64,000 nucleotides of DNA, taken from assembly GCA_964505555.1 (NCBI GenBank), contig CAZDIO010000102.1:13355-77354 (forward strand), written 5' to 3'. Numbering within the stretch: position 1 is the first letter of the stretch; each line of letters starts with the position of its first letter. The stretch is from an uncultured Bdellovibrionales bacterium. Its GTDB lineage: Bacteria; Bdellovibrionota_C; UBA2361; SZUA-149; CAZDIO01. The notes under the pieces were generated by a model. It was not told the origin of the DNA. It saw only the letters and a list, made by a program, of their open reading frames with translations, and ran no database searches. Of this stretch, positions 1 to 64,000 are shown piece after piece. A program made the translations under genes and the position numbers.

Positions 1-777
1 TTGTAAGTAGGCGGTAGTGAGAAAAATTACCGTTCCACTACAAAACAGTAAGATCACTTCTTGTTGATGATTAAAGGCGATAAGAAAAAAAAGTGCTGCG
101 ATCTCTCTCCATCTGCTTGACTGACCAGAAAAGAGTTCTATCAATACGGTGAGTGCTCGAAAGTACGCTGCGTAGGCAATAATTGTCGAAGAAAGTGCAT
201 AGTAACGAACTCCAAATGAACTTGTGCCAAAAATGCAAAAAAAAGCGATAACATGAACATAGGCGCTCCACTTTGAAAAACGCAGTGTTCTTGCAAAAAG
301 ATAAAGCTGATACGCAAGTAAGAGCTGACTACAAGCACTAAGAAGATCAAGGGCTTCTCGCCTTGAAAGTAACGGAATAAAACGCAAAAAGCTCCAAAAA
401 AAGAAATAGGAAAACTTTCCCCTTAGGTCATGTTCACCGATTGTTGTCGCAGAGGTCCAAGAAAAAATCCGCCTCACATGCTCCCATGGATCAGAAGGGT
501 ATTCTAGGTACGCACCTGGGAGAAATAACAGCAAGAAAATTAGTAGCCAAAAAAGAACATCGAACACTTGAAAAGAGGAGATTCGCTTGAGACAAAAAAG
601 CAAAAACAGCAGACAAAACCCCACATGAAGGACAGTAAAAATCGAAAGAATGATAGATATTTTGAGATTCAAAACCCATCCAAAAAGATACACGGCTAGA
701 TAAGGGATAAAGAAACTCACTCCATCCCTAAAAAGATTAACGGAGATTTTATCGATTATTTTCTGACATTGCGTCAT
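1..777 (-). CDS. Polytopic membrane protein, N-terminal 259 codons only (gene runs off the left window edge); possibly GT-C/ArnT-like glycosyltransferase
   Basis: Own translation of the minus strand: ATG at 777-775 (MTQCQKIIDKISVNLFRDGVSFFIPYLAVYLFGWVL...). I checked all 259 plus-strand triplets down to position 1 and none is a reverse-strand stop. The product is very hydrophobic. It is absent from the ORF track because it has no stop inside the window. Confidence 0.55.
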   Translation of the reverse strand, partial: MTQCQKIIDKISVNLFRDGVSFFIPYLAVYLFGWVLNLKISIILSIFTVLHVGFCLLFLLFCLKRISSFQVFDVLFWLLIFLLLFLPGAYLEYPSDPWEHVRRIFSWTSATTIGEHDLRGKFSYFFFWSFLRFIPLLSRREALDLLSACSQLLLAYQLYLFARTLRFSKWSAYVHVIAFFCIFGTSSFGVRYYALSSTIIAYAAYFRALTVLIELFSGQSSRWREIAALFFLIAFNHQQEVILLFCSGTVIFLTTAYLQ

Positions 778-955
778 ACAATTTTGTCTGGAATGGCACC
801 GATCAATTATCGATTCTTTATATGGTCATTGCACTAACACACCCCCACGAGAAGCCACAATCTTGTTGAGTCGCTTGCAATCGTTCTGACCTCAATTTGA
901 ATCCATTTCCTCCTTATGCTATGAAAAAATTGAGTCTAAAAGAACGTAAACTACT

Positions 956-1828
956 TTGACAATGTTAGAAGTTTTGAAAAAGCAAGAATCGAACGTGGTA
1001 AATATCGAGCGTCAAGCAGTTGAGCTGCAACCATTTACTCTGCTACTTTCAATCCGCAAACGATACCTGCTTTTTTTATCGCTCTTGATACTTGCTATTA
1101 CTGCTAGCGTGGTGAGCTACTATCTTACTCCTCCACAGTTTGAAAGTAGGGTTGTCGTTATAATTCCAAAAATAACCGATGACGCATTTAATGTGTTTCC
1201 AAATGTAGCGAGTGTTACCTCGAGTTTTATTGAAAAATACGATGTGACCAATGCTCGTCGATCCACAAGAAAGCTGCCTTATATAAATTCTGTGCATCCT
1301 ACTTCTGGTGCTTATGTCAAAGACAGTGATGCAATAGCAATCTCTGCTCGCGGGACAACGATTGGAGAATCAGAGCACTACCTCACTATCGTCGCCAAAC
1401 AGCTCGTTGAGGAACTAAACCTCCCTCTTACTATGGTAAAAAAGAATTGGACCGATTATCTTGATTGGATAACAAGAGAGAGCATTTCATTAGAAGGATC
1501 GATAAAGGATCTCGAAACAAAAACAGCGAATCTTTCTGGAGAAAATGTAGCATTTCATGCGCTGTTGACATTAGAACAAGCAAAAGCTCGCGATAACCTC
1601 TCTGAAATGCGCTCAAAGCTTGCCGCAACGAAGCGACAGTTAGTAATCGCCGATACCTATGCAGCCTCGATCCTTGTAGGACCAAGTCCCGTCTTCGATG
1701 GCAAACCTGTGACACCACGATTTAATGAATTTTTGTTTTTCGGAGTTTTCTTTGGTCTTTTCTTGGCGTGTGTCGGTATATTAGCCGCTGAATGTCTTCC
1801 GCGTATCTCCATTTTTAAGCGGACCTGA
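956..1828 (+). CDS. Wzz/PCP-like polysaccharide chain-length determinant (by topology and context)
   Basis: 290 aa with one N-terminal helix (LLFLSLLILAITASVVSYYL) and one C-terminal helix (FLFFGVFFGLFLACVGILAA) flanking a long hydrophilic middle. It lies at the edge of a glycan locus. The start is uncertain (TTG 956 or ATG 962). Confidence 0.5.
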   Translation: MTMLEVLKKQESNVVNIERQAVELQPFTLLLSIRKRYLLFLSLLILAITASVVSYYLTPPQFESRVVVIIPKITDDAFNVFPNVASVTSSFIEKYDVTNARRSTRKLPYINSVHPTSGAYVKDSDAIAISARGTTIGESEHYLTIVAKQLVEELNLPLTMVKKNWTDYLDWITRESISLEGSIKDLETKTANLSGENVAFHALLTLEQAKARDNLSEMRSKLAATKRQLVIADTYAASILVGPSPVFDGKPVTPRFNEFLFFGVFFGLFLACVGILAAECLPRISIFKRT

Positions 1829-2656
1829 GCATTCAAACACCATCTTGAAGCTATATGGTTCGAGCAACAAAAAACGTTGCATCAGACCCTTATCAAGCTC
1901 ATCAATCAAAGCAAAAAGTTTCTTACAGAGCTTTTCTGGAAGGAGGTGGCGAAGGGGTGCAATGCAAGGCAGAAAAAAATGGAAATGTTTTTTTTCCGCC
2001 CTTGAAAATGAACTTTCAAGTAGAGTAAAATCTTGAGTTTTCATAACGTGCGAAGCCGCCCATCGAGTTCGCGTTCCGCGCCAAACTCCAACCGACCGAT
2101 TGAGGTTAAATATCGGGTTATGACCCAAACATTCGATTCCAAGGAGAACCCCTCGAGGACTTAGCACCCGACACATCTCTTTTAGTGCAGAGGGAAGATT
2201 AAAACTCGAAAATGCTTCATGGTTAATCACGACATCAAAACTATCATCCGCAAAATTGAGTGTGTCCGTATCCATCGTCTGAAACGAAACCTTTTGATGC
2301 AAGCCCCGCTCAAAAGCTCCCTGCGAGGCAACTTGCACAGCCGCTGGAGCGATATCAATACCGATTACTGAAGCAGCACCAAAAGCACCTGCCAAGATAC
2401 TATGTTTTCCAGTTCCACAGCCAACCTCAAGAATTCGTGCTCCCTGACAGATCGCACGAAGCCGGGTAAGAAAAAAATCTTCACTCCTATGGAGGATCTG
2501 TTCGCGCACCTCTGGCGAAGTAAAGTGACGAGAGGCCGCATAAAGCTCTTGATAGACCTCCCGTTCAGTCGCCTTCCACGGATCCTCTGGTAGTAATTCT
2601 CGACCGGAATTAACCACAGTGATCTCTTCCATCGGTCGTTCTTTGGAACTTTGCAT
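1781..2656 (-). CDS. Class I SAM-dependent methyltransferase
   Basis: SAM-binding motif I ILEVGCGTGKHS, followed by a Rossmann-like pattern (VIGIDI ... VVINHEAF). Confidence 0.8.
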   Translation of the reverse strand: MQSSKERPMEEITVVNSGRELLPEDPWKATEREVYQELYAASRHFTSPEVREQILHRSEDFFLTRLRAICQGARILEVGCGTGKHSILAGAFGAASVIGIDIAPAAVQVASQGAFERGLHQKVSFQTMDTDTLNFADDSFDVVINHEAFSSFNLPSALKEMCRVLSPRGVLLGIECLGHNPIFNLNRSVGVWRGTRTRWAASHVMKTQDFTLLESSFSRAEKKHFHFFLPCIAPLRHLLPEKLCKKLFALIDELDKGLMQRFLLLEPYSFKMVFECSGPLKNGDTRKTFSG

Positions 2657-2865
2657 TACTCTTTCTTATGAACTCTAGCACTGTATTTTTGACACTATAG
2701 AAGAAGGATAAAGAGAAGACAAATTCTCCACTCCTCTGTAAGCCTTGAATTTGTTATGTAATAAAATATCATCAAATGAGTGCAAAACAAGTGCCCTTAT
2801 GTTATGTAGTGCGGCTTAATCAGTATGGTCAAGCTGAGATTATTGTTGGAGATTATTAAGACCTT

Positions 2866-3969
2866 ATGAAGCAAATTCCCTATTTTGACTATCCTCATAC
2901 CTTTCGTTCAGAAGAAGAATCTCTTCTTGCGATTATTACTGATATCGGGCGAAGAGGAGCGTTTGTCCTGCAAAACGATCTCACACAGTTTGAAAAGAAT
3001 TTGGCGATCTTTGCAGAGTCCCCCTTCGCGGTAGGAGTTGCAAATGCCACAGATGGACTAACTATCGCTCTGCGAGCAGCAGGGATTGGTCCTGGTGATG
3101 AGGTAATCTTTTGCTCACACACCTTTGTGGCAACTGCTGCTGCAATTCACCATACGGGTGCTACGCCGGTGCCTGTTGAATGCCAAGCTGATCATTTGAT
3201 CGATCCTCACTCAGTGAAAAAAGCGATAACAAAACGCACAAAAGCGATCCTTCCTACACAGCTCAATGGGCGAACCGCAGAAATGGATCTCTTGATGGCG
3301 ATCGCCGAAGAAAACAATCTCCTCCTTATTGAAGATGCGGCACAAGCTCTTGGCTCTCGTTTTAGGGGGAGACAAGCAGGCACTTTTGGGGTTGCCTCAG
3401 CAATTAGCTTTTTCCCTGCAAAATCGCTTGGCTGCTTAGGAGATGGTGGCGCAGTACTTGTTCGAAATGAAGAGCTCTATCACAAAATACGATTAATGAG
3501 AGATCACGGTCGAAGCGCAACCGGTGAAGTTGTGATGTGGGGGGTTAATTCCCGCCTTGATAATTTACAAGCAGCGATATTGGATTATCGATTAAAATCT
3601 TTCGATACGGTCATTGCGCGCCGCAGAAAGATCGCTCAAATCTATCAAGAAGAACTAGAAGCAACGTCCCAAGTTGTTCTCCCACCCGGGCCAAATGCAA
3701 ACAGTGATCACTTTGATACCTTTCAAAATTATGAGATCGAGGCCGAACTGAGAGATGCTTTAAAGAATTTTCTTCGTGAGCAAGGTGTGGGCACTTTGAT
3801 TCAATGGGGAGGAAAAGCGGTACATGAATTTCCAGCGCTGGGATTTCAGGTGAAACTTCCCTTCACAGAAAAAATGTTTGAACGATGTTTGATGCTCCCG
3901 ATGAACATGTCTCTAGCGGATGAAGATGTTCGACATATTTGTACGGTGATAAGAAAGTTTTATGGCTAG
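2866..3969 (+). CDS. DegT/DnrJ/EryC1/StrS-family PLP-dependent sugar aminotransferase
   Basis: Family blocks ATDGLTIALRAAGIGPGDEVI and FFPAKSLGCLGDGGA. The 367-aa length is typical. Confidence 0.9.
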   Translation: MKQIPYFDYPHTFRSEEESLLAIITDIGRRGAFVLQNDLTQFEKNLAIFAESPFAVGVANATDGLTIALRAAGIGPGDEVIFCSHTFVATAAAIHHTGATPVPVECQADHLIDPHSVKKAITKRTKAILPTQLNGRTAEMDLLMAIAEENNLLLIEDAAQALGSRFRGRQAGTFGVASAISFFPAKSLGCLGDGGAVLVRNEELYHKIRLMRDHGRSATGEVVMWGVNSRLDNLQAAILDYRLKSFDTVIARRRKIAQIYQEELEATSQVVLPPGPNANSDHFDTFQNYEIEAELRDALKNFLREQGVGTLIQWGGKAVHEFPALGFQVKLPFTEKMFERCLMLPMNMSLADEDVRHICTVIRKFYG

Positions 3970-4807
3970 TAGTTTTGACGGCCTTGTGCCCGATCCCATC
4001 AGCTCGAAGGAGCTGGCAAAAAGGATTCGAATCCACGCATTAGAAATGGCAAACCGAGGCTCTAGCTCGCATATCGCTTCTAGCCTTTCTATTGCGGACA
4101 TTCTTGCCGTTCTTTATGGAGAGGTTTTGCAGGTAGACCCCACCAATCCTCAGTGGCCTGCTCGAGATCGCTTTATCTTGAGCAAAGGTCATGCTGGAGC
4201 AGCTCTTTATGCAACCCTGGCGGAAAGAGGGTTTTTCCCGCCTGAACGTCTCCTCTCACACTATCAGAATGGTTCCGATCTTAGTGGACATGTATCTCAC
4301 AAAGGTATCCCTGGGGTGGAGCTCTCCACGGGATCTCTAGGACATGGGCTTGGGGTCGGTGCCGGAATGGCATACGGAGCAAGACTTGATGCACAGACTC
4401 ATCGAGTCTTTGTGTTGATGAGTGATGGAGAGTGTGACGAAGGTTCAAATTGGGAAGCTATTTTATTTGCTGCACATCATCAACTTGATAACCTGGTGGC
4501 AATCATCGATTATAATAAGATACAAAGCCTTGCTCCTGTTTCAGAAACGTTGGGACTTGAGCCCTTCCGTGCAAAATGGGAGGCCTTTGGTTGGGAAGTA
4601 AAGGAATTAGATGGTCATCACCATCAGGAACTTTTTAGTGCTTTCTCAAAAATTCCTTTTGAAACAGGAAAGCCAAATTGCATTATTGCTCACACAACCA
4701 AGGGAAAAGGAGTTAAGTTCATGGAAGACTCTGTACTTTGGCACTACCGCACTCCTCAGGGAAGTGAATTTGAACGAGCATTAGCAGAGCTTCATTCTAC
4801 CTTATGA
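3962..4807 (+). CDS. Transketolase, N-terminal (ThDP-binding) subunit of a split enzyme
   Basis: Blocks SKGHAGAALYA, GSLGHGLGVGAGMA and SDGECDEGSNWEA. It overlaps the upstream aminotransferase gene by 8 nt. Confidence 0.85.
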   Translation: MASSFDGLVPDPISSKELAKRIRIHALEMANRGSSSHIASSLSIADILAVLYGEVLQVDPTNPQWPARDRFILSKGHAGAALYATLAERGFFPPERLLSHYQNGSDLSGHVSHKGIPGVELSTGSLGHGLGVGAGMAYGARLDAQTHRVFVLMSDGECDEGSNWEAILFAAHHQLDNLVAIIDYNKIQSLAPVSETLGLEPFRAKWEAFGWEVKELDGHHHQELFSAFSKIPFETGKPNCIIAHTTKGKGVKFMEDSVLWHYRTPQGSEFERALAELHSTL

Positions 4808-5760
4808 GAGATTGTTTTATCTTTAGGCTCTGTCAGATCGCAGAACACAATCCGCGTGTCATGCTCCTTACTGGAGATCTCGGATTTGCGGTGTTTGATG
4901 AATTTCGCAGTCGGTTTCCTCGACAGTTTCTTAATGTCGGTGTTGCAGAACAGAACCTCACCGGGGTAGCAACTGGATTAGCTCTAGAAGGGCGCGTTGT
5001 GTTTACCTACTCAATTGGAAACTTTCCAACTTTGCGTTGCTTAGAGCAGATTCGAAGCGACGTGCTCTATCATAACGCCAATGTAAATATTGTATCCGTG
5101 GGCTCTGGCTTTAGTTATGGTGCGCTTGGAATGTCTCATCATGCGACTGAGGATATAAGCATTATGCGCGCACTCCCTGGTCTGACGATCATGTCCCCAG
5201 GTGATGATTGGGAAGCTGAAGAATGCACCCAGGCACTGGTCATGAAGCAAGGTCCTGGATATCTACGGCTCGATAAATCAAGCGCTGGAAACACAAAAAA
5301 GCCTGGCGAAATCTTTCAATTAGGCCAAGGCCGGGTACTTCGCGAGGGGAATAACGCAACTTTGATTACGACAGGTGGAATTTTGAAGTTAGTGCTTGAA
5401 GTCGCTGATCAACTTGCTCTTGCCAAGCTCCCTTGTCGAGTGATTAGTCTCCCAACTCTAAAACCGTTAGATTGGGGGCTTATTGAACGTGGAGCGATGG
5501 AAACAGGTGGAATCGTGACGATTGAAGAACATACCGTCGAGGGTGGGTTGGGAAGCCTCGTCGCAGAACACTTATTAGAATCAGGAATTATTCCAGAAAA
5601 GTTTTTCCGTATCGGATTGCGAGATGGATTTCCTACTGTCGTGGGAAGCCAGGAGTATCTACGATCAATATGTAAAATTGATTCTCGCAGTATTTTTGAA
5701 ACCCTCGCTAAGTTCCTTCAGCGCGAGGAAAAGCTCCCCCACAGAGGTGTAGCAAGATGA
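4804..5760 (+). CDS. Transketolase, C-terminal (pyrimidine-binding) subunit of a split enzyme
   Basis: Blocks NVGVAEQNLTGVATGLALEGRVVFTYSIGNF and MRALPGLTIMSPGD. ATGA start/stop overlap with 3962-4807. Confidence 0.85.
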   Translation: MRDCFIFRLCQIAEHNPRVMLLTGDLGFAVFDEFRSRFPRQFLNVGVAEQNLTGVATGLALEGRVVFTYSIGNFPTLRCLEQIRSDVLYHNANVNIVSVGSGFSYGALGMSHHATEDISIMRALPGLTIMSPGDDWEAEECTQALVMKQGPGYLRLDKSSAGNTKKPGEIFQLGQGRVLREGNNATLITTGGILKLVLEVADQLALAKLPCRVISLPTLKPLDWGLIERGAMETGGIVTIEEHTVEGGLGSLVAEHLLESGIIPEKFFRIGLRDGFPTVVGSQEYLRSICKIDSRSIFETLAKFLQREEKLPHRGVAR

Positions 5761-6527
5761 AGCGAACACTGGACATCATTGCGGCAACACTTGGACTCAC
5801 TTTTCTGGCTCCTATTTTATCGTGTCTCGCATTTGCAATATGGCTCCAAGATCGGCACTCCCCATTCTATATTAGTCAACGAGTAGGGCGTGGGGGTAAT
5901 GTGTTTCAGATGGTGAAGTTGCGTTCGATGATCGCCTTTGCAGATCGTGCGGGAATTGATTCCACATCAGCAACGGATTCGCGCATTACACCGCTTGGTC
6001 ATTTTATTCGACGGTATAAAATGGATGAGTTATGCCAACTTTGGAATGTTCTAAGAGGTGAGATGAGCTTAGTCGGACCAAGACCGAATGTTCAGTGGGA
6101 CACTCAGCGGTACACCACAGAAGAGAAAAAGCTTCTTACCGTCCGGCCTGGAGTTACTGACTTGGCTTCGATCGTCTTCTCAGATGAGGGAGAAATACTT
6201 CGAGACAGTAGCGATCCGGACCTGGATTACAGCCGCATCATTCGGCCTTGGAAAAATCGGCTTGGATTGATTTATATCGAAAACCAATCCTTTTTCCTTG
6301 ATCTTCGAGTTATTTATCTTACCTGCATTGCGATCATTTCTAAAGATCGCGCACTGCAATCAGTCGTCAAAATTCTTATCGGATTTGGCGCTGACCCACT
6401 CCTGATAAGAATGGCTAGCCGAAAAGAGGCCTTACTTGCATATCCTCCTCCAGGAAGTAACTCCATTGCCACTACAGGGAAACCCGCAGATGAGGGTGCT
6501 GCGATGCCTAAACGACAATGCGGTTAA
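5757..6527 (+). CDS. Bacterial sugar transferase (small monotopic phosphoglycosyl transferase, PglC/WbaP-C type); glycan initiating enzyme
   Basis: N-terminal re-entrant helix (IIAATLGLTFLAPILSCLAFAIWL), then KLRSM and DELCQLWNVLRGEMSLVGPRP. ATGA overlap with the upstream gene. Confidence 0.85.
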   Translation: MKRTLDIIAATLGLTFLAPILSCLAFAIWLQDRHSPFYISQRVGRGGNVFQMVKLRSMIAFADRAGIDSTSATDSRITPLGHFIRRYKMDELCQLWNVLRGEMSLVGPRPNVQWDTQRYTTEEKKLLTVRPGVTDLASIVFSDEGEILRDSSDPDLDYSRIIRPWKNRLGLIYIENQSFFLDLRVIYLTCIAIISKDRALQSVVKILIGFGADPLLIRMASRKEALLAYPPPGSNSIATTGKPADEGAAMPKRQCG

Positions 6528-6536
6528 AACACCAGA

Positions 6537-7292
6537 TTAGTCAATGAAGGCGTACGCCACATAAGGATCGAAATCAAAACGCCGGAGCCTCAATTTATTT
6601 GGTCCTAGCACATCGAGTAGAGCCCCTGTTTCGCCAGGCCAAATCGGATTGTCGAGTTCGTCAAATGCAATAACAGCTCCTTTCGGCATCCGGGGAACAA
6701 AATACTCAAGAGCAATCTTTGTCGGCTCATACAGATCAAGATCTAAATACAAAAGACTCACGACAGTGTGTTTGTTGTTTTCAATAAAAGTTGGGATCGT
6801 TTCACGAACATCTCCCCGGACAAGGTGTACTTTATCAACATGCCCAAGAAACCGGTTATCATCATAAATAGAGATGAGCTGCAAGATTTCATCATAAGAA
6901 TTAGCCGCAAGATCTCCTTTTTGTGGCAAATACTGCTTGCTGTGATCTCGTTGCGTAATTCCATTTAACCCTGAAAAACTATCAAATCCATATATTCTCC
7001 GGGTAAGATTATTTGGTTCAAGAACAGAAGAAAAATGTGCCCAACTCATTAAACCAAACCCCTGATTCACTCCACACTCTATGATTGAACCTTTGACAGG
7101 GAGGCAAAGTTTAAAAAGCTCATAGAGCGTAAGAAATCGTGTTACCTTTTGACGGCGAATGTATTTGGGAAAGTTCTCGAGATTCTGTTCTGTAATCAGG
7201 TTATTTCCGTTAAAGAGCGCCGCAATTCGTTCTCCGATCTCTGCTTCAGTTGTGGTTCTAAGCCCACCTTCAGGAACGACTGATGATTTCAT
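6537..7292 (-). CDS. TylF/MycF-family SAM-dependent (sugar) O-methyltransferase
   Basis: Blocks IECGVNQGFGLM, LLYLDLDLYEPTK and AVIAFDELD match what I recall of the macrocin-O-methyltransferase family. Confidence 0.7.
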   Translation of the reverse strand: MKSSVVPEGGLRTTTEAEIGERIAALFNGNNLITEQNLENFPKYIRRQKVTRFLTLYELFKLCLPVKGSIIECGVNQGFGLMSWAHFSSVLEPNNLTRRIYGFDSFSGLNGITQRDHSKQYLPQKGDLAANSYDEILQLISIYDDNRFLGHVDKVHLVRGDVRETIPTFIENNKHTVVSLLYLDLDLYEPTKIALEYFVPRMPKGAVIAFDELDNPIWPGETGALLDVLGPNKLRLRRFDFDPYVAYAFID

Positions 7293-7457
7293 ATGTCTAA
7301 TTAAACACTAGCTTAGCGGTATTATTCGAGCCGTTTCCGCTCTTTCGTTGACATCCAAAAAGTTATACTCGGAATTAGTAGGCAATAGCAAGTTTTCTTC
7401 TAGAGAGAATTTCTCTCCTCAACCCTTCATTAGGCTCGAGAGAGCACTTTTTTTCAA

Positions 7458-8594
7458 CTATGCTGCCTCCCTCTTCTGTCTCCGATAAAACTCTTCGTAT
7501 CTGCTTGTAATCGCCTGAATGCTAAAAAAAGATTCTATTCGGACCCGAGCGGCGGCGCCTAAGGCTTCTTGTTCCGGTCGACTCATGACGATAATTTTCT
7601 CCCAGCCCTGTGCTAACGCCACAGGAGAGCCGATCGGAACAATGATACCGCTGCTACCGATAAGCGTTCTACAATCTCCGACGTCAGTAACCACGCATGG
7701 GATGCCACAAGCCATCGCTTCTCCAACCACGTTTGGGAAACCTTCACTCTTTGAGGATAAGGTAAAGATATTAAGTGCTGCCATAATTTTCTCAGCATCT
7801 TTTCGTTCCCCAAGCAGACGCACATGAGACGCAAGATCTAATCGCTCAATAATTTTTATAAGCTCAGCATTTGATGAATCAAAACCCTCTCCACAAAGAA
7901 GAAATGTGCATTGTTTGCAACTTTTTCGAAGCTCCGTTGCTGCATTTAAAAAGTTTTCAGGGTCCTTGATAGGATCGTATCGCGCAACCATCCCAATAAG
8001 CATCTCTGTAGGCCCAACATTTAACTCCCTTCTAATTTGCGCTCGTGCTTCTTGATCAGGACGAAACACCGTTGTGTCAAAACCGTTAGGAATTATCTCA
8101 AATCTCTTGGTGTTATATCCCAAACGTTTGTGACTTTCTTTTGCTGCTGAAGAGTTACAGATAATTGCCTTTGGGACACTGTATGAAAGCCACGCGCAGA
8201 GTTTCATTACCATCCATGTTGTCTTCTTTGTTCGTGAAATCTCCACATCACTTCGTCGACAATTCCAAATAACGGGAGCCTTACTTATCAATCGTGTTAC
8301 GACTCCACCAAGAAGATCGGCATGATACATCCATGTTTGAACAATATCTGGAGAAAAAGTTTTTATATAGCGCGCAAGTTTAAAGCTTGCTGATAAGTCA
8401 GGAACCCCTCTTTTCATATTAAGAGTTCTGACAACAATTCCAATCTCCTCAAGACGTTGAGCGATGGGGCCGGGAGAAATAAGAGAGATAACTTCGTTCT
8501 CGAATTCATCCCGATTCATATGTGCAAGCAATTTAAAAAGCATCATTTCAGCACCACCAACGTGCAAACCAGTGATGATGTGGAGGACCTTCAT
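7458..8594 (-). CDS. Glycosyltransferase family 4 (GT-B fold)
   Basis: N-terminal ITGLHVGGAEMM and a C-terminal E(x7)E region SKSEGFPNVVGEAMACGIPCVVTDVGD. Confidence 0.85.
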   Translation of the reverse strand: MKVLHIITGLHVGGAEMMLFKLLAHMNRDEFENEVISLISPGPIAQRLEEIGIVVRTLNMKRGVPDLSASFKLARYIKTFSPDIVQTWMYHADLLGGVVTRLISKAPVIWNCRRSDVEISRTKKTTWMVMKLCAWLSYSVPKAIICNSSAAKESHKRLGYNTKRFEIIPNGFDTTVFRPDQEARAQIRRELNVGPTEMLIGMVARYDPIKDPENFLNAATELRKSCKQCTFLLCGEGFDSSNAELIKIIERLDLASHVRLLGERKDAEKIMAALNIFTLSSKSEGFPNVVGEAMACGIPCVVTDVGDCRTLIGSSGIIVPIGSPVALAQGWEKIIVMSRPEQEALGAAARVRIESFFSIQAITSRYEEFYRRQKREAA

Positions 8595-8673
8595 TACCTA
8601 AAACATCTCCTTGCTTTCATAAGAAAATCCATGTTTATTATATACTTCTGGAAAAATCTATAATTGCCATTAC

Positions 8674-9963
8674 ATGATATTCTCCTTACTTCCGATGTTT
8701 GTTGTCACCACCACTTCTGTCGTAATGCTCTTGGTATGGGGGCTTTCGCAACGTTTCAACCTGCACTCATTGCACAACATTTTTATCCTTATTTGGGCAT
8801 ACTATACGTTTTGTGTCCCGTTGGATTTGATGTTTTTCCCTGAATTACTTTCTCCCTCAGTCGGTGGCATGCCTAATCTCGGAGATGAAACCTTCGGAGA
8901 TGAGATAGGAATTACATTTTTTCATTATCTGATACTTGGCGGCTCATTTTTTTTAATCTACCACTTTCTGCCGGGTGGATCTCATAAAAACCCCAGGTGG
9001 AAATTATTGGAACTTCCTCTTCCCCCTCTCTGGGTGGTGATTACTTTAAATACGTTGGTCTTCGTAGCCTCAGTGGTGCTCATCGGCAGCCTTTCGCGAA
9101 GCGAAGCCGCGCTCTTGGGTGCGACAAATGTTTCATATAAGTTTTTTACGATCCTCACTACATTCGTTCAGGCGCTTAATATTATTTATGTTCATGAGAT
9201 TAACGACCGACGGAAAGCGCTTCTCATAGTACTTGCTTCATTTCTTTTTACACTCGCCACTGGTGGTCGAACGACTTTTGTAATTTTCATGCTCATCTTT
9301 CTCATCCGTTATGAAATACCGATTTCACGAGTTGGGCGAATTGTAACCGGAGTACTCGCCATTTGTTTTGCTGCTTTTTGGAAATTAATCTGGAGCAGTT
9401 TATCCCAGATGATTTTTTTTGGAGGCTCGGCTTCTGCGCTTTTAGACTTACCCTCTGTGACGGTTTCTAACTTTGAGGGGATCGGTCCCTATGAAATATC
9501 GGTATCCCTTCTTCGTCACTGGGGCTCCTCCCCTTGGTTACTGGGAGAGACCTATATCGTTACTCCGTTGCAATTATTGTTCCCACGTTTTCTTAGTTGG
9601 GAGCCGGTACAAACGCTTGCCGAATATTATGGTCAGTTATTCTCGCCAAACTTTGTTGCTCTTGGTGGTGGTATTGGTTTTTCAGCCGTTGGCGAGGCTT
9701 GGCTTAATTTTTCCCACTTTGGGCCTTTTTTACTCGGCTTGGTTTTTGGTTATATCGCTAAATATTATGACAGCCACCCGCGAGGATTGAGTTATTGGAT
9801 AGTCGTTATTGTTTTCTGTAGATTGTTTCGTTCAGATTTTGCTTCCATTTTTAAGAGTTGGTTGCTGATCTTGGGAATCTCTATACTTGTGGTAACAGTA
9901 TGTCTAAGGCTGCTTGGTGAGTTGCAGGCCAAAATGCTGACACAATGCAAGGAAAACCATTGA
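8674..9963 (+). CDS. Wzy-like O-antigen/repeat-unit polymerase (topology and context only)
   Basis: 429 aa, roughly 10-12 hydrophobic helices and no soluble domain. It is embedded in a glycan locus that also has Wzx-like and Wzz-like genes. Confidence 0.5.
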   Translation: MIFSLLPMFVVTTTSVVMLLVWGLSQRFNLHSLHNIFILIWAYYTFCVPLDLMFFPELLSPSVGGMPNLGDETFGDEIGITFFHYLILGGSFFLIYHFLPGGSHKNPRWKLLELPLPPLWVVITLNTLVFVASVVLIGSLSRSEAALLGATNVSYKFFTILTTFVQALNIIYVHEINDRRKALLIVLASFLFTLATGGRTTFVIFMLIFLIRYEIPISRVGRIVTGVLAICFAAFWKLIWSSLSQMIFFGGSASALLDLPSVTVSNFEGIGPYEISVSLLRHWGSSPWLLGETYIVTPLQLLFPRFLSWEPVQTLAEYYGQLFSPNFVALGGGIGFSAVGEAWLNFSHFGPFLLGLVFGYIAKYYDSHPRGLSYWIVVIVFCRLFRSDFASIFKSWLLILGISILVVTVCLRLLGELQAKMLTQCKENH

Positions 9964-10010
9964 AGCAACCGGTTAATTTGGTGGTTTAACGTTAGCGTTA
10001 AAAAGAAACT

Positions 10011-11399
10011 ATGAGATACAGCACACGAATAATATTTCTTCTCTTTCTCTGCTACGTCGTGCTTTTTTGGCTCAATGGCTTAGGCTTTCGTCGGAAAGGA
10101 TACGTCCAAGATGATGCTCTTCAACATGTAATGTATGCTTACAATTTAGTTCATCACGGAGTAATCTCAGATGTACAATGCAGTAAGGAACCGGCCCCAG
10201 AAGCATGCAACCGCTCCCCAAGCGCCTATCGTGGTCCAGGCTATCCCTTCTTTCTCGCTCTCAACATTGCATTGAATCCCAAACTGCGCGCGCTTGACGA
10301 ACAACAGATTGTAAAACCTGAATTCCTTAATCCCCTTAGAAACAGTGAACTGTTGCTTCTCTGGCTCACTTCGATTTTCATTTATAAAATTGTATTTATT
10401 TTGACACAAAGAAGATTTCCCGCATTTGTTGCGCTCCTGAGCGTTGGTTTTAATCCGATTCTCCTAGACTATCAGAATGAATTTTATTCGGAAAATTTCG
10501 GCGCCCTTTTGGTTACAATCCTTTCTTACGCACTGCTCATGGCATACAGAAGTGGCCGATATAGATATTATGGATTGAGTGGATTTCTTACCGGTTGTTT
10601 GACATTAACGATCCCCATTTTTTACTACCTCCCATGGCTTTTTATAATCGTTTCCTTTGGTTTATCTCGAAGCAAAAAGATTCATTATCAACAATGGCTG
10701 AAAACTTCAGGGATATTTTTGATTTGTTTCGCGGGTGTTGTGCTTCCTTGGATGGTGCGTAACTACCTCCATTTTGATCGGTTCTACATTACAGAGCGTG
10801 CTGGAGCGATGCTCAACGTTCGTGCGGAGAAAGATCTCATGAATAAAAAAGAGTTTTTTGCGGCGTTTTGTTATTGGAGCAACTGTTCTTTTTTACAGAG
10901 TTTAAGAAAACCATTTGAGAATGATCCCGCATTTCATCGCCTTATTCGCGGCAATCCAGATAGTTTCTATCGAACCGGAAGAGTTCGCCGATTGGAACTA
11001 AACCGTGAGCATGGTCCGGTGGTGGCAGACAAACTATTACTTCGAGAAGCAGTAGAAAAAATTACTTCGCATCCATTTCGACATCTTGCAGTAACCCTCC
11101 CGGTGATGTTTCGTGGCATGGGAATGCAAAGCTGTGGACTAGATTTTATTCTTTTTGGAAGCACATTACTGTTGTTCCTTGCTTCAATTGCGAAACGTGA
11201 TGGACAACTTTTTATTCTCTTATTACCAACCGCTTACTGCTATGCTTTTTATAGCTTGGTAACTTACCATCTCCCACGGTACAGCCTACCACTTTTGCCA
11301 ATGTTTTGGGTCGCCACAATTGTGGCTCTTTATCGTCTGACAAAGAGAATGGAAACTAACAAAGACGATATGTTCCAAAGCTCTCTTACCAACACTTAG
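10011..11399 (+). CDS. GT-C fold membrane glycosyltransferase (ArnT/PMT, GT39/GT83-like)
   Basis: 462 aa and polytopic. An acidic first loop follows TM1 (YVQDDALQHVMYAYN) and the overall architecture resembles ArnT-type enzymes. Confidence 0.55.
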   Translation: MRYSTRIIFLLFLCYVVLFWLNGLGFRRKGYVQDDALQHVMYAYNLVHHGVISDVQCSKEPAPEACNRSPSAYRGPGYPFFLALNIALNPKLRALDEQQIVKPEFLNPLRNSELLLLWLTSIFIYKIVFILTQRRFPAFVALLSVGFNPILLDYQNEFYSENFGALLVTILSYALLMAYRSGRYRYYGLSGFLTGCLTLTIPIFYYLPWLFIIVSFGLSRSKKIHYQQWLKTSGIFLICFAGVVLPWMVRNYLHFDRFYITERAGAMLNVRAEKDLMNKKEFFAAFCYWSNCSFLQSLRKPFENDPAFHRLIRGNPDSFYRTGRVRRLELNREHGPVVADKLLLREAVEKITSHPFRHLAVTLPVMFRGMGMQSCGLDFILFGSTLLLFLASIAKRDGQLFILLLPTAYCYAFYSLVTYHLPRYSLPLLPMFWVATIVALYRLTKRMETNKDDMFQSSLTNT

Positions 11400-11438
11400 T
11401 ACATGACCACAATTCGTTATGGGTAACGAAAATGAATG

Positions 11439-12557
11439 CTATTGTTCCTTGGATACGGTGCGTGGAAAAGGACTTTGATGCAAGGAATCACTCCCGGGCG
11501 CCCCTGGAGATGAGTCTCCAAATGTCACCGTTCTTCCCAGCTTACGAGATTCGCTCGCAGCTTCCAAGAGCGAAACAACGTCAACACCAGAATTACCATC
11601 CGTAAGTGGGTTTTCATTGTTCACAATACAATGAATGAAATGCTCTGCTTCAACCTGAAGCGGCTCTCGAAATGAAAGTTTCGGAATGACAATATCTCCT
11701 GCTCGTTGAATCAGCGCAAACTGATCATAAGAGTGAAATGGTCTTGCACCCCAAGTATCTTTTACACTTTTTCGCTCAACTCCTTTGTCAAAAACAGTGA
11801 TTTTTTGATCTAGAGAGGTATCATCATAAATCACCATCTTTTTGCTTCCAACGAGTACCCCCTTTCGGGTCTTACTCGGGTCAAGCCAACTTACGTGGAT
11901 GTTGGCAAACTTTCCGCTCGGGAAGCGAAGACTTACGAAGGAGATATCGTCAATATCCTGTTGCAGGTAAGACATCCCGGTTGCGATTACTTCCGTGGGC
12001 TGCTCACCAAACCAGTAGAGCACAATAGAAAGATCATGTGGCGCTAAATTCCATAGCGCATCGACATCTTGCCTTACCTGACCCAAAGCCAAACGCTGCA
12101 TATACACGTAATAAATCTGGCCAAGCTCACCGTCATCAATAAACTTTTTAACCCACCGCACGGCATCGTTGTAAAGGAAGGTGTGTCCCACAGCGAGCTT
12201 AACGTTTTGAAGCTGTGCAAGCTCAACGAGTTCTTTGGCTTCTATTACGGTCGTAGCAAGTGGCTTCTCAACAAAAACATGCTTTCCTCGAAGGATCGCT
12301 GCTTTTGCCTGCCGATAATGTTCCTTTGCAGGACTAGCGATGATTACCGCCTCAATTTCTGATCGGGACAGAAGATCATCCAAAGAACGATCGATATATC
12401 GAACTCGTGGATATTTCTTCTCTATTTCTCTATGTTGCTCCTCTCGCGGCTCACAACAAGCAATAAGATCGCATCCTTCAAGAGAGGAAAAACAGCGCAG
12501 GAGGTTTGCACCCCAGTATCCATAGCCGATCAGTGCGCAATTTATTGTTCGTGACAC
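11439..12557 (-). CDS. Gfo/Idh/MocA-family oxidoreductase, WbpB/WlbA-like sugar-nucleotide 3-dehydrogenase
   Basis: N-terminal Rossmann motif ALIGYGYWG and the VFVEKPLA motif. GTG start at 12557 preceded by gaaggatt. Confidence 0.8.
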   Translation of the reverse strand: MSRTINCALIGYGYWGANLLRCFSSLEGCDLIACCEPREEQHREIEKKYPRVRYIDRSLDDLLSRSEIEAVIIASPAKEHYRQAKAAILRGKHVFVEKPLATTVIEAKELVELAQLQNVKLAVGHTFLYNDAVRWVKKFIDDGELGQIYYVYMQRLALGQVRQDVDALWNLAPHDLSIVLYWFGEQPTEVIATGMSYLQQDIDDISFVSLRFPSGKFANIHVSWLDPSKTRKGVLVGSKKMVIYDDTSLDQKITVFDKGVERKSVKDTWGARPFHSYDQFALIQRAGDIVIPKLSFREPLQVEAEHFIHCIVNNENPLTDGNSGVDVVSLLEAASESRKLGRTVTFGDSSPGAPGSDSLHQSPFPRTVSKEQ

Positions 12558-12752
12558 CGAGTAATCCTTCTTCTGTAATCGCCTTTATTTGCAATCAGTT
12601 ATACGCGCTGGCTGGAGAAAAGAATACGCACCCAATAAATAAACCATCCCCACTAATTCTCACAGTAGACTTGTAATATTACTGGTGCTTGGATAATGTC
12701 AAGGCGAGCTTCAGTAGCCTTGAGATAAGGTGAATTTCGAGTAAAAAAATCG

Positions 12753-13727
12753 ATGCAACTAACGGGAAAAACAGTTCTTGTAACTGGTGGTGCAGGATTC
12801 ATTGGCAGTCATATCGTTGATGAATGCCTAAAGCGTGATGCAAAAAAAGTCATTGTGCTTGATAATTTTGTAATCGGCCACAATACCAATATTACCCATC
12901 TTGAGAATAATACTCGGGTGAAAATTGAAGCTGGGGATGTAAGAGATTTTGACTCTGTTTCTCCTCTTGTTCGCTCAGCTGACATTGTCTTTCATGAAGC
13001 AGCTTCCAAGCTTGTTGTTTCACGCACCCGACCTCGAATTGATCTGGAAACAAATGTAATCGGCACTTTCAATGTGCTTGAAGCCGCGCGGGGAAATAAT
13101 ACACTTATTGTTCACGCTTCTACAGGCTCTGTCCTAGGAAGCGGAGATGATGCAATGAAGGAGCAACACCCTCATAACCCAAGCACCCTTTATGGAATCA
13201 GTAAAAGCACAGCAGAACGGTACTGCCAATTCTATGCGCGCGAATTTGGGGTTCGAGTAGGAATCCTTCGTTACTTTCACGTTTTTGGCCCAAGACAAGA
13301 CTTCGATGGGGAGGCAGGCGTGGTAAGTATCTTTCTTGGTCGTGTACTTCGTAAAGAACCTCCAATTATCTTTGGAACTGGAGAGCAGATTAGATGCCTT
13401 ACTTTTGTAAAAGATGACGTGCAGGCTAATTTTTTACTGCTCAATGAACTTGCGAAAGGAAATTACCTTGGAGAAGTTTTTAATGTTGCCTCAAAAACAC
13501 GCATCGAAGTTGGTGAATTGGCCAAGATGATTATTAGCAAATATGGCCCGGTAAATATGAAACCACAATATGGTCCCTCTCGTCCGGGAGAAAATCTTCG
13601 TCCGATTCCAGATACAGCGAAGATTGAGAGCTTAGGTTTTCGTGAATCCGTAACTTTTGAGCAAGGGTTAGAACACACAAAACAGTGGGTAGAACAAAAA
13701 CTTCATCGGCCTACAGGTTCTTCATGA
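12753..13727 (+). CDS. NAD-dependent epimerase/dehydratase (extended SDR; UDP-sugar 4-epimerase/decarboxylase type)
   Basis: VTGGAGFIGSH Rossmann motif and the YGISKSTAE catalytic YxxxK. Confidence 0.85.
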   Translation: MQLTGKTVLVTGGAGFIGSHIVDECLKRDAKKVIVLDNFVIGHNTNITHLENNTRVKIEAGDVRDFDSVSPLVRSADIVFHEAASKLVVSRTRPRIDLETNVIGTFNVLEAARGNNTLIVHASTGSVLGSGDDAMKEQHPHNPSTLYGISKSTAERYCQFYAREFGVRVGILRYFHVFGPRQDFDGEAGVVSIFLGRVLRKEPPIIFGTGEQIRCLTFVKDDVQANFLLLNELAKGNYLGEVFNVASKTRIEVGELAKMIISKYGPVNMKPQYGPSRPGENLRPIPDTAKIESLGFRESVTFEQGLEHTKQWVEQKLHRPTGSS

Positions 13728-14803
13728 AGAAGCTCAGTTGGCTACAGCTCGTTGGCGTAGTCATTATCGCGCGAATTATTTACAAGCTTGATTTTCAGCA
13801 ATTCTTATCTGTTTTTTCAAATGTTGATTTTCAAGCTCTTACTCTCTCCGCAATATGTTTACTGATTTTTGGTCTCAGTAAAAGTATTCGGTGGTATTCT
13901 TTTTTGCGAATACAAAAATTGCCGCTCCGATTGTTTCAAACGATTAACATCTATCTTATCGGCCAGCTATTTTCTCTTGTAACACCAGCAAAGCTTGGTG
14001 AATTTATCAAGGTTTTCTATGTTGAAAAAGAAACGCCAGTAAATCATTCGCAGGCACTTTCTAGTGTTGTTGCGGATCGTTTATGTGACTTACTCATGCT
14101 TTTTAGTATCGCAATCATTTGTATTCAAGAGAACTTCCTTCCAAAACCATACCAAACCCCGTGCGAGATTGTTAGCGGCCTACTTCTCCTTTCCCTCCTC
14201 CTTCTTCTTCACCGCCGTTCTGCCCTTGTACTGTACGACCTGATTAAGCGCTTGCCGTTTATTGGTTCATATTTCGCAATCAGCCGTAAATTTTTTTCTG
14301 ATTTCTATAATAGCTTCTCACAGTTTAAGTGTAGGATGGTAATCATTCCGATCGCCTTAACTTTTTCAGCTTATCTTTTTCTTTTCTTTCACGCATATTA
14401 CCTTGCTCAAGCCTTACGGATTGATATGACATTGAAAGAAACTGTTTTCTGTATCACGATTTCAAATATCGCAGCACTTCTTCCTATTTCAGTAGGAGGA
14501 TTAGGGCCACGAGAGCAAGCAATGAAGGAGTTTTTCACACGTGTACTTCCTCGGGGAAATACTCTCTCTACAGAAGCACTCTCGTATTTGAGCGCATCTG
14601 CTGTCGGCTTCTCACTTGCTTTTTATGGAATGTTTTTGCTCACTGCTGGTGTTTTTGGGTATATTGCATGGCTGCGAAATCCGGTAAGTTTGTCAAGCGT
14701 ACAACGCCTTGCTGACGAGATTCGATTACAAACAACAAAGCATCGACGAGAAGAAGTTTCTCTTGTGGAAGTAGGTGAGGTTAACGAGGCATGCCACCAA
14801 TAA
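13724..14803 (+). CDS. Flippase-like membrane protein (LPG-synthase transmembrane-region/UPF0104 type)
   Basis: I moved the start to ATG 13724 (MKKLSWLQLVG...), which forms an ATGA overlap with the upstream stop; the track used GTG 13685. About 8 TM helices. This family commonly accompanies GT2 genes. Confidence 0.55.
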   Translation: MKKLSWLQLVGVVIIARIIYKLDFQQFLSVFSNVDFQALTLSAICLLIFGLSKSIRWYSFLRIQKLPLRLFQTINIYLIGQLFSLVTPAKLGEFIKVFYVEKETPVNHSQALSSVVADRLCDLLMLFSIAIICIQENFLPKPYQTPCEIVSGLLLLSLLLLLHRRSALVLYDLIKRLPFIGSYFAISRKFFSDFYNSFSQFKCRMVIIPIALTFSAYLFLFFHAYYLAQALRIDMTLKETVFCITISNIAALLPISVGGLGPREQAMKEFFTRVLPRGNTLSTEALSYLSASAVGFSLAFYGMFLLTAGVFGYIAWLRNPVSLSSVQRLADEIRLQTTKHRREEVSLVEVGEVNEACHQ

Positions 14804-15564
14804 ATTCTCAAGCTGCGGCAGTTGCATCTCCCGAATTGAACGCTCAAGCTCGACCGCGAGTCGCAGTCATTATTCCTGTCTATAATGAAGAAAAAGTTAT
14901 CGGACGAGTTCTTGATGCCATTCCACGAGAACATGTTGATGTGGTGATCGTGGTTGATGATGGTTCAACTGATTCGACCCCAACTGAATTAGAAAAAAGA
15001 GATGTTCAGGTCATCCGTCACGAGAAACAACTCTTTATCGGGGCGGCTATTCGAGATGGACTTCGGAAGGCAAAAGAGCTGGGAATAGACATTGTGTGCG
15101 TTTTTGCCGGGAACGGAAAGGACGATCCTCAAGAATTACCATTATTACTTCGACCGATCATCGAACAAGGTTATGATTTTGTCCAAGGCTCTCGCTATCT
15201 TCCGGGTGGGCGATCCGGAAAAATGCCTCGTCATCGTCGGATCGTAACAAAGGTTTACCCACTTCTTGTGAGATTTTTCACCGGAGTCAAGATTACTGAT
15301 GGAACTAATGGATTTCGGGCTTATCGCTTACAACTCCTTGATGATCCGGAGATAGATCTCGATCAGCCATGGCTCAGTGAGTGCCTAGAGTATTATTTTT
15401 CACTCAGAGTGTTTCAGCAAGGGTATTCAGTGACCGAAGTCCCTGTTTCAAAAATCTATCCTGATACTGCTGTGTATAGTGAGTATACAAAAGTTCGTCC
15501 CGGAATTGGATGGCTCAATCGCCTTAAACCACTTTTTTTTCTTGGTTTCCGCCTGAGAAAGTAA
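14791..15564 (+). CDS. Glycosyltransferase family 2 (DPM1/GtrB-like polyprenyl-phosphate glycosyltransferase catalytic domain)
   Basis: VAVIIPVYNEEKVI and VVDDGSTDST (GT-A signature). It overlaps the upstream gene by 13 nt. Confidence 0.8.
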   Translation: MPPINSQAAAVASPELNAQARPRVAVIIPVYNEEKVIGRVLDAIPREHVDVVIVVDDGSTDSTPTELEKRDVQVIRHEKQLFIGAAIRDGLRKAKELGIDIVCVFAGNGKDDPQELPLLLRPIIEQGYDFVQGSRYLPGGRSGKMPRHRRIVTKVYPLLVRFFTGVKITDGTNGFRAYRLQLLDDPEIDLDQPWLSECLEYYFSLRVFQQGYSVTEVPVSKIYPDTAVYSEYTKVRPGIGWLNRLKPLFFLGFRLRK

Positions 15565-16825
15565 GCTCGCCTCGAATATCTTCGCGAAGGCTGATGAGAA
15601 AAATAACGGCGGCACCAACAAAAAAGACTGCACTTCCAGCCAGCGTTGCATATGCTGCTCCCTCCGTGGAAGTTTCAGGGATAAGGAGCAGTCCGATAGA
15701 AACGTTTATGATCAGCGATATTCCTGCAAGAACTCCTTGTATTCGAAGACGCCTCATGATGGTAATTGCTGCGTTGAGATATCCATAGAGATACATCATT
15801 GCAGCAGCAACCATGAAGATTCCGAGAATCTTTCCTGAGTGTGCAAGATCTTTTCCATAAATGAGCGACAATAGCTGATCCCCATAGGCAAAGCTGATTA
15901 CAATACCAACCGCACCGATACTGAGTGCAAATAATAACAACCCCCTTAGAAAAAATATGAACCGCTTTCGAGAAGCATGATACGTTTGAGCAAGCGGAGT
16001 AAGTGCCGATGCAGTTAACGCCTCACAGAGCGTCACGCCGATGTACATAAAGTAGCTCACCGCCGTATAGATTCCAAGCGAACCAAGACCTTGCAAACGC
16101 TCTAATAAATATCGAGGAGCATTCGTGTTAAGAGAAACCAGAAGTCGTCTTGCACCCAGAGGCGAGGCTTTTTTTGCAAGTAAAAAGAGCTGTTGATATC
16201 TAATTGGCTGAGCAAGTTCTCTCCATGAAAGATTTTCAGCAAGAAACGTGCGCGCACGTTTTGAAATGAAATACAGCACGATTCCACGCGAAAGAATGAG
16301 AAAAAACAACGCTGATATTAAATCACTAAAAAAATACATCCCAATCAAAATAGAAAGAACACTGAGTACTCCATTGATGATTTGAAACTTCGCAACTTCT
16401 CCTAAGCGTTCCTTGCGCTGAAAAAGTGCTTCGACCATATCGTGGAAGGAATCAACAACCTTTACCAAAGCAACAAGAAGTATCACCTGCCACTGCTCCA
16501 CATCTTTGGTGTAAGTAAAACCAACACCCATAATGACAATAAAGCAGATGATCGAGGTAAAGAAGCGGAGATGAAAATACGTACACGGTTCATTGTCACG
16601 ATTAATATCCGTAACCAGTAAATCCCGGGCACTAAAATTAAAAAATGCAAAAAATGGTGCGCTCAATGCAAGTGCGAGCCCAAAAAGGCCCACCATTTCT
16701 ACATCCCCTAACCACATCAGAATAACCAATATCATCCACTGCGAAAACGAGTAGAATACGTTTCCGATGAGCATCCAGACAAAATTTGACCCGATGCGGC
16801 TTTGTAGAGAAAACCACCTAACCAT
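15524..16825 (-). CDS. Wzx-like polysaccharide flippase (MOP superfamily)
   Basis: 433 aa and about 12-14 TM helices, which is typical size and hydrophobic periodicity for O-unit flippases. It lies in the glycan locus. Confidence 0.65.
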   Translation of the reverse strand: MVRWFSLQSRIGSNFVWMLIGNVFYSFSQWMILVILMWLGDVEMVGLFGLALALSAPFFAFFNFSARDLLVTDINRDNEPCTYFHLRFFTSIICFIVIMGVGFTYTKDVEQWQVILLVALVKVVDSFHDMVEALFQRKERLGEVAKFQIINGVLSVLSILIGMYFFSDLISALFFLILSRGIVLYFISKRARTFLAENLSWRELAQPIRYQQLFLLAKKASPLGARRLLVSLNTNAPRYLLERLQGLGSLGIYTAVSYFMYIGVTLCEALTASALTPLAQTYHASRKRFIFFLRGLLLFALSIGAVGIVISFAYGDQLLSLIYGKDLAHSGKILGIFMVAAAMMYLYGYLNAAITIMRRLRIQGVLAGISLIINVSIGLLLIPETSTEGAAYATLAGSAVFFVGAAVIFLISLREDIRGELTFSGGNQEKKVV

Positions 16826-17014
16826 GAATTGTAAAGCCTCAGCTTTTTAAGTAGGAGCAGAACTCATATCACACGTCATTTGGCAGTGTCTATTATAGCT
16901 AGCAGGCGGACAGACCGTGGTTGTATTTTGGCACGCAAGAAGGTATTGAGAACGGTGTTATTTTTGTAGGTACATCAAATAATAACTAGCTCTTAAAGTG
17001 AAGGAAAATAGATC

Positions 17015-18118
17015 ATGAGCGGAGTCCCTTTTGCAGATCTCAGTAGACAGCATTCGTCGATGAAATCAGAGCTCCAAACTGCCTTTGATCGAGTTGTCGG
17101 TAAAGGTGATTTTATTCTTGGTGCAGAAGTAAAACATTTTGAAGAGGAGTGGGCAAACTTTACCGGCGCAAAAGCTGCTATCGGTTGCTCGAATGGAACA
17201 GATTCTCTCGTGCTGATCTTACTCGCATTAGGTATTGGTCCTGGTGATGAAGTCATCACTGTTTCACATACATTCTTTGCAACTGTTGAAGCAATTCAAA
17301 GCGTGGGTGCAACCCCTATTTTGGTTGACATTCTTCCACGCAATGGGTTGATGGATCCTCAATTAATTGAACCCGCTATTACTCCTCGGACAAAGGCGAT
17401 TATTCCAGTTCACCTCTATGGTCAGCCGGTTGAACTGGATGAGATTCTTGCAGTTTCAGAGAAGTATAATCTTTACTGTATCCAAGATGCCGCTCAAGCG
17501 CATGGTGCTCTCTATAAGAAAAAGCCACTTGCCAATTATGGTATCGCTTCATCATACAGTTTCTACCCGGGCAAAAATCTCGGCGCTCTTGGAGACGCAG
17601 GCGCTGTAGTCACTAATGATTTAGAACTTGCAAAGAGAATGAGATCGTTACGTGATCATGGGCGAAGCGAAAAATACAGTCACAATGAATTTGGCTGGAA
17701 TATGCGCATGGATGGTTTACAAGCGGCATTTCTATCTGCAAAACTCCCTAAGCTTTCCGGCTGGAACGATGATCGAAAGAAAGTTGCTGCAATGTACCTA
17801 GAAAGCTTGCGCGAACTACCAGGCCTTACCTTTCTGGAAATTTCTCGCCATGTCGATCACGTTTTTCATCTTTTTGTAGTTTGCCATGAACAACGAGACG
17901 ACCTCCAAAGGAAATTAAAAGCTGAAGGAGTCGCAACAGGAATTCACTACCCGTTAGGATGTCACCAACAAACTGCTTGGAAAAACCGCTACGGCGAGAT
18001 GAATCTTCCGCATACAGAGAAACTTGCCCGTACCTGTCTCTCGCTGCCGATCTTTGGAGAGATGAGGGAAGAGGAGGCAATGATGGTTGTCTCTGCACTT
18101 CGTCGCGTGCTTAGCTAA
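17015..18118 (+). CDS. DegT/DnrJ/EryC1/StrS-family sugar aminotransferase (second copy)
   Basis: Blocks GTDSLVLILLALGIGPGDEVI and FYPGKNLGALGDAGA. Confidence 0.9.
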   Translation: MSGVPFADLSRQHSSMKSELQTAFDRVVGKGDFILGAEVKHFEEEWANFTGAKAAIGCSNGTDSLVLILLALGIGPGDEVITVSHTFFATVEAIQSVGATPILVDILPRNGLMDPQLIEPAITPRTKAIIPVHLYGQPVELDEILAVSEKYNLYCIQDAAQAHGALYKKKPLANYGIASSYSFYPGKNLGALGDAGAVVTNDLELAKRMRSLRDHGRSEKYSHNEFGWNMRMDGLQAAFLSAKLPKLSGWNDDRKKVAAMYLESLRELPGLTFLEISRHVDHVFHLFVVCHEQRDDLQRKLKAEGVATGIHYPLGCHQQTAWKNRYGEMNLPHTEKLARTCLSLPIFGEMREEEAMMVVSALRRVLS

Positions 18119-18156
18119 TTTTAAGAAGCATGCGTATCGTTTCGAGCAAAGAACGA

Positions 18157-18801
18157 TCACTTTCGTCCGAGGTGTATCGGACCTGAAGGTGAGGGAGAAA
18201 GAAGCACACAGCTTGTTTGATCAAGTGCATATTTAAGATCGCATCGGGGACAACTTACTTCGATCTTCACTGAAAAATCCTTCATCGCTCCAAGTTTTTC
18301 ACCGCATTCGCATATCCATCCAACCTGCTTTGCTGGAACACCAAGCATAAAAGCATAGTCGGGAACGTTTTTTGTTATAACTGCGCCAGCGGCAACAAAA
18401 GCGTGTTTCCCAATGGTGCGGCCACATACGACAGTGGCATTAGCACCGATCGAAGCACCTTCCCTAACGAGAGTCTTTTTATAAAATTCAGCTCCTCGTT
18501 GGGGATACTTAGAGCGGGGATCTAAAACGTTGGTAAACACCATCGAGGGGCCACAGAAGACAAAATCTTCAAGTTCAACCCCTTCGTACACAGAAACGTT
18601 GTTTTGAATTTTTACATAATTTCCAATTTTTACACCCTCTCCCACAACAACATTTTGCCCAAGAGAGCAATGAGCACCGATACTTGCATTTTTTTGCAGA
18701 TGACTAAAATACCAGATCTTTGTCCCCTCTCCAATGGTAACATCTTCATCGATAATGCTTGAGGAATGAACAAAATATGATTTCTTCTCTGCCACGTTCA
18801 T
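18157..18801 (-). CDS. Hexapeptide-repeat N-acetyltransferase, WbpD/WlbB-like (UDP-2-acetamido-3-amino-2,3-dideoxy-glucuronate N-acetyltransferase type)
   Basis: Left-handed beta-helix repeats. Blocks IGEGTKIWYFSHL, NNVSVYEGVELEDFVFCGPSMVFTN and VPAKQVGWICECG are nearly colinear with WbpD/WlbB as I recall them. Confidence 0.8.
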   Translation of the reverse strand: MNVAEKKSYFVHSSSIIDEDVTIGEGTKIWYFSHLQKNASIGAHCSLGQNVVVGEGVKIGNYVKIQNNVSVYEGVELEDFVFCGPSMVFTNVLDPRSKYPQRGAEFYKKTLVREGASIGANATVVCGRTIGKHAFVAAGAVITKNVPDYAFMLGVPAKQVGWICECGEKLGAMKDFSVKIEVSCPRCDLKYALDQTSCVLLSPSPSGPIHLGRK

Positions 18802-18825
18802 AACTATTCTCTCTGCTCTCTGAGT

Positions 18826-19965
18826 TTACTGATAGAAACTTTGTAACGTTTCAACTACATATTGTTGCATCTCGGTAGTAAGCTCCGGATATATCGGCAA
18901 GGCAAGTGAGTGCGCCGCTGCAAACTCGCTCTGTGGAAAATCTCCCTTTTTATAGCCGAGTGAGGAAAAACACTCTTGAAGGTGAAATGGGACTGGATAA
19001 TAAATCTCAGTTCCAACGTTATGGGCAGTAAGAAACGCCCGTAACTCGTCTCGTTTTTCACCTACAGAGATAACGTATTGGTTATAGATATGGTACTCAC
19101 GTTGATAGGCGATGGGCGGTTTCTTGATCTGTTCAACCTGAATATGTTGGTCATAAAAGGCGGCATTATTTTGCCTCATTTCATGCCACCTACTGAGGTG
19201 CCCAAACTTTACTAACAAGACCGCTGCCTGCAGGGTATCAAGACGAAAATTTCCGCCAATGAGCGAATGATAATATTTTGGGTTTGCACCATGGTTACGA
19301 AGAGAAGTAATTTTTTCTGCAAAAGCTTTATCATTTGTTACCACCATCCCACCATCACCCATCGCACCTAAGTTTTTACTAGGAAAAAACGATAGGCATC
19401 CCGCAAGGCCGATGCTCCCCGCTTTTTTCACTCCGTGTTTTGATGGATAACGTGCTCCAATTGCCTGTGCAGAATCTTCAATAATAGGAATACCGTAAAG
19501 TTCCCCTACCTCCTTTATTGGATCCATATCCGCACACTGTCCATAAAGATGAACAGGAATAATTGCTTTGATCTTACCTTTTTTGTCTGAGTGCTCGAGA
19601 AACGTTGCTAATGCTCTCGGGCAAATATTATAGGTCAGCGGATCAATATCGACAAAAAGAGGTGTGGCACGAAGCCTTGCAACAACACCTGCGGTCGCAA
19701 AAAAAGAATACGGTGAGGTAATAACGAACTCTCCGGGTTCGAGATCAAGTGCCATCAGCGAAACCAACAAGGCATCAGTCCCCGAAGAAACCGCTATTCC
19801 AAACTGTGAATCACAGTAGGTAGAGATAGTTCTTTCGAGCTTTCCTATCTCTGGTCCCATTATATAGGCAGTAGAATTGATTACTGCCTCGATCGCCGGG
19901 TTTAGTTCAGGACGAATGGACTCAAGTTGAGCTTGGAGATCAAGAAGTGGTACCTTCAATGGCAT
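18826..19965 (-). CDS. DegT-family aminotransferase (third copy), WbpE/WlbC-like by adjacency
   Basis: Blocks SGTDALLVSLMAL and FFPSKNLGAMGDGG. It lies immediately upstream of the WbpD-like acetyltransferase on the same strand. Confidence 0.85.
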   Translation of the reverse strand: MPLKVPLLDLQAQLESIRPELNPAIEAVINSTAYIMGPEIGKLERTISTYCDSQFGIAVSSGTDALLVSLMALDLEPGEFVITSPYSFFATAGVVARLRATPLFVDIDPLTYNICPRALATFLEHSDKKGKIKAIIPVHLYGQCADMDPIKEVGELYGIPIIEDSAQAIGARYPSKHGVKKAGSIGLAGCLSFFPSKNLGAMGDGGMVVTNDKAFAEKITSLRNHGANPKYYHSLIGGNFRLDTLQAAVLLVKFGHLSRWHEMRQNNAAFYDQHIQVEQIKKPPIAYQREYHIYNQYVISVGEKRDELRAFLTAHNVGTEIYYPVPFHLQECFSSLGYKKGDFPQSEFAAAHSLALPIYPELTTEMQQYVVETLQSFYQ

Positions 19966-20101
19966 TCCTTATTTCACGGTGTAGTATAGTATCGTGTATC
20001 TGAATTTTCCAGCGTATCTAATTTGCCGGTGCTTAATATTGATCTTCGAGACAAAAAAGTAAAGGCACTAAAAACCCCGGATTTCACGATCGGTCTTTAA
20101 A

Positions 20102-21352
20102 TCACAGTAACAAAATTACGTTACCACTAAAGAGCATTACTATAAAAAAAACACTGGGAATCAATGGTGCCCACCTTTCGCAAACACCTACTTTTAAAAG
20201 CAACTGCGAATTCAAAATGATTGCAAAGAGAATAAAGAACGCTCCTAATTGCAACAATAGTCGTCCTTGAATTGCTAACTCCGTAGTGAGCGCAAGGGGA
20301 AGGTATGTCGATACAAGGAGCACTGGAGTAGCAAAAAGAATCAATCGAGAGACACCAGGACAGATAGTCTTCCCGCTTAGTTCCATTCCAAAGACTGCTC
20401 CAAAAAGTGCTAAAATATATGCCATCATCAAGGAGACTAAATACCACTCGGGAAGACTTCCAAGCTGTCGCCATCCACCCCAGGTCGTTCTCCATACGTA
20501 AGGAAGCTCCTTGATACGGCGTTTTGTTAGTTCTTCATTGAAGTATGCTCCAGGAATCTCAAGCGTTCCCTCTCCTTTAAATGTTGAGCGCATCAGCGCT
20601 AAGTGATCTTTACCAGCAAGAATATGTCCATTCCCAAGTTCTTTATATACCCAAAAATGAAACCAACCAGAAAATACGAGGGGAAGAGCAAGAGCAAGAC
20701 CGATGCTTCGCCATTTGAAAGAAAATTTCTCTGATCCTTTTACCATGCGATAAAGAAAAACTCCCAAGAGAAGAACTCCCACAGGAAAAGTGTTGTATTT
20801 TGCATGAGCAATCAGCGAAAGTGCTAATCCAACAAGAACTCCCTCTCGGAGATGGAACTTCGTGGTTTGCACTACACGAAAGAGAACAACTATTCCAAAT
20901 GTCGCGGCACAGATTGAAAATGAATCTGCATTTATGTAACCATGAATATAGCGAAGTTGAGGGATTAAGTTAATGCTTAGCGCTGATAATAACGATACGG
21001 TTTTTGAATAAAATATCTGCTGCGTTAGCGCTAAACAGAGAAAAAATTGAATCAATGCATAGACACAGCCTCCTAGTCGAATTACGGTTCTCTTTGAAGC
21101 GGTATCTACGTGTTTTGATATCCAAGCAAAGGGAAGATAGATCAGATACGGCACAGGAGAAAATAAATGATAGGCATGTCCACGATGTGTTCCGTACTGA
21201 GTATCTTTCCAAGAAGCAAGCCGTAATTGAACAGCATAATGCTCTACCATATGGAGGTGATTCCCCTCATCCGGAGCATCCTTTATACGAAAGGCTAAAA
21301 AGGCCGATATTGAGACTACCAAAAAACACGCCACCAGTATTGAACCCTTCAT
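20102..21352 (-). CDS. Polytopic membrane protein, GT-C/DUF2142-like
   Basis: 416 aa and about 11 TM helices. The first extracytoplasmic loop, APDEGNHLHMVEHY, is reminiscent of the PDE..H loop of DUF2142-type membrane glycosyltransferases. It is the last gene of a 5-gene minus-strand operon. Confidence 0.45.
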   Translation of the reverse strand: MKGSILVACFLVVSISAFLAFRIKDAPDEGNHLHMVEHYAVQLRLASWKDTQYGTHRGHAYHLFSPVPYLIYLPFAWISKHVDTASKRTVIRLGGCVYALIQFFLCLALTQQIFYSKTVSLLSALSINLIPQLRYIHGYINADSFSICAATFGIVVLFRVVQTTKFHLREGVLVGLALSLIAHAKYNTFPVGVLLLGVFLYRMVKGSEKFSFKWRSIGLALALPLVFSGWFHFWVYKELGNGHILAGKDHLALMRSTFKGEGTLEIPGAYFNEELTKRRIKELPYVWRTTWGGWRQLGSLPEWYLVSLMMAYILALFGAVFGMELSGKTICPGVSRLILFATPVLLVSTYLPLALTTELAIQGRLLLQLGAFFILFAIILNSQLLLKVGVCERWAPLIPSVFFIVMLFSGNVILLL

Positions 21353-22146
21353 AGCATCTCCAAGGAAACTCGGTGAATGACTGCTTTTGTTTTTGTTTCG
21401 CTAGTACTGCGATGAATAAGATCGATTATGACCTCTTTACTTTTTGTTCCTTTCCTTTGTTCTTCATTGAGATCAAAGCGAAAGTCTAATCGAAAGGGGT
21501 TTTCTACTACACGTTTTAAAGTAAATGAGCTTTGCTCGATCGCCCGATTATGACTCTTCACCGCGATCTCAATTACGCTTTCATTTTTCTTATTTCTGAC
21601 AAATGCCTCCACAGAAAAACGATACGACCCCTCTGTAAGAACGTAATGAAATTGTCGATGCTCATTCACATTCAGCATCGTACTTTCATAAAGCGGCGAA
21701 TAGAGAAACGGTCGGCTATATTCGATAGGAATCTCCTCTCCAGAACGAAGAGGAGTAAGCGCGGCTTTTTCCAGATCAAAAAAGACAAGATGCCAGTTTT
21801 TAAAAGTACTCGTATGAGACGAAACGTCAGGGAATTGTTGTAAAACATCTTCTCTCATTATCGCTGCAGGGACTTGATGAACTGAGAAAAATTGTAGGGA
21901 GAGCCTCTCCTCATGATACAAGACCGGAGTAATTTTCTGATTGAGAAACGATGAGACCTGATCTCTCATTTCAAATGGTATTCCTACCCGAGCGGGTTCC
22001 TTCAAGGATACTTTGGATAAAAGGTTTTTGGTAATCTGCTGGTAGATATGTTTGTTCCATGCATGAGACCCAACAACACTCAAGGCAATGGCAAAAACAA
22101 AAAGAATGAAGAGATCAATTAAATAGAGATAACCCGTTTTGCTCAT
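21349..22146 (-). CDS. Membrane-anchored hypothetical protein
   Basis: 265 aa with a single N-terminal helix (LYLIDLFILFVFAIALSVVG) followed by a soluble domain. It overlaps the downstream gene by 4 nt. I recognise no family. Confidence 0.45.
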   Translation of the reverse strand: MSKTGYLYLIDLFILFVFAIALSVVGSHAWNKHIYQQITKNLLSKVSLKEPARVGIPFEMRDQVSSFLNQKITPVLYHEERLSLQFFSVHQVPAAIMREDVLQQFPDVSSHTSTFKNWHLVFFDLEKAALTPLRSGEEIPIEYSRPFLYSPLYESTMLNVNEHRQFHYVLTEGSYRFSVEAFVRNKKNESVIEIAVKSHNRAIEQSSFTLKRVVENPFRLDFRFDLNEEQRKGTKSKEVIIDLIHRSTSETKTKAVIHRVSLEML

Positions 22147-22152
22147 AAGATT

Positions 22153-24027
22153 CTACGGAACCCCAGCGAAAAGTGCTGGGTCAAACCCCTTTGCTGTAAG
22201 GTGCCCGAGTAAGAATCCTCTCATTTCTTCTCCTGAAGGGATTTCTTTTTTGGGACATGAAGCAGTGTGTCCTTTGATGTGCTTAGTAACAAAGCGTTTT
22301 TTTCTAAAATCGAGTTGAAATATCTGATCACAAACCACACTACCAATCGAGCCGATACTCTGTATCGGGGAAAGTGAGGGGAACTTCTCAAATCCTCTAT
22401 TGCCCCGCCTGTGAAATGCACTATTTGAAGCAACACTAATGATTGGGCGTTGTTTCCCTTCTCCATTTTTGAGTAACGACTCTCCTTCCATCCAGTGGGG
22501 CTTTTCAATACCAAGATAGTCCAAGATAGTCGGCGCAATATCTAAGTTCTGAACATTCCGGGTTATTCTTCCCTGATATGTTTTTTTCGGGAACCGGACG
22601 AGTAAGGGAAGTCTTTCATCTGTTTTAAAACCCTTTCCATGATCGGTATGCACAATAAGTAAGGTATCTTCTAAAAGATCTTCTTTTATTAGCAACGAAA
22701 CCATCTGCTCTAGATAGTGATCAAAATCAAGAATGGCGTCATCATAAAAATCTCTCATCCATTCCTTTGTCTGCTCCCTTCCTCCTGAGAACATTTGGGT
22801 GGTTGGAAGATACTTTGGTCCATGGGTTCCGATAAGATGGAGATGAATAAAAAAGGGGCGCGGCAGACGGGTGATGTTTTTTAAAACTAACTCTATCCTT
22901 TCGGGATCCAGTTGATGAATATAGTTTGCCTGCACGACCTGATCGTACTCGTTAATCATGTTTCGAATTCCGTACGCATGAAACAGCCGATCTTCAAGTC
23001 GGTGATAGATCTGACTTAGAAAATACTCAACAAGTCCAAATCGCTTAAAAAAACTAAATTTTGTCTCACGGATCTGTCGATTATTTGCCTCATCAAATGC
23101 ATCCCTCATTCCCAGATCGTAAGGGTCAGCATAGTGCCTCATACTAATATCGACGTTGTAGTACCCTTGGCGACGAAGAATTCCGGGGAGATGTTCATAC
23201 GCGGCACTTCCTCGCAAAATATCAGGGGGATAGAGAAGCTTTGTCTCAGTAGGAAGTTTCCCAGTAAGAATCGAAGCTAGTGAGCACCCGGTATTAGCGC
23301 AATTGGTAAATGCATTTTCAAAAACGAGACTCTCCTCACCAAGTTTTTGAAGATACTCCGTCGTTTTTCGTTCATACCCATAGAGCGATAAATTCGATGC
23401 ATTTAAACCATCAGAGGAGATAAGCATAATATTTGGAAGTAAATCGTGAGGAGAATTTTTTGGGTGCGAAGTTTCATTCAATGCTATTGAGCCCCCACGA
23501 AAGTTTGAAACACAGAGGATTCCTAAAGAGAGAACGAAGAACGAAAGTGCCACTCTATGCTGAACTTTTAAAGATCGTTCTTCGCCGTCGTTTTTAGCCA
23601 TCGTTCTATAGATTCCAAAAAACAAAACGATAAACAGCCCCCCATAGAGAAATCGCCAAGAACCTGCGGTAGAGATTACCCCGAGATGAAATACTGAATA
23701 AGTGAAATTATCGATTAAAAGAAATATTGAGGAGGTAAGCACCACGGCTGAAAAAATCGTCACCAACGTAACGATTCTTTTTTTCCCAAAAAACACGGCG
23801 AGAGGAAGAGAGAAGACAAGAAGAAACAGTGCTCCAAAAAAAATCCCCACAAGGGGGGAGAGCGAAAGAACAAGGAGCTTTTCACCCCATGAGACAGGGG
23901 AGAGAAACGATGGTTTGGTTACAAAAAATAACCACTCCATCGAGACAAGAAAATAACAACTGAGAATCGCTGGAGAAGTTAACAGAATAATTCGTTTGAC
24001 ATTCACTTCGCAAACTGGCGCACGCAC
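22153..24027 (-). CDS. Membrane-bound alkaline-phosphatase-superfamily transferase (sulfatase/LTA-synthase/EptA-like)
   Basis: N-terminal multi-TM block plus a C-terminal sulfatase-type domain (ISSDGLNASN, IHLHLIGTHGPKY, LIVHTDHGKGF). The start is uncertain (ATG 24027 or a downstream GTG). Confidence 0.7.
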   Translation of the reverse strand: MRAPVCEVNVKRIILLTSPAILSCYFLVSMEWLFFVTKPSFLSPVSWGEKLLVLSLSPLVGIFFGALFLLVFSLPLAVFFGKKRIVTLVTIFSAVVLTSSIFLLIDNFTYSVFHLGVISTAGSWRFLYGGLFIVLFFGIYRTMAKNDGEERSLKVQHRVALSFFVLSLGILCVSNFRGGSIALNETSHPKNSPHDLLPNIMLISSDGLNASNLSLYGYERKTTEYLQKLGEESLVFENAFTNCANTGCSLASILTGKLPTETKLLYPPDILRGSAAYEHLPGILRRQGYYNVDISMRHYADPYDLGMRDAFDEANNRQIRETKFSFFKRFGLVEYFLSQIYHRLEDRLFHAYGIRNMINEYDQVVQANYIHQLDPERIELVLKNITRLPRPFFIHLHLIGTHGPKYLPTTQMFSGGREQTKEWMRDFYDDAILDFDHYLEQMVSLLIKEDLLEDTLLIVHTDHGKGFKTDERLPLLVRFPKKTYQGRITRNVQNLDIAPTILDYLGIEKPHWMEGESLLKNGEGKQRPIISVASNSAFHRRGNRGFEKFPSLSPIQSIGSIGSVVCDQIFQLDFRKKRFVTKHIKGHTASCPKKEIPSGEEMRGFLLGHLTAKGFDPALFAGVP

Positions 24028-25436
24028 GAATAGAGAATTCTTGTGTTTGACTGAAGCTGTTCTTTCTTTTCAATACGATAATACTTACTCAAACAAGTTT
24101 CAAAATTCTCAATACTATAGTCCCAATAGATGTCCTCTTTATTCTGGAGGAGTCTTTTTACCATTACATCTTCTTTGGTGACAAACTCGATCACGAGATC
24201 TGATTCGAGAGTTGAAAGCCACTGAACAAGCTCATCAAGAGGAATATTTGCAGAGATCACCAGGTGATGAATCAATGCGAGTGCTAAGATGAGTTCCGGT
24301 TTTTCTCGATTGGTGATGCTCTTTCGTTCTAATCCACGCCAACCAAGATTCGGTGAAGGATCAGAGATATCAGAAACTAACGGAAGAATTTTTCTATTCC
24401 CCTCCTCCGCAAGTTGTCGATACAAACGCTCTATCGAGAGATGATCACTATCAAAAGCAACTACGTAGTCCGCGTTCTTTGCAGCAATTCGTGAATACCT
24501 TCCCGTATTGCACCCAAGATCCCACACAAGGTGTCGATGCTTCTGACTTACTACCGTATCAACAAATCGCACCTTTGCTTGATCATCTGCATCGGTATAG
24601 CTTGTCTGCGTAACATAATCTGCCCACACGGAGGTAGATTCCTTCCAAGTCAACGAGGAAACAAGTGCTCGTAACCGTTTTGCGTTTGCCTGAATAAGCT
24701 CGTGATGAAACCCTGCGGCTTTTAATTCGGCTTTTATATTTGTCTTTGTTCCAGAAAGTGCGTTTTTTAATTTATTATGGAGATAGACATGCTTAAAAAC
24801 GCCTCCTTTAAAAAGATCAAAGAAGCCAAGTAAGCGGTTCATCTCTTCAATTTCAATCCCATCGAGTCTCCCTCGGAGCCATCGTTGAAAAGAAACGTTC
24901 TTATACGCCTGAAGAAACAGCGGATAGAGAAACAATTGACAGAACTGTCGGTACCCTGCCCAGGGAGTTCCCGGTTGCCATTTTTCAAAGGAACAAACAT
25001 CAATAAATACTGGGAGGCACCCTTGCCATTGAACATTAAAAGAAGAGGCATCTTTTAATGTCATCTGCTCCTTGAGCGCAGCAATCAAGAGATCAAGCTG
25101 CAAAAGTGCTGCAGCTTTGAGCATGCTAAAGCTCCATTCATACGGATAAGAAAGAAAGGGAATTCGTTCATGTCGTAACACTCCGTGCCATTCTTGGTCG
25201 AAGCGCACTCCCTCAAACGTCGCCTCTTTAGTAGCAACAAGCTGACCGGTGTTAAGAAAGCTCTGAAAGAAATGTGTCTTTTTTAGAAAGAGAAAATCAT
25301 CGTATGCTTTCTTACTCAGCACCCGATAAACTTCCCCATCCCGATAGACAACCCTCCCTTCTCGATCACGAAAGGAGCCCGGCTCATAGATTAATTCTGG
25401 AGCGCTTTCTACGCTTTTCACTCCGAGGACAGACAT
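24003..25436 (-). CDS. SAM-dependent methyltransferase with an unassigned ~250-aa N-terminal domain
   Basis: C-terminal motif I LVWDLGCNTGRYS. It overlaps the downstream gene by 25 nt. Confidence 0.65.
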   Translation of the reverse strand: MSVLGVKSVESAPELIYEPGSFRDREGRVVYRDGEVYRVLSKKAYDDFLFLKKTHFFQSFLNTGQLVATKEATFEGVRFDQEWHGVLRHERIPFLSYPYEWSFSMLKAAALLQLDLLIAALKEQMTLKDASSFNVQWQGCLPVFIDVCSFEKWQPGTPWAGYRQFCQLFLYPLFLQAYKNVSFQRWLRGRLDGIEIEEMNRLLGFFDLFKGGVFKHVYLHNKLKNALSGTKTNIKAELKAAGFHHELIQANAKRLRALVSSLTWKESTSVWADYVTQTSYTDADDQAKVRFVDTVVSQKHRHLVWDLGCNTGRYSRIAAKNADYVVAFDSDHLSIERLYRQLAEEGNRKILPLVSDISDPSPNLGWRGLERKSITNREKPELILALALIHHLVISANIPLDELVQWLSTLESDLVIEFVTKEDVMVKRLLQNKEDIYWDYSIENFETCLSKYYRIEKKEQLQSNTRILYSCVRQFAK

Positions 25437-25441
25437 ATAAA

Positions 25442-25705
25442 CTACTTTGAAGCGGCCCGTTTTGGAGTTTGGTTTTCATCCTCAGAAGAGAGTTCCTCAT
25501 TGGAGGCATCCTTACTTCCCTTTGAGTGAAAAAATCCCATAATCCTCCCCCAGAACAATTTAAAAACAACTCCCGCTCCTGCAACACCAGCAAGGATAGC
25601 TTGTAGCAAAATACTTCCCGTTCCTGGATCAAGATAAGCAAACGCTTTGGTGGGATAGAACAGAGGAGAGAAAACAAATAGGGCTATTAAGAACAATACT
25701 CTCAT
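25442..25705 (-). CDS. Small membrane/secreted protein with an acidic tail
   Basis: 87 aa. N-terminal hydrophobic leader, then AYLDPGTGSILLQAILAGVAGAGVV, then a Ser/Glu-rich tail. It is the first gene of the minus-strand operon and lies 5 nt upstream of the methyltransferase gene. Confidence 0.45.
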   Translation of the reverse strand: MRVLFLIALFVFSPLFYPTKAFAYLDPGTGSILLQAILAGVAGAGVVFKLFWGRIMGFFHSKGSKDASNEELSSEDENQTPKRAASK

Positions 25706-25872
25706 AGAAAGCTCCGCAATTTAGTAATTGAACCTAAGCCCTACAAATTTTTAGAAGCATAGTCAAGATATTCGGTCTCCTGCCGCCGATGTATTTGCGA
25801 AGACACTATGGAAACACTGTGGAGCCCCTAAGATTCTTGAAGTTTATACTGATGGAAGCTATAAAAGCCCAA

Positions 25873-26904
25873 ATGAAAGTGGTAATTCAGATCCCCTGCT
25901 TCAATGAAGCAAGCACTCTTCCCCTTGTTTTTAACGACATGCCTCGTTCTATTCCTGGAGTCGATATCCTCGAGTATCAGATCATTGATGATGGCTCTAC
26001 AGATGGAACCGCTGAGGTTGCTCGTAAATTAGGTGTCCATTATGTCGTAAATGTTGGTTCGCCAAATCGTCGATGGCTTGGAAGGGCATTTAAGTTAGGG
26101 ATTGATAATGCACTCAAAAATGGCGCGGACATCGTTGTCAACACTGATGGAGATAACCAGTATCCATCGTTTCTTATCCCAACACTCATCGAACCGATCC
26201 TCAATGGACGCGCTGACATCGTCATCGGAGATAGAGATCCGGGAGCTGTTGAAGAGTTTTCTATGCTCAAACGTTTCTTACAAAGACTCGGAAACCGCAC
26301 TATCCAGTATTTGACAGGAGAGCCTGCGCGAGATGCCGTCAGTGGCTTTCGTGCCTACAGTAGAGAGGCACTTTTAAAACTTCATGTTTTTACAAACTAT
26401 ACCTACACGGTAGACACCTTGATCCAGGCGAGAAAAAAAGGTTTAGAGATCGCCTGGATAAAAGCAAGCCCGAATAGAAAAACGCGAGATTCCCGATTAA
26501 TTACGAGTTTAAGCAGTAAGGTGCGGAAATCTGTGGCAACAATTCTCCGGCTGACTACTGTGTATGAGCCCTTTAAAACATTTTTATTTTTTAGCATCGC
26601 TTTCTTGCTTCCTGGGCTTCTCCTCTTGTCTCGATTTGGGTACTACTATTTCTTTGTGCCATTTGAGGCTAAGGGGCATATCCAATCGGTAGTAGTAGGA
26701 TGTGTGCTCATTGTAATCGCTGTGCAGATGTTTGTACTTGGGATATTAGCGGATCTGCTTGCTGTCAATCGACACTTCGTTGAAGAGCTCTTGACCCGAA
26801 TGCGACGTCTTGAAATTACAATCGAAAAATCTCATAAGTTCCCAGAAGCAAAAGAGCACGGATTAACACAAACCGAGAACGAAAAATTACGCATTAACGC
26901 TTAA
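25873..26904 (+). CDS. Glycosyltransferase family 2 with C-terminal TM helices (GtrB/ArnC-like polyprenyl-phosphate glycosyltransferase)
   Basis: Blocks VIQIPCFNE, IIDDGSTDGT and VNTDGDNQY, with two C-terminal helices. The track starts at 25789. I prefer ATG 25873 (MKVVIQIP...) by analogy to GT2 N-termini, but no start has a clear SD. Confidence 0.75.
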   Translation: MKVVIQIPCFNEASTLPLVFNDMPRSIPGVDILEYQIIDDGSTDGTAEVARKLGVHYVVNVGSPNRRWLGRAFKLGIDNALKNGADIVVNTDGDNQYPSFLIPTLIEPILNGRADIVIGDRDPGAVEEFSMLKRFLQRLGNRTIQYLTGEPARDAVSGFRAYSREALLKLHVFTNYTYTVDTLIQARKKGLEIAWIKASPNRKTRDSRLITSLSSKVRKSVATILRLTTVYEPFKTFLFFSIAFLLPGLLLLSRFGYYYFFVPFEAKGHIQSVVVGCVLIVIAVQMFVLGILADLLAVNRHFVEELLTRMRRLEITIEKSHKFPEAKEHGLTQTENEKLRINA

Positions 26905-26923
26905 GGAAAAAAGGAGAGGAAAA

Positions 26924-27412
26924 ATGTTTCGCTCAAAGTTTACAAAGAAGGTGCTGGTAATTCTCATCATCGTTTTTTTATTGAGTGGTTGTAGTAGCAT
27001 GCGCTCAGCAAAGCCAACACGAGAGATGCAGATTGCCGTAGCCCTGGTCGCCTTTGAGTACCTTAATAACGTCATTCAAACCAATATCGGCTATCTTCAA
27101 TCTGCGGTGGTCTGGGATGATTATTCAAAAAATATTGGGGTCTCCAAAGATCAGTACCGTTCTCAGTTAGCATTACTTCGAGACACCTCCACTCCGACAA
27201 CTCACCCCCTGGTGGATCTCGATCTTGTTGAGACAAAAATTCATGGTGACGATGCAGAGGTTCTTGTTCAAAAGCATAAACAACCAGATGCCCCGATAAT
27301 TTCAATCAAGCTTCACTGGTCAGGGGAAGCTTGGTTAGTGGTTGAAGATTCGATTTTTGGAAGAAACGGACTTATCGCAACTCACGCTGCAAAAAACAAA
27401 ACGGTAAGTTAA
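26924..27412 (+). CDS. Lipoprotein, unknown function
   Basis: Signal peptide ending in the lipobox LLSGC (VFLLSGCSS). SD ggagagg lies upstream. Confidence 0.6.
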   Translation: MFRSKFTKKVLVILIIVFLLSGCSSMRSAKPTREMQIAVALVAFEYLNNVIQTNIGYLQSAVVWDDYSKNIGVSKDQYRSQLALLRDTSTPTTHPLVDLDLVETKIHGDDAEVLVQKHKQPDAPIISIKLHWSGEAWLVVEDSIFGRNGLIATHAAKNKTVS

Positions 27413-27421
27413 GTATTCCGA

Positions 27422-29185
27422 GTGTCACTTCTTTACCGCGATCTTCGGAGCTTTCTCCAAGCACTTCAAAAAGAAAAGGTGCTTGTGGAGATTCATGCGC
27501 CAGTGGACCCACACTTAGAGCTTGCAGAAATTCATCGCAGAGTTATCGAACAAAACGGACCTGCTCTTTTATTTACTCAGGTAAAAGGAGGTCGTTATCC
27601 GGTTGTTACAAATCTCTTTGGAACAAAAAAACGGGTGGATCTCGCCTTTGGTCAAAACGGTCCTGCTCTTGTTCAGCAAGCCGTAGAGCTCGTATGGGAG
27701 CTTTTTCCCCCAAGCTACTCAGCACTTTGGGAGAAACGAAATCTGCTCAAACAATTCTTCTCTTTGGGCAGCGACTCAATTAAAAATGCTCCTGTCCTTG
27801 AGGTCCATGAAAGCCCGCCAATGTTATCTCAGCTCCCTCTTCTTACCACCTGGGAACAAGATGGTGGACCGTTTATAACACTCCCTCTCGTGTACACTGA
27901 GCACCCAGAGACTGGCATTTCAAATCTCGGCATCTATCGCATGCAGCGCTACGACGATCAAACCACCGGGATGCATATGCAGATCGGAAAAGGCGGGGGA
28001 TTTCATCTTGCCCGTGCAAAAGAGTTAGGGAAAAAACTCCCGGTGAATGTTTTTGTAGGAGGCGCCCCAGCAACAATTCTTGCCGCTATTGCTCCATTAC
28101 CTGAAAATATCCCAGAGATTCTCCTTGCCTCGTTTGTGCTTGGGGAAAAGCTTCGTGTTACAAAAAACCCTGCTGGTTCCCTACCCCTCTTTGCGGATGC
28201 GGAGTTTGCGCTTACAGGTTTTGTTGATCCTTTAGAAACTCTTCCAGAAGGACCATTTGGTGATCACTACGGGTATTATTCGCTCAAGCATGATTTCCCC
28301 GTATTTCGTTGCCAGTCAGTATTTCATCGAAAAGACGCGATCTATCCGGCAACCGTCGTTGGAAAACCACGACAGGAGGATTTTTTTATTGGCGATTACT
28401 TACAGGAACTCCTCGCCCCAATTTTTCCAATCGTCATGCCCACGATAAAAAATATCTGGAGTTACGGCGAAACCGGTTTTCATTCCCTTGCTGCTGCCGT
28501 AATTACAGAACGTTATAAGAGAGAAGCAATGGTCAGCGCTTTTCGAATCCTTGGAGAAGGTCAGTTGTCACTAACAAAGTTTCTCCTTCTTGTTGATCAA
28601 GCACTTGATTTAAAAGATTTCCGCTCTGTCTTTGAGCATGTTCTTGAACGAGCAGATTTTCGCTCCGATCTCTACGTATTTTCTCACACTTCGATGGATA
28701 CTCTTGATTATACCGGTCCAAGACTCAATGAAGGGAGTAAAGGGGTGCTCCTCGGAATTGGAAACCCAATTCGTTCACTCCCTGCTGAGTTTCATGAAAC
28801 ACCACCAAATGATATTGATGCCGTTTTTGTGTTTTGCCGGGGATGTCTTGTCATCAGTGGACCAAGCTACACTGCGGATAAAGATGCTCCCCAACGTCTT
28901 GCAAATCATCCCGCATTTTCAAAGTGGCCAATAATAGTCCTCTGCGATAACGCTGAATTTACTGCAAAAGAAAGTAGCTCATTTCTTTGGAGTACGTTTA
29001 CTCGATTTGAGCCCGCTTCAGATATCTATGCAAAGCAGGTATCTCTTCGAGCTTTACATCCAAGTTTTGAATCTCCGATCGTCATTGATTCGCGAATGAA
29101 GCCAAATTATCCTGAAGAACTTTTTTGTGATCCAAACACAAAAAAACTCGTCGACGATCGCTGGTCGGAATACTTTAAAAGCTAG
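27422..29185 (+). CDS. UbiD-family (prenylated-FMN) decarboxylase, long menaquinone-type form
   Basis: 587 aa with a GTG start. The N-terminus DLRSFLQALQKEKVLVEIHAPVDPHLELAEIHRRV and the blocks PLVYTEHPETG..NLGIYRMQ and GGAPA are typical of UbiD. Confidence 0.8.
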   Translation: MSLLYRDLRSFLQALQKEKVLVEIHAPVDPHLELAEIHRRVIEQNGPALLFTQVKGGRYPVVTNLFGTKKRVDLAFGQNGPALVQQAVELVWELFPPSYSALWEKRNLLKQFFSLGSDSIKNAPVLEVHESPPMLSQLPLLTTWEQDGGPFITLPLVYTEHPETGISNLGIYRMQRYDDQTTGMHMQIGKGGGFHLARAKELGKKLPVNVFVGGAPATILAAIAPLPENIPEILLASFVLGEKLRVTKNPAGSLPLFADAEFALTGFVDPLETLPEGPFGDHYGYYSLKHDFPVFRCQSVFHRKDAIYPATVVGKPRQEDFFIGDYLQELLAPIFPIVMPTIKNIWSYGETGFHSLAAAVITERYKREAMVSAFRILGEGQLSLTKFLLLVDQALDLKDFRSVFEHVLERADFRSDLYVFSHTSMDTLDYTGPRLNEGSKGVLLGIGNPIRSLPAEFHETPPNDIDAVFVFCRGCLVISGPSYTADKDAPQRLANHPAFSKWPIIVLCDNAEFTAKESSSFLWSTFTRFEPASDIYAKQVSLRALHPSFESPIVIDSRMKPNYPEELFCDPNTKKLVDDRWSEYFKS

Positions 29186-29194
29186 AACCATCCT

Positions 29195-29335
29195 ACGGCC
29201 ATTAAATTAAGGATCTGAAAGAAAGATCTATAGAACCACAGAGACACAGAGCCGCAGAGAAGATTAATAAAATCCCTTTCCTCTGTGTCTCTGCGCCTCT
29301 GTGGTTTAATAAAGAATCTTTAACTTAATGGCCGT
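29195..29335. repeat. B-type palindromic intergenic element, copy B1
   Basis: Outer inverted repeat acggccattaaattaag / cttaacttaatggccgt. It encloses ccacagagacacagagccgcagagaag ... ctctgtgtctctgcgcctctgtgg. It starts 10 nt after the UbiD-family stop. Confidence 0.85.
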
Positions 29336-29352
29336 GAGAATCCTCCTAACGT

Positions 29353-29428
29353 TAGCTGTAACAAGAACCCCGGTCGTTGCGAGCCGGGAAACCTCCGCTC
29401 GCAACGACAGGGGTTCTTGTTACAGCTA
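29353..29428. repeat. C-type palindromic element, copy C1 (76-bp near-perfect hairpin)
   Basis: tagctgtaacaagaaccccggtcgttgcgagc ... gctcgcaacgacaggggttcttgttacagcta, with a single mismatch in 32-bp arms. Confidence 0.85.
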
Positions 29429-29501
29429 AAGTGGAATTGCTTTTAGTGTTTAAAATCTTATCGTGAGGACGCGTTGACTAGTGCTAGAACAACTCGAATG
29501 T

Positions 29502-29675
29502 TTAATTGCCGTGCATCGCGTTTTCCATCTCTGTTGCAGTATGTTCCAGATCTTGATTTAACGATTGGCCAAAGTTTGCAACTCCTGCCAAACAAACAAG
29601 CAACACAGAAGCTGCAAGTAGCAGATACTCAAGTAACGATGCTCCACGCTCGTTTTTTCGAATGTTCAATACCAT
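29502..29675 (-). CDS. flp: Flp-family type IVb (Tad) prepilin, 57 aa
   Basis: Own translation: MVLNIRKNERGASLLEYLLLAASVLLVCLAGVANFGQSLNQDLEHTATEMENAMHGN. It carries the Flp motif G/ASxxEYxLLxA followed by a hydrophobic helix. SD aggagagg lies 2 nt before the ATG. I checked it triplet by triplet and found no internal stop. It falls below the track's size cutoff; track ORF 29474-29677 (+) is its antisense shadow. Confidence 0.75.
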   Translation of the reverse strand: MVLNIRKNERGASLLEYLLLAASVLLVCLAGVANFGQSLNQDLEHTATEMENAMHGN

Positions 29676-29822
29676 AACCTCTCCTTTCCGGTGGCTAACC
29701 CCCTTCCAGCCTTATTATGCACGCGAATGCCTAAGGAATTAATCGAGAAATTATGGGAAAATCTTTAGATAAACTTGAAATCTTTGAATTGAGAAAAATA
29801 CTTAACTTACTGAAATAACTAG

Positions 29823-30071
29823 TTAATTACTCCAGTACTGCCCACCCTTTTTAGTAACTCCCCGCCTAAACTGCCAATCTTTCCATGCAAAGGCGAGAAA
29901 AAACATCCCAGATACAATAAACAAACTAGCAACCATAGCCGCAAGAATCCGTGGAAACTCAAGGATCAGTAACCCAAGTGCCACAAAACAAATTCCGAGG
30001 GTGAAAAACATTGAAGTCAGCCCACCCCAAAAATTTGATGCTCTTTGAAAAAACACAACTTGTCGAAACAT
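29823..30071 (-). CDS. Small membrane protein (2-3 TM), unknown function
   Basis: 82 aa with two long hydrophobic segments (GGLTSMFFTLGICFVALGLLILEF; MVASLFIVSGMFFLAFAW). Confidence 0.4.
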   Translation of the reverse strand: MFRQVVFFQRASNFWGGLTSMFFTLGICFVALGLLILEFPRILAAMVASLFIVSGMFFLAFAWKDWQFRRGVTKKGGQYWSN

Positions 30072-30336
30072 CTTTTTATCTCTTACGTAATTAATCTATT
30101 TGAAGTCTGCTATCATCTCGTAAGCACCCCTTGGAAGATAAGGACGTAAGCCAACTTTGGCAAGAGCCGCACCAAGAAAAGCTCTCTTCTGAAGATAGCT
30201 GGGCAAACAGCATTTGATAAAAACTATCGTCAAATACGGTAAATCCGTCGCTACCCCTTCCTGTAGTAGCACTGGGTGTAGATAGAGATACTATCAAAAA
30301 GGGGGGTAAGTGTCATTCCTACCCTTTGGGAATAAC

Positions 30337-30376
30337 AAAGAGGCAGTGGGGTAGCGTTCTACCCTACTGCCTCTTT
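30337..30376 (-). terminator. Stem-loop immediately downstream of the flagellin gene
   Basis: 18-bp stem aaagaggcagtggggtag / ctaccctactgcctcttt (one mismatch) with a 4-nt loop, 20 nt after the flagellin stop. The U-tract on the minus strand is poor (gttatt); the T-run lies on the plus-strand side. Confidence 0.35.
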
Positions 30377-30395
30377 AATAGTCTTTTTTAATTGT

Positions 30396-31259
30396 CTACT
30401 GCAGCAACGTCAACGCCAAGGCTGGCTGTTGATTTGCTTGTGCTAATACTGAAGCACTTGCTTGCTGGAGAATATTTAGTCGCGTAAGTTCCGCCGCTTC
30501 GAACGCTACGTCAACGTCACGGATTCGACTTTCTGCAGCGAGGAAGTTTTCTCGAGCCACTTGCAAGTTACTAATCGCCACATTCAGCCGACTCTCGGTA
30601 GAACCCAATGTTCCTCGAGACGCTGTCAAACTTCCGATGGCGAGGTTAATAGCATCAAGAGCTGATCGTGCAGAGATCTGAGATTCATTCGCCGTTGCCG
30701 CCAAGATCGAAAACAACGGTATAGAACTCCCCTCAACTGCCAACCCAATTGATGCCAAGGTAGCAGAAACTGCAGAGTAGGATACCTGTGAGGTAGTCTG
30801 CCCATCAAACCCTACCTGAAACACCGTCTGTGCTCCTCCAGAGAGAAGGTTTACACCGTTAAATTCAGTTGTTAAGGCGATTCGCTCAATTTCGCTTGAG
30901 AGCGCGAGAAACTCTAAATGCAACGCAGAACGTTGGGTGTTACTAAATACACCGTTGGCTGATTGTTCAGCAAGCTCTGCAAGCCTTGTTAATACGTTTC
31001 CGATCTGCTCCATCGCACCGTCAGTAATGGAGATCATCGAAACACCATCGCTTGCGTTTCGTATGGCGACAGTAGCTACTCGAGAATCTGAACGCAGCTG
31101 ATCGGCGATCGCAAGTCCAGCAGCATCGTCTGATGCTTTGGTAATTCGCAAACCGGACGACAACCGCTCATAGGCTTTCTGTAAACGATCCGTTGTTGAA
31201 CTTAAGTTTCTCTGCGCAGTAAGCGAGGAAACGTTAGTCCGTATATTAATTGTACCCAT
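30396..31259 (-). CDS. fliC: Flagellin (short form, no hypervariable domain)
   Basis: N-terminal INIRTNVSSLTAQRNL...RLSSGLRITKASDDAAGLAIA and C-terminal LTRLNILQQASASVLAQANQQPALALTLLQ. SD aaggaggg. Confidence 0.9.
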   Translation of the reverse strand: MGTINIRTNVSSLTAQRNLSSTTDRLQKAYERLSSGLRITKASDDAAGLAIADQLRSDSRVATVAIRNASDGVSMISITDGAMEQIGNVLTRLAELAEQSANGVFSNTQRSALHLEFLALSSEIERIALTTEFNGVNLLSGGAQTVFQVGFDGQTTSQVSYSAVSATLASIGLAVEGSSIPLFSILAATANESQISARSALDAINLAIGSLTASRGTLGSTESRLNVAISNLQVARENFLAAESRIRDVDVAFEAAELTRLNILQQASASVLAQANQQPALALTLLQ

Positions 31260-31451
31260 TTCTTACCCTCCTTGACACCCTTACACCTCCTCCGAGACCT
31301 CTACTACAACCGATACTGCTCCTAGGAACTCGATCCGTATCCAGCACGGAGATAGGTTTCAGCACTTTTGTGCATGTTAACCAATAAAACGCTCAAGATA
31401 TGTATCGCTAAACTGCTCTGACCAAACAGCTACTACCGTAAGACTACTCCT

Positions 31452-31467
31452 AGCACTTCTCGTGCCA
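31452..31467 (-). promoter_or_regulatory. Sigma-54-type (-24/-12) promoter candidate upstream of flagellin
   Basis: The minus strand reads TGGCACGAGAAGTGCT, which has GG-N10-GC spacing and a TGGCACG -24 box (consensus TGGCAC-N5-TTGCW). It lies 19 nt after the SLT gene stop and about 190 nt upstream of the flagellin ATG. Confidence 0.4.
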
Positions 31468-31485
31468 GGTTTTGTGATCAGCGTC

Positions 31486-32490
31486 TTAGGCGATATTTTG
31501 AAATGGAGTTTCCCGTTTGAGTGCGGCTCGAAGTTCTGCAACACGCGTCACATAAGCCCGAGTACTCGCGGGTAAGTGCGGTTCGATGCTTTCAAAGTTT
31601 GTCGGATCTTTTCCTAAACGAAGTGCCTTCGCTTGTGCTTTTGCAACATTTCCTTCACCTGCGTTAAAGGCAGCGATGGCAAGTTTTTCCAAATCGTCGG
31701 CACTTTTAGCCGGCACGGTTTTTAATCCCGGTCTTAAAAATGTTTCTCGACTAAAAATGTCGTGGAGTTTTCGTAAATACCCCACTCCTAAGTGTGCATT
31801 GAGTCGGGGATCAAAGGGATCATAACCTGCAGGCATTTTGTAACGAACAAGCATCTCACTTGCGGTTTGATCCAGAAGCTGAAATAGCCCCTTTGTTTCA
31901 TGACCATCTTTACTCACCACATGTGGCCTCAGTGATGACTCTGCTTTCGCAACCGCAATACTTAGCTCAGGATCTACACCATGGTACTTCCCTGCTGTCT
32001 TAATAATCTCCTTTATATCCTGACGAGAGTAATCGCTATAAGGCTTAATACTTGCTCGATCTGGGTACACCCTCTTAGCGCTTACAAAAAGTGGGGTGAT
32101 CGGCTTTTCTACTTTTTCTACCGCTGATATTTTTTTGACACTCTCGCTCACCGGATTGACACGGAGCGAGGCATGAATAACCCCACTACTTCCACTTCCA
32201 GAAACTGCAGTAGCGTTCTTTATTAAGGGAGGAAGGTCTGCTTCAAGCATACCGTGCTCTTTGGTGTTAAGATTAGAAACTATCTCACCTGAAGGATTTA
32301 TGGAGGGTGTAGCTTGCTTTAAGTCTTCAGAAGGAGTTGATTTTGCAGCACGCTTTTCAATATCTGAAAGGAGCTCAGAGAAATCCTTCTGATTTGAGCC
32401 ATGGGTGGCCGTATCATTACCGGAGCGACCCCTTGGGGAGTCGATCCTGTTTTGATTTTTCTCGTAGCCTACATTAAATATCGTTGTCAT
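31486..32490 (-). CDS. Lytic transglycosylase (SLT domain) with a long low-complexity N-terminal region
   Basis: C-terminal SLT catalytic block AVAKAESSLRPHVVSKDGHETKGLFQLLD, plus AAFNAGEGNV. The N-terminal ~150 aa are hydrophilic and unassigned. Confidence 0.8.
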   Translation of the reverse strand: MTTIFNVGYEKNQNRIDSPRGRSGNDTATHGSNQKDFSELLSDIEKRAAKSTPSEDLKQATPSINPSGEIVSNLNTKEHGMLEADLPPLIKNATAVSGSGSSGVIHASLRVNPVSESVKKISAVEKVEKPITPLFVSAKRVYPDRASIKPYSDYSRQDIKEIIKTAGKYHGVDPELSIAVAKAESSLRPHVVSKDGHETKGLFQLLDQTASEMLVRYKMPAGYDPFDPRLNAHLGVGYLRKLHDIFSRETFLRPGLKTVPAKSADDLEKLAIAAFNAGEGNVAKAQAKALRLGKDPTNFESIEPHLPASTRAYVTRVAELRAALKRETPFQNIA

Positions 32491-32578
32491 CTGAACTAAT
32501 CCTTCACACTACTAGTGGAGTATTAAAGGATAAGCACGATCCATACCAAACACTTCCTACTAAAAAAGGCAGTTTAAT

Positions 32579-33031
32579 ATGTCACATCACACAGCTGCGA
32601 TTTACTGGAAAAGAGCTACCCCCACATTTACCTACGATGCATATAACCGCGATCATGAGTGGCGCTTTGATAACGGAGTAAAAATAGCGGCATCAGCAAC
32701 CCAAGCCTATCGGGGTAATCCCGCTAACATCGATCCTGAAGAGGCGTATGTCGCCTCACTCTCAAGTTGCCACATGCTGACCTTCTTGGCGTTGTGTTCA
32801 AGAGCAAAGTTCGTTGTTGATACGTACGAAGACACCGCCGAAGGATTATTAGAAAAAAACGCCGCAGGAAAATTAGCGATCACCAAAGTTGTTTTGCGAC
32901 CAAAGATCACCTTTAGTGGAGACAAAGTTCCAAATAGTGCGGAACTAGAGAATCTCCATCACCGCTCCCATGAAGAGTGCTTCATTGCAAATTCCGTCAA
33001 CACAGTGGTGAGTGTTGAGGAGGCTAGCTAG
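32579..33031 (+). CDS. OsmC/Ohr-family peroxiredoxin-like protein
   Basis: 150 aa with the family pattern NPEEAYVASLSSCHMLTF. Confidence 0.8.
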   Translation: MSHHTAAIYWKRATPTFTYDAYNRDHEWRFDNGVKIAASATQAYRGNPANIDPEEAYVASLSSCHMLTFLALCSRAKFVVDTYEDTAEGLLEKNAAGKLAITKVVLRPKITFSGDKVPNSAELENLHHRSHEECFIANSVNTVVSVEEAS

Positions 33032-33063
33032 AGTTGCTCTACGTAACTTCTGGTCAATTTGGA

Positions 33064-33126
33064 TTGAACACAGAGTTTCACAGGGTTACACAGAGTAAAG
33101 ATTTTAAAATTCAACTCTGTGTTCAA
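33064..33126. repeat. A-type palindromic element, copy A1 (right arm truncated)
   Basis: Full left arm ttgaacacagagtttcacagggttacacagagt; the right arm is reduced to ctctgtgttcaa. It lies between convergent genes. Confidence 0.85.
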
Positions 33127-33171
33127 ATAAGATCGGAATGACCTTAGAGCTACCTTCATATTTCTTATTCA

Positions 33172-33408
33172 TTATATCCACTCTTTCATCAGTCGTTTGA
33201 TCTGACTCTGATACGGCACATTTTGTAGATCACATTTATGCCGAAACGCAGCAAGAAGGGTCTGGGGAATTTTTATACTAATGAGTTTACTCTTTTCTGG
33301 CCGTTCATTCATGAGCCGAAAATCTTCAAGAAAACGTGCTATTTCATCCGGAGAGAGCTTCTTTGAATGATGAAGATACTCTTTAGAAAAAAACTGAACA
33401 CTTTTCAT
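33172..33408 (-). CDS. BrnA/CopG-like antitoxin-type small protein
   Basis: 78 aa. The C-terminal ISIKIPQTLLAAFRHKCDLQNVPYQSQIKRLMKEW resembles the ribbon-helix-helix BrnA pattern (..IPYQTLI..). Confidence 0.5.
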   Translation of the reverse strand: MKSVQFFSKEYLHHSKKLSPDEIARFLEDFRLMNERPEKSKLISIKIPQTLLAAFRHKCDLQNVPYQSQIKRLMKEWI

Positions 33409-33414
33409 CTCTTC

Positions 33415-33882
33415 TTACTCTCTACTTAATTCTTGTAGCGCTTCAATATCGGCGAGATCTTGTGGTCGACCCGCTTCTTGTTTCATTCGAATAAGATCTG
33501 ACAATGAAAGAAGGGAGATACTTGTTTGCTGAACCCGAACACGTTTTGTTCTTTGGGTCGAAAGATCATGGGTAATAATGATGTCAACAAGCTCTGCTGG
33601 AGTACGCGGATTTACAAAACTCCATGCAGTAAGGTTTCGATTCTTAATGTACTCCTTTCGAAATTTAAACACCTCTTTGGCGGTGATCGGAAGCTTTGCT
33701 TGAAGGCCGATACTATTTAGCGCCGCTTCCGCCTTTATAAACTGCTCCTCTTCAAAACGAAGAATAATGTCAATGTCGAGCGTTCCTCGTACCGCCCCAT
33801 GAAGAGATACGGCATATCCACCAACAAGTGCATACTTAACGTGGTTCGTATCTAAGGCCTTAATAACGCTTAAAAGAAACAT
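33415..33882 (-). CDS. Nucleotidyltransferase-fold protein (AbiEii/DUF6036-like), putative toxin partner
   Basis: N-terminal YALVGGYAVSLHGAVRGTLDIDIIL (the GG...G..R.T.DiD NTase signature) and C-terminal LIRMKQEAGRPQDLADIEAL. It lies 6 nt upstream of the BrnA-like gene. Confidence 0.5.
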   Translation of the reverse strand: MFLLSVIKALDTNHVKYALVGGYAVSLHGAVRGTLDIDIILRFEEEQFIKAEAALNSIGLQAKLPITAKEVFKFRKEYIKNRNLTAWSFVNPRTPAELVDIIITHDLSTQRTKRVRVQQTSISLLSLSDLIRMKQEAGRPQDLADIEALQELSRE

Positions 33883-33997
33883 GGTATATACTAGTATATA
33901 CCTAGAGCGTTATTAATACAATGCTTATTTTTTTGCTCCGTTATTTAGTTTAAATCCCATAACAAGGTAGCTGTACGGTATTTCATAAGGGGGTTTT

Positions 33998-34882
33998 ATG
34001 TCACGTTTTGCAGCGCTTCGCGCTATTGCTACGTCTGCGGGGGTAGACGGTCCAGGCACCTATCTTCCAAAAGTAATAGAGAAAATTCCGAGAGATCAAT
34101 TACACCTTCCAAATGCAGCGAGCGTCTCAGATCAAAGCGAACCAAATAATACCGAACAAAAAAGCATCATTGAGTGGAATAAAACCCCTCCTCCTGTTGT
34201 CGCTCAAGAAAACGTAAGAGGGGGTATCGAAATCGGGGCTGGTGAGGATCTTCAAAATCCGCAGGTATCTAATAAAGTCGCCACCGCCCAAAAAGCTTTA
34301 GCTCGTGTAAATGAAGTGCAAAAAGAGATCTGGTCAAATGCCCACCTCTGGAGCTCTCTTCCTAACGTTGATGATTTTAAAGAGAGAAGTTCTCAACAGA
34401 TTCAACAATTAACAAATGGCCTTACTAGTCCTGATCTCAGTGGGGTGTTTGCCGATTTAAATCAATCGGTACAGGAGAAGGCAAATAGGATTGAGCTCCG
34501 TCTAAAACAACTTGGAGTTGATCCAGCTGAGGCCGGTCATTGTAAGGAGCTGTTCTTAACAGTCGATCCGTTAAGTGGCTTTGCTAAAAACCTCCCGCAA
34601 GATAGCGCGGGACTAAAACAACAGTTGTCTCTAATGACCCCTGACTCAAGGCGGCTAGCCCTTCAAGCTTGGGTATCTAAAGAAACTGCAAAAGCACTCG
34701 AGCCAGTTGTGGGAAGGGAAAACTCTGCGCGGATTGAAACGATCTTACATCAACTGAGTTTTGAAGTTGATCGTTCGCTCGGACAGGTAGCAGCAACAAT
34801 TGCAGTTCGTCGAGAGTTTCCTGCTCAGACGCCCCATTTCATAACGAATGACGCGGTAAACCAGATGTGGGGAAAAAAGTAG
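33998..34882 (+). CDS. Hypothetical protein, no family recognised
   Basis: 294 aa, hydrophilic, with no obvious signal peptide. SD aaggggg lies 4 nt before the ATG. Confidence 0.45.
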   Translation: MSRFAALRAIATSAGVDGPGTYLPKVIEKIPRDQLHLPNAASVSDQSEPNNTEQKSIIEWNKTPPPVVAQENVRGGIEIGAGEDLQNPQVSNKVATAQKALARVNEVQKEIWSNAHLWSSLPNVDDFKERSSQQIQQLTNGLTSPDLSGVFADLNQSVQEKANRIELRLKQLGVDPAEAGHCKELFLTVDPLSGFAKNLPQDSAGLKQQLSLMTPDSRRLALQAWVSKETAKALEPVVGRENSARIETILHQLSFEVDRSLGQVAATIAVRREFPAQTPHFITNDAVNQMWGKK

Positions 34883-34923
34883 CGCGGGAATGAATAGTAG
34901 TAAACCGGACCGTTTTAAGTTTG

Positions 34924-34968
34924 CAAGAACTTGTCTTTCTGTCGTTGCGATACCTAAAGTGGAACTGC
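34924..34968. repeat. C-type element, internally deleted copy (C4)
   Basis: caagaacttgtctttctgtcgttgcga joined to tacctaaagtggaactgct. Compare the C1 left arm and the C1 right flank (tacagctaaagtggaattgct). Confidence 0.45.
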
Positions 34969-35117
34969 TCTAGTCACATCTTATGAAAAATCAAAATTAC
35001 TTAATTACAGGAGACACATGTAGATAAAAAACAGCCATAACTATTAATGAAAGTTGATGATGTAAAGGTTACCAGTTACGAAAATTTTCGTAACCATAAT
35101 TTAGTAGGGGGAGATAT

Positions 35118-35306
35118 ATGAGACAGTTAATTAGCGCCTTTGTTCTCTTAAGCATGTTGATAGCGTTTTGTACTTCAAACGCTTTTGCGGCACATATTAG
35201 AGAAGAAACTTATTGCGTAAAGGATCTGGGGTGTTTTTCATGCATGGTGTCAGGCTTTATTGATAATCAGACAGGACGCATCATTGGTGGATGCTATCCT
35301 CTGTAG
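35118..35306 (+). CDS. Small secreted cysteine-rich peptide
   Basis: 62 aa. Signal peptide ...LIAFCTSNAFA/AH, then a 38-aa mature part with 4 Cys (CVKDLGCFSCMV...GGCYPL). Strong SD gggggaga. Confidence 0.5.
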   Translation: MRQLISAFVLLSMLIAFCTSNAFAAHIREETYCVKDLGCFSCMVSGFIDNQTGRIIGGCYPL

Positions 35307-35338
35307 ATTGTCAAAAAGAAAGCGTGTAGCGAACTGCC

Positions 35339-35371
35339 AAAAAAAACAGCGCCAGCTCTTTGAGGTCGCTG
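35339..35371 (-). terminator. Rho-independent terminator candidate for icd
   Basis: The minus strand reads cagcgacc-tcaaagagct-ggcgctg followed by T8, a 7-bp bulged stem. It starts 17 nt after the icd stop. Confidence 0.45.
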
Positions 35372-35387
35372 ACGTTTCCTGAGATCA

Positions 35388-36614
35388 CTACATCCGAGAA
35401 ACCATTGCCTCAGCAAACCCTGAGCAGGACACCTCGGTCGGTTTCTCCATTCCTCGGGCAAGGTCGTATGTGACGATCCCCTCCCCGATTGTTTTAGCAA
35501 AGGAATCCTCAATAAGTTTTCCAACCTCTGTCCACCCAAGATGCTCAAACATCATCTTCCCAGAGAGCATTAACGAACCGGGGTTGACCTTATCCTTTCC
35601 TGCATACTTCGGAGCAGTACCGTGCGTTGCTTCAAAAATGGAGGCTTCAACACCGATATTTGCTCCCGGTGCAAGACCAAGTCCTCCAACTTGAGCAGCA
35701 AGTGCGTCAGAGAGATAATCTCCATTTAAGTTCGTGGTGGCGATTACTGAATAGTCCTTCGGTCGGGTTTGAACCTGTTGAAACATGTTATCTGCGATAC
35801 AGTCCTTAATGAGGATCTTCCCTGGTGGCACAGCTCCGTTATGATTTTTGTTTACCTCTTCTTCTGAGATCGTAAAGGGAGCAAACTTCTCTTTTGCAAG
35901 TTTATACCCCCACTCACGAAACCCTCCTTCGGTAAACTTCATAATATTACCTTTGTGAACAAGGGTAACACTGGTGCATCTCATCGCCACCGCATACTCA
36001 ATGGCCATCGCAATTAATCTTTTTGAACCAAACTCACTAATCGGTTTAATCCCTATCGCACTCCCCTCTCGAATTTTTTTCCCTGAGATCTCTTCAATAG
36101 TTTGTGCGAGTTTTTTTGCCTCAGCGCTTCCGGCCTGAAATTCAATCCCCGCATAGACATCTTCTGTGTTTTCGCGAAAGACGATCATGTTTACATCTTG
36201 AGGACGTTTTGCTGGACTAGGCACTCCAGGAAAATATCGAATTGGCCGCACACAAGCGTAGAGATCAAGAACTTGACGAAGCGTTACATTAATTGAACGC
36301 ACCCCTCCCCCAACCGGTGTTGTGAGCGGACCTTTGATCGCAACTTTGTGTTCCTTAATGGCTGTTAAGGTATCATCTGGAAGCCAATTCCCGGTTTGAT
36401 TAAAGGATTTCTCTCCTGCAAGAATCTCAACCCAGGTAACTGATCTCTTTCCTTGAAAGGCACGTTTTATTGCAGCATCAAACACCATCTGTGAAGCTCG
36501 CCACACATCGGGTCCAACCCCGTCCCCTTCAATGTATGGGATCAGCACCTGGTCAGGAACTCGCAACTTCCCTCCCTCACCAAGTGTTATTTTCTGTGCG
36601 CTTCCTTCAGCCAT
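35388..36614 (-). CDS. icd: Isocitrate dehydrogenase (NADP-dependent, homodimeric bacterial type)
   Basis: Blocks [22 protein letters not shown] and [27 protein letters not shown]. The 408-aa length fits. Confidence 0.92.
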
Positions 36615-36657
36615 GAATTCTCCTTTCCAAGAGCGGTGCTAAGTTTTATCAGCCCCG

Positions 36658-38235
36658 CTAAACGCTACGATTCCTTTCTCGTTTTCTTTTCCAAGTTTCA
36701 AAGTCTACTACCGCAATTTTTTTTGCAAGCTCCTCACGAACACATCCTTCAACCGCTTCATGAAGACTTCTTCGATCAAGAGCGGTTTTTAAGCAGTTCA
36801 TCTTCTTTTCAACCTGATCATAGAGGTTTGAAAGAGACTCAGAAGAGAGTGTTTTTCGATAGCGATCGACTTCGGTAGAGAGGTATTCCTGATACTCTTT
36901 TTTCTCAACTGGATTGGCCTCTCCCCGCCCGCTAGAGATTGGGGCTTTTGGAAAGTCCCGCCCAGTATTTTTAAGGATTTTCTCTTCAAAACTCCGGGGA
37001 ATAATGAATTTATGTGGAGTTTCTACTGCCCGATAGAGAAAACCTACCCGATTTTTTGAGACTTTCGTATCATTTGTTTGCACAAGAAAATCGTAATAGG
37101 AGATGATTTTATCAACTTGTAAAAGTTCTGCGGCGTTTTTTTCACTGAGCAGCCGTTTTGCTTGCGAGAGATGAATGCCTCGCGAAAGCAGAGCTTCAAT
37201 GGCTCCTTGTCGTTGTGATTCTAGATCAGTAGAACTGCGTTGGGAGGAATCTTTTTGAAAAACAGGGGGCGAAGAAAGGATAAAGCTTCCTTGCTGCGTG
37301 TGATTTCTAGGAAGAGGGCTCTCTGTTTGCTGGAGATGTTTTTGAGATACGATCTCTTTTCCGGAATGAAAGCGCACAACGGTCTCTACGCCCCTACCTG
37401 CAAACTCATAACTTGAGAGAAACCCAAGCGCTTTTAACTCCTCGCACGCTGGTTCAATTTGTTGCTTAATCTGGGAGATGTATTGATAACTTCGAGAAAG
37501 TCCTAACTTCTCAAAGGCAAAGGTAACAAGTGGTTTTTCAATACTTGATTTGTAGTAAAAATGCTTATCAAGATACCGGTAGAGCCTTCGACTTACAGCA
37601 CTTCGAAGTGAGAAATAAAGGGTTAAATCAAGCTTTTTTATAAACCCTGATTTAAAAGAATGAAAAAGTGCCTCACTCCAAATAAAATAACTCTTTGAAG
37701 CCTCAGCCCCAGAGAGGGCTTTGTTCCCTCGCCCATCGTTTATTTCGTAGGCATCGATAATTCCGAAATTTCTTGTTTGATAGGCTTTTGAAGCATTATC
37801 AAAAAACGCATTTGCTGCCCGAATTCGAACCCCGCTTAAGCGATCAAGTGATTTTGTAAGGCGGGAGTAGCTTCGCCCTTCTGTGGTCCAGCGTAAGATT
37901 CCTAAAAGCTCATACCGGGTAAAATATACCTTTCGGTTTCGAAACCCTTGATCCATCGTTAACCGCATCAAGCCAAGAAGGACATCATCATCCGTAGCGG
38001 TGGGGAGTCCAAACTTGTCTGCCCCGGTAATAATCCACTGGCGTTCAATCACCTCCCCACTGGGGAGCCGTTGGTTGTCACGAAACTCAAGGGTTTTTAC
38101 CTTTGAGTTTGTGCGTGTCGAGAGAACCGCGAGGGGAAACTCTGCAAGGTTCATCTCATCACGTGAGGTAAGCACTACCTCGGATGAGGAGACTTCACGA
38201 TCTTCGGCTCTTTGTTGGTAGAGGGTTTGCTGCAT
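36658..38235 (-). CDS. Replication initiator protein A-like (plasmid-type RepA)
   Basis: The N-terminal region EMNLAEFPLAVLSTR...WIITGADKFGLPTATDDDVLLGLMRL matches my recollection of the 'replication initiator protein A' family. It is divergent from parAB across a 0.9-kb non-coding region. Confidence 0.6.
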   Translation of the reverse strand: MQQTLYQQRAEDREVSSSEVVLTSRDEMNLAEFPLAVLSTRTNSKVKTLEFRDNQRLPSGEVIERQWIITGADKFGLPTATDDDVLLGLMRLTMDQGFRNRKVYFTRYELLGILRWTTEGRSYSRLTKSLDRLSGVRIRAANAFFDNASKAYQTRNFGIIDAYEINDGRGNKALSGAEASKSYFIWSEALFHSFKSGFIKKLDLTLYFSLRSAVSRRLYRYLDKHFYYKSSIEKPLVTFAFEKLGLSRSYQYISQIKQQIEPACEELKALGFLSSYEFAGRGVETVVRFHSGKEIVSQKHLQQTESPLPRNHTQQGSFILSSPPVFQKDSSQRSSTDLESQRQGAIEALLSRGIHLSQAKRLLSEKNAAELLQVDKIISYYDFLVQTNDTKVSKNRVGFLYRAVETPHKFIIPRSFEEKILKNTGRDFPKAPISSGRGEANPVEKKEYQEYLSTEVDRYRKTLSSESLSNLYDQVEKKMNCLKTALDRRSLHEAVEGCVREELAKKIAVVDFETWKRKRERNRSV

Positions 38236-39136
38236 GAAAAAAAATGAAACAAAAAAATTTTAAATTAACTTCAAGTCGTTTGTTATTTTGGTACAACGTA
38301 CATCATAGTTCTTCAACAAGAAGTTTTTTTATAAGTACGTACGTTAGGAGAGAAATTATTCAATCTTTCTAGTAAGTTAAGCCAGAAAATTTCTTTCGAT
38401 TCCCGAATCTTTTGGGCTCAGATCACGATGGACTTGAAGTCAATTCACTTGAGCACTTATCTCATTTCATGAGATTTTTATTCTCCTGCCTAACTTTCTT
38501 ACTTCGACTCTCGACATTGTGAAACCAAAAGCGCGAGATTTTTATGTAAGGCTCTCTGGAGCCTCTAACATGAGTCAGATAGCCAAACATTCCGGAGAAA
38601 ACGGTAGGTGGTCACGGTCATTAAGTTAGTTCCTGTCCATAAAAGCCAATTTTGAGTCCAAGGTCGATTGAACGGCCACTACTTCTAAACTTACTCTGTG
38701 GTTTTATAAAATCTTCTTTCAGACCCTTAATGACCGTGGGTAAGAAACTCTATTTTAGTAAAGTCTCTTAGTTCATTACTCGAACCCTTATTTCAATACA
38801 CGCCTATTTGACCATTTTTGGTTATTCCATTTCACGAACAGCAGCCAAACAAAAACCACAAGATATTCTAACATATTGAAATTATTAATATAATCAGATA
38901 TTCGTGGTTTAATTGACCTCCAAAGATCGCATTATTCTGGGAATGTTCGAGCTTCGAAATAAGTACTGATCACGTTTATAAGCGAGCTTTTGAAAGATGA
39001 TTATTTCAAAGCACGCTACTTTTTGGCCACTAGGTAGGTTTCTTTACTGTTTGGAAGCTTTAGTTTAAACCAGTTATTGTTTAATTTAACCTCTGCCAAA
39101 ATCTCAACTCTTGAGTAACGAAGCTGTAAGGTGGCC
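38236..39136. other. Candidate replication-origin / partition-site region (non-coding)
   Basis: This is the longest ORF-free stretch in the window. It is visibly AT-rich (A/T runs at 38236-38275 and 38870-38905) and has short palindromes at 38459-38475 (atctcatttcatgagat) and 38549-38564 (aggctctctggagcct). The RepA-like gene and parA flank it. I could not define clean iterons, DnaA boxes or a full parS by eye. Confidence 0.35.
38613..38738. repeat. B-type element, decayed copy (B2)
   Basis: Outer inverted repeat cacggtcattaag / cttaatgaccgtg. The right half, ctctgtggttttataaaatcttctttcagacccttaatgaccgtg, parallels B1 and B3; the left core is eroded. Confidence 0.6.
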
Positions 39137-39913
39137 ATGGCAAAAGTCTTTGCAATAGTGAATCAAAAGGGGGGAGTTGGAAAAACTACCACCGCTGCAA
39201 ATTTGGCCGCCGCGCTATCTGAGCGAGGTCAAAAAGTGCTTGTTATTGATCTTGATGCTCAAGCAAATCTCTCTGCTCATTTTGGAAGTTCCGTAGATGA
39301 TCAGAGTGAGCAGCTTACAATGTATGATGTGCTCAGGCACAACGCCCCGATTGAAAAAGCAATAATAAACCTCTCTTCGAACTTAAGTATCGTTCCTGCA
39401 AGCCTCCTACTAAGTGCTGCAGATTTAGAGCTTGGTGGTGTTATCGGTCGTGAGTTACTTCTTAAAAAAGCTCTTCAACCGGTAATTGATGACTATGATT
39501 ACACGATCATTGATTGCCCACCCTCACTGGGGATGCTCTCCCTCAATGGGCTTGTTGCTGCTTCACGAGTTATCGTTCCTGTTCAAAGTGAGTTTTTAGC
39601 CCTTCACGGCGTAAGGCAGCTTCTTGATACGATTGACCAGGTACGAAGTGCCTACAACCCCTTACTTGCTGTGGGTGGAGTTCTTCTCTGTCTTCATGAT
39701 TCAAGAAGGAGACTGGCGCGGAGTGTTGCCGATACGGTGCGCGAATATTTTGGAGATCTTGTTTTTGAAACTGTCATTCGCACAAACGTTGCCCTTGCTG
39801 AAGCACCTGCCCAGGGGGACTCAATTTTTCAATACGACCGCCGCTCAAGCGGTGCTGAAGATTATGCTAGCCTTGCAGAGGAGATACTAAGCCGTGGCAA
39901 AAAAGAAGGTTAA
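39137..39913 (+). CDS. parA: ParA/Soj-type partition ATPase
   Basis: Deviant Walker A NQKGGVGKTTTA; size and colinearity are those of chromosomal Soj. I prefer ATG 39137 (MAKVFAIVNQKGG) to the track's GTG 39131. Confidence 0.9.
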   Translation: MAKVFAIVNQKGGVGKTTTAANLAAALSERGQKVLVIDLDAQANLSAHFGSSVDDQSEQLTMYDVLRHNAPIEKAIINLSSNLSIVPASLLLSAADLELGGVIGRELLLKKALQPVIDDYDYTIIDCPPSLGMLSLNGLVAASRVIVPVQSEFLALHGVRQLLDTIDQVRSAYNPLLAVGGVLLCLHDSRRRLARSVADTVREYFGDLVFETVIRTNVALAEAPAQGDSIFQYDRRSSGAEDYASLAEEILSRGKKEG

Positions 39914-40814
39914 ATTCAGTGTAAACCCACTTCTTGGGGGACCAAGTCTTGCATCACGAGCAAAGATGGGGAGCCCTTATCGGGAGCTTTTAATCGACGA
40001 GATCGATTTTGATCCTGATCAACCGCGACGAGTATTTAATGAAGAGCGACTTCAAGAGCTCGCTGATTCAATTAAAGAACACGGAATCATCTCACCAATA
40101 CTTGTTAAAGTAACAGAAGGGGGAACCTATAAGCTTGTATCTGGAGAGAGAAGACTTCGTGCCTCAAAAATTGCTGGATTAGAATCGATCCCCGCAGTTA
40201 TTGAAGACGATGATAAAAGTAGTGATGTAACCCTTCCTAAGCAGCTTGTAGAAAATCTCCAACGAGAAGATCTCACCGTAATGGAGAGGGCGATCGCTAT
40301 TGGCCAACTACGAGATGCTTACAAATTGAGCATTCGTGAGATCTCCTCAAAGCTTTCCATTTCAAAAGGACTCGTTCAGAGAAGCCTTGAAGTTCTCGAT
40401 CTCCCAGACGATCTTCAAGCAGCGTTAATAAACGGTGCCTCAGAGACGAAGATTCTCGTTTTAGCGAAAGTTTCGAATCGTGAATTGAGAAAAGAATTTA
40501 TCGCTCAACTTGATAATTTCACCCGAGCACAACTTGAAGAAGAGGTAGATCGGGTTACGACACTCTTAAATGGCGACAAAGAAGAGGTGTACCACGGTGG
40601 TACACCTCGTAGTCGAAAAAATGGAAGAAATAAACTTTCCCCTCAAGATGAGCAGTTAATTAATGATTTAAAAAACAAACTAGGAACAAGAGTTTCTTTA
40701 ATGCGCAGTCGTGGCAAAGAGGGGCAGGGGAAGCTGATGATCGAGTTCTATTCAGATAACGATCTAAGCGAGATCTTTCGACGACTTTGTCGAACCGCTA
40801 GCGATTCTCTTTAA
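39894..40814 (+). CDS. parB: ParB/Spo0J-type partition protein
   Basis: ParB-box blocks GIISPILV and VSGERRLRASKIAG, plus an HTH region. It overlaps parA by 20 nt. Confidence 0.9.
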   Translation: MAKKKVKFSVNPLLGGPSLASRAKMGSPYRELLIDEIDFDPDQPRRVFNEERLQELADSIKEHGIISPILVKVTEGGTYKLVSGERRLRASKIAGLESIPAVIEDDDKSSDVTLPKQLVENLQREDLTVMERAIAIGQLRDAYKLSIREISSKLSISKGLVQRSLEVLDLPDDLQAALINGASETKILVLAKVSNRELRKEFIAQLDNFTRAQLEEEVDRVTTLLNGDKEEVYHGGTPRSRKNGRNKLSPQDEQLINDLKNKLGTRVSLMRSRGKEGQGKLMIEFYSDNDLSEIFRRLCRTASDSL

Positions 40815-40888
40815 GCGATTACATTTGTGCGCCAACTGTACCACGGCGGTACACTAATAACAGCACAACAACACAGGAAATTATCCAG

Positions 40889-41716
40889 TTGTCCGTAAAT
40901 TTCTCTAATAATTACAGTCAGTTACAAGAGATTATTGAATCTGCTGTTGTCAGTTCTCTTGAAAACAGTGGTCCACTCTCTGAAGTAATGAGCTATGCCG
41001 TGCTCTCTCCGGGAAAGCGAGTTCGACCAGTCTTAACCCTTGCTGTTTCAGAACTTATAGAGGTGGATAAGAAAAGGTTGATTCCTTTTAGTCTCGCAGT
41101 TGAGTTTATTCACTCAGCGTCACTGATCCATGATGATCTTCCCGCGCTTGATAATGATACTTTAAGACGGGGAAAGCCAACCGCGCATGTTCGATACGGA
41201 GAAGCGTTAGCACTTCTTGGAGGGGATGCGCTTTTTGGAAAAGCATTTCAAATCGTCTCCTCCTCTGGAGAGGATCCAGAGATGATTACCAAACTAAATT
41301 CCCTTCTTAGCCAGACCCTTTTTGATCTGTGTGAGGGACAGGCGATGGAGTTTGCGTATGACAAAGAGGAGATGCTGAATGAAGAGGACATTCGAAATAT
41401 TCATCTGAAAAAAACAGCCTCATTGCTCTCTGCAAGCGCTGCTGCTCCAGGGCTGTTTTTTGACAAAAACCCAAGTCTTTACGGCATCTTAGCCGAGTTT
41501 GGCAGTTGTCTCGGGCTTCTCTTTCAGATTACAGATGATATCCTTGATCAAGATGAAGAAAAGAAGACAACCTACATCCATGCGATCGGACTTGAGGGAA
41601 GTAAGGACCGGGCAAGAGAGGAGCACAGTAAGCTCCTTCAAATATTAAAACCCTTCGGTGAAAGGGCTTGGTTTCTTAGAGAGCTTTGTGACTATGTTCT
41701 CAATCGACAACAGTAA
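40889..41716 (+). CDS. Polyprenyl diphosphate synthase (FPP/GGPP synthase, IspA-like)
   Basis: First Asp-rich motif LIHDDLPALDNDTLRRG and second Asp-rich motif FQITDDILD. TTG start, uncertain. Confidence 0.85.
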   Translation: MSVNFSNNYSQLQEIIESAVVSSLENSGPLSEVMSYAVLSPGKRVRPVLTLAVSELIEVDKKRLIPFSLAVEFIHSASLIHDDLPALDNDTLRRGKPTAHVRYGEALALLGGDALFGKAFQIVSSSGEDPEMITKLNSLLSQTLFDLCEGQAMEFAYDKEEMLNEEDIRNIHLKKTASLLSASAAAPGLFFDKNPSLYGILAEFGSCLGLLFQITDDILDQDEEKKTTYIHAIGLEGSKDRAREEHSKLLQILKPFGERAWFLRELCDYVLNRQQ

Positions 41717-41734
41717 CGAAATAAGTCTGACAAA

Positions 41735-42571
41735 ATGAATCCTCCCTTTAGAAGATATCGATTTCTAAACACCCGCCCCAAACACCAGGCAGCATCTCTT
41801 TCAGAAATAGTTGTTAAAAACGGTGGAGAAGTAGTGGAGCTTCCCACACTTGAGATCTGTGCAGTTGAAGCTTCTCTCCAGAGAGATTTTGCAGAGGCGT
41901 TGCGCTCACTTCGAACAGGAGATTGGGTGTTTTTTACAAGTGCAAACGGAGTGAGAGAGGTTTGTAATTACCTGGAGAAGGAAAATCAGGAGGCACTAAA
42001 GGTGCTTTCTCAAGTAGGGATAGCCGTAGTGGGGGAGGTAACGAAAGAGGCTCTCTTTGAATTTGGAATTAAGGCCAGTTTCTGTGGGAAAACCGCTACT
42101 TCAAAATCACTTGGAGAGGAGTTTTTAGCGCAGCTTGGACAGAAGAGAAGGGGACAAAAAGCCCTTCTTTTTCAAGCAAAAAACGCCTCAGCAGAGCTTT
42201 CTGCGCTTTTGGAGGAGGGAGGATTTGAGGTGATAAACAGCGTGGTTTATTACTCAATCTGTCCTGAGGTTAGTAATGACCTGAGGGAGCAAGTGTATCG
42301 TTTAGTAAGAGAGAAGGCGCTTGATGGGATATTTTCTACAAGTAGTGAAGCGCTTCGAAATCTTAGTACTTTTTTTGAAGGTCATCTCCTTGAAGTGATA
42401 AGGAACACCCCTCTCTTTGTTATCGGCTCACAAACCGAAGCGACAGCGATGAAGCTTGGATTTAAGGAGATCTATCAGTCCCCTCATCCAAAGGTGAACT
42501 CTCTTGTAGAGACAGCTTTTCATTACTTTTCTACACAAAATCAATTACTGGAAGGAGGAGGACGAGTATGA
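41735..42571 (+). CDS. hemD: Uroporphyrinogen-III synthase
   Basis: HemD-like two-lobe pattern (LNTRPKHQA..., VFFTSANGV, IFSTSSEAL). ATGA-type overlap with hemB. Confidence 0.75.
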   Translation: MNPPFRRYRFLNTRPKHQAASLSEIVVKNGGEVVELPTLEICAVEASLQRDFAEALRSLRTGDWVFFTSANGVREVCNYLEKENQEALKVLSQVGIAVVGEVTKEALFEFGIKASFCGKTATSKSLGEEFLAQLGQKRRGQKALLFQAKNASAELSALLEEGGFEVINSVVYYSICPEVSNDLREQVYRLVREKALDGIFSTSSEALRNLSTFFEGHLLEVIRNTPLFVIGSQTEATAMKLGFKEIYQSPHPKVNSLVETAFHYFSTQNQLLEGGGRV

Positions 42572-43539
42572 GTTTTCCTAACACTCGGATGCGAAGACTA
42601 CGACAGAATATCGCTCTTCGTGCCCTTACGGAAGAAACGAAACTTTCAAGTAAGGATTTTATCGCTCCCCTTTTTATTGTTCCAGGAAGGGGAGTAAAAA
42701 AAGAGATCTCCTCGCTTGAGGGGCAGTTTCATCTAAGTGCTGATGCGGCTGTTGAAGAGGTGTATACGCTTAGGAAACTCGGGGTTAAATCGGTATTACT
42801 CTTTGGACTTCCTGAAAAAAAAGATGAGCGAGGGGAGGTAAGTTGTCTTCCCGATGGAGTAGTACAGCAAGCAATTAGTGCGATAAAGAAGGAAGTTCGT
42901 GAGGTGGCCATTATCGCTGACCTCTGTTTTTGTGAATACACAACCCATGGTCATTGCGGAATTATTGTTGATGGGGATGTGGATAATGATCTGACCTTGG
43001 AGATGACCGGAAAGCAGGCGATCTCCCTTGCTCGCGCTGGAGCGGACATTATCGCTCCATCGGGGATGATGGATGGGATGGTGCAAACGATCCGTTTAGC
43101 ACTGGATAAAGAACAATTTATAAACACGGCCATTATGAGCTACTCCGCTAAGTACTGCTCCTCTTTTTATGGGCCATTTCGAGAAGCGGTAGCCTCTTCC
43201 CCCTCTTTTGGGGACAGAAAAACGTATCAGATGAATCCTGCAAATAGCGAGGAAGCACTACGAGAAGTAGCTCTCGATCTGGAAGAGGGTGCTGATATTG
43301 TAATGGTAAAGCCAGCCCTCTCGTATCTGGATATTATTTCCCGAGTAAAAGAGAGATTTCATGTACCACTTGCTGCATACAACGTCAGTGGTGAGTATGC
43401 GATGGTGAAAGCCGCCGCAGAGAAAGGTCTTATTGATGGCGAAAAGGTAATGATCGAAACCCTCCTCTCTATAAAACGCGCCGGTGCAGATACGATCATC
43501 ACCTACTTTGCAAAGGAAGCAGCAACTTTTTTATCTTAG
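42568..43539 (+). CDS. hemB: Porphobilinogen synthase (delta-aminolevulinate dehydratase)
   Basis: Cys-rich Zn site DLCFCEYTTHGHCG and the Schiff-base lysine region IVMVKPALSYLD. Confidence 0.92.
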   Translation: MSFPNTRMRRLRQNIALRALTEETKLSSKDFIAPLFIVPGRGVKKEISSLEGQFHLSADAAVEEVYTLRKLGVKSVLLFGLPEKKDERGEVSCLPDGVVQQAISAIKKEVREVAIIADLCFCEYTTHGHCGIIVDGDVDNDLTLEMTGKQAISLARAGADIIAPSGMMDGMVQTIRLALDKEQFINTAIMSYSAKYCSSFYGPFREAVASSPSFGDRKTYQMNPANSEEALREVALDLEEGADIVMVKPALSYLDIISRVKERFHVPLAAYNVSGEYAMVKAAAEKGLIDGEKVMIETLLSIKRAGADTIITYFAKEAATFLS

Positions 43540-43541
43540 AG

Positions 43542-43716
43542 GCTGTATCAAAACCTCAAGAAACCTTAGACTTAGGGTCTTTAAGCCTTCGACTTAAACT
43601 ACACTTAGCCTTGCTCCTGCACTTGCTAAGTGTAGTTTAAGGAGAGGTCGAAGTGAAAGTCTAAGATAGTGTATAAAAACTTTCAGAGCCTTTGATTTAG
43701 AAGGTTTTGATACAGC
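43542..43716. repeat. D-type long nested palindrome (~175 bp)
   Basis: Outer 15-bp perfect arms gctgtatcaaaacct / aggttttgatacagc. Inner arms are cttagactt/aagtctaag, ccttcgac/gtcgaag and ttaaactacacttagc/gctaagtgtagtttaa. It begins 3 nt after the hemB stop. This is the only copy seen. Confidence 0.8.
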
Positions 43717-43781
43717 GTCCAAGTAAACACCTGTTTCTCTCTAGGGCGGGTTGGCTAAAGTACGTCGGGCTGTTTTTTTAA

Positions 43782-43869
43782 TGAACACAGAGTTTCACAG
43801 AGATCCACAGAGTAAAGAAAAAAGCTTTTAGATTTAACTCTGTGTAACCCTGTGAAACTCTGTGTTCAA
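43782..43869. repeat. A-type palindromic element, copy A2 (left arm diverged)
   Basis: tgaacacagagtttcacagagatccacagagt ... actctgtgtaaccctgtgaaactctgtgttcaa. Confidence 0.85.
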
Positions 43870-43929
43870 ACCTACTAAATGAAACGACGCTAGTTGAAAC
43901 CACCTCTATTTGACCCATATAAACCCTAG

Positions 43930-43956
43930 GGAACTTAAGCTTTAAATCATCGATAA
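43930..43956 (+). promoter_or_regulatory. Weak sigma-28-like promoter candidate upstream of the glycine-zipper gene
   Basis: GGAA-N15-ATCGATAA against the consensus TAAA-N15-GCCGATAA. A competing sigma-70-like TTGAAA-N17-ATATAA lies at 43894-43922. Both are weak. Confidence 0.2.
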
Positions 43957-44020
43957 AGATTATGAGGGCAATTCGTCTCTCATCACTATTACGAAATAGA
44001 CTTCAAATAGGGAGGCCATC

Positions 44021-45376
44021 ATGATCGTTACTGATTCACCATTTCGCACGCAATATAGCGCCAATAACGTTGCAATTCGAAACGGAGCAACAAGTACTAC
44101 GCCGGCGCAATTTAGTAATCTTTCTTTTCTTCGATCGACACCACCTTCTTTACCTTCAAGCAATCTCCTTGCCCCATCAAGTAGCGGAGGATTTGTTTCT
44201 CAAGTGCAGTCGATGCTGCAGCAAGTTTCGGTGCTGATGGATCTCATCGGTGCCGCAAGACAATCAGATCAAAGTGCTGGGGTTAGTCTCCTCGATGGGG
44301 CGAAACTCTTTTCTCAAAATGTTTCTCAGGAGCTTTTTAACCTTCAGACAAGAGGAGGTATCGGAGGGGTTTTTGATGCTGTTCCGACCTCTATAGATAG
44401 TCTTGGTACTGCCGCTCAACAGTACGTTCTTGGGAACCTCAAGCGAGAGTTTTTTGACGCAGTTGGTGAGGCGTTTGGGGTGGATGTTTCACAGCTTTCT
44501 GTAACAGATCTTGCCAATTTGGCTTATGAAAGCGTTTTTGGAGAGGGAACATCGCTCTCTAGTACCCTCTCAGATGGGGTGGCAGGAATCTTCTCCGGTC
44601 AGGATCCCTTTGTAGCAGGAGAACTTAGTGGAGAAATTGGTGGAGAAATAAGCACTGAAGTAGGCGGGGCAACTTCAGGAATTGGCCAATTTACAGGCGC
44701 TTTAGCAACCGCGTATTCTCTCTATGGAATAATTAATGACTGGGGAAAGAGCACCCCAGCCATGGGTGCGATGCGAGGTGCTACGGCTGGAGCGTACATC
44801 GGGAGTATTATTCCAGGAGTTGGAACTCTTATCGGAGGTGCCATCGGTGGGGTTGCGGGGGCGATCTCTGGATTGTTTCATAGTGGGAAGCATAAAAACC
44901 AGATTCAACGCGATCAGGTTCGAGAGTTTTTAAGAAATGCCCAAATTATCGATTCAGATAACTCCCTTCAGTTAGCAAATGGTGAACGTTTTGATATCGG
45001 AAAAGATGGAGGTGCTCGCTATCTTGGACTTGACGGAGTTGAGAGACGACCCTACGTGACTGACCCTTCAAATCCACTTACCGCTGAGGCGATAGGGCTT
45101 GTAAATCCGTTAGCAATAATTCTCACCGGAGGTGATCCTGGACTTTCTTCAGCTTTTGCAGGGTATTTTAGTAATGCCATCGTCAGTAACGCACAAGATC
45201 TCGAAGGCGTCCGCCAAAATGCCTTGGCGATATTCTCAAAATTTCAGGTTACCCCAGAGCAATTGATCGCTGGCTTAGAAAATCTTACTGCCTCCGGCAA
45301 AATCCCCCCAGAAGATTTTGCTGCATACGCAAACGGGGTAAGAACTCTCCTTGAAGGGTTTTCTTCACCTTCATAA
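44021..45376 (+). CDS. Glycine-zipper-containing protein of unknown function; candidate secreted pore-former/effector
   Basis: 451 aa. The N-terminus is Ser/Thr/Pro-rich with no hydrophobic signal (SPFRTQYSANNVAIRNGATSTTPAQFSNLSFLRSTPPSLPSS). The central segment GAMRGATAGAYIGSIIPGVGTLIGGAIGGVAGAISGLF is a GxxxG ladder. SD gggagg. Confidence 0.6.
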   Translation: MIVTDSPFRTQYSANNVAIRNGATSTTPAQFSNLSFLRSTPPSLPSSNLLAPSSSGGFVSQVQSMLQQVSVLMDLIGAARQSDQSAGVSLLDGAKLFSQNVSQELFNLQTRGGIGGVFDAVPTSIDSLGTAAQQYVLGNLKREFFDAVGEAFGVDVSQLSVTDLANLAYESVFGEGTSLSSTLSDGVAGIFSGQDPFVAGELSGEIGGEISTEVGGATSGIGQFTGALATAYSLYGIINDWGKSTPAMGAMRGATAGAYIGSIIPGVGTLIGGAIGGVAGAISGLFHSGKHKNQIQRDQVREFLRNAQIIDSDNSLQLANGERFDIGKDGGARYLGLDGVERRPYVTDPSNPLTAEAIGLVNPLAIILTGGDPGLSSAFAGYFSNAIVSNAQDLEGVRQNALAIFSKFQVTPEQLIAGLENLTASGKIPPEDFAAYANGVRTLLEGFSSPS

Positions 45377-45390
45377 GAAGCGTTAGATTA

Positions 45391-45479
45391 TTGAACACAG
45401 AGTTTCACAGGGTTACACAGAGTTTGAACTATCTTACTTATCCCACACTCTGTGTAACCCTGTGAAACTCTGTGTTCAA
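45391..45479. repeat. A-type palindromic element, copy A3 (loop inverted relative to A4)
   Basis: Perfect 33-bp arms with loop ttgaactatcttacttatcccac. It starts 15 nt after the upstream stop. Confidence 0.9.
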
Positions 45480-45546
45480 CCTTCCTTTTTTGCTCAAAAA
45501 GTTTAAAAACATCTTTACTGCTATATCGAATAGTGATATTAATCTA

Positions 45547-45708
45547 GTGGTGATTCGATCGTACAAAAACATTGGCACACGTGATATTGCTGAGAATTCG
45601 AAAGCAGCGCGGCGACTGTTGCCGCAACCATTTAATGCTCAGTATCGCATTTGCTTTCTTTGGAATGGCATTGATGCTGACGCAGTTGAAATAGTGGATT
45701 ATCACTGA
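45547..45708 (+). pseudogene. higB: HigB-like (RelE/ParE superfamily) toxin remnant with an apparent internal deletion
   Basis: The ends match HigB (VIRSYKNIGTRDIAENSKAA... and ...YRICFLWNGIDADAVEIVDYH), but only ~53 codons remain against roughly 90 in the family members I recall, so the central part is missing. The track's GTG start at 45472 lies inside repeat A3 and is unlikely to be real. Confidence 0.45.
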
Positions 45709-45732
45709 GAGATTACAAAAAAGGGCTTCAGC

Positions 45733-46026
45733 ATGTTGAAACCTAGGCGTGTTATAGCAGTGCATCCTGGAGAGATGCTTGAAGAGGTTCTTAAACAGAA
45801 CAAGATTAGCCAATCTTCCCTTGCCGCTCATCTCGGAGTTACTCAAGCAAAGATCAACGAAATCTGTCGTGGTAAGCGAGGAGTGACGCCAGATATGGCG
45901 ATGAAGTTCGGTAAAGCTTTTGGACAGAGCCCAATGTTTTGGATAAATATCCAAAAAAATTGGGAGATGAGCCAGCTCGATGAATCTGATTACAAAGACA
46001 TACAACGGATAAAATGTCGTGCGTAG
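45733..46026 (+). CDS. higA: HigA-family HTH antitoxin
   Basis: Colinear with HigA/VapI: HPGEMLEEVLKQNKISQSSLAAHLGVTQAKINEICRGKRGVTPDMAMKFGKAFGQSPMFWINIQ. Confidence 0.85.
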   Translation: MLKPRRVIAVHPGEMLEEVLKQNKISQSSLAAHLGVTQAKINEICRGKRGVTPDMAMKFGKAFGQSPMFWINIQKNWEMSQLDESDYKDIQRIKCRA

Positions 46027-46142
46027 AAAGCAAGTAAAAGGATTTTACTGGACTTCTGCTGATGCACGGCGACTGCATTTGCTCTCTATTTGAATCCCGA
46101 CTGAGGATCTGGAGAGTTTTATTAAATTACAGCTTATGATTA

Positions 46143-46232
46143 TTGAACACAGAGTTTCACAGGGTTACACAGAGTGTGGGAATAATTAAGATAATTTAAA
46201 CTCTGTGTAACCCTGTGAAACTCTGTGTTCAA
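46143..46232. repeat. A-type palindromic element, copy A4
   Basis: Perfect 33-bp arms with loop gtgggaataattaagataatttaa, roughly the reverse complement of the A3 loop. It shares the flanks gatta... and ...ccttccYtttttgc with A3. Confidence 0.9.
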
Positions 46233-46306
46233 CCTTCCCTTTTTGCCTGTGGGCATGTGGAGTTACCGATTGCTCTAAGAAAAATCATTGATGAAGGCCA
46301 ATTAAG

Positions 46307-46325
46307 CTGAGGCAAATTGCCTCAG
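46307..46325. promoter_or_regulatory. 19-bp perfect palindrome upstream of the sigma/T3SS operon (candidate operator)
   Basis: ctgaggcaa-a-ttgcctcag, about 160 nt upstream of the sigma factor GTG. A 1-nt centre makes an RNA hairpin unlikely, so a dimeric DNA-binding site is the simpler reading. Confidence 0.3.
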
Positions 46326-46482
46326 TAGATTCAAAATGCATCAGCGATCATTATTCTAACCCTCTGAAACTGTTCAGATCTTCTTTCACACCAAAGTTGG
46401 CATGACCTTGCAATAGAAACGGTAGGTTCTTGCTACAGGTTCTTTTTGTTTTTTAGTCAGAAAACTTAGCAAGGAGGACTTT

Positions 46483-54379: not shown

Positions 54380-54457
54380 TGAACACAGAGTTCAACAGAG
54401 GAAAGAAAACAAACCAATAATTTTAACTCTGTGAAACCCTGTGAAACTCTGTGTTCA
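54380..54457. repeat. A-type palindromic element, copy A6 (left arm degenerate)
   Basis: tgaacacagagttcaacagagg ... ctctgtgaaaccctgtgaaactctgtgttca, between convergent genes. Confidence 0.8.
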
Positions 54458-54516
54458 TTATAAAGAAACTAATCAATACTTACGGAATCCTTTTTTGGGA
54501 ATGATGTTCAATCTGA

Positions 54517-55671
54517 CTACGCCATCGCGCTCGTAATAAAAAATCCCCACATGATCGTCATCGCTGCTAGCAAGGCGGTAAATACAATATAGAGAGTTTT
54601 TCTAAATCCCGTTGAATCCTCACTTTTGGCAAGAAGTAAAAAGATAGGAAAGAGCACCATAACGATTCTTCCCATCGATTGTAAGGTTCCGGTGAGAATT
54701 GATACAACAACGGGAAGAAGGGTAAGTAACGATAGTGAATAATTCTTTTTACGAAAAAGTTCGGCAGAAGATAAAAAAGCAATCAGTACACACAGACAAT
54801 TAAAAAAGGTAAAGTTCCAGTCCGTCATTACATGTTCTGGGTGCTTAAAAAGTGAACCGACAAGGGTAAAAAGTGAATTTTCTCCTCCCCGACCCCACGC
54901 GGCCTGGTTTTTTGAAAATGCCAAAGGATCTCCTGTAAGTGCATAGAGATGAAGCATGAAAAGGACTATCCCGAGTGGAGCGATAATCGTGATCAACACG
55001 CTTTGAATGGAAAACAATCTCACCTTTTTATGGCAAAACAGTAAGTATCCAGGAAGCATCAGGAGACCAAGGGGTCGTGTGGCAGTGGAGAGGGAGAAGC
55101 AAAGAGCAGAGAGAAGAAACTTATCTTTTTGAACTAAGTAGAAACTTCCAATAACCAGTAACAAAAAGAGCGATTCGGTAAAAGGCGCTGAGAAGAAATA
55201 ACTTGTTGGAAACAAACATAACAGCCAAAGCGCTTCAGCTGCTTGGGATTTAGTCATCCCGTATTGCAATGAAAATTTATAGAGAAGCACTAAAGCGAAA
55301 AAAAATGAGATGTTTGAGAGAATAACCCCGACCCCAACATAACTGTTCCAGAACTTAGAGAAAAATGAGAGGAGGAGTGGATAGAGGGGAAAGAAGGCCC
55401 AATTTCTTTGGATCGTTCCCTGTGCCGGCTCGCGATGGTAACCATTTTTTGCAATATTAATATACCAACCCGCATCTGCAGCGCTGAAGATACTCAGAAG
55501 AGTTTGAGTAATCTCTTTTTTTGAAAGAAAGATTTCGGGATGACGTACAACTCCTCCAGGAGACGCTGAGGGGGAAACGTGGAGTTGTGAACTAAAAATT
55601 AATAAGACTAAAATCAGCAATCTTGAGATAAAAAACGGCTTGGCTGACTCAATTATCGGTTCAGATAACAT
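54517..55671 (-). CDS. GT-C fold membrane glycosyltransferase (PIG-V/GT76-like mannosyltransferase type)
   Basis: 384 aa and polytopic. The N-terminal loop SAADAGWYINIAKNGY...NWAFFPLYPLL resembles bacterial PIG-V-like proteins. Confidence 0.55.
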   Translation of the reverse strand: MLSEPIIESAKPFFISRLLILVLLIFSSQLHVSPSASPGGVVRHPEIFLSKKEITQTLLSIFSAADAGWYINIAKNGYHREPAQGTIQRNWAFFPLYPLLLSFFSKFWNSYVGVGVILSNISFFFALVLLYKFSLQYGMTKSQAAEALWLLCLFPTSYFFSAPFTESLFLLLVIGSFYLVQKDKFLLSALCFSLSTATRPLGLLMLPGYLLFCHKKVRLFSIQSVLITIIAPLGIVLFMLHLYALTGDPLAFSKNQAAWGRGGENSLFTLVGSLFKHPEHVMTDWNFTFFNCLCVLIAFLSSAELFRKKNYSLSLLTLLPVVVSILTGTLQSMGRIVMVLFPIFLLLAKSEDSTGFRKTLYIVFTALLAAMTIMWGFFITSAMA

Positions 55672-55835
55672 AATTTTACAAACAGTAACCTTAATTAAGT
55701 GAATTTAGAGATAGAGTTCTTGCAGGAAATCACTTTTTTTTCAAACCCCATATCTTAGGGTTTTTTCAAACGATATAATAGGCGCCTCTCCTGGAGGAGC
55801 TTTTTTAACAATTAGAGGAAAATAAAGGGAAACTA

Positions 55836-56048
55836 GTGGTGGATGAGGTAACTTTGGAAACAAGAAACGAAGTAAATAATGATTTATTCCTCTCAGCAGC
55901 TGCAATAGTCGATGCTGCTATTGCTTGTCAGGAAGCCAAGGGCCACGAAGTAAGCCCAGAACTTCGCCCGACACTCATTCAGGCAATTATCGATGATCCA
56001 CTCTTAACGGCAGCGATTTTTAAGAACCCAACCTGTCTTATTCAATAG
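55836..56048 (+). CDS. Hypothetical small acidic protein (doubtful)
   Basis: 70 aa with a GTG start and a weak SD. No family recognised. Confidence 0.25.
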   Translation: MVDEVTLETRNEVNNDLFLSAAAIVDAAIACQEAKGHEVSPELRPTLIQAIIDDPLLTAAIFKNPTCLIQ

Positions 56049-56133
56049 TGGAAACTTCTCACTGAAGTATTTACCTTTTAATCTTCTATTTAGACTAAGT
56101 AGAAGATTTAGAGCTTCTGATACAATGAAAACA

Positions 56134-56235
56134 CCTGTCGTTGCGAGCCGGGAGGCCCGGCCGCCGGGCGAAGCGAAGCAATCTCGTATTACCAATGAGG
56201 GTTCGAGATTGCTTCGCTTCGCTCGCAACGACAGG
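56134..56235. repeat. C-type palindromic element, copy C2 (nested, with a GC-rich side hairpin)
   Basis: Outer arms cctgtcgttgcgagc / gctcgcaacgacagg. Inner arms gaagcgaagcaatctcg / cgagattgcttcgcttc. There is also the GC-rich stretch ccgggaggcccggccgccggg. Track ORFs 56004-56249 and 56141-56389 merely read through it. Confidence 0.85.
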
Positions 56236-56267
56236 AAGGAGTTATTCATTAAATTGTGAAAGTCTCA

Positions 56268-57695
56268 TTACCGAAAGAACAAAAACAAAAGAAGGAAAGT
56301 TCCTCCGTTTACCAAAGCGTGAGCAAGCATTGGGGCGATTAGGGAATTTCTCCACTCTCGAAGGAACGCTAACATCATTCCCACGATAGTCAGCGGAACT
56401 ACTCCGATCGGGCCTTGGGGGTGAACTGCCGCAAATATTACGGCTGAGGCAAAGATTGAAAACCCTGCTCCAAAGTGGTCCCGCAGCCATGAATAGAGTG
56501 CACCCCGAAACATGAGTTCCTCAACAAATGGTGCGACTACCACCCCAAGTACCAGTATCAGGAACACTGTTTTATTATCTGCAGAAAGAAGCATCGGAAC
56601 TACCGGATGAGCTCCTTGGTTGAGGTCCACTCCAAGAGCTTCAAGAGCGAGTGAATAAGGAACGATGACAATGAAGATGATCGTCCATAACGCAAGATAG
56701 GAGATAACGGCAGTTCCCGCGTTTCCAAAAAACCATCGAATTCCGCCACAGGTAATTCCTAACATCTTTTTTATCTCTACCCATTGTACCTTAAAAAATT
56801 TGGGCCAAAGCACAAGTAAGGAGAGGCTTACAATACCTACAAGATTTACTAACAAGGGATCTACAGAGGGGTTTCTTACCGCTACAAACCTCAACCCCAC
56901 AGAGGCGATCAACATCCCAAGAAGATAGAGACAAAAGATCTCCAGTCCATAGGGAGAAACACCGGGGACCTGTTGAAACCGAAAGTGAAACTTTCCCCGA
57001 ATAAGCTGTATTCCAAGAATGAGCGCGGAGAGAAAACTTATTACGGCTAAAATAATAAAGATAAAAAGTGCAACGAAAACCTTCATAAAGGTGTAATTTG
57101 CCTCCTCATATAAAGAGGACTCAAGCGCAGACAGCGTTTCCTTTGTGTCTTTTGCCAGAGCTACAACATAGAGCTTTCCAAACCACCCCCAACTGTTTAC
57201 CGCAACGGTAGCTTCTGCTTCGCTGAGGGGTGTATCTTTTGTGAGTATTTCATTCTTTTTAGGATCGTTATTTTGGGATAATTTCCCTCTCAGTTCAGTT
57301 ACAACATCGGAGAGTCCGAAATACTTTGCAGCGATAATCTTTCTTATAAGCAATGCTTGAGCAGAGGCATTATCTGATTTGTTCAATGGAGATTCTGCGC
57401 GGAGGATAGATCGAAACATCTCTCGCGCTTGTGCGCTGACCTCTTTTACCTCCTCTGGGCTATCTGCGATCTCTGTGGGATTTGCTTCGATGTAGCGAAG
57501 TGCACCGATGACCAACTGGGTTTGAATGGTAAAGAGCTTGATCTCTAAATCAGTACGAAAATCAATGGTTTGCGAGGGATCAGGGAGCGTTTTTGGTGCG
57601 GGGGACTTTTGCCAGGAACTAACGATCGTTAGCCCAAGGAGCACAACAAATAGTGATAAAAAAAAATATCTTCTTTTCTTTTCCATAAAGAACAA
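56268..57695 (-). CDS. CPBP-family intramembrane glutamic endopeptidase (CAAX protease-like) with a large N-terminal domain
   Basis: C-terminal motifs EELMFRGALY, FAAVH and HALVNG. About 200 aa of N-terminal extracytoplasmic domain follow a signal anchor. Confidence 0.8.
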   Translation of the reverse strand: MFFMEKKRRYFFLSLFVVLLGLTIVSSWQKSPAPKTLPDPSQTIDFRTDLEIKLFTIQTQLVIGALRYIEANPTEIADSPEEVKEVSAQAREMFRSILRAESPLNKSDNASAQALLIRKIIAAKYFGLSDVVTELRGKLSQNNDPKKNEILTKDTPLSEAEATVAVNSWGWFGKLYVVALAKDTKETLSALESSLYEEANYTFMKVFVALFIFIILAVISFLSALILGIQLIRGKFHFRFQQVPGVSPYGLEIFCLYLLGMLIASVGLRFVAVRNPSVDPLLVNLVGIVSLSLLVLWPKFFKVQWVEIKKMLGITCGGIRWFFGNAGTAVISYLALWTIIFIVIVPYSLALEALGVDLNQGAHPVVPMLLSADNKTVFLILVLGVVVAPFVEELMFRGALYSWLRDHFGAGFSIFASAVIFAAVHPQGPIGVVPLTIVGMMLAFLREWRNSLIAPMLAHALVNGGTFLLLFLFFR

Positions 57696-57768
57696 TGTGC
57701 ACTCTCTTCGTTTCGGATATATAACTGAGGAAACGTAACATTGTTTGTACGCGAATTAAAAGCTTATT

Positions 57769-58488
57769 TTGGTAACAAGAGTTTTTCATAGGGATTTAGA
57801 ACTGCTCTTCATCAGAGCGGTACGAACCCTTTTTGGCTATATTTTGAGCTCTACAGAGAGCAAGCTCCTTGTTGGGCTCCCCGGTGGAAGAAGTGTCACG
57901 CCGTTTCTTGAGCAGCTTGTGCGGCTTCATGATGAATTAGGAAGAAGGGAGTGGGAGAGACTGCACTTTTTTTTTGTAGATGAAAGAATGGTTTCACTTC
58001 AGTCACCAGAGAGTAATTATCACTTAGTGCAGAGTGTGTTTTTTGAACCTGCCCTCAATGAGGGGTTTCTTACTGAAAGTCAGATTCATCCCTTTATCTA
58101 CGATCAAGAAAAAAAAGATGAGGGACTCTCAGACTATAATGATGCCTTTAATTCTTTGGGGGGAAGGTTTCACATCGTCATCTTAGGAGTAGGGGAGGAT
58201 GGTCATATCGCCTCACTTTTTCCAAAGCACCCTTCGATACGAGAGACCGTTGAGCGATTTGTTTTTACCGAGAACTCACCAAAACCTCCCCTTCGAAGAA
58301 TTACAGCGACACGTTCGATGCTTTCAAAGGCTGAGTGTGGAATGGCGATCTTTGTAGGAGAGGGGAAGATGGAGGCGTATCAGCGCTTCTATAATAACGA
58401 TCTTACGGTAGAAGAATGTCCAGTAAAGCTCTTAAAAGATATTGACGAAATGTATCTCATTACTAATCTCCCCGGTAAGGATGAATGA
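57769..58488 (+). CDS. pgl: 6-phosphogluconolactonase
   Basis: Blocks LLVGLPGGRSVTPFLEQL and LGVGEDGHIASLFP. TTG start, uncertain. ATGA-type overlap with serA. Confidence 0.75.
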   Translation: MVTRVFHRDLELLFIRAVRTLFGYILSSTESKLLVGLPGGRSVTPFLEQLVRLHDELGRREWERLHFFFVDERMVSLQSPESNYHLVQSVFFEPALNEGFLTESQIHPFIYDQEKKDEGLSDYNDAFNSLGGRFHIVILGVGEDGHIASLFPKHPSIRETVERFVFTENSPKPPLRRITATRSMLSKAECGMAIFVGEGKMEAYQRFYNNDLTVEECPVKLLKDIDEMYLITNLPGKDE

Positions 58489-59705
58489 GCAACACCTCTT
58501 TTCCCAAGCAAAAGTTAAAGATCTTAATTCTTGAAAACATTGATCATATCGCCTGTGTGCGGTTTCAAGAAGCGGGATACTCCCCAGAGGAGATAACTCG
58601 TTCTCTTAAAGAGGATGAGTTACTAGAGGCGATTGAAGATGCTCATGTTCTTTGCATCCGTTCAAAAACCAAGGTCACGAAGGAACATTTAAAAAAGGCA
58701 AAACGACTTCTGGTTATTGGGTGCTTTGGTGTGGGCACCAATCAGGTTGCAACCGAAGAGGCAACAAATCTAGGAATCCCAGTTTTTAATGCGCCCTACA
58801 GTAGCACACGAAGTGTTGCAGAACTTGCGATCGGATGTGTAATTATGCTTGCCCGGAATGCTTTTTCTGCAAGTGAAAAGATGCATCAGGGGATGTGGGA
58901 GAAGAGTTCCTCAGGATCCTATGAGGTCCGAGAAAAAGTTATCGGTATCGTTGGCTATGGTCATATCGGTCAACAGGTGGGGCTTCTTGCAGAAGCACTT
59001 GGTCTTCAGGTACTTTTTTATGACTCCATAAAGAAGCTCCCCCTTGGTCGGGCACGCCAGGTCTCCTCACTTCAGGAGTTATTAAAAGAATCAGATTTTG
59101 TATCGCTTCATGTGCCCGGGCTTTCTCGCGAACTTCTTGGGGCAAGTGAGCTCTCCTTAATGAAGCAAGGAAGTTATCTGTTGAACTTCTCTCGAGGAAA
59201 CACCGTATCTCTTGCCGCATTAAAAGAAGCTCTTCAATCGAACCACCTTGCAGGGGCAGCGATTGATGTTTACCCAAATGAACCAAAAACAAACAAAGAA
59301 CCGTTTCAGTGTGAACTTGCCACCCTCAATAACGTAATTCTTACTCCGCACATCGGAGGAAGTACGGAAGAAGCACAATATAAAATTGCGTTAGAGGTAA
59401 GTGCCTCTCTTCTTGGATATATTGAGTCAGGAGCTACAATGGGCGCAGTGAATTTTCCTCAAGTCAATCTTCCCCCATTTCCAAATTCCCACCGCATTCT
59501 CAATATTCACCGAAACGTTCCTGGGGTGTTGAGTGAGGTAAATAAAATCATCTCCGATCTTGGGGCGAATATAGATGCTCAACACCTCAGCACCTATAAA
59601 GAGATAGGGTATCTAATCATGGATATCAATAAAACACTCTCTGACGAAGTGAGGGAGAGTATCTCACGACTTGATAGCAATCTTAAAACGCGGGTGTTGT
59701 ACTAA
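58485..59705 (+). CDS. serA: D-3-phosphoglycerate dehydrogenase with a C-terminal ACT domain
   Basis: NAD-binding IGIVGYGHIGQQVG and catalytic TPHIGGSTEEAQ. ACT-like tail HRILNIHRNVPGVLSEVNKIISDLGANI. Confidence 0.9.
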   Translation: MSNTSFPKQKLKILILENIDHIACVRFQEAGYSPEEITRSLKEDELLEAIEDAHVLCIRSKTKVTKEHLKKAKRLLVIGCFGVGTNQVATEEATNLGIPVFNAPYSSTRSVAELAIGCVIMLARNAFSASEKMHQGMWEKSSSGSYEVREKVIGIVGYGHIGQQVGLLAEALGLQVLFYDSIKKLPLGRARQVSSLQELLKESDFVSLHVPGLSRELLGASELSLMKQGSYLLNFSRGNTVSLAALKEALQSNHLAGAAIDVYPNEPKTNKEPFQCELATLNNVILTPHIGGSTEEAQYKIALEVSASLLGYIESGATMGAVNFPQVNLPPFPNSHRILNIHRNVPGVLSEVNKIISDLGANIDAQHLSTYKEIGYLIMDINKTLSDEVRESISRLDSNLKTRVLY

Positions 59706-59763
59706 CTGACCATCCCTTGGTCATTCCTGTTCCTACGACCCGAATATCCTGGATGATGCGCCC

Positions 59764-59782
59764 CTTCGCTCGCAACGACAGG
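59764..59782. repeat. C-type element, solitary right-arm half copy (C3)
   Basis: cttcgctcgcaacgacagg followed by attcttgcc (compare C1, gctcgcaacgacaggggttcttg). No left arm lies nearby. Confidence 0.5.
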
Positions 59783-59979
59783 ATTCTTGCCACCCTTAAG
59801 GTAGAACACTCTAGTTTAGAAGCGAGCAGCGGTTTGACCCATATGGAGAGTTCTGTTACTTCGAGGGCACCTCGATGAGGTGTTGTTATCACTGGTTGTT
59901 CTTTTCATGATTCCAATTTTCTTTGGGTATTTGACTAAAGACATTCCCTTCCTTTCTTACGTTTCGCAAACGTTGGAGA

Positions 59980-60450
59980 GTGCGGGTATGTCTGTCTATG
60001 GGGGTTGAAGAAAGGAGGAGAAAGGCTGTGAATGTTTTAGCGTATGGGACGTTGATGTTTCCTGAAGTTATGGAAGCACTTACCGGGAAGCAGTTTCCCT
60101 CTGAAGCATATGAGCTGAAGGGGTTTGTGCGGAGAAGATTGATCGGCCAACTCTATCCAGGTCTTATAGAGAAGGTTGGAGAAACAGTTTGCTGTTCTCT
60201 CTATTTTGATATCGATCCAGCTTCGTTGCAAATTCTCGATCAGGCCGAAGATCAATGTTACGAACGTAGAATGATGGAGGTTGTTTCGGTATCAAGAGGA
60301 GCTCTCTCCGCGCGAGTCTACGTAATACCTCTGACACGTGCGCGCTTGTTGAGTGAGGAGAGGTGGGATCATGAAGCATTCAGAGAGAGGCACTTAACTG
60401 AGTATGTCATGCTGTGTAAGCAGCATCGACAGAGTCTGGGAAGTCAGTAA
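59980..60450 (+). CDS. Gamma-glutamylcyclotransferase-like (AIG2/GGCT family) protein
   Basis: The VLAYGTLMFPEVMEALTG ... GFVRRRL..QLYPGLI pattern is typical of GGCT-like proteins. The start is uncertain (GTG 59980, ATG 59998 or GTG 60028). Confidence 0.65.
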   Translation: MRVCLSMGVEERRRKAVNVLAYGTLMFPEVMEALTGKQFPSEAYELKGFVRRRLIGQLYPGLIEKVGETVCCSLYFDIDPASLQILDQAEDQCYERRMMEVVSVSRGALSARVYVIPLTRARLLSEERWDHEAFRERHLTEYVMLCKQHRQSLGSQ

Positions 60451-60677
60451 AGGGTGCGGACGCTAGAGAGTTCTTGGTTTTAAGAAAGGAGGTTAAAACG
60501 AACCATCATAGCGCACTATCCGCACTTTATCTTCCATTTTATCTCTTACGTTTTTCATTCTATTGCTAGAAATTACGAATATCGTTTAAAAATATTTAAT
60601 GTTGTAAAGGGGTTTGGGCAGACTTCGAGAGGATAGGGGGTTTTACTTACAGCGCTTTTTTCAGTCTCGCCCAAAGG

Positions 60678-61130
60678 TTGCCGATACACCCATGGAGCTT
60701 CCATCATAGAGAGGGTTTCTTGGAAGAAAACGAAATAGCAAATTACACCGTACTAGTTGCAGAAGACGAGAGCATATCACTCTATGTTCTTGGAACTCTT
60801 GTCCAATGGGCGGGAGGCGTTCCGATTCTTGTGCGAGATGGAAAGGAGGCATGGGAGTATCTTGAAAGTGGTGCTTCCTGCGATGCGCTCCTTACCGATC
60901 TCAAAATGCCAAATATGAGTGGAGAAGAACTTATCGCAAAAATTCGAAAAACTCCCTCACTTGCAAAACTTCCAATTATTATTGTTTCTGGAGTCAATAA
61001 CGAAGAGGTTGCTCCCTATCTTAGTGACCCTCATACCGCATACTTAGAAAAACCTATCGACCACACCACCTTTAAACGTGTATTGTCAGAAATGACGCCG
61101 CTCAATCCCTTTCGACCGTTACATTCCTAG
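60678..61130 (+). CDS. Single-domain response regulator (CheY-like receiver)
   Basis: VLVAEDE acidic pocket, the phospho-acceptor region ALLTDLKMPNMSG, IIIVSG, and the K in LEKP. The start is uncertain (TTG 60678 or TTG 60720). Confidence 0.8.
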   Translation: MPIHPWSFHHREGFLEENEIANYTVLVAEDESISLYVLGTLVQWAGGVPILVRDGKEAWEYLESGASCDALLTDLKMPNMSGEELIAKIRKTPSLAKLPIIIVSGVNNEEVAPYLSDPHTAYLEKPIDHTTFKRVLSEMTPLNPFRPLHS

Positions 61131-61169
61131 AAAGCGGCTCTCTGGTAAGTAAAACAATAGTTTTAGACA

Positions 61170-61649
61170 TTGATGAGAAACAATCTACCTACCTCCATTA
61201 TTTCTGGTCTTATCTGTGGAATAGTGGGTTTGTTTGCTGTGATGCATAGTGTCGGGATCGGCTTATTTTCGATGGGGTCCTTTCTCAAAGTCCCTGCGTA
61301 CTTACGGGTTATCGTTTCTCAAGCTAAAGAACCACTCGATGTTCAACTAGCTAAGAAGCTCAGTCGACGTGAAAATGTCGATTATCTTTCGCCTGTTCTC
61401 GCCCTTCGTGCTCTTTCTACAAATTGTATCGGTGTAACACAAAAGGCCCGCAGCGCTTTAGAAGAGGAACTCTATTTTTATCGTTATTTCTTGATGGAGA
61501 AGCAATTAGTTTTTACAGAAACGTATGTTGAAGATCAATTGCTTCCATGTTCTCATTTTATTTTAACCACGAAAGAGGCAGCAAATTACGAAACTTCGCT
61601 AAAGACTCTGCAGATATTAACTACATCACTTCGATTATATCAGAGATGA
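61170..61649 (+). CDS. Hypothetical membrane-anchored protein
   Basis: 159 aa with an N-terminal hydrophobic segment (IISGLICGIVGLFAVMHSVGIGLF). ATGA overlap with the next gene. Confidence 0.4.
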   Translation: MMRNNLPTSIISGLICGIVGLFAVMHSVGIGLFSMGSFLKVPAYLRVIVSQAKEPLDVQLAKKLSRRENVDYLSPVLALRALSTNCIGVTQKARSALEEELYFYRYFLMEKQLVFTETYVEDQLLPCSHFILTTKEAANYETSLKTLQILTTSLRLYQR

Positions 61650-63070
61650 AGATCGTTATTCTTCTAAGTTTTTTTCTTCCAGGTTTAGTGCTCTTCTACG
61701 GCGCACGCATTGATTTCGTGTTGAAGGTTCTTTTTGCTCTCGTCTACTCAATGGGAATTACCGTGCTTCTGTATTTAACAATTCTTGTTATCTCACCAGC
61801 ACCGATCGGGACAAACCTCACACTGACAATGCTTTTTGGGATAATGCTTAGTATTTACCTGCGAACAGCTGTTTTTTCCGAAGTAAAGAGAGAACATTTC
61901 CCGGATAATAAGAATCATCAAACGATAAAAAATATTGTGTTTGGATGCTCTTGTCTTCTTTTAGGTGTTCACCTGCTTTCAACACTTGCTGCAATCAAGA
62001 TCTCACCAGGAGTTGAGTGGGATGAGTTTGTTATTTGGAATATTCGGGGAAGGAGTATCTTCCAAACACAATCGTTAGCCGCAAATGTAAACTTCTTAGA
62101 TTATCCAGGATACCCCCCTCTCTGGCCTGCTCTTCTTTCAATCTGTTGGTATTTTGATGAACATTGTACCTATTTTCTTTCCCCCATTCTTTTAATGTTT
62201 ACAGTGCTTTTCTGCCTGCGGTGGATGCAGGAGCGAAGTCGATCAACAGTATTTCAGTTTCTTCTTCTTGGGTTTGCTCCAATAGTATATGGGCACTTCT
62301 TTCTTTGGGGAAACTCCTATCAACTGTATATCCCGTATGCAAATGTATGTGCGGGATGTTTTTTTACGATCGGTGTTCTCTGCTCTCTCTCGTATCTAGA
62401 AACAAAAGCACCACACGAGCTACTTCTTGGAGCGCTGAACTTGGCAGTAACCGTGTTGGTTCGTCCAGAAAGTTTGATCCATGTGTTGATTTTTTTTGGA
62501 TTGTTTACCCCAGTTCTTGTCAAGACCTTTCAAAAAGCGGGGATGGGAAAAAAAATAATTACCAAACGGGTTGTTCAACTGTTTTGTCCTGCAGGTGGTT
62601 TTTGGATCGTCTGGTCGGGATATCGAACGCTTTTTAAACTTGAAAATATCGGAGATCGGTACTTACAACGAGGAATTTCAGAGACATTTGCCATGTCTCT
62701 ATCTGACATAGTGTTTAAAATAAAATCTATTTTTGCCTACAGTTTTACACCATCTCGGCTTATTACTCCTTTTGAAAAGGAATTTTGTTTTTTACTGTTT
62801 CTTGTTTTCTTTATCTTAGGAAGTGGGATGTATTTTGTGGCAAAAAAGAGAGCGATGTTTCCTTCGCTATTTTTAGGGGTGTTGGTTTTTCTGCAGATAA
62901 GTGCGGTAATGATGATCTACTTAGTAACTTCAAACGTTAAGCCAATTGATTGGTGGTTAGTAACAGGCTACTGGCGAATGACCGCTTCTTACATGCTCTT
63001 ACTTTTTGTTTTTCTCTTTGAAACAGCCAATGGGATATTTTCTAGAGTAGAACAACATCACGGCGATTAG
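61646..63070 (+). CDS. Polytopic membrane protein, GT-C-like
   Basis: I trimmed the start to ATG 61646 (MKIVILLSFFLPGLVLFYG...), which forms an ATGA overlap with the upstream stop. About 12 TM helices. Its stop codon lies inside repeat B3. Confidence 0.5.
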   Translation: MKIVILLSFFLPGLVLFYGARIDFVLKVLFALVYSMGITVLLYLTILVISPAPIGTNLTLTMLFGIMLSIYLRTAVFSEVKREHFPDNKNHQTIKNIVFGCSCLLLGVHLLSTLAAIKISPGVEWDEFVIWNIRGRSIFQTQSLAANVNFLDYPGYPPLWPALLSICWYFDEHCTYFLSPILLMFTVLFCLRWMQERSRSTVFQFLLLGFAPIVYGHFFLWGNSYQLYIPYANVCAGCFFTIGVLCSLSYLETKAPHELLLGALNLAVTVLVRPESLIHVLIFFGLFTPVLVKTFQKAGMGKKIITKRVVQLFCPAGGFWIVWSGYRTLFKLENIGDRYLQRGISETFAMSLSDIVFKIKSIFAYSFTPSRLITPFEKEFCFLLFLVFFILGSGMYFVAKKRAMFPSLFLGVLVFLQISAVMMIYLVTSNVKPIDWWLVTGYWRMTASYMLLLFVFLFETANGIFSRVEQHHGD

Positions 63071-63217
63071 TTAGGGTTCTGGAAGAAAGATTATAAAACC
63101 ACAGAGACACAGAGTCGCAGAGAAGATCAACAAAATCCTTTTCTCCGTATTCTATCTCTGTGTCTCTGTGTCTCTGCGTCTCTGTGGTTTTATTAAAAAT
63201 CTTTAATTTATGGCTGT
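63060..63217. repeat. B-type palindromic element, copy B3
   Basis: acggcgattagttagggttctggaagaaagattataaaaccacagagacacagagtcgcagagaag ... ctctgtgtctctgtgtctctgcgtctctgtggttttattaaaaatctttaatttatggctgt. It is colinear with B1, and its left end overlaps the last codons and stop of the upstream CDS. Confidence 0.85.
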
Positions 63218-63459
63218 AAAAGCGAGAGGACTTCTATATCTAAATTGTTTACACACTAATCAAGTCGACAATCCTTCTGCAATTGTCTATCCAAAAACCG
63301 TATTTCGACACTATTTCTTATCGTCATGCATCAAAAAAGAATGATCAAAAGCCATAGTTTTGCCTGAATTTTTAGGGAGTTGTGAGTTGTTTTGTAGGTG
63401 ACTGTAATCCGGGCGATCCAGAAGGGCGATAATAATTTTTCAGAAACGGAAATTCCACC

Positions 63460-64000
63460 ATGACAAAAGACCAAGTGTTGGTAGTTGTGCCTAATTACAA
63501 CGGTGGAAAAATCGTATTGGAATGTATCCAATCAATTTTAAAACAAACCTACCCACACATTGAACTGGTTGTTGTTGATAATGCCTCCACAGATGGCTCT
63601 CGTGCTGAAATAGAAAAAACATTTCCACAACTCCGAATCATCGATTCCGGATACAACGCGGGATGGGGTATCGCCTGTAACATCGGAATGAAGGCAAGTG
63701 AAAGCGAATACATCGTTCTTGTAAATAATGACGCTGTTTTAGATCCTCACTGCGTAGAGGAGATGGTCAAAGTTGTTACTTCAGACAAACGTTGTGGTTC
63801 GGTAGCAAGCCGTATTTTGTTGATGGATAAACCAGATACCATCGAAGTATGTGGCTTGGTAATTTATCGAGACGGTTTTTCCTGCGGACGGGGTCGGCTT
63901 GAGAGCGCAAACCGTTACTTAGAAGCTGAAGAGGTATTTTGTGCCAACGACTGTTGTTGTCTCTACCGTCGTGAGATGATTAACGACATTGGAGATTACG
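63460..64000 (+). CDS. Glycosyltransferase family 2, N-terminal 180 codons (gene runs off the right window edge)
   Basis: Own translation from ATG 63460: MTKDQVLVVVPNYNGGKIVLECIQSILKQTYPHIELVVVDNASTDGS...GYNAGWGIACNIG...LVNNDAV. It stays open to position 64000. It is absent from the track because it has no stop. Confidence 0.8.
   Translation, partial: MTKDQVLVVVPNYNGGKIVLECIQSILKQTYPHIELVVVDNASTDGSRAEIEKTFPQLRIIDSGYNAGWGIACNIGMKASESEYIVLVNNDAVLDPHCVEEMVKVVTSDKRCGSVASRILLMDKPDTIEVCGLVIYRDGFSCGRGRLESANRYLEAEEVFCANDCCCLYRREMINDIGDY

What the first reader, a model, noticed from the sequence alone, without database searches (positions are those of the whole stretch)
2866..6527. Tightly coupled operon: DegT aminotransferase, split transketolase pair, initiating phosphoglycosyl transferase
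Four genes overlap at their junctions (8 nt, ATGA, ATGA). A split ThDP-dependent transketolase placed between a sugar aminotransferase and the initiating transferase is not central-metabolism context. It suggests transfer of a two-carbon ketol unit onto a sugar or sugar-nucleotide intermediate, giving a branched or chain-extended sugar in this glycan. A TylF-type O-methyltransferase lies next door (6537-7292).
Basis: inference. Interest (0 to 1): 0.5.

Follow-up and report, generated by a model that had tools for sequence, protein, structure and literature searches.

The report
Sugar-tailoring transketolase-like cassette in glycan locus
The split "transketolase" is not the housekeeping enzyme but belongs to a large, uncharacterised, horizontally spread family that travels with a sugar aminotransferase (or a reductase), a nucleotide-sugar O-methyltransferase and the initiating transferase, and most likely builds an unusual carbon-branched amino sugar that starts a surface polysaccharide.

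Summary
Four + strand genes (DegT aminotransferase, Transketolase_N, Transket_pyr+C, small phosphoglycosyl transferase) overlap by 8, 4 and 4 nt. A TylF/CalS11-type O-methyltransferase converges on them, inside a 27-kb Wzx/Wzy glycan locus.

The pair keeps the ThDP machinery but replaces the residues that bind sugar phosphates. In E. coli numbering, His461 becomes Gly, Asp469 becomes Leu and Arg520 becomes Lys. All 67 related loci and the 150 best cluster representatives share this signature.

At least 584 species genomes from more than 12 phyla carry relatives at 64-75% identity, nearly always in glycan loci. The cassette PGT + TylF-MT + DegT + TktN + TktC recurs. DegT and an aldo-keto reductase are mutually exclusive neighbours (47 versus 12 loci) and swap on closely related TK backbones. 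Elsewhere the TK-like subunits are fused to an NDP-sugar-type SDR, in a CDP-glucose 4,6-dehydratase operon, or to a Zn-alcohol dehydrogenase.

Best reading (about 0.45): the pair transfers a C2 ketol to an NDP-keto-sugar, the new ketone is transaminated, the sugar is O-methylated, and it is loaded onto undecaprenyl phosphate. No biochemistry exists. The only literature on this arrangement in a polysaccharide cluster is an Actinoplanes cluster described without an assigned function.

The parts
1781..2656 (-). Class I SAM methyltransferase (Methyltransf_11/25/31), transcribed divergently from the operon. It belongs to a recurrent neighbour cluster (c11, 9 members in 8 loci).
   Evidence: Pfam; clustering
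2866..3969 (+). DegT/DnrJ/EryC1-family PLP sugar aminotransferase (DegT1). The PLP lysine lies in SFFPAKSLG. It is closest to DesV/QdtB/WbpE-type enzymes. Cassette-linked orthologues are 53-63% identical across phyla.
3962..4807 (+). TK-like N (ThDP/PP-domain) subunit. It keeps His26/66/100/261, Asp155 and Asn185 (E. coli numbering). Family signatures are SSH, SDGECDEGSNWEA and LWHYR.
4804..5760 (+). TK-like C (Pyr + C-terminal domain) subunit, starting 'MR'. Glu411, His473 and Arg358 are kept. His461 becomes Gly, Asp469 becomes Leu, Arg520 becomes Lys and Ser385 becomes Ala.
5757..6527 (+). Small monotopic polyprenyl-phosphate phosphoglycosyl transferase (Bac_transf). The DE dyad and PRP motif are present. 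Cassette-linked orthologues are 42-59% identical.
6537..7292 (-). TylF-family O-methyltransferase, convergent with the operon. Its best solved relative is CalS11, a TDP-rhamnose 3'-O-methyltransferase (160 bits). Orthologues at 52-62% identity occur in 33 of 73 loci.
12753..13727 (+). RmlB/LegB-like NDP-hexose 4,6-dehydratase-type SDR, a candidate supplier of the NDP-4-keto-6-deoxy sugar. A 38%-identical homologue lies directly after TktC in L004 and L005.
7458..16825 (.). Rest of the assembly machinery: GT4 (7458-8594), Wzy-like polymerase (8674-9963), UDP-GlcNAc 3-dehydrogenase-like GFO oxidoreductase (11439-12557) and Wzx-like flippase (15524-16825). These give the context of a Wzx/Wzy-dependent glycan.

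Best explanation
TktN/TktC form a ThDP-dependent, transketolase-fold carboligase that has left the pentose-phosphate pathway and works in nucleotide-sugar tailoring. The proposed pathway has five steps, and all five are inferred.

1. An NDP-hexose 4,6-dehydratase supplies an NDP-4-keto-6-deoxy sugar. In this window the candidate is the SDR at 12753-13727; PglF-like or RfbG enzymes fill the role in other loci.
2. The TK-like heterotetramer loads a C2 dihydroxyethyl unit on ThDP, from hydroxypyruvate or a ketose donor. It adds this unit to the sugar carbonyl, giving a hydroxyacetyl-branched (or chain-extended) NDP-sugar with a new side-chain ketone.
3. DegT1 transaminates that ketone. In sister cassettes an AKR, SDR or Zn-ADH reduces it instead.
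4. The CalS11-like enzyme O-methylates the NDP-sugar.
5. The co-inherited small PGT transfers the finished sugar-1-phosphate to undecaprenyl phosphate as the first residue of a Wzx/Wzy-made repeat unit.

What is shown: the gene anatomy, the active-site substitutions, and the co-occurrence, alternation and fusion patterns. What is inferred: substrates, order of steps and product.
For: The cofactor and catalytic residues are intact, but His461 becomes Gly (67/67 loci, 146/150 representatives). Asp469 becomes Leu and is never Asp. Arg520 is mostly Lys.

The family is separated from the canonical split TK: 221 bits or more for the 150 best representatives, against 180 bits for the C. hydrogenoformans enzyme.

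At least 584 species genomes carry relatives. Among 73 loci, the neighbours are TktC in 67, DegT in 50, PGT in 43, TylF-MT in 33 and a PglF-like dehydratase in 22.

DegT and AKR are mutually exclusive (47 versus 12 loci, no overlap). They are interleaved on the TktC tree. A class I methyltransferase occurs only with DegT (23/47 versus 0/12, p=0.0018).

There are two independent fusions. One joins an extended SDR to TktN in a Paenibacillus operon of order rfbF, rfbG, sugar C-methyltransferase, SDR-TktN, TktC, TylF. The other joins TktC to a Zn-ADH (P0372).

The methyltransferase's nearest solved relative acts on a TDP-sugar. No nucleotidyltransferase is conserved in the cassette, so the substrate is probably already nucleotide-activated.

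There is chemical precedent. YerE/YerF and E1-like enzymes branch NDP-4-keto sugars, and split TKs have been proposed for miharamycin and amipurimycin (PMC12247030).
Against: There is no biochemical or glycan-structure data for any member. The only published cluster (Actinoplanes wps-2) has no assigned function and no deletion phenotype.

A 4,6-dehydratase is adjacent in only about a third of loci.

DegT plus a small PGT is by itself a known pair for 4-amino sugars (my recollection of WcfR/WcfS in Bacteroides fragilis; not checked with the tools). DegT1 could therefore act on ring C4 independently of the TK.

I know of no described polysaccharide sugar with a 1-amino-2-hydroxyethyl branch. Donor identity is unknown. 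TK activity on ketone acceptors is unproven even in the antibiotic cases.
Confidence: 0.45

Rival explanations
1. DegT1 (or the AKR in sister loci) acts directly on ring C4 of an NDP-4-keto-6-deoxy sugar, giving a 4-amino or 4-hydroxy initiating sugar in the manner of PglE/WcfR. The TK-like pair does something separate for the same glycan, such as making a donor or substituent precursor.
For: The order PglF-like, DegT..., PGT mimics the bacillosamine and AATGal pathways, with TktNC in the position of the acetyltransferase. DegT/AKR swapping would also be expected for a 4-amino versus 4-hydroxy choice.
Against: It leaves the most conserved genes of the cassette without a role. It does not explain two independent fusions of TK-like subunits to carbonyl reductases. 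DegT1 is far from the PglE/PseC type (about 110 and 93 bits) and closest to DesV/QdtB/WbpE (207-233 bits).
Confidence: 0.17
2. The order is reversed. The oxidoreductase or aminotransferase generates the carbonyl (from an alcohol or amine), and the TK-like enzyme then extends it by two carbons. The result is a higher-carbon ketose (ulose) sugar that keeps the ketol.
For: The fusions and tight coupling fit either order. The TK active site is the same in the DegT and AKR variants.
Against: Sugar aminotransferases and AKRs normally run towards the amine or alcohol (established enzymology). The DegT-specific methyltransferase suggests the amine persists in the product.
Confidence: 0.1
3. The pair acts on small molecules. 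It would work as a decarboxylase or carboligase producing a small aldehyde or ketone, which is aminated (DegT) or reduced (AKR) to an amino-alcohol or polyol substituent of the glycan. This would be analogous to phosphonopyruvate or sulfopyruvate decarboxylase followed by a transaminase or reductase.
For: The same decarboxylase-then-amine-or-alcohol logic applies. The variant C cassettes add a methionine-aminotransferase-like class I enzyme that could supply a 2-oxo-acid.
Against: No PEP mutase, ligase or phosphotransferase to attach such a group is conserved. The DegT, CalS11-like MT and extended SDR partners are nucleotide-sugar enzyme types.
Confidence: 0.1
4. It is an ordinary housekeeping split transketolase of the pentose-phosphate pathway that merely sits in the glycan locus.
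For: The best NCBIfam hit is a 'transketolase' equivalog (274 and 161 bits). The closest solved structure is a genuine split TK.
Against: Scores are below the curated cut-off (488). The phosphate- and C2-OH-binding residues are replaced family-wide. The glycan-locus context is conserved across phyla and identity is 64-75% between phyla, which indicates transfer as a cassette. One copy is plasmid-borne in Paenibacillus.
Confidence: 0.03

Closest known systems
Split-gene transketolase of Carboxydothermus hydrogenoformans (PDB 6YAK/6YAJ)
   Same: It has the same two-ORF architecture (PP-domain subunit plus Pyr/C-domain subunit). It is the best solved match, at 267 and 180 bits, and shares all ThDP-binding and catalytic His/Glu residues.
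   Different: That enzyme keeps His461, Glu468-Asp469 and Arg520 (the THAGLTVGEDGASHQ and RLGRS motifs). The window protein has VGSGFSYGALGMSHH and RLDKS, starts 'MR' with a shorter N-terminus, and lies in a glycan locus.
YerE/YerF (yersiniose A) and E1-like alpha/beta ThDP enzymes (aldgarose, kibdelomycin sugars)
   Same: The proposed logic is the same: a ThDP carboligase adds a C2 unit to an NDP-4-keto-6-deoxy sugar, and the branch ketone is then processed. YerE works in an O-antigen (PMC12247030).
   Different: The ThDP fold differs. YerE is decarboxylase/ALS-type and the others are 2-oxo-acid dehydrogenase E1-type, whereas the best Pfam match here is Transketolase_N/Transket_pyr. Here the branch would be hydroxyacetyl and is aminated, not only reduced.
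Split-gene transketolases proposed for miharamycin/amipurimycin, plus 13 Streptomyces BGC transketolases (Krug et al. 2024, as cited in PMC12247030)
   Same: They are split TKs proposed to transfer hydroxyacetyl to a keto sugar.
   Different: Those are in antibiotic clusters, all from Streptomycetes, and are themselves unproven. The present family is pan-bacterial, sits in surface-glycan loci and is coupled to the initiating PGT. Sequence relationship to them could not be tested because no sequences were available.
Actinoplanes missouriensis wps-2 cluster (AMIS_56700-56760)
   Same: It has the same arrangement: SAM methyltransferase, TK-N, TK-C, DegT, a Bac_transf-domain protein and Wzx/Wzy (PMC13390465).
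   Different: It was only described in silico. Deletion gave no sporangium phenotype, and no function was assigned to the TK genes. Its PGT is fused to a GNAT domain.
PglF-PglE-PglD-PglC (bacillosamine) / WcfR-WcfS (AATGal) initiating-sugar modules
   Same: They combine a dehydratase, a DegT aminotransferase and a small monotopic PGT to make and load the first sugar of a repeat unit (established knowledge; context).
   Different: Here a TK-like pair replaces the N-acetyltransferase. DegT1 is not PglE-like, and DegT can be exchanged for a reductase.

Membership tests
Canonical transketolase (EC 2.2.1.1) | ThDP/Mg2+ binding motif (GDG...N) and the cofactor-activating Glu | tested here: met
   Asp155 and Asn185 are present in 73/73 loci (motif reads SDGE...DYN). 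Glu411 is present in 67/67.
Canonical transketolase (EC 2.2.1.1) | Catalytic histidines His26, His66, His100, His261 and His473 (E. coli numbering) | tested here: met
   All are invariant in the family alignments.
Canonical transketolase (EC 2.2.1.1) | Sugar-phosphate binding residues Arg358, Ser385, His461 and Arg520 | tested here: not met
   Arg358 is kept. Ser385 is Ala in the window and Gly in most loci. His461 is Gly in 67/67 loci. Arg520 is Lys in the window (47 Lys, 19 Arg across loci).
Canonical transketolase (EC 2.2.1.1) | Asp469, which binds the C2-OH of the aldose acceptor | tested here: not met
   It is Leu in 65/67 loci and in 108/150 representatives, and never Asp.
Canonical transketolase (EC 2.2.1.1) | Reaches the curated family score | tested here: not met
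   NF004559 scores 274 bits (N subunit) and 161 bits (C subunit) against a cut-off of 488. TIGR00232 scores 158 and 42 against 682.
Canonical transketolase (EC 2.2.1.1) | Is the genome's pentose-phosphate transketolase (no other tkt present) | not testable with these tools
Split-gene transketolase architecture | Separate PP-domain and Pyr+C-domain ORFs that are translationally coupled | tested here: met
   ATGA overlap at 4804-4807. A 4-nt overlap occurs in 30 of 66 loci.
YerE-type (decarboxylase/ALS-fold) sugar-branching ThDP enzymes | TPP_enzyme_N/M/C fold | tested here: not met
   Pfam gives only Transketolase_N, Transket_pyr and Transketolase_C.
E1-like (alpha-KADH2) sugar-branching enzymes | E1_dh alpha subunit plus E1 beta subunit as the best family match | tested here: not met
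   E1_dh appears only as a weak precomputed hit, and PDH E1 NCBIfam scores are 51 bits or less. TK models score far higher.
DegT/DnrJ/EryC1/StrS sugar aminotransferases | Pfam PF01041 over the full length, and the PLP-binding Lys | tested here: met
   318 bits over residues 18-362. The Lys in SFFPAKSLG aligns with the SFYPTKNLG motif of 7B0D.
Monotopic phosphoglycosyl transferases (Bac_transf/PglC-like) | PF02397 domain, N-terminal hydrophobic helix, Asp-Glu dyad and PRP motif | tested here: met
   170 bits. The motifs LGLTFLAPIL..., KMDELCQLWNVL and VGPRP are present. It matches the WbaP catalytic domain and PglC.
TylF/CalS11 nucleotide-sugar O-methyltransferases | PF05711 above its cut-off, and similarity to a characterised NDP-sugar O-methyltransferase | tested here: met
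   41 bits against a cut-off of 23. CalS11 scores 160 bits, E=5e-46, over residues 15-247. Substrate and regiochemistry were not tested.

The most novel reading that the evidence does not exclude
This would be a previously unrecognised, pan-bacterial family of transketolase-fold enzymes that forge C-C bonds on nucleotide-activated keto sugars. A mobile five-gene cassette would make a C2-branched, aminated and O-methylated sugar, a structure not yet described in any glycan. It would install that sugar as the initiating residue of surface polysaccharides in hundreds of species from Planctomycetota to Cyanobacteria.
Probability: 0.4. Interest if true: 0.75.

Novelty: new variant of a known kind. 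Interest (0 to 1): 0.6.

Why it matters
If correct, it adds a third ThDP enzyme fold (transketolase) to the short list of catalysts that branch nucleotide sugars. It would also give the first natural TK-type enzymes working on ketone or NDP-sugar acceptors, which biocatalysis groups are actively seeking for tertiary-alcohol synthesis (PMC12247030). It predicts an undescribed class of branched amino sugars at the reducing end of surface glycans in many environmentally dominant but poorly studied phyla. It also corrects a widespread annotation, since hundreds of genomes label these genes simply 'transketolase'. The DegT/AKR/SDR/ADH alternation gives a ready-made natural series for enzymology.

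Tried and rejected
- **Literature.** Six full-text searches found no functional study of TK genes in polysaccharide loci. Only the Actinoplanes description and a review of ThDP tertiary-alcohol enzymes turned up.
- **Organism identity.** Exact-cluster look-up gave no names. The best named isocitrate dehydrogenase hits are only 64-68% identical and come from unrelated lineages: Acidobacteriota/Thermoanaerobaculum, Silvanigrella, Fluviispira and Vampirovibrio. The lineage is unresolved.
- **Source contig.** The window's own contig was not retrievable beyond short Logan fragments, so a second tkt could not be sought.
- **Phosphonate route.** A PEP mutase plus decarboxylase plus transaminase pathway was considered and rejected, because no mutase occurs among the conserved neighbours.
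- **N-acylation.** Making a glycolyl group from the ThDP intermediate was rejected. There is no E2, ACP or other oxidant partner, and the AKR variant lacks an amine.
- **RNA and signals.** Rfam found no RNA element in the window. The promoter and terminator scans were at background level.
- **Plasmid search.** It mostly returned about 37%-identical Rhizobium 'transketolase family' genes, which were not pursued.
- **Structure prediction.** It was not run, because the active site lies between subunits and single-chain models would not resolve the substrate.


Full report
**Observation**

The four ORFs exist exactly as described: 2866-3969, 3962-4807, 4804-5760 and 5757-6527, all on the + strand. 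Their junctions are ATGGCTAG (8-nt overlap), ATGA and ATGA. Pfam and NCBIfam assign them as follows:
- a DegT/DnrJ/EryC1 aminotransferase (318 bits);
- a Transketolase_N protein (147 bits);
- a Transket_pyr plus Transketolase_C protein (91 and 78 bits);
- a small Bac_transf phosphoglycosyl transferase (170 bits).

The TylF-type methyltransferase at 6537-7292 is real (41 bits, cut-off 23). It lies on the - strand and converges on the operon.

The surrounding 27 kb is a Wzx/Wzy-type glycan locus. It contains:
- GT4 and GT2 glycosyltransferases, a Wzy-like polymerase and a Wzx-like flippase;
- a UDP-GlcNAc 3-dehydrogenase-like GFO oxidoreductase;
- an RmlB/LegB-like 4,6-dehydratase-type SDR;
- two further DegT genes and a NeuD/PglB-type acetyltransferase;
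- polyprenyl-phosphate glycosyl synthase-like genes.

**The TK-like pair itself**

The closest solved structure is the genuine split transketolase of Carboxydothermus hydrogenoformans: 6YAK for the N subunit (267 bits) and 6YAJ for the C subunit (180 bits). I aligned the window proteins and their relatives with E. coli TktA (fetched), human TK and the C. hydrogenoformans chains.

The N subunit keeps His26, His66, His100, His261, Asp155 and Asn185 in all 73 relatives. The C subunit keeps Glu411, His473 and Arg358. Arg358 is residue 2 of a protein that always starts 'MR'.

The residues that hold the phosphate and the C2-hydroxyl of a sugar-phosphate substrate in canonical enzymes are replaced (established transketolase structure-function knowledge; counts):

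| E. coli position | Replacement in the family |
|---|---|
| His461 | Gly (67/67) |
| Asp469 | Leu (65/67) |
| Glu468 | Ala, Ser, Pro or Gln |
| Ser385 | mostly Gly (Ala in the window) |
| Arg520 | Lys (47) or Arg (19) |
| Leu466 | Tyr |
| Gln474 | His |

An exhaustive HMMER search of 1.84 billion cluster representatives returned 150 best hits at 221 bits or more. All are about 300-315 aa 'MR...' proteins carrying the same xGxGxxYGxLGxSHH signature. None has Asp at position 469.

The cofactor chemistry of a transketolase is therefore retained. That includes the histidines that in canonical enzymes contact the hydroxyl of the dihydroxyethyl-ThDP intermediate. The substrate pocket, however, is consistently different. 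This is a large, distinct TK-like family, and the window pair is a typical member.

**Distribution and context**

The N subunit has relatives at 68-75% identity in Cyanobacteria, Planctomycetota and Deltaproteobacteria. A scan of one genome per species found at least 584 genomes encoding a relative. The best 80 are 64-73% identical and span many groups:
- Planctomycetota, Gemmatimonadota, Cyanobacteria, Bacteroidota and Acidobacteriota;
- Nitrospirota, Nitrospinota, Armatimonadota, Verrucomicrobiota and Bacillota;
- Actinomycetota, Bdellovibrionota, and alpha-, beta-, gamma- and delta-Proteobacteria.

Identity this high across phyla indicates horizontal spread.

I called ORFs in all loci and clustered the neighbours. 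Among 73 loci with TktN, the counts are:

| Neighbour | Loci (of 73) |
|---|---|
| TktC | 67 |
| DegT | 50 |
| small PGT | 43 |
| TylF-type methyltransferase | 33 |
| about 424-aa GT4 | 30 |
| about 273-aa class I methyltransferase | 28 |
| PglF/CapD-like UDP-GlcNAc 4,6-dehydratase | 22 |
| aldo-keto reductase | 12 |
| methionine-aminotransferase-like class I enzyme | 6 |

The cassette-linked partners are themselves unusually conserved relative to the window: DegT 53-63%, TylF-MT 52-62% and PGT 42-59% identity. The window's order DegT-TktN-TktC-PGT recurs, for example in L006, L008, L036, L066, L071 and L075.

The unit under selection is therefore a cassette of PGT, TylF-MT, DegT, TktN and TktC.

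**Clues to mechanism**

1. **DegT and AKR alternate.** They are mutually exclusive partners: 47 loci have DegT and no AKR, and 12 have AKR, usually directly upstream of TktN, and no DegT. On a TktC tree the two kinds are interleaved, even as sister taxa, with no change in the TK active-site columns. The partner has therefore been swapped repeatedly on the same TK. A third variant forms its own clade, with a DegT only 36-43% identical to the window's, usually a class I aminotransferase (6 of 8 loci), and Arg520.
2. **A DegT-specific methyltransferase.** The about 273-aa class I methyltransferase occurs only with DegT (23/47 versus 0/12, Fisher p=0.0018). This is what would be expected of an N-methyltransferase acting on the introduced amine, though that role is inferred.
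3. **Two independent fusions.**
   - In Paenibacillus cellulosilyticus plasmid NZ_CP054609.1, the order of genes is rfbF (glucose-1-phosphate cytidylyltransferase), rfbG (CDP-glucose 4,6-dehydratase), a sugar C-methyltransferase, a 635-aa fusion protein, TktC, a TylF-type methyltransferase and a GT2.
   - The fusion joins an extended, NDP-sugar-type SDR domain to a Transketolase_N domain. The TktC that follows is 44% identical to the window's and has the same signature.
   - Separately, representative P0372 fuses TktC to a Zn-dependent alcohol dehydrogenase.
   - Carbonyl-processing enzymes of four different folds (DegT, AKR, SDR, MDR) are thus coupled to this TK-like enzyme.
4. **The methyltransferase partner.** Its nearest solved relative is CalS11, which methylates TDP-rhamnose at the nucleotide-sugar stage (160 bits).
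5. **No activating enzyme.** No nucleotidyltransferase is conserved in the cassette, whereas 4,6-dehydratase-type SDRs are often contiguous with it. Examples are PglF-like genes in L064, L071 and L075, and an RmlB-like SDR directly after TktC in L004 and L005. That SDR is 38% identical to the window's gene at 12753-13727.
6. **The aminotransferase partner.** DegT1 is a bona fide aminotransferase with its PLP lysine present. It resembles DesV, QdtB and WbpE (207-233 bits) much more than PglE or PseC (111 and 93 bits).

**Best explanation**

The simplest scheme that gives every conserved gene a role has five steps.
1. A 4,6-dehydratase makes an NDP-4-keto-6-deoxy sugar.
2. TktN/TktC transfers a ThDP-bound C2 ketol unit to that carbonyl. 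This creates a hydroxyacetyl-branched (or extended) NDP-sugar with a new ketone.
3. DegT1 aminates that ketone. AKR, SDR or ADH reduce it in sister cassettes.
4. The CalS11-like enzyme O-methylates the sugar.
5. The co-inherited PGT loads the product on undecaprenyl phosphate as the initiating sugar.

This parallels YerE/YerF in yersiniose biosynthesis and the E1-like branching enzymes of antibiotic sugars. It matches the still unproven proposal for split transketolases in miharamycin and amipurimycin (PMC12247030). That review states that the 13 TK candidates found by genome mining are all from Streptomycetes and are uncharacterised. The pan-bacterial glycan-locus family seen here is not covered there.

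The donor (hydroxypyruvate, a ketose, or pyruvate), the acceptor position and the order of steps are inferred, not shown. I put this scheme at about 0.45. The weaker claim, that the pair is a specialised, non-housekeeping, glycan-dedicated ThDP carboligase, I put at about 0.85.

**Rivals**

- **DegT1 or AKR acts on ring C4** (PglE/WcfR-like) and the TK does something separate. This is compatible with the PglF-DegT-...-PGT order and with the swapping. It leaves the TK unexplained and does not predict the fusions (0.17).
- **Reverse order**, with carbonyl generation followed by C2 extension to a higher ketose (0.10).
- **A small-molecule route**, from decarboxylase to aldehyde to an amine or alcohol substituent. 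No attaching enzyme is conserved (0.10).
- **Housekeeping transketolase.** This is contradicted by the active-site substitutions, sub-threshold family scores, context, horizontal spread and a plasmid-borne copy (0.03).

**Comparison with what is known, and novelty**

By fold and architecture this is a split transketolase. By the defining substrate-binding residues and the curated score thresholds it is not a member of EC 2.2.1.1. It probably works like the YerE and E1-type sugar-branching enzymes but has a different fold.

The only published description of the same arrangement that I found is the Actinoplanes missouriensis wps-2 cluster. There the genes were listed by domain, no function was proposed and deletion had no visible phenotype (PMC13390465).

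I rate it a new variant of a known kind: ThDP-dependent nucleotide-sugar branching, here by a TK-fold enzyme coupled to transamination and to the initiating transferase. Interest is 0.6. It is a well-delimited, widely distributed, testable enzyme family with likely new sugar chemistry, but everything beyond the comparative genomics is inference.

**Limits**

The organism is unresolved. My ORF calling in the fetched loci is crude: it takes longest ORFs with greedy overlap removal. Some start sites and a few small genes are therefore wrong, and 13 of 86 sequences examined gave no TktN call at my threshold. Co-occurrence was counted within six genes upstream and seven downstream of TktN.

Noticed in passing
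window 36658-40814 (skew minimum about 38-40 kb): An RPA-type replication initiator (PF10134; 36658-38235, - strand) is followed by a roughly 900-bp lower-GC intergenic region and then ParA (39131-39913) and ParB (39894-40814). The window's cumulative GC skew has its minimum exactly here: negative from 1 to 38 kb and positive from 40 to 64 kb. This looks like the replication origin of a RepA-initiated replicon that also carries housekeeping genes (icd, hemB/hemD, a serA-like gene, flhA, flagellin). Only a few weak repeats lie in the intergenic region.
   Followed up: partly
L087 7097-10685 (Paenibacillus cellulosilyticus plasmid NZ_CP054609.1): A 635-aa fusion of an extended SDR (PF01370) with Transketolase_N lies between rfbF, rfbG and a sugar C-methyltransferase on one side and TktC plus a TylF O-methyltransferase on the other. 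This is a culturable system in which the TK-like reaction on a CDP-4-keto-6-deoxyglucose-derived sugar could be tested.
   Followed up: partly
protein P0372 (658 aa): A TK-like C subunit is fused to a Zn-dependent medium-chain alcohol dehydrogenase (ADH_N plus ADH_zinc_N). This is a second independent fusion of the family to a carbonyl reductase. Its genomic context is unknown.
   Followed up: partly
L088 (Azospirillum argentinense Az39 plasmid p5, NZ_CP007798.1) 4186-13065: A more distant TK-like pair (37% identity; motif AGGGYIYAPSGVTHH) is flanked by two B12-binding radical SAM enzymes, a class I methyltransferase, an SDR and a kinase. This suggests another, non-glycan use of the family.
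   Followed up: no
L004 1-489 (Deltaproteobacteria MAG JACPAL010000015.1): A second Transket_pyr/Transketolase_C gene lies 10 kb upstream of the cassette in the same capsule-like region, which also has Wzz, Wza-like and KDO genes.
   Followed up: no
window 10011-11399, 13685-15564, 20102-21352, 25789-26904: Several genes look like a polyprenyl-phosphate-sugar based periplasmic glycan-decoration system embedded in the same locus. They are a PMT_2-like and a DUF2142 membrane protein, an LPG_synthase_TM/flippase-like protein overlapping a PpgS-like GT2, and an AglJ-like GT2.
   Followed up: no
window 11439-12557 and 17015-19965: A UDP-GlcNAc 3-dehydrogenase-like GFO oxidoreductase, two DegT aminotransferases and a NeuD/PglB-type hexapeptide acetyltransferase form a WbpB/WbpE/WbpD-like set. 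It predicts a 3-acetamido (or di-N-acetylated) sugar in the same glycan. A DegT plus Hexa pair also neighbours the cassette in L014 and L020.
   Followed up: no
window 26924-29185: A 162-aa ORF with no Pfam match is followed by a UbiD-family (prenyl-FMN) decarboxylase, immediately after the glycan locus. Any relation to the locus is unknown.
   Followed up: no
window 22153-25436: A 624-aa sulfatase-superfamily protein (LTA-synthase or phosphoethanolamine-transferase-like size) overlaps a 477-aa ORF with no family match on the - strand, within the glycan locus.
   Followed up: no

What the first reader, a model, noticed from the sequence alone, without database searches (positions are those of the whole stretch)
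29502..29675. Unannotated orphan Flp-type pilin gene
A 57-codon minus-strand ORF with a good SD encodes MVLNIRKNERG/ASLLEYLLLAASVLLVCLAG... This is the Flp prepilin signature: G followed by xxxxEY and a hydrophobic helix. It is too short for the supplied ORF track, whose 29474-29677 plus-strand ORF is its mirror. No tad/cpa assembly genes (ATPase, secretin, TadBC, prepilin peptidase) lie in the window. The gene sits between palindromic repeats and a flagellin gene.
Basis: partly seen in the sequence, partly recalled or inferred. Interest (0 to 1): 0.55.

Follow-up and report, generated by a model that had tools for sequence, protein, structure and literature searches.

The report
Orphan Flp-type (Tad) pilin gene
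A real, conserved 57-codon gene encodes a small Flp-type pilin precursor that lies far from any pilus-assembly genes, an ordinary arrangement already known in other bacteria.

Summary
The ORF at 29502-29675 (minus strand) is real and is a Flp-family (type IVc/Tad) prepilin. It has an 11-residue basic leader, the motif G11|ASLLEY, a hydrophobic helix and a predicted 46-residue mature peptide. Five relatives (47-65% identity, from other metagenomes) keep the reading frame, its length and the G/E/Y residues, while synonymous sites are near saturation. The plus-strand mirror ORF is broken in three of the five. More distant relatives include one beside a prepilin peptidase and tadE. Profile searches place the two solved Tad pilins as top PDB hits, in register with their mature N-terminus. 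The window holds no Tad genes, and neither do the ±10 kb flanks of three relatives. The conserved neighbourhood is an 82-aa membrane protein, then Flp, then a convergent UbiD-family gene, usually near a flagellin gene. All six loci carry a sigma-28-like element (TAAAG-N17-CGA) upstream of Flp. Whether the genome has Tad machinery could not be tested. Orphan flp genes, an unannotated one, and FliA-controlled flp genes are already described. This is a new member of a known kind, of modest interest.

The parts
29502..29675 (-). Flp-family prepilin CDS: 57 codons plus stop, 6.2 kDa
   Evidence: The ORF is listed. Pfam Flp_Fap gives E=1.6e-5. Five relatives conserve it, with pN/pS 0.33-0.65 while pS is 0.55-0.89.
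29643..29675 (-). Predicted leader peptide M1-G11 (MVLNIRKNERG, pI 10.8), ending in the cleavage-site glycine
   Evidence: G11 is invariant in all alignments. The mature N-terminus of the solved Tad pilins aligns to A12. Cleavage itself is inferred.
29505..29642 (-). Predicted mature pilin A12-N57: 46 aa, 4.87 kDa, pI 4.2, with E5 and Y6 of the mature peptide, a hydrophobic helix and an acidic C-terminal tail
   Evidence: Physical properties are. AlphaFold2 predicts a single helix over residues 9-55 with mean pLDDT 85.6.
29678..29687 (-). Shine-Dalgarno sequence AAAGGAGAGG
   Evidence: Read directly from the sequence.
29739..29767 (-). Sigma-28 (FliA)-like promoter element TAAAGATT-n12-CTCGATTAA, ending 63 nt upstream of the ATG
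   Evidence: Each of the six related loci has exactly one AAG-N17-CGA[TC] match in the TM82-Flp intergenic region, and each region has a 0.6-4% chance of a match under shuffling. The E. coli consensus is TAAAGTTT-n11-GCCGATAA (PMC2859248). Promoter function is inferred.
29823..30071 (-). Conserved upstream neighbour: 82-aa membrane protein with two predicted helices and unknown function (called TM82 here)
   Evidence: Homologues at 49-72% identity lie directly upstream of Flp in all six loci. The only family hits are weak ones to DUF3096 and HdeD.
29349..29432 (.). Hairpin with a 36-bp stem, 70 nt downstream of the Flp stop; a possible terminator shared with the convergent UbiD-family gene
   Evidence: Seen (region z-score -12.9) and unique in the window. 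It has no U-tract, so a terminator role is inferred.
29195..29335 (.). Nested palindromic MITE/REP-like element
   Evidence: Seen. A second copy at about 63050-63200 is 83% identical. It is absent in L003, where the Flp and UbiD stop codons are 3 nt apart.
27422..29185 (+). Convergent UbiD-family (menaquinone-type) decarboxylase gene, a conserved synteny anchor given as context only
   Evidence: Family hits are. It is convergent with Flp in L003, L004, L006, L009 and L012.

Best explanation
The gene encodes a Flp-family (type IVc/Tad) prepilin. It appears to have its own promoter, which resembles a sigma-28 (flagellar FliA-type) promoter, and a strong ribosome-binding site. The 57-aa product would insert into the inner membrane. 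A TadV/CpaA-type aspartic prepilin peptidase would cut it after Gly11. The 46-residue mature peptide (ASLLEY...), a single long helix, would then be polymerised into a thin Tad-type pilus by an ATPase, platform and secretin encoded elsewhere in the genome. It would serve either as the major pilin or as an extra, differently regulated pilin. Shown here: the gene is real, is under purifying selection, belongs to the Flp family by sequence, and is orphan within at least 64 kb. Inferred: cleavage, assembly, the existence of the machinery, and sigma-28 control.
For: The ORF, its SD sequence and the motif are confirmed. Pfam Flp_Fap gives E=1.6e-5 with near-full profile coverage. An exhaustive phmmer search returned 32 hits, nearly all 54-79-aa proteins with the G|(A/S/T)xxEY motif, and 20 of 23 scanned sequences (query included) match Flp_Fap. 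Relative P0009 (48% identity) lies directly upstream of Peptidase_A24 and TadE genes. L007 carries two tandem flp genes after a ParA/MinD-type ATPase gene that I read as CpaE/TadZ-like. PDB profile searches rank the solved Tad pilins 8u2b and 8u1k first (E=1.7e-6 with the broad profile, 0.065 with the six-member clade profile), aligned from their mature residue 1 to A12. AlphaFold2 predicts one helix over residues 9-55 with pLDDT 85.6. Six clade members keep a length of 57-61 aa and invariant G11, E16 and Y17, with pN well below a nearly saturated pS. The antisense mirror frame carries stops in L004, L006 and L009. The sigma-28-like element is conserved in all six loci, and the window encodes a FliA/WhiG-like sigma factor at 46483-47196. 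Precedent exists: non-TAD flp genes that are functional, and FliA control of flp genes in Bdellovibrio (PMC5430801), and an orphan flp in S. meliloti (PMC10934763).
Against: No Tad ATPase, secretin, TadB/C, TadE/F or A24 peptidase gene lies in the 64-kb window. None lies within ±10 kb of the orthologues in L004, L006 or L009. The rest of the genome could not be searched. The Pfam score is below the gathering threshold (25.1 versus 32.2 bits), and two clade members get no Pfam hit at E<=0.01. The clade-only PDB profile hit is marginal (E=0.065). The sigma-28-like element has a spacer 1 nt longer than the E. coli consensus, and its -10 box matches 5 of 8 positions. The window's sigma factor scores well below the FliA/WhiG family cut-off (83.8 versus 189.6 bits).
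Confidence: 0.68

Rival explanations
1. The peptide descends from Flp but no longer builds a pilus. In this reading the lineage has no Tad machinery, and the peptide acts as a small membrane-anchored or secreted factor together with the always-adjacent 82-aa membrane protein, possibly as part of the flagellar (sigma-28) regulon.
For: The TM82-Flp pair is strictly conserved in six loci, and no Tad gene lies nearby in any of them. The conserved promoter-like element resembles flagellar late promoters. The clade has its own invariant LAG(V/I)AN-G signature. In B. bacteriovorus no TadV prepilin peptidase was found in the genome (PMC5430801), so Flp biology without canonical parts has precedent.
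Against: G11, E16 and Y17 are the residues that define the Flp processing and assembly motif, and they are invariant at a divergence where synonymous sites are near saturation. That pattern is most simply explained by continued use of a prepilin peptidase and an assembly machine. Orphan flp genes in genomes that do carry tad loci are common.
Confidence: 0.15
2. The peptide is a substrate of a different type IV filament machine, such as a type IVa pilus or a T2SS-like system with a PilD-type peptidase, and not of a Tad system.
For: E at mature position 5 is shared by all type IV pilins. No Tad machinery was seen.
Against: The mature size is 46 aa. The mature N-terminus is Ala, not Phe or Met. 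The EY pair, the Flp_Fap match and the top PDB hits to Tad pilins are all Flp-specific. No type IVa pilus or T2SS genes are in the window either.
Confidence: 0.1
3. The ORF is spurious: either a chance ORF or the shadow of the plus-strand ORF 29474-29677.
For: It is very short, and an antisense ORF of 67 codons overlaps it.
Against: The sense frame is open, 57-61 codons long and conserved in six loci with pN well below pS. The mirror frame has 2-3 stops in three of the relatives. The sense ORF also has a strong SD sequence and a significant family match.
Confidence: 0.02

Closest known systems
Flp/Fap pilins of Tad (type IVc) pili, for example the solved Tad pilins in PDB 8u1k (PilA) and 8u2b/8ucr (Flp family type IVb pilin), Pfam PF04964
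   Same: It is a short prepilin with a basic leader ending in Gly, the mature N-terminal xxxxEY motif, a hydrophobic helix and a conserved mid-helix Gly. Its predicted mature length is 46 aa, against 45 aa in the solved pilins. It is predicted to be a single helix.
   Different: It is not next to any tad/cpa gene. It scores below Pfam's gathering threshold. It has a clade-specific LEYLLLA...LAG(V/I)AN-G signature and an acidic C-terminal tail.
Non-TAD-associated flp genes of Bdellovibrio and related predators (flp3, and flp4/bd4000, an ORF that had been unannotated), and FliA-regulated flp1/flp2 (PMC5430801)
   Same: It is an orphan flp gene that ORF tracks can miss, in a genome with flagellin genes and a FliA-like sigma factor. 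A sigma-28-like element lies upstream of it.
   Different: In Bdellovibrio the TAD-linked flp genes are the FliA-controlled ones and the orphan flp4 is not. Here the orphan gene carries the sigma-28-like element. Taxonomic relatedness was not established.
Sinorhizobium meliloti orphan pilin smc02446, co-transcribed with the hypothetical transmembrane protein smc02447 (PMC10934763)
   Same: It is an orphan Flp pilin gene paired with a small membrane-protein gene of unknown function.
   Different: Here the membrane-protein gene is upstream, with a separate promoter-like element between the two genes. Homology between TM82 and SMc02447 was not tested.
TadE/TadF pseudopilins and type IVa pilins or T2SS pseudopilins
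   Same: They share an N-terminal class III signal peptide logic: Gly at -1 and Glu at +5.
   Different: Those proteins are 100-200 aa with globular domains and a Phe or Met at +1 (type IVa pilins), or they carry the TadE N-terminal domain. No such Pfam hit was found here.

Membership tests
Flp/Fap pilin (PF04964; type IVc/Tad pilin) | Short prepilin of about 50-80 aa | tested here: met
   The protein is 57 aa, and the clade relatives are 57-61 aa.
Flp/Fap pilin (PF04964; type IVc/Tad pilin) | Basic leader ending in Gly, followed by the Flp motif G|xxxxEY and then a stretch of hydrophobic residues (as defined in PMC5430801) | tested here: met
   The sequence reads MVLNIRKNERG|ASLLEY, followed by LLLAASVLLVCLAGVA. 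G11, E16 and Y17 are invariant in alignments of 6, 11 and 25 sequences.
Flp/Fap pilin (PF04964; type IVc/Tad pilin) | Match to the Pfam Flp_Fap profile at or above the gathering score | tested here: inconclusive
   The match is E=1.6e-5 and 25.1 bits against a cut-off of 32.2, covering profile positions 3-44 of 46. A relative embedded in a Tad context (P0009) also falls just below the cut-off at 31.2 bits. Of 23 scanned sequences, 20 match at E<=0.01.
Flp/Fap pilin (PF04964; type IVc/Tad pilin) | Sequence homology to experimentally solved Tad pilins, in register with their mature N-terminus | tested here: met
   The profile of the query plus 10 relatives hits 8u2b at E=1.7e-6 and 8u1k at E=6.8e-6. 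The clade-only profile gives the same two top hits at E=0.065 and 0.081. Chain residue 1 aligns to A12.
Flp/Fap pilin (PF04964; type IVc/Tad pilin) | Helical mature subunit without a globular domain | tested here: met
   AlphaFold2 predicts one helix over residues 9-55 with mean pLDDT 85.6. Foldseek gave no PDB match, and a single helix offers little to match on.
Flp/Fap pilin (PF04964; type IVc/Tad pilin) | Genetic linkage to tad/cpa genes (A24 prepilin peptidase, TadA/CpaF ATPase, TadB/C, RcpA/CpaC secretin) | tested here: not met
   None is in the 64-kb window or within ±10 kb in L004, L006 and L009. Linkage is usual but not obligatory, since orphan flp genes are documented.
Flp/Fap pilin (PF04964; type IVc/Tad pilin) | Tad machinery and a prepilin peptidase present somewhere in the same genome | not testable with these tools
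   The source genome was not retrievable.
Flp/Fap pilin (PF04964; type IVc/Tad pilin) | Leader cleavage after Gly and assembly into a pilus | not testable with these tools
   This needs mass spectrometry, microscopy or genetics.
TadE/TadF pseudopilins (PF07811) | TadE-like N-terminal domain in a protein of about 130-200 aa | tested here: not met
   There is no PF07811 hit at E<=10, and the protein is 57 aa.
Type IVa pilins and T2SS pseudopilins | G|(F/M)xxxE N-terminal methylation motif plus a globular C-terminal domain of more than 100 aa | tested here: not met
   The mature N-terminus is Ala, the mature length is 46 aa, and there is no N_methyl or pilin Pfam hit.

The most novel reading that the evidence does not exclude
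The conserved pair of TM82 and the Flp-like peptide could be a self-contained module controlled by sigma-28. It would sit in an uncultivated lineage that carries flagellin and a non-flagellar type III secretion cluster but no Tad machinery. The Flp-like peptide would then have a function other than building a pilus, for example a membrane or secreted factor tied to the motile phase.
Probability: 0.1. Interest if true: 0.6.

Novelty: new member of a known kind. Interest (0 to 1): 0.25.

Why it matters
The finding adds a small, easily missed surface-filament gene to the annotation of an uncultivated bacterium. It suggests that this lineage may make Tad-type pili and may express the pilin together with late flagellar genes. 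Its practical value is as an annotation correction and as a pointer to look for a tad locus in the full genome. It does not change what is known about Flp pilins.

Tried and rejected
- The word-indexed homologue search with the 57-aa protein found only the protein itself.
- The genome-contig scan with the clade alignment returned one locus, L005. I read it as a chance match to the signal peptide of a ComEA-like protein, not a Flp.
- A first, broader alignment was too diverse for back-translation.
- The taxon stays unresolved. The nearest named Icd relatives are only 64-68% identical and come from several phyla: Thermoanaerobaculum and other Acidobacteriota, Silvanigrella, Fluviispira and Vampirovibrio. 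Cluster look-ups gave no organism names. RepA resembles Planctomycetes plasmid RepA at 31-34% identity. Searching the sample accessions in the literature found nothing.
- Foldseek of the single-helix model against the PDB gave no hits.
- Rfam found no RNA family in the window.
- The hit P0008 (949 aa, five 'Flp-like' stretches) is a repetitive sequence, not a Flp.
- A sigma-28-like motif at window 733 probably lies inside a minus-strand coding region that runs off the window, so I dropped it.
- The flagellin gene does not share the Flp promoter-like motif. It has a sigma-54-type element instead.
- The small ORFs next to orphan flp genes in L010 and L015 are not homologous to TM82.

Full report
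**Observation.** The minus-strand ORF at 29502-29675 is present as described. It translates to MVLNIRKNERGASLLEYLLLAASVLLVCLAGVANFGQSLNQDLEHTATEMENAMHGN. A Shine-Dalgarno sequence AAAGGAGAGG has its GGAG 5 nt before the ATG. The plus-strand ORF 29474-29677 is its mirror. A six-frame scan of the window for GxxxxEY followed by hydrophobic residues finds only this one hit inside an open ORF. The exact protein is already in the public protein collection, from an 81,020-bp NCBI-derived contig and two short Logan contigs, with PF04964 precomputed.

**Is it a real gene?** An exhaustive phmmer search of 1.84 billion representatives gave 32 hits at E<=1e-3. The closest hits and follow-up look-ups define a small clade of six loci:
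- the window itself;
- L003 (ENA);
- L004 (JGI, 103-kb contig);
- L006 (FKKE01002414.1, 92 kb);
- L009 (Logan, 68 kb);
- L012 (Logan).

Their Flp proteins are 57-61 aa and 47-65% identical to the query. G11, E16, Y17, L19, L20, L29, A30, G31, A33, N34 and G36 are invariant.

Over the 40 codons from the cleavage-site Gly, pS is 0.55-0.89, which is near saturation. pN is 0.23-0.41. The minus-strand frame is therefore under purifying selection. The mirror frame carries 2-3 stop codons in L004, L006 and L009. The 'spurious ORF' reading is rejected.

**Family.** Several tests point to the Flp family:
- Pfam Flp_Fap matches at E=1.6e-5 over profile positions 3-44 of 46. The 25.1 bits are below the gathering score of 32.2.
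- Sub-threshold scores appear normal for divergent Flp proteins. P0009 (48% identical) lies directly upstream of Peptidase_A24 and TadE genes, yet scores 31.2 bits.
- Of 23 sequences scanned (the query and 22 phmmer relatives), 20 match Flp_Fap at E<=0.01.
- L007 has two tandem flp genes behind a ParA/MinD-type ATPase gene that I read as CpaE/TadZ-like.
- A profile of the query and ten relatives ranks the two solved Tad pilins first among 177,635 PDB sequences (8u2b at E=1.7e-6, 8u1k at E=6.8e-6). The clade-only profile gives the same two top hits at E=0.065 and 0.081. In both searches chain residue 1 aligns with A12 of the query.
- The predicted mature peptide is 46 aa, 4,873.5 Da and pI 4.2, against 45 aa for the solved pilins.
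- AlphaFold2 predicts a single helix over residues 9-55 with pLDDT 85.6. Foldseek found nothing, and a lone helix offers little to match on.

**Context.** Pfam and NCBIfam scans covered 41 window ORFs, and I read the remaining larger ORFs as ordinary enzymes. The gene map is:
- a polysaccharide/O-antigen-type gene cluster (about 1-27 kb);
- a UbiD-family decarboxylase gene (27422-29185, plus strand) convergent with Flp;
- an 82-aa membrane-protein gene (29823-30071, minus strand, called TM82 here);
- flagellin (30396-31259, minus strand);
- an SLT transglycosylase gene (31486-32490, minus strand);
- icd (35388-36614, minus strand; its product and its relatives carry the Pfam isocitrate/isopropylmalate dehydrogenase domain, and several relatives are named isocitrate dehydrogenase);
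- RepA (36658-38235, minus strand) and ParAB (39131-40814);
- genes I read as haem-synthesis genes;
- a FliA/WhiG-like sigma factor gene followed by non-flagellar type III secretion genes SctJ, SctQ and SctV (46.4-53 kb).

No Tad ATPase, secretin, TadB/C, TadE/F or A24 peptidase gene is present. The arrangement TM82, then Flp, then convergent UbiD is conserved in all six loci. SLT and flagellin lie upstream in the window, L004, L006 and L009. An aminotransferase gene sits between flagellin and TM82 in L006 and L009. No Tad gene lies within ±10 kb in L004, L006 or L009. Other relatives outside the clade (P0010, P0011, P0017) are also orphans among housekeeping genes.

**Expression signals.**
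- The flagellin gene ends in a strong hairpin (30330-30383).
- Flagellin has a conserved sigma-54-type element, TGGCAC-N5-GTGCT, upstream of it.
- The TM82-Flp intergenic regions align poorly overall (35% mean column identity). Yet each of the six contains exactly one AAG-N17-CGA[TC] element.
- In the window this element reads TAAAGATT-n12-CTCGATTAA (29739-29767). Chance occurrence per region under shuffling is 0.6-4%.
- It resembles the sigma-28 consensus TAAAGTTT-n11-GCCGATAA (PMC2859248), with a spacer one nucleotide longer.
- In the window alone, the related pattern TAAAG-N14-17-CGAT is no more frequent than chance. The evidence is the conservation across loci.
- I infer that Flp has its own sigma-28-type promoter. 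That fits the FliA/WhiG-like sigma factor in the window.
- It also has precedent: FliA controls flp1 and flp2 in Bdellovibrio (PMC5430801).
- Downstream of Flp lie a hairpin with a 36-bp stem and a nested palindromic element. The palindromic element has a second copy near 63.1 kb. These are missing in L003, so they are insertions and not part of the gene.

**Mechanism.** The most likely reading (about 0.68) is a Flp prepilin that a TadV/CpaA-type peptidase cleaves after G11. A Tad machine encoded elsewhere would then polymerise it. It would act either as the major pilin or as an additional, differently regulated pilin. The processing and assembly residues G-1, E5 and Y6 are invariant while synonymous sites are near saturation. 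That is the main indirect argument that such a machine exists. Three rivals remain:
- a non-pilus role together with TM82 in a lineage without Tad machinery (about 0.15);
- use by another type IV filament system (about 0.1);
- a spurious ORF (about 0.02).

**What could not be done.**
- The source genome and its taxon were not recovered.

**Comparison and novelty.**
- Orphan flp genes are documented in Bdellovibrio and related predators. One of them, bd4000, was found as an unannotated intergenic ORF.
- An orphan flp in Sinorhizobium meliloti is co-transcribed with a hypothetical membrane protein.
- The Bdellovibrio paper also notes a non-TAD flp gene in Agrobacterium.
- This locus is therefore a new member of a known kind.
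- What is mildly new is the small uncultivated clade, its conserved TM82-Flp-UbiD arrangement, and the sigma-28-like element upstream of the orphan gene.
- Interest: 0.25.

Noticed in passing
window 31452-31467 (minus strand), between the SLT and flagellin genes; also L006 and L009: A conserved sigma-54-type promoter element, TGGCAC-N5-GTGCT, lies about 190 nt upstream of the flagellin ATG. A conserved TGTCAAGGAGGGT ribosome-binding region is also present. Flagellin and the neighbouring Flp gene therefore appear to use different alternative sigma factors.
   Followed up: partly
window 29195-29335 and about 63050-63200: A nested palindromic, MITE/REP-like element occurs twice in the window at 83% identity. 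The Flp-UbiD intergenic region folds with a z-score of -12.9. The element is absent at the same site in L003.
   Followed up: partly
window 36658-40814; L006 and L009: A plasmid-type RepA gene (closest to Planctomycetes plasmid RepA, 31-34% identity) and ParAB genes lie among housekeeping genes, including icd and genes I read as haem-synthesis genes and serA. In L009, RepA and ParAB lie beside the SLT-flagellin-Flp block, as in the window; in L006 RepA does so too. This suggests a conserved chromid or megaplasmid, or an unusual chromosomal origin. The 895-bp RepA-ParA spacer showed no clear iterons.
   Followed up: partly
window 46483-53146: A FliA/WhiG-like sigma factor gene (below the family cut-off) is followed directly by non-flagellar type III secretion genes: SctJ, an SctQ-like FliN-domain protein, SctV (best PDB and NCBIfam matches are to SctV, ahead of FlhA) and a TPR protein. 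Several small ORFs without family hits lie between them.
   Followed up: partly
window about 950-27400: A large polysaccharide/O-antigen-type cluster is present. It includes Wzz-like, Wzy-like and flippase genes, several glycosyltransferases, methyltransferases, a sulfatase-family protein, and what I read as DegT-type aminotransferases and a split transketolase.
   Followed up: no
L009 9911-10195: In this relative the sigma-28-like element lies 285 nt from the Flp start, against 38-100 nt in the other loci. An extra GC-rich stretch that looks partly palindromic is inserted in the leader. The public gene call there (126 aa, P0007) appears to start too far upstream.
   Followed up: no
L010 10001-10174: A more distant Flp-like gene (P0017, 51% identity over the phmmer match) sits alone between mnmG/gidA and rsmG/gidB, next to parAB and rnpA-yidC. 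These genes usually mark a chromosomal origin region, and no Tad genes lie within ±10 kb.
   Followed up: no
window 44021-45376: A 451-aa ORF rich in Gly, Ser and Ala has only weak glycine-zipper hits. It lies upstream of the type III secretion cluster and its function is unknown.
   Followed up: no

What the first reader, a model, noticed from the sequence alone, without database searches (positions are those of the whole stretch)
36658..40814. Plasmid-type RepA-like initiator plus parAB around a 0.9-kb AT-rich gap, embedded among core metabolic genes
The RepA-like gene (minus strand) and parA-parB (plus strand) diverge from the longest non-coding stretch of the window. That stretch is AT-rich, has short palindromes and contains a decayed B-type repeat. 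The flanks are housekeeping genes: icd on one side and polyprenyl synthase, hemD and hemB on the other, with serA and pgl further right. This layout is expected for the origin of a secondary replicon (chromid or megaplasmid) that has acquired essential genes. It could also be an integrated plasmid backbone. By eye I found no DnaA boxes, no clean iterons and no full 16-bp parS (only half-site-like tttcacg at ~38832 and gtgaaac at ~38518).
Basis: partly seen in the sequence, partly recalled or inferred. Interest (0 to 1): 0.65.

Follow-up and report, generated by a model that had tools for sequence, protein, structure and literature searches.

The report
Plasmid-type origin of a large bacterial replicon
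This stretch is a working replication origin of plasmid design (initiator protein, repeated binding sites, partition genes and an altered centromere) kept by a whole uncultured branch of Bdellovibrionota on a replicon of at least 1.87 Mb, which may even be their main chromosome.

Summary
The 525-aa protein belongs to the RPA initiator family (Pfam PF10134), and its model has the tandem winged-helix fold of RctB, RepE and pi. It diverges from Soj/Spo0J-type parA-parB across the longest ORF-free, AT-rich gap of the window.

First, the gap holds 9-10 degenerate bipartite iterons (wTCGTG-N4-GAaATAAg), four of them head-to-tail at 22 bp. A matrix built only from relatives found them (Poisson p about 4e-20). 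Second, two copies of a variant 17-bp parS (TGTACCAC-G-GYGGTACA) lie at the 3' end of parB. They go with a changed ParB recognition helix.

The module RPA-gap-parAB is syntenic in all 73 related loci that hold enough upstream DNA. These come from uncultured Bdellovibrionota/Oligoflexia genomes, and one contig is 1.87 Mb. GC skew flips at the gap in 52 of 53 loci, whichever way the genes point. This is therefore an old, active, bidirectional origin, not an integrated plasmid relic. No DnaA-box cluster and no dnaA lie nearby.

I could not test whether the replicon is a second chromosome or the only chromosome, with DnaA bypassed. Nothing in the searchable literature describes it.

The parts
36658..38235 (-). 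Gene for the RPA-family replication initiator (525 aa). It has N-terminal tandem winged-helix domains (about residues 25-294), a disordered linker, and a conserved helical C-terminal region (about 333-525).
38236..38386 (.). Spacer between the last iteron and the RPA start, 73.5% AT. It is a candidate unwinding element and must also hold the RPA promoter and leader. It carries conserved GTAC / TTGTT boxes and a TTAAAGT-like tandem.
   Evidence: AT content. Block-wise conservation with L002, L014, L021, L036 and L065. Single-copy conserved k-mers AGTTAGTTAAA and related. Function is inferred.
38387..38518 (-). Proximal iteron array. Units at 38387-38410, 38409-38432, 38431-38454 (weak), 38453-38476 and 38495-38518. 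The first four lie head-to-tail at exactly 22 bp.
   Evidence: Matrix built from relatives only; scores 17.1, 15.3, 8.6, 12.8 and 13.8 bits.
38613..38738 (.). Decayed copy of a dispersed palindromic (MITE-like) element that splits the iteron field. Its ends form the 13-nt perfect inverted repeat.
38764..38841 (-). Distal iterons at 38764-38787, 38784-38807 and 38818-38841.
Evidence: 11.6, 16.8 and 14.7 bits.
38943..38966 (+). A single iteron in the opposite orientation.
   Evidence: 16.2 bits.
38997..39020 (-). The iteron nearest to parA. It overlaps a promoter-like match read on the minus strand.
   Evidence: 16.9 bits; promoter-like site (consensus match only).
39131..39913 (+). parA, a Soj-type deviant Walker A ATPase without an N-terminal HTH. 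The real start is probably the ATG at 39137.
   Evidence: AAA_31, 197 bits. 46-49% identity to Soj-type ParA; the top rows include Bacillus soj beside spo0J and records of chromosome size. PDB Soj/ParA hits at 1e-43 to 1e-60. Only 32% identity to the ParA of the RPA plasmid pSINAC01. The start codon is read from the sequence.
39894..40814 (+). parB, of chromosomal Spo0J type. The GERRxRA motif is intact, but the recognition helix differs (SISKGLVQRSLEVL against canonical GKSRSHVANxxRLL).
   Evidence: ParB_N, HTH_ParB and ParB_C; TIGR00180, 146 bits; PDB ParB/Spo0J/Noc hits at 1e-24 to 1e-29; helix conserved across the clade.
40474..40497 (+). Outlying iteron inside the parB coding sequence, the best-scoring site of the whole window.
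   Evidence: 21.3 bits. The same site, at ParB residue about 194, occurs in L002, L036 and L007.
40588..40604 (.). Variant parS copy 1, TGTACCACGGTGGTACA, inside the parB linker region.
   Evidence: chance expectation 0.09 matches per window. The clade consensus is TGTCCCAC(S)GTGGGACA, found in the equivalent position in 62 of 80 loci.
40837..40853 (.). Variant parS copy 2, TGTACCACGGCGGTACA, 23 nt after the parB stop codon.

Best explanation
The region is the replication-and-partition module of a large, essential, vertically inherited replicon of an uncultured Bdellovibrionota (Oligoflexia-like) bacterium.

The RPA protein, a tandem winged-helix initiator of the RepE/pi/TrfA/RctB class, binds 9-10 bipartite iterons (wTCGTG-N4-GAaATAAg). 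Most point the same way, and the four nearest the gene are phased at 22 bp. Binding opens the adjacent 73%-AT spacer, and replication proceeds in both directions.

A Soj-type ParA and a Spo0J-type ParB with a changed recognition helix segregate the origin region. They use two variant 17-bp parS palindromes at the 3' end of parB. Extra iterons outside the origin, one inside parB next to the parS sites, probably titrate the initiator or couple it to partition.

Shown by computation: family and fold of the proteins, the motifs and their clustering, the synteny, and the skew switch. Inferred: which protein binds which motif, the site of unwinding, helicase recruitment, and control by the outlying sites.

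Open: whether this replicon is the cell's second chromosome or its only one.
For: 2. Iterons in the window: a matrix trained only on relatives puts 8 of the window's 9 minus-strand hits of 11.5 bits or more inside the 895-nt gap (Poisson p 4e-20). Four units are spaced at exactly 22 bp.
3. Iterons in relatives: site density is 8.9 per kb in the gaps, against 0.03-0.04 per kb in the RPA gene and in the flank beyond it.
4. Assignment of iterons to RPA: plasmids of Planctomycetota with 31-34% identical RPA genes carry 22-bp tandem iterons just upstream of rep, on the rep sense strand. Their design is the same (yCGwk, spacer, purine-rich block), for example ACCGTGGTTTGAGGGAT in pEP7_04.
5. Origin activity: GC skew flips at the gap in 52 of 53 loci (Wilcoxon p 2.7e-10). 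GC3 skew of genes follows their direction relative to the gap, not their coding strand (+0.090 / -0.080 on the left, +0.058 / -0.073 on the right). 78% and 59% of genes are co-oriented with replication. The window's own cumulative skew has its minimum here.
6. Vertical inheritance: RPA-gap-parA-parB is syntenic in all 73 loci with enough upstream DNA. RPA identity is 41-72% by best BLAST segment, 41-56% in full-length matches.
7. Large essential replicon: contigs of 1,866,914 and 708,979 bp. Neighbours include icd, hemB, ispA and a FolC-like ligase; in relatives also TrpRS and an S18-domain protein.
8. parS: a 17-bp palindrome occurs 1-5 times per locus, always in or just after the 3' end of parB, in 62 of 80 loci. 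The window has two copies against 0.09 expected. There is no canonical parS in 1.29 Mb of loci. The ParB recognition helix is changed throughout the clade.
Against: - No experiment links RPA to the iterons or ParB to the palindrome.
- The iteron core CGTGAA resembles half of a canonical parS, so a ParB contribution at these sites is not excluded.
- The window's iterons are degenerate: no two are identical, and one unit scores only 8.6 bits.
- The unwinding site is only an AT-rich guess.
- The skew minimum computed in 250-nt steps falls at 36,750, about 1.5 kb to the left of the gap and inside the RPA gene.
- All relatives are metagenome bins. Replicon size and circularity rest on contig lengths, and contamination or mis-binning cannot be excluded for any single bin.
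Confidence: 0.85

Rival explanations
1. Second chromosome (chromid). The clade has a conventional DnaA/oriC main chromosome with canonical ParABS. This RPA/iteron replicon is an anciently domesticated megaplasmid that took up housekeeping genes, as in Vibrio Chr2 or Burkholderia chr2. This is a more specific version of the best explanation.
For: - DnaA is near-universal in free-living bacteria (established knowledge).
- A private parS and a changed ParB helix are what co-resident replicons need to avoid cross-talk.
- None of the usual origin-linked genes appears among the clusters shared by seven or more loci within 10 kb of the gap; smaller clusters were not annotated. No dnaA was found by tblastn in the held DNA.
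- Only 4 tRNA genes in 1.3 Mb of origin-proximal DNA, and no tRNA or Rfam RNA in the window.
Against: - Conservation spans at least 203 matching stretches in species-representative genomes, with RPA identity down to about 41%. This is deeper than the genus-level spread usual for chromids.
- One contig is 1.87 Mb.
- ParA is of the small Soj type and is 46-49% identical to Soj-type ParA, but only 32% to the ParA of an RPA plasmid.
- The gaps have no DnaA boxes (57 of 73 have none at up to 1 mismatch). By my own recollection, well-studied iteron replicons and Vibrio oriCII carry them.
Confidence: 0.5
2. Main or only chromosome. A plasmid-type RPA/iteron origin has taken over chromosome replication, a natural and fixed form of 'integrative suppression'. 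DnaA is either lost or no longer acts at the origin. This too is a more specific version of the best explanation.
For: - Contigs of 1.87 Mb and 0.71 Mb carry the module.
- It is linked throughout the clade to a Soj/Spo0J-type parAB, as at ordinary chromosomal origins.
- Strong replication-associated skew and gene-strand bias.
- No DnaA-box cluster in any of 73 gaps.
- Housekeeping and flagellar genes lie around it.
Against: - The presence or absence of dnaA in these genomes could not be tested.
- The prior is low.
- Chromosomal ParB keeps the canonical parS across phyla (own knowledge), whereas here it has changed.
- Usual ori-linked genes were not seen nearby.
- The assembly with the 1.87-Mb contig has at least one more contig, judging by the record name.
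Confidence: 0.38
3. An integrated plasmid backbone or mobile element that no longer fires; the host chromosome replicates from elsewhere.
For: The initiator family is otherwise known from plasmids. A toxin-antitoxin-like pair (CopG-like plus nucleotidyltransferase) lies 3 kb away. A MITE-like element sits inside the gap.
Against: - The skew switch lies at the gap in 52 of 53 genomes and is independent of gene orientation.
- Synteny is invariant, and the initiator is under strong purifying selection (about 130 invariant columns).
- No integrase, relaxase or transfer genes were seen among the annotated ORFs of the window.
- Relatives are essentially absent from viral contigs.
Confidence: 0.03
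4. The repeated TCGTG-N4-GAnATAAG sites are bound by ParB or another regulator, as a centromere or operator array upstream of parA, and not by RPA. The true initiator sites would then lie elsewhere in the gap.
For: The core CGTGAA equals half of a canonical parS. Sites also occur inside parA, inside parB and between parS copies. In one subclade an inverted pair brackets the parA start.
Against: - The motif is asymmetric, bipartite and 22-bp phased, as for monomeric winged-helix Rep proteins.
- Plasmid relatives have the same design directly upstream of rep. In pEP7_04 and pPL62-3, no par gene is annotated within 2.5-4 kb of rep.
- A proper palindrome that fits a dimeric ParB clamp exists separately.
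Confidence: 0.1

Closest known systems
Vibrio cholerae chromosome 2 origin (oriCII, initiator RctB, ParAB2/parS2)
   Different: The initiator family differs (PF10134 RPA; only 12% identity over the structural alignment). No DnaA box or Dam-site signature was seen. ParA is the small Soj type, not the large plasmid type. The host phylum differs. It is not known whether a DnaA-driven chromosome coexists.
Iteron plasmids with winged-helix Rep proteins (F RepE, R6K pi, RK2 TrfA, pPS10 RepA)
   Different: The replicon is at least 1.87 Mb, not a plasmid. The iterons are highly degenerate. No DnaA boxes. No inverted-repeat operator was found at the rep promoter in the window. There is an extra conserved C-terminal helical region.
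RPA (PF10134) plasmids of Planctomycetota (pISOP01, pPL62-3, pEP7_04, pPL17-1) and megaplasmids of Deinococcus/Thermus
   Same: Same Pfam family and closest annotated relatives (31-34% identity over about 75% of the protein). Same origin layout: 22-bp iterons on the rep sense strand, 100-300 nt upstream of rep, with the bipartite design yCGwk-N4-5-purine-rich.
   Different: Those are 24-130 kb plasmids with near-identical tandem iterons. Where they have ParA, it is only 32% identical. The Bdellovibrionota proteins form a separate, far more conserved subfamily tied to housekeeping DNA.
Chromosomal ParABS (Soj/Spo0J with 16-bp parS TGTTNCACGTGAAACA)
   Same: ParA is 46-49% identical to Soj-type ParA. 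ParB carries ParB_N with GERRxRA, an HTH and a dimerisation domain. The sites sit in and next to parB, close to the origin.
   Different: The parS is 17 bp, TGTCCCAC-S-GTGGGACA (TGTACCAC... in the window). Two positions per half-site are changed and there is one extra central base. The recognition helix is SKSxVQRSL instead of KSRSHVANxxRLL.
Integrative suppression in E. coli (dnaA-ts rescued by an integrated F or R1 origin). Cited from my own knowledge; not looked up here.
   Same: A plasmid Rep/iteron origin can in principle drive a whole chromosome.
   Different: That is a laboratory phenomenon. Here it would be a natural state fixed across a clade, and that is unproven.

Membership tests
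Iteron-type theta replicon with winged-helix Rep initiator (RPA/PF10134 within the RepE/pi/TrfA/RctB class) | Initiator with tandem winged-helix DNA-binding domains | tested here: met
Iteron-type theta replicon with winged-helix Rep initiator (RPA/PF10134 within the RepE/pi/TrfA/RctB class) | Several directly repeated initiator sites of about 17-22 bp, helically phased, next to the rep gene | tested here: met
   Nine minus-strand sites and one plus-strand site in the gap; four at exactly 22 bp; p 4e-20. Conserved in relatives at 8.9 per kb.
Iteron-type theta replicon with winged-helix Rep initiator (RPA/PF10134 within the RepE/pi/TrfA/RctB class) | AT-rich unwinding element beside the iterons | tested here: inconclusive
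   38236-38386 is 73.5% AT and holds conserved short boxes. Unwinding itself cannot be tested here.
Iteron-type theta replicon with winged-helix Rep initiator (RPA/PF10134 within the RepE/pi/TrfA/RctB class) | Host DnaA boxes in the origin (common, not universal) | tested here: not met
   No excess in the window. 57 of 73 related gaps have none at up to 1 mismatch, and none has two.
Iteron-type theta replicon with winged-helix Rep initiator (RPA/PF10134 within the RepE/pi/TrfA/RctB class) | Initiator binds the iterons and supports autonomous replication | not testable with these tools
   Needs a gel shift or footprint and a mini-replicon assay.
Chromosomal-type ParABS | Soj-type Walker ATPase ParA and ParB with CTP-binding ParB_N (GERRxRA), HTH and dimerisation domain | tested here: met
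Chromosomal-type ParABS | Canonical 16-bp parS TGTTNCACGTGAAACA near the origin | tested here: not met
   No match at up to 3 mismatches in the window. One 2-mismatch match in 1.29 Mb of loci. A 17-bp variant palindrome takes its place.
Chromid / secondary chromosome | Plasmid-type replication and partition system | tested here: met
   RPA plus iterons.
Chromid / secondary chromosome | Carries core genes | tested here: met
   icd, hemB and ispA in the window; TrpRS, a FolC-like ligase and an S18-domain protein in relatives. That these are the only copies in the genome was not tested.
Chromid / secondary chromosome | Coexists with a larger DnaA/oriC chromosome of similar composition | not testable with these tools
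DnaA/oriC chromosomal origin | Cluster of DnaA boxes, usually beside dnaA or dnaN | tested here: not met

The most novel reading that the evidence does not exclude
An entire uncultured, order-or-deeper branch of Bdellovibrionota replicates its main (possibly only) chromosome from a plasmid-derived RPA/iteron origin instead of DnaA/oriC. It segregates that chromosome with a Soj/Spo0J system retargeted to a 17-bp variant parS. This would be a natural, evolutionarily fixed case of integrative suppression.
Probability: 0.35. Interest if true: 0.9.

Novelty: new variant of a known kind. Interest (0 to 1): 0.72.

Why it matters
Plasmid-type origins on essential replicons are known from a few proteobacterial groups (Vibrio, Burkholderia, Rhizobiales) and from Deinococcus. 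This adds a deep, uncultured Bdellovibrionota lineage with a different initiator family (RPA).

The case comes with a full set of predicted cis elements: an iteron consensus, a candidate unwinding region and a new parS with a matching change in the ParB helix. These can be tested directly in vitro.

The matched parS and ParB-helix changes are a natural experiment in how ParB specificity evolves. The conserved placement of initiator sites beside or between parS copies suggests that initiation and partition are coupled.

If the replicon proves to be the main chromosome, it would be the first free-living lineage that I know of in which a plasmid Rep has replaced DnaA. That bears on how replaceable the bacterial initiator is. 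It also matters for tools that call origins or rotate genomes by dnaA, and for marker sets that count DnaA.

Tried and rejected
- Canonical parS: none at up to 3 mismatches in the window or at up to 2 in the loci.
- DnaA boxes: no excess in the window or the gaps.
- Generic direct and inverted repeat search of the gap: only weak two- or three-copy families. It missed the iterons, which surfaced only through k-mer enrichment across 74 orthologous gaps.
- tRNA and Rfam scans of the window: nothing.
- Sequence search of RPA against PDB: no hit. Only the fold search worked.
- tblastn with E. coli DnaA against all held DNA: no hit.
- Finding the window's own NCBI record by exact protein look-up: only short Logan fragments or nothing came back.
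- Literature searches for Bdellovibrionota or Oligoflexia with DnaA, for plasmid-like chromosomal origins, for STL-BDEC1 and for the parS variant sequence: nothing relevant.
- Reading the 17-bp palindrome as a terminator: rejected, because a hairpin with a 1-nt loop is not credible.
- tRNA content of the loci as a chromosome marker: 4 genes only, not decisive.
- Using a protein search to fish for dnaA from the same assemblies: rejected, because only the 120 best hits are listed and no query from within the clade was available.

Full report
**1. What is at the coordinates**

The window is 43-44% G+C and has no tRNA or Rfam RNA.

- The ORF 36658-38235 (-) encodes 525 aa. It matches Pfam PF10134, 'Replication initiator protein A' (RPA), over residues 25-226 at 67.5 bits against a cut-off of 27. 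A sub-threshold TrfA match sits on the same stretch.
- Across an 895-nt gap, 39131-39913 (+) encodes a ParA-type ATPase (AAA_31, 197 bits). 39894-40814 (+) encodes a ParB with ParB_N, HTH_ParB and ParB_C (TIGR00180 146 bits).
- The gap is the longest stretch of the window without an ORF of 60 aa or more in any frame. It is 64.7% A+T against 56.7% for the window.
- The rest of the window holds a polysaccharide-synthesis cluster, UbiD, flagellin, a lytic transglycosylase, a sigma factor, FliF/YscJ-like and FHIPEP export proteins.
Positions 38613-38738 are a worn copy of a palindromic dispersed element, also present at 29206-29353 and 63071-63203. Its ends make the 13-nt perfect inverted repeat in the gap.

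**2. The initiator belongs to a large, tightly conserved lineage-specific subfamily**

- A protein search returned 1,177 homologues. The best are 44-62% identical over nearly the full length. Every hit that carries a name is from a Bdellovibrionota, Bdellovibrionales, Oligoflexia or 'Deltaproteobacteria' metagenome bin, or from an unclassified 'bacterium' bin.
- In an alignment of 23 of them, about 130 columns are invariant, nearly all in the first 270 residues. That is far more conservation than plasmid Rep proteins usually show.
- A scan of one genome per species found 203 matching stretches. The 80 best are all uncultured bins. They include contigs of 1,866,914 bp (JAXLVP010000002.1, assembly GCA_046328905.1; module at about 587 kb) and 708,979 bp.
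- The nearest annotated relatives are RPA genes of 24-130 kb plasmids of Planctomycetota (31-34% identity over about 75% of the protein), then Deinococcus, Thermus and Rubrobacter megaplasmids (22-31%).
- Relatives are virtually absent from viral contigs: one distant hit.

**3. The layout is conserved**

- In all 73 related loci that hold enough upstream DNA, RPA and parA-parB diverge from a gap of 389-1,476 nt (median 769). A polyprenyl synthase follows parB, directly or after one extra gene.
- Every gap is richer in A+T than its flanks (60.6% against 52.2%; 73 of 73).

**4. Iterons**

- A generic repeat finder saw nothing convincing.
- Counting k-mers over the 74 orthologous gaps showed that TCGTGAA-type 8-mers occur in 55-57 gaps, often several times. 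They occur in at most 1 of 69 coding controls.
- I trained a position matrix on the relatives only. Its bipartite consensus is wTCGTG-(a/c)(a/t)(t)(t/c)-GAaaTAAg, with the two conserved halves about one helical turn apart.
- In relatives the sites often form runs with 22-bp spacing. Their density at 12 bits or more is:
  - 8.9 per kb in the gaps on the RPA sense strand;
  - 2.3 per kb on the other strand;
  - 0.03-0.04 per kb in the RPA gene and in the flank beyond it.
- In the window the matrix finds nine sites on the RPA strand and one on the other strand. All ten lie in the gap. The nine are 38387-38410, 38409-38432, 38431-38454 (weak), 38453-38476, 38495-38518, 38764-38787, 38784-38807, 38818-38841 and 38997-39020. 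The one on the other strand is 38943-38966.
- Eight of the nine minus-strand hits of 11.5 bits or more in the whole 64 kb lie in these 895 nt (Poisson p 4e-20). The four nearest the gene are head-to-tail at exactly 22 bp.
- The MITE-like insertion explains the hole in the middle of the field.

**5. Why the sites are assigned to RPA**

- The Planctomycetota plasmids with related RPA genes carry classical tandem 22-bp iterons 100-300 nt upstream of rep, on the rep sense strand:
  - TTTCGATATTCCGGGGAGGAT, 11 copies (pISOP01);
  - ACCGATATCGCGGGGAGGAAGC, 6 copies (pPL62-3);
  - AAAYSACCGTGGTTTGAGGGAT, 4 copies (pEP7_04);
  - TACCGTCCTTCAGGGCAGGAAG (pPL17-1).
- All share the design seen here: yCG(w)(k), four to five bases, then a purine-rich block. 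pEP7_04 even shares CGTG-N4-GA.
- This design, its asymmetry and its 22-bp phasing fit a monomer that contacts two successive major grooves with WH1 and WH2, as in the pi and RepE complexes. The mechanism is taken from established knowledge and from the review PMC4980987. Binding here is inferred.

**6. The region next to the gene**

- Between the last iteron and the RPA start lie 151 nt of 73.5% A+T.
- Aligned with the closest relatives, this stretch shows conserved blocks:
  - the terminal iteron TCGnGAAnCGAAAGAAA;
  - TAAC;
  - a T-run;
  - two to three GTAC boxes followed by TTGTT;
  - a tandem TTAAAGT-like element just before the start codon.
- I take this as the promoter and leader plus the most likely unwinding element. 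That is inference only.

**7. The gap behaves as an origin**

- The window's cumulative GC skew falls from position 1 to about 36.7-39 kb and rises afterwards.
- In 53 related loci with at least 4 kb on each side, skew on the RPA sense strand is -0.076 on the parAB side and +0.044 on the RPA side. It flips in 52 of 53 (Wilcoxon p 2.7e-10).
- Third-codon-position skew separates replication from transcription. Genes pointing away from the gap have +0.090 (left) and +0.058 (right) on their coding strand. Genes pointing towards it have -0.080 and -0.073.
- 78% (left) and 59% (right) of genes point away from the gap.
- Such compositional asymmetry builds up over long times. Replication has therefore started here, in both directions, throughout the history of the clade. 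This excludes a silent integrated plasmid remnant.

**8. Partition system and a new parS**

- ParA is of the small Soj type. It is 46-49% identical to Soj-type ParA. The best 'plasmid' rows include Bacillus soj beside spo0J and records of chromosome size. PDB Soj/ParA hits are at 1e-43 to 1e-60. It is only 32% identical to the ParA of the RPA plasmid pSINAC01.
- ParB is closest to chromosomal ParB, Spo0J and Noc structures (1e-24 to 1e-29) and keeps GERRxRA.
- Neither the window nor 1.29 Mb of related loci contains a canonical parS.
- An alignment of the clade's ParBs with three canonical ParBs shows why. The recognition helix GKSRSHVANxxRLL is replaced throughout the clade by G(I/V/L)SK(S/G)xVQRSL(E/D)(I/L)L.
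- A search for half-site palindromes then found one outstanding motif, GTCCCAC-N-GTGGGAC, in 50 of 81 sequences.
- The full site is TGTCCCAC(C/G)GTGGGACA. It occurs 1-5 times per locus, always inside the 3' part of parB and/or within about 150 nt after it; two loci have an extra copy in the gap. It is present in 62 of 80 loci; the loci without a match appear to be those that do not extend to the parB 3' end.
- The window has TGTACCACGGTGGTACA at 40588-40604 (in the parB linker) and TGTACCACGGCGGTACA at 40837-40853 (23 nt after the stop). A shuffled window is expected to give 0.09 matches. The TGTACCAC variant recurs in relatives, for example L002, L008, L009 and L047.
- The site is a canonical parS with two positions per half changed and one central base added. 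Its 1-nt 'loop' rules out a terminator.
- The assignment of ParB to this palindrome is inferred from position, symmetry and the matching helix change.

**9. Initiator sites outside the origin**

- The best matrix hit of the whole window (21.3 bits) lies inside parB at 40474-40497. The same site, with the same codons, is in L002, L036 and L007.
- Relatives carry further sites inside parA and a cluster just downstream of parB.
- In 19 of 42 cases where two parS copies lie 40-130 bp apart, an iteron-like site sits between them.
- By analogy with P1 incA (own knowledge) or the RctB 39-mers near parS2 (PMC6090056, PMC3688505), these may titrate the initiator or couple initiation to partition. This is a hypothesis.

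**10. Which replicon?**

- Around the origin, clade members carry ispA (52 loci), a FolC-like ligase (38), a transglycosylase (25), flagellin (24), an inositol-monophosphatase-family protein (23), TrpRS (10) and an RRM-S18 fusion (10). The window adds icd and hemB. The replicon is thus essential and at least 1.87 Mb.
- Against a conventional chromosomal origin:
  - no DnaA-box cluster: 57 of 73 gaps have no box at up to 1 mismatch and none has two;
  - none of the usual ori-linked genes among the gene clusters shared by seven or more loci (smaller clusters were not annotated);
  - few tRNAs.
- For a second chromosome: the strong prior that DnaA is universal, and the private parS.
- For the main chromosome: the depth of conservation, the contig size, the Soj-type ParA and the lack of DnaA boxes.
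My estimate is about 0.5 for a second chromosome and about 0.35-0.4 for a main or only chromosome.

**11. Comparison and novelty**

- Functionally this works like an iteron replicon joined to a ParABS system. It most resembles Vibrio cholerae chromosome 2.
- It passes the membership tests for an iteron-type winged-helix Rep origin (initiator fold, phased iterons). It lacks DnaA boxes.
- It fails the canonical-parS test for chromosomal ParABS while keeping the proteins.
- Seven literature searches and one paper read found no description of this clade's origin, of RPA on chromosome-sized replicons in Bdellovibrionota, or of the variant parS.
- I rate it a new variant of a known kind. If DnaA proves absent, it would be something categorically new.

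Noticed in passing
window 29206-29353, 63071-63203, and a decayed copy at 38613-38738: A dispersed palindromic element of about 150 nt (MITE- or REP-like). Its ends are CACGGCCATTAAGTTAAAG..., and its core consists of inverted runs of CAGAGAC-type heptamers. One worn copy has landed inside the replication origin between the two iteron groups.
   Followed up: partly
L027 7489-7579, L035 7590-7676, L039 7703-7796 and others (downstream of parB): A composite element in which an iteron-like initiator site sits between two variant parS palindromes 50-130 bp apart. It was found in 19 of 42 close parS pairs. This suggests cross-talk between initiator and ParB.
   Followed up: partly
window 40474-40497 (inside parB): The highest-scoring iteron of the whole window lies in the parB coding sequence (codons N-R-E-L-R-K-E). 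The same DNA site recurs in L002, L036 and L007, although ParB identity is only about 55%.
   Followed up: partly
L068 15858-16424 (-), and 9 other loci: A fusion of an N-terminal RRM RNA-binding domain to ribosomal protein S18 (Pfam RRM_1 + Ribosomal_S18), conserved near the origin in the freshwater subclade. It is unclear whether this is the only S18 gene.
   Followed up: no
related loci, RPA-proximal part of the gap (for example L040 gap offset about 487-515 against L008 gap offset about 735-760): The conserved single-copy block containing AGTTAGTTAAA appears in opposite orientation, relative to the RPA gene, in the two subclades. It reads AAAGATTGTTTAACTAACTAAAACTAAGCT in one and GACTTAAAGTAAAAGTTAGTTAAAGT in the other.
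   Followed up: no
window 33172-33882 (-): A small gene pair 3 kb from the origin: a DUF6036 nucleotidyltransferase-fold protein and a CopG-antitoxin-like protein (below Pfam's threshold), a probable toxin-antitoxin module. Other toxin-antitoxin genes (ParE, HigB, HepT) lie near the origin in L085.
   Followed up: no
window 29502-29675 (-): A 57-aa ORF that looks, by eye, like a Flp-type pilin (MVLNIRKNERGASLLEYLLLAASVLL...). Tad pilus genes lie near the origin in relatives (L084, L068).
   Followed up: no
window 39131-39140: The mechanical parA ORF starts at GTG 39131. An ATG at 39137, preceded by AGGTGG, gives the usual ParA N-terminus (MAKVFAIVNQKGGVGKT) and is the more likely start. The parB start as listed was not found by exact look-up, so its called start also differs.
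   Followed up: partly
window 44021-45376 (+) and 61547-63070 (+): Two long ORFs (451 and 507 aa) have no Pfam match. The first is Gly/Ser/Ala-rich.
   Followed up: no
freshwater subclade gaps, offsets 9 and 68 from the parA start (for example L040, L056, L058, L064, L068): Two iterons in inverted orientation, about 59 bp apart, bracket the sequence immediately upstream of parA. This looks like an operator and hints that the initiator, or ParB, regulates parAB. It was not seen in the window.
   Followed up: no

Follow-up and report, generated by a model that had tools for sequence, protein, structure and literature searches.

Foldback repeats with oppositely oriented loops around a higBA module with an internally deleted toxin gene in a Bdellovibrionales genome

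Eukaryotic foldback (FB) transposons carry long inverted arms made of short tandem subrepeats, with a unit number that varies from copy to copy. Among bacterial repeats, REPs are palindromes of 20-40 bp that have, on one side, an unpaired tag reading GTAG or CGTC (Di Nocera et al. 2013, PMC3733652), and REPINs are doublets of REPs that form hairpins (Bertels & Rainey 2011, PMC3116915). Bacterial MITEs include the Correia elements and ERIC (reviewed in PMC3184786). Toxin-antitoxin (TA) modules have also been described between recombination sites. The dif modules on Acinetobacter plasmids can carry TA modules (PMC6449649, PMC13141974), and TA cassettes also occur in integrons, an example being higBA in the superintegron of Vibrio cholerae (PMC5543033, PMC4032106).

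The window described here is a 64-kb stretch from one genome, on a contig from a metagenome assembly. Two foldback repeats, A3 and A4, bracket a higBA module within it; both were delimited through palindrome and repeat searches, flank tests and RNA folding, with the Logan contig L004 as a further source for A4. Repeats are given without strand throughout. A3 with its tags spans 45379-45493 and consists of a left tag at 45379-45390 (AGCGTTAGATTA), a left arm at 45391-45423, a loop at 45424-45446, a right arm at 45447-45479 and a right tag at 45480-45493 (CCTTCCTTTTTTGC). A4 spans 46131-46246 and has the same order of parts: left tag 46131-46142 (AGCTTATGATTA), left arm 46143-46175, loop 46176-46199, right arm 46200-46232 and right tag 46233-46246 (CCTTCCCTTTTTGC). 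The tags are referred to as X (AGCKTWKGATTA, left) and Y (CCTTCCYTTTTTGC, right); X joined to Y measures 26 bp. The palindrome search paired 36 nt of A3 at 97% complementarity (45391-45426 with 45444-45479) and 33 nt of A4 at 100% (46143-46175 with 46200-46232). Folded as RNA, A3 reaches -61.2 kcal/mol (z = -12.6).

The 33-nt arms of A3 and A4 are identical. A reading of the sequence alone had proposed that the two copies share these arms together with non-palindromic flanks, and alignment in register bears this out: the left flanks agree at 9/14 positions (P ~0.003) and the right flanks at 13/14 (P ~2.5e-5), both against random 14-mers from the window. The repeat search returned two direct matches, 45379-45426 with 46131-46178 (48 nt, 92%) and 45447-45493 with 46200-46246 (47 nt, 98%), at a spacing of 752/753 bp. 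The unit that had been put at ~105 bp is thus repeated directly as described, with a length closer to 115 bp. No difference is found among the 66 nt of arm, against 16% for the rest of the unit (P ~1e-5), where eight positions differ between the copies. From this comparison the arms appear to be under constraint. A3 and A4 are adjacent, and each is the closest relative of the other.

A3 and A4 are part of a repeat family that is dispersed over the window. At up to three mismatches the 33-nt arm is present nine times, where none is expected, and the window contains at least eight copies of the repeat, six of type A and two of type B. The arm is built from three 10-bp units, each with CACAGAG or CACAGGG, and the hairpin is ~89 bp long. 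These heptamers are found 21 and 23 times in the window against an expectation of ~3. Copies differ in the number and state of their units. In A1 (33064-33127) the right arm is short of two 10-bp units, in A6 (54381-54458) the left arm is down to two units, and the left arm of A2 (43781-43869) has four substitutions. A5 (53184-53272) falls into a subfamily with A2, sharing its loop type and flanks. The second palindrome subfamily comprises B1 (29237-29303), where the same heptamer is spaced at 8 bp and the palindrome continues into the flanks, and B2 (63100-63186). Each of the eight copies lies just past the 3′ end of a plus-strand gene, in an intergenic region of the tandem or convergent type.

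The A2/A5 subfamily is informative as to what shared flanks mean. The two loops align in direct orientation with a score of 15. Their right flanks agree at 15/19 positions, a level reached by 6 of 2,000 shuffles, and their left flanks at 9/14 in register; the similarity is modest on both sides. Between A2 and A5 lie 9.4 kb and many native genes, and tags shared over this distance indicate that shared flanks mark subfamilies and are no proof of local duplication. In an unrelated repeat family from Anaerolineales, the asymmetric flanks clearly belong to the element. The sequence-only reading had the whole unit "directly duplicated around higBA"; the direct repeats are real, and the tags of A2/A5 and of the Anaerolineales copies weaken the step from there to duplication. 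A3 and A4 can therefore simply belong to a single tagged subfamily.

The A-type repeat is best regarded as an unnamed variant of REPIN/MITE-like repeats. It resembles REPINs and tagged REPs in being short, non-coding, multi-copy and extragenic, with inverted arms and a spacer that form a long hairpin. The preference for the 3′ side of genes in tandem or convergent gaps (8/8 copies), the within-genome subfamilies and the asymmetric tag beside the palindrome are also shared. It differs from REPINs in its arms, which are tandem direct 10-bp units, 33 nt long and perfectly paired, and not palindromic REPs; a single arm folds at just -0.3 or -0.5 kcal/mol and contains no internal palindrome. The units of 78-90 bp also exceed a REP in length, and at five of the six copies neither GTAG nor CGTC is adjacent. 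A lone CTAC close to A2 is out of register.

The likeness to MITEs lies in a size of ~90-130 bp, terminal inverted repeats, the lack of coding capacity, a dispersed intergenic distribution and absence from the orthologous sites of relatives. In structure the repeat agrees with a MITE, with 33-nt inverted arms, a length of 78-90 bp, no ORF and eight copies. Unlike MITEs, the repeat has conserved non-palindromic tags outside the inverted repeats, and no insertion sequence that could be its parent, with the same ends, was seen in the 64 kb. No target-site duplication, sought as a 2-10 bp direct repeat, was seen next to the palindromes or the tagged units, nor around the A3-A4 composite. Matches of 2 nt occur twice, at a shifted boundary only. 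FB transposons likewise have subrepeat-built arms with copy-to-copy variation in unit number; they belong to another domain of life and another size range, and no homology is implied.

Xer-dependent dif modules are flanked by inversely oriented 28-bp sites of the form XerC-spacer-XerD, and attC sites are imperfect palindromes with R″/R′ boxes, extrahelical bases and a central spacer that stays unpaired, arrayed beside intI/attI. Dif modules and integron TA cassettes share with this locus a small TA module with its own promoter, bracketing repeats that are partly palindromic, and a RepA/ParAB replicon. In contrast to them, the locus has no XerC/XerD-type 11-6-11 core, no integrase and no contiguous cassette array, and its repeats also flank ordinary housekeeping genes. 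The best match to the dif/pdif consensus in 45300-46320 has 8-11 mismatches over 28 positions, with a consensus that may not be that of the host. The palindrome ends, ATTGAAC and GTTCAAC, match the attC R-box consensus (RYYYAAC / GTTRRRY) at 6/7 positions; the stems are perfectly paired with no extrahelical bases, and native operons lie between the copies. The repeat has an unusual build, with phased heptamers in each arm and asymmetric tags, and falls outside the definitions of REP, REPIN, MITE, attC and dif alike.

Searches beyond these classes returned little. The repeats have no Rfam match at gathering thresholds, and with E-value thresholds they matched just generic miRNA-precursor hairpin models, all below the cut-off. 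BLAST of A4 against plasmids gave no match, and the exact 28-nt arm has none among GTDB representative genomes, a collection that does not hold the source species. A literature search found nothing for 15-17-mers and primer noise alone for 7-mers. No mobility gene was found among the ~50 annotated ORFs of the 64-kb window, and no transposase, integrase, recombinase or RAYT, nor any transposition intermediate, was seen within it. A promoter candidate in the A4 loop (TACACA, 18 nt, GATAAT) was discarded, as shuffled sequences give as much.

Chromosomal TA modules often drop the toxin and retain the antitoxin. The module between A3 and A4 conforms to HigBA type II systems (TIGR02607, PF05015) in its toxin-first order, its 97-aa HTH antitoxin and a conserved operator-like upstream palindrome; it differs in a toxin that is short of its central 45 codons and has no family-model match. 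The promoter/operator-like region (45514-45545, plus strand) contains TTTACT, 17 nt and TATTAA, overlapped by the degenerate palindrome CTATATCGAATAG. It was located by upstream alignment with two homologous loci: 26 nt are shared with L002 at 88% (E = 0.001), and the region is also conserved in L001. A consensus promoter scan makes no call there.

The toxin gene remnant, higB′ (45547-45708, plus strand), has 53 codons and a GTG start. It was compared with the partner toxins of HigA homologues. Against a 98-aa partner toxin both ends align and 45 central codons are missing, leaving ~26 N-terminal and ~24 C-terminal residues of a HigB-like toxin. Relative to the full-length partners, the losses amount to 129 and 6 nt, both in frame. 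Scores of 40.2 and 44.9 bits against PF05015 (cut-off 27) were obtained for toxins that partner close homologues of HigA, whereas higB′ has no match to this model even at E <= 10 and is short of a complete RelE-like fold (~90-100 aa). A homologue search with the 53-aa remnant yielded no candidates in the word index. The suggestion that HigB is decayed and retains family-like ends is upheld by this loss of codons and of the model match, and the central gap in the 98-aa alignment rules out a short-form toxin.

The antitoxin gene, higA (45733-46026, plus strand), encodes a HigA-family protein with an HTH domain. It is 97 aa long, as are its homologues, and scores 82.8 bits against TIGR02607 (cut-off 47.7), in a match that spans positions 4-79 of the 81 in the model. 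It also agrees with the alignment (11 homologues / 12 sequences) at each of the 42 invariant columns. HigA had been described as looking intact, and on all three counts it is. It is presumably expressed. The 104-nt tail between higA and A4 (46027-46130) has no similarity to the sequence downstream of higA in L001-L003 or to any other part of the window. The element GCTGATGCA in this tail resembles the palindromes upstream of the sigma-54 promoter described below; the spacing differs and the resemblance is probably due to chance. The G+C content of the cassette is 0.414 against 0.433 for the window. As a module with an inactivated toxin, the higBA remnant is routine. The same trend of toxin loss with the antitoxin kept was seen in two other loci that were fetched.

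The block lies between native genes. Upstream is a plus-strand gene (44021-45376) for a 451-aa protein with a glycine-zipper region; downstream is the native regulatory region of a sigma-28-like / type III secretion operon (46307-46412, plus strand), which was aligned in related contigs. In this region a pair of palindromes, at 46307-46325 and 46328-46345, lies upstream of a sigma-54-type promoter, TTGGCATGACCTTGCA, at 46397-46412, which is intact downstream of A4. Promoter and palindromes align across four loci, and the region is conserved in three related contigs. An orthologue of the upstream gene is found in the related contig L188 (63% identity over 243 aa, E = 1e-96), where 190 bp separate the same flanking genes and neither the repeat nor its heptamers nor higBA are present. 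The A3-higB′A-A4 block is therefore, relative to the related genome, an insertion of ~0.9 kb upstream of the sigma-54-type promoter. Protein identity with the relatives compared is just 40-50%. Dispersal within the window and absence from relatives at this distance suggest that the repeat has been mobile.

The loops of A3 and A4 are oriented in opposite directions. The sequence-only reading had noted that they are approximate reverse complements, flipped relative to their common flanks, and this proved significant. The A3 loop, TTGAACTATCTTACTTATCCCAC, aligns to the reverse-complemented A4 loop with 20/24 identity and one indel. The alignment score is 15 in this orientation versus -5 in the direct one, and a score of 15 or more arose in none of 20,000 shuffles. 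A repeat finder independently carried the inverted match between A3 and A4 on into the loops, over 54 nt at 93% and over 39 nt at 100%. In the Anaerolineales-type family the copies have asymmetric tags that are fixed and invert together with the loop: tag and loop orientation are concordant in 15 of 18 copies and discordant in three, two of them clearly. Since discordance between tag and loop recurs in this unrelated family, arm-to-arm flipping gains support. It appears that one loop of the pair was flipped by an exchange between the arms.

Taken together, A3 and A4 are reasonably likely to be foldback members of a tagged, REPIN/MITE-like subfamily around an acquired, toxin-dead higBA insertion, with one loop flipped between its arms. 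The higBA cassette would have been acquired horizontally, bringing its own promoter/operator, and the block would have landed between the native gene and the sigma-54-type promoter of the type III secretion operon. A3 would then sit downstream of the native 451-aa gene and A4 downstream of higA, like the six other copies at their genes. A later in-frame internal deletion of 45 codons may have inactivated the toxin gene, resulting in an orphan HigA that looks intact. Exchange between two perfect 33-bp arms would have inverted the loop of one copy relative to its tags, either through intramolecular recombination or through a template switch during replication across the palindrome.

The adjacency and closest kinship of A3 and A4 also fit a single local duplication or the integration of a cassette. 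In the latter case, a circular higBA molecule with its own tagged element would have recombined with a resident copy downstream of the 451-aa gene, by a site-specific or homologous route, much as integron cassettes or Xer-dependent dif modules do. This would leave two direct 115-bp units, with the loop flipped afterwards or in the crossover itself. Such an origin would explain why full-unit direct repeats bracket exactly one small TA cassette with its own promoter, why this block is missing from the orthologous L188 site and why its two repeats are mutually closest; the R-box match at the palindrome ends and the known TA modules between recombination sites, cited above, also speak for it. It is nonetheless unlikely: the 64 kb hold no integrase or recombinase, the perfect stems are without the extrahelical bases that define attC, and the dif-like match is poor (8-9 mismatches of 28 at best). 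The other copies flank native genes and not cassettes, and A2 and A5 share tags with no cassette between them. An alternative that dispenses with inversion is the insertion of two palindromes, independently and in opposite orientations, into a 26-bp X-Y direct repeat that already flanked the cassette. A perfect palindrome differs between its two orientations in the loop alone, and no flip would be needed. However, strict target specificity would be required while the flanks of the other copies are unrelated, an uninterrupted X-Y is found neither in the window nor in the fetched loci, and more events are needed than in the alternatives. Flipped loops inside fixed tags are, moreover, known from the Anaerolineales-type family, and independent insertion is considered very improbable.

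An assembly artefact, in which the higBA segment was threaded between two palindromes that belong to another part of the genome or to a different strain, has to be weighed in a metagenome assembly with an exact 33-nt arm repeated across the region. Records of HigA and of the 451-aa protein come from a single NCBI contig only, and the G+C of the cassette is slightly lower than that of its surroundings. L004, an independent assembly of the same organism, ends inside the right arm of A4, one case of how exact 33-nt arms break short-read assemblies in practice; yet from 46212 into the sigma gene it agrees exactly with the window. The organism is also present in the sequencing run SRR13076517. A palindrome of 89-90 bp whose loop and flanks are unique fits within a typical read and should therefore be resolvable, and the differences between A3 and A4 outside the arms imply that both copies are in the data. 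Misassembly is very unlikely. Finally, the palindromes could serve as RNA 3′-end hairpins (terminators or stabilisers) or as protein-binding arrays of the RepA/ParAB replicon, and insulate higBA. The position of eight out of eight copies just 3′ of genes, the stability of the hairpins (~-61 kcal/mol), a T-rich tract 3′ of A3 and A4 and the phasing of the heptamers at 10 bp on one helix face are in line with such roles. The arms also contain separated GTTTCAC and GTGAAAC, which resemble parS half-sites, and ParAB is present where a canonical parS is absent: the 16-bp palindrome TGTTNCACGTGAAACA has no match in the window at up to three mismatches. Against this, the T run (six or five T) starts 7 nt past the stem and is not found at the other copies, and a terminator scan, which covers stems of up to 20 pairs and loops of 3-8 nt, calls no repeat copy. 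The copies are missing in relatives that retain operon and promoter, and similar elements elsewhere are far too numerous for centromeres. A partition site or iteron array was rejected, with no parS in the window and no array in the origin region. A functional role is considered extremely improbable, and a selfish origin would still be compatible with it.

Similar foldbacks are seen in Bacteroidota, Chloroflexota, Parabeggiatoa and Bdellovibrionota as well as in the present lineage, and the phased-heptamer pattern has more than 115 matches in GTDB. A special cross-phylum heptamer was discarded, as scans of viral contigs with permuted heptamers gave 10, 81 and 10 matches versus 16 for the real one. 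Because permuted heptamers give comparable counts, the raw counts are no evidence. Only the frequent inverted pairing is distinctive, with a control for pairing that comes from another collection than GTDB. No transposase was found next to the similar arrays in L035, L046, L049, L131 and L147. An array with a 72-bp period in L171 resembled a CRISPR; this reading was dismissed, since its spacers are low-complexity T/A runs. It is distinctly improbable that foldbacks with phased CACAGAG units constitute a widespread unnamed bacterial class in which perfect arms make the loop invertible and the copies serve as recombination sites, so that modules such as higBA are captured between two of them without a dedicated integrase. 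If the look-alikes were homologous, an unrecognised mobilising or binding protein would be implied.

The locus is mostly ordinary genome litter, and it is the flipping of the loop and the unusual build of the repeat that are worth noting. Together with the discordant copies in Anaerolineales, A3 and A4 provide natural evidence of spacer inversion in vivo in short perfect palindromes. Such inversion would bear on the evolution of palindromes and quasi-palindromes.

Two foldback repeats, A3 (45391-45479) and A4 (46143-46232), bracket the toxin-gene remnant higB' and the antitoxin gene higA. Their 33-nt arms are identical and, in A4, perfectly self-complementary. The flanks outside the arms also match (45379-45390 with 46131-46142; 45480-45493 with 46233-46246), so the directly repeated unit extends over about 115 bp, and its two copies are 752/753 bp apart. 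In register, the right flanks agree at 13/14 positions (P ~2.5e-5) and the left at 9/14 (P ~0.003), with random pairs of 14-mers drawn from the window as the reference. The loops are alignable only as reverse complements (20/24 positions; score 15 versus -5 in direct orientation), a score reached by 0/20,000 shuffles in either orientation. The sequence-only reading, which had noted identical arms, shared non-palindromic flanks and mutually inverted loops, is thereby confirmed in all three respects. Differences between A3 and A4 number 0/66 nt in the arms and 8/50 positions in tags and loops (P ~1e-5 under equal rates), so the arms are homogenised or constrained. As RNA, units of this type have a folding energy of about -61 kcal/mol.

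At <=3 mismatches, the window has nine occurrences of the 33-nt arm, with none expected. The arm is built from three 10-bp units, CACAGAG-TTT, CACAGGG-TTA and CACAGAG-T. CACAGAG itself is found 21 times and its complement 23 times, against about 3 expected. There are six A-type copies, the others being A1 (33064-33127), A2 (43781-43869), A5 (53184-53272) and A6 (54381-54458). In A1 and A6 a single arm is shorter by one or two 10-bp units, a loss that leaves asymmetric hairpins and fits slippage between phased heptamers. Two copies of a second type, in which the same heptamer recurs at 8-bp spacing (units CACAGAGA CACAGAGC CGCAGAG), lie at 29237-29303 and 63100-63186; their palindrome runs on into the flanks (AAGATT..AAACC / GGTTT..AATCTT). 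A half copy of this type is located near 38694-38725, within the putative replication origin region. The eight copies, six of the A type and two of the second, all follow closely on the stop codon of a gene on the plus strand, between genes in tandem or convergent arrangement, and none lies inside the polysaccharide cluster (1-25000).

The repeat behaves like a REPIN or MITE, yet it fails their defining tests. It has no GTAG/CGTC tag, no internal palindrome within the arm and no target-site duplication, and no transposase, integrase or RAYT is among the roughly 50 ORFs of the 64-kb window that were annotated with Pfam. The attC test fails because the stems are perfect and the window encodes no integrase. 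The best match to dif has 8-9 mismatches of 28. The parS test also failed, and canonical parS is absent from the 64-kb window. The hairpins may or may not act as terminators: a scan for stems of up to 20 pairs with loops of 3-8 nt called none of them, and a T tract, beginning 7 nt past the stem, is present at A3 and A4 only.

By Pfam, the window carries polysaccharide, haem, central-metabolism, flagellin and type III secretion genes and a RepA/ParA/ParB origin region. In the latter (36658-40814), a RepA-type initiator (PF10134, minus strand) is followed by a 0.9-kb non-coding gap and then ParA and ParB, exactly at the cumulative GC-skew minimum. As it also bears hemB, hemD, icd, ubiD, serA and a secretion system, the replicon resembles a secondary chromosome or chromid more than it does a small plasmid. 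The large polysaccharide/O-antigen-type cluster includes aminotransferases, glycosyltransferases, a Wzy-like polymerase and a flippase-like protein, and the flagellin gene (30396-31259) is near the non-flagellar secretion cluster. Next to A1 is a DUF6036 nucleotidyltransferase-like gene (33415-33882, minus strand), which may belong to a further small module of toxin-antitoxin type.

HigA (45733-46026) is intact, as had been supposed: at 97 aa it has the length of its homologues, it scores 82.8 bits against TIGR02607 (cut-off 47.7) and it agrees with every column invariant among twelve sequences. The ORF upstream, higB', gives no Pfam match even at E <= 10. Where the locus of a closest HigA homologue is readable, as in L002 (toxin of 98 aa) and L001, the partner toxin matches PF05015 at 40-45 bits. 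Protein and DNA alignments to these toxins show that higB' keeps both ends and has in-frame gaps of 6 nt and then 129 nt, a loss of 45 codons. This bears out the suspected decay and rules out a short-form toxin; higB' is a deletion derivative. The 26 nt upstream of higB, with a promoter/operator-like palindrome, are 88% identical to L002 (E = 0.001), so the cassette brought its own control region along. Toxin loss among close HigA relatives looks recurrent. In L001 (1690-1989), a single nucleotide is deleted close to the 5′ end of higB, and the 77% identical higA of L003 (700-1011) stands alone, with no higB, overlapping the end of a NuoE-like gene.

Downstream of A4 lies a sigma-28-like gene with distant homologues only (<=51% identity), among them one from a Bdellovibrionales MAG. 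It is the first gene of a non-flagellar type III secretion cluster (SctJ, SctQ-like, SctV, TPR protein), here as in three distant relatives. The best of the homologous loci is L188, where an orthologue of the 451-aa gene of the window (63% identity over 243 aa, E = 1e-96) precedes the sigma gene at a distance of 190 bp; neither the CACAGAG heptamer nor higBA is present in that contig. Four loci, in the present lineage and three distant relatives, share a promoter of sigma-54 type, TTGGCAYG-N4-TTGCA, preceded by two palindromes of the form TGAKGCA-N3-TGCMTCA (window 46307-46412; L188 756-945; L189 5796-6000; L190 5776-6000). Since this region is intact after A4 and the L188 spacing is 190 bp without the block, about 0.9 kb (A3, higB'A and A4) has been added between a native gene and the regulatory region of its neighbour. 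The tail after higA (46057-46080) contains GCTGATGCACGGCGACTGCAT, which resembles a half-site of these palindromes (GCTGATGCAAATCGCGAC in L188); its spacing is 7 nt instead of 3, and the likeness is probably due to chance.

The phased-heptamer pattern occurs in >115 stretches of GTDB representative genomes from many phyla, and a tighter pattern in at least 68 metagenome stretches. Raw match counts mean little, because permuted heptamers give similar numbers in viral contigs (10, 81 and 10 matches versus 16 for the real heptamer), and against these controls they are not significant. The distinctive feature is inverted pairing within 120 bp, seen among the matches listed in 55/115 GTDB and 26/68 metagenome loci versus 0/101 controls, although these come from a different collection, the viral contigs, where the real heptamer itself pairs in only 1/16 loci. 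Hairpins of the same build, in which 3-5 phased CACAGAG units are mirrored by CTCTGTG units across an AT-rich loop, are found in Bacteroides, Anaerolineales, Parabeggiatoa, Chitinophagaceae and Bdellovibrionota genomes (L008, L015, L021, L032, L045-L047, L057, L058, L060, L064, L075, L082, L145, L147, L170, L175 and others). Their spacers, loops and tags are lineage-specific, and ~40-50% of arrays have an inverted partner at <=120 bp among the matches listed. The families of different phyla may be either homologous or convergent. No transposase lies beside the repeats in the loci examined, and searches of Rfam, the literature and a plasmid collection yielded no counterpart. One contig (L171 7400-9150) carries about 22 same-strand half-elements of four CTCTGTG units each, with a period of ~72 bp; it is only a CRISPR look-alike, its spacers being low-complexity T/A runs.

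A2 and A5, which are separated by 9.4 kb that include the entire secretion operon, share a loop type in direct orientation (score 15) and right flanks matching at 15/19 positions (6/2,000 shuffles as good); the left flanks match at 9/14 in register. Similar hairpins of an Anaerolineales genome and of metagenome contigs related to it have fixed asymmetric tags, ..AACTAATTAR on one side and TTCCTGTTTTAG.. on the other, which invert together with the loop. Because A2 and A5 share flanks and the Anaerolineales-type tags co-invert with the loop, short non-palindromic tags belong to such elements and define subfamilies. The sequence-only reading had proposed that a ~105-bp unit was directly duplicated around higBA; the direct repeat stands, at the greater length of ~115 bp, but the flanks do not by themselves show local duplication. 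In the Anaerolineales-type family, tag and loop orientation is concordant in 15 copies and discordant in 3, two of them clearly (L046 at 6887; L082 at 7292). The anomaly of A3/A4 is thus met again in a lineage unrelated to theirs. Its recurrence lends support to an intrinsic process by which the spacer enclosed by perfect arms is inverted; the mechanism would be arm-to-arm recombination or a replication template switch.

Several histories could account for the A3-higB'A-A4 arrangement in these 64 kb of one metagenome-assembled replicon. A circle of cassette plus repeat may have integrated at a resident repeat, a less likely course. Two oriented insertions into a duplicated target are unlikely, as is a purely functional role of the repeats. 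An assembly chimera is also unlikely: an independent Logan assembly of the same organism (L004, SRR13076517) agrees with the window from 46212 onward (46212-47600), covering the right side only. As L004 ends inside the A4 right arm, the exact 33-nt arms therefore fragment short-read assemblies. The reading we favour, with some reservation, is that of two foldback repeats of the same subfamily around an acquired, toxin-dead higBA. Each repeat lies at the 3′ end of a gene, the two genes being consecutive; in one repeat the loop would have been flipped, and the cassette between the two, its toxin now dead, would have been acquired.
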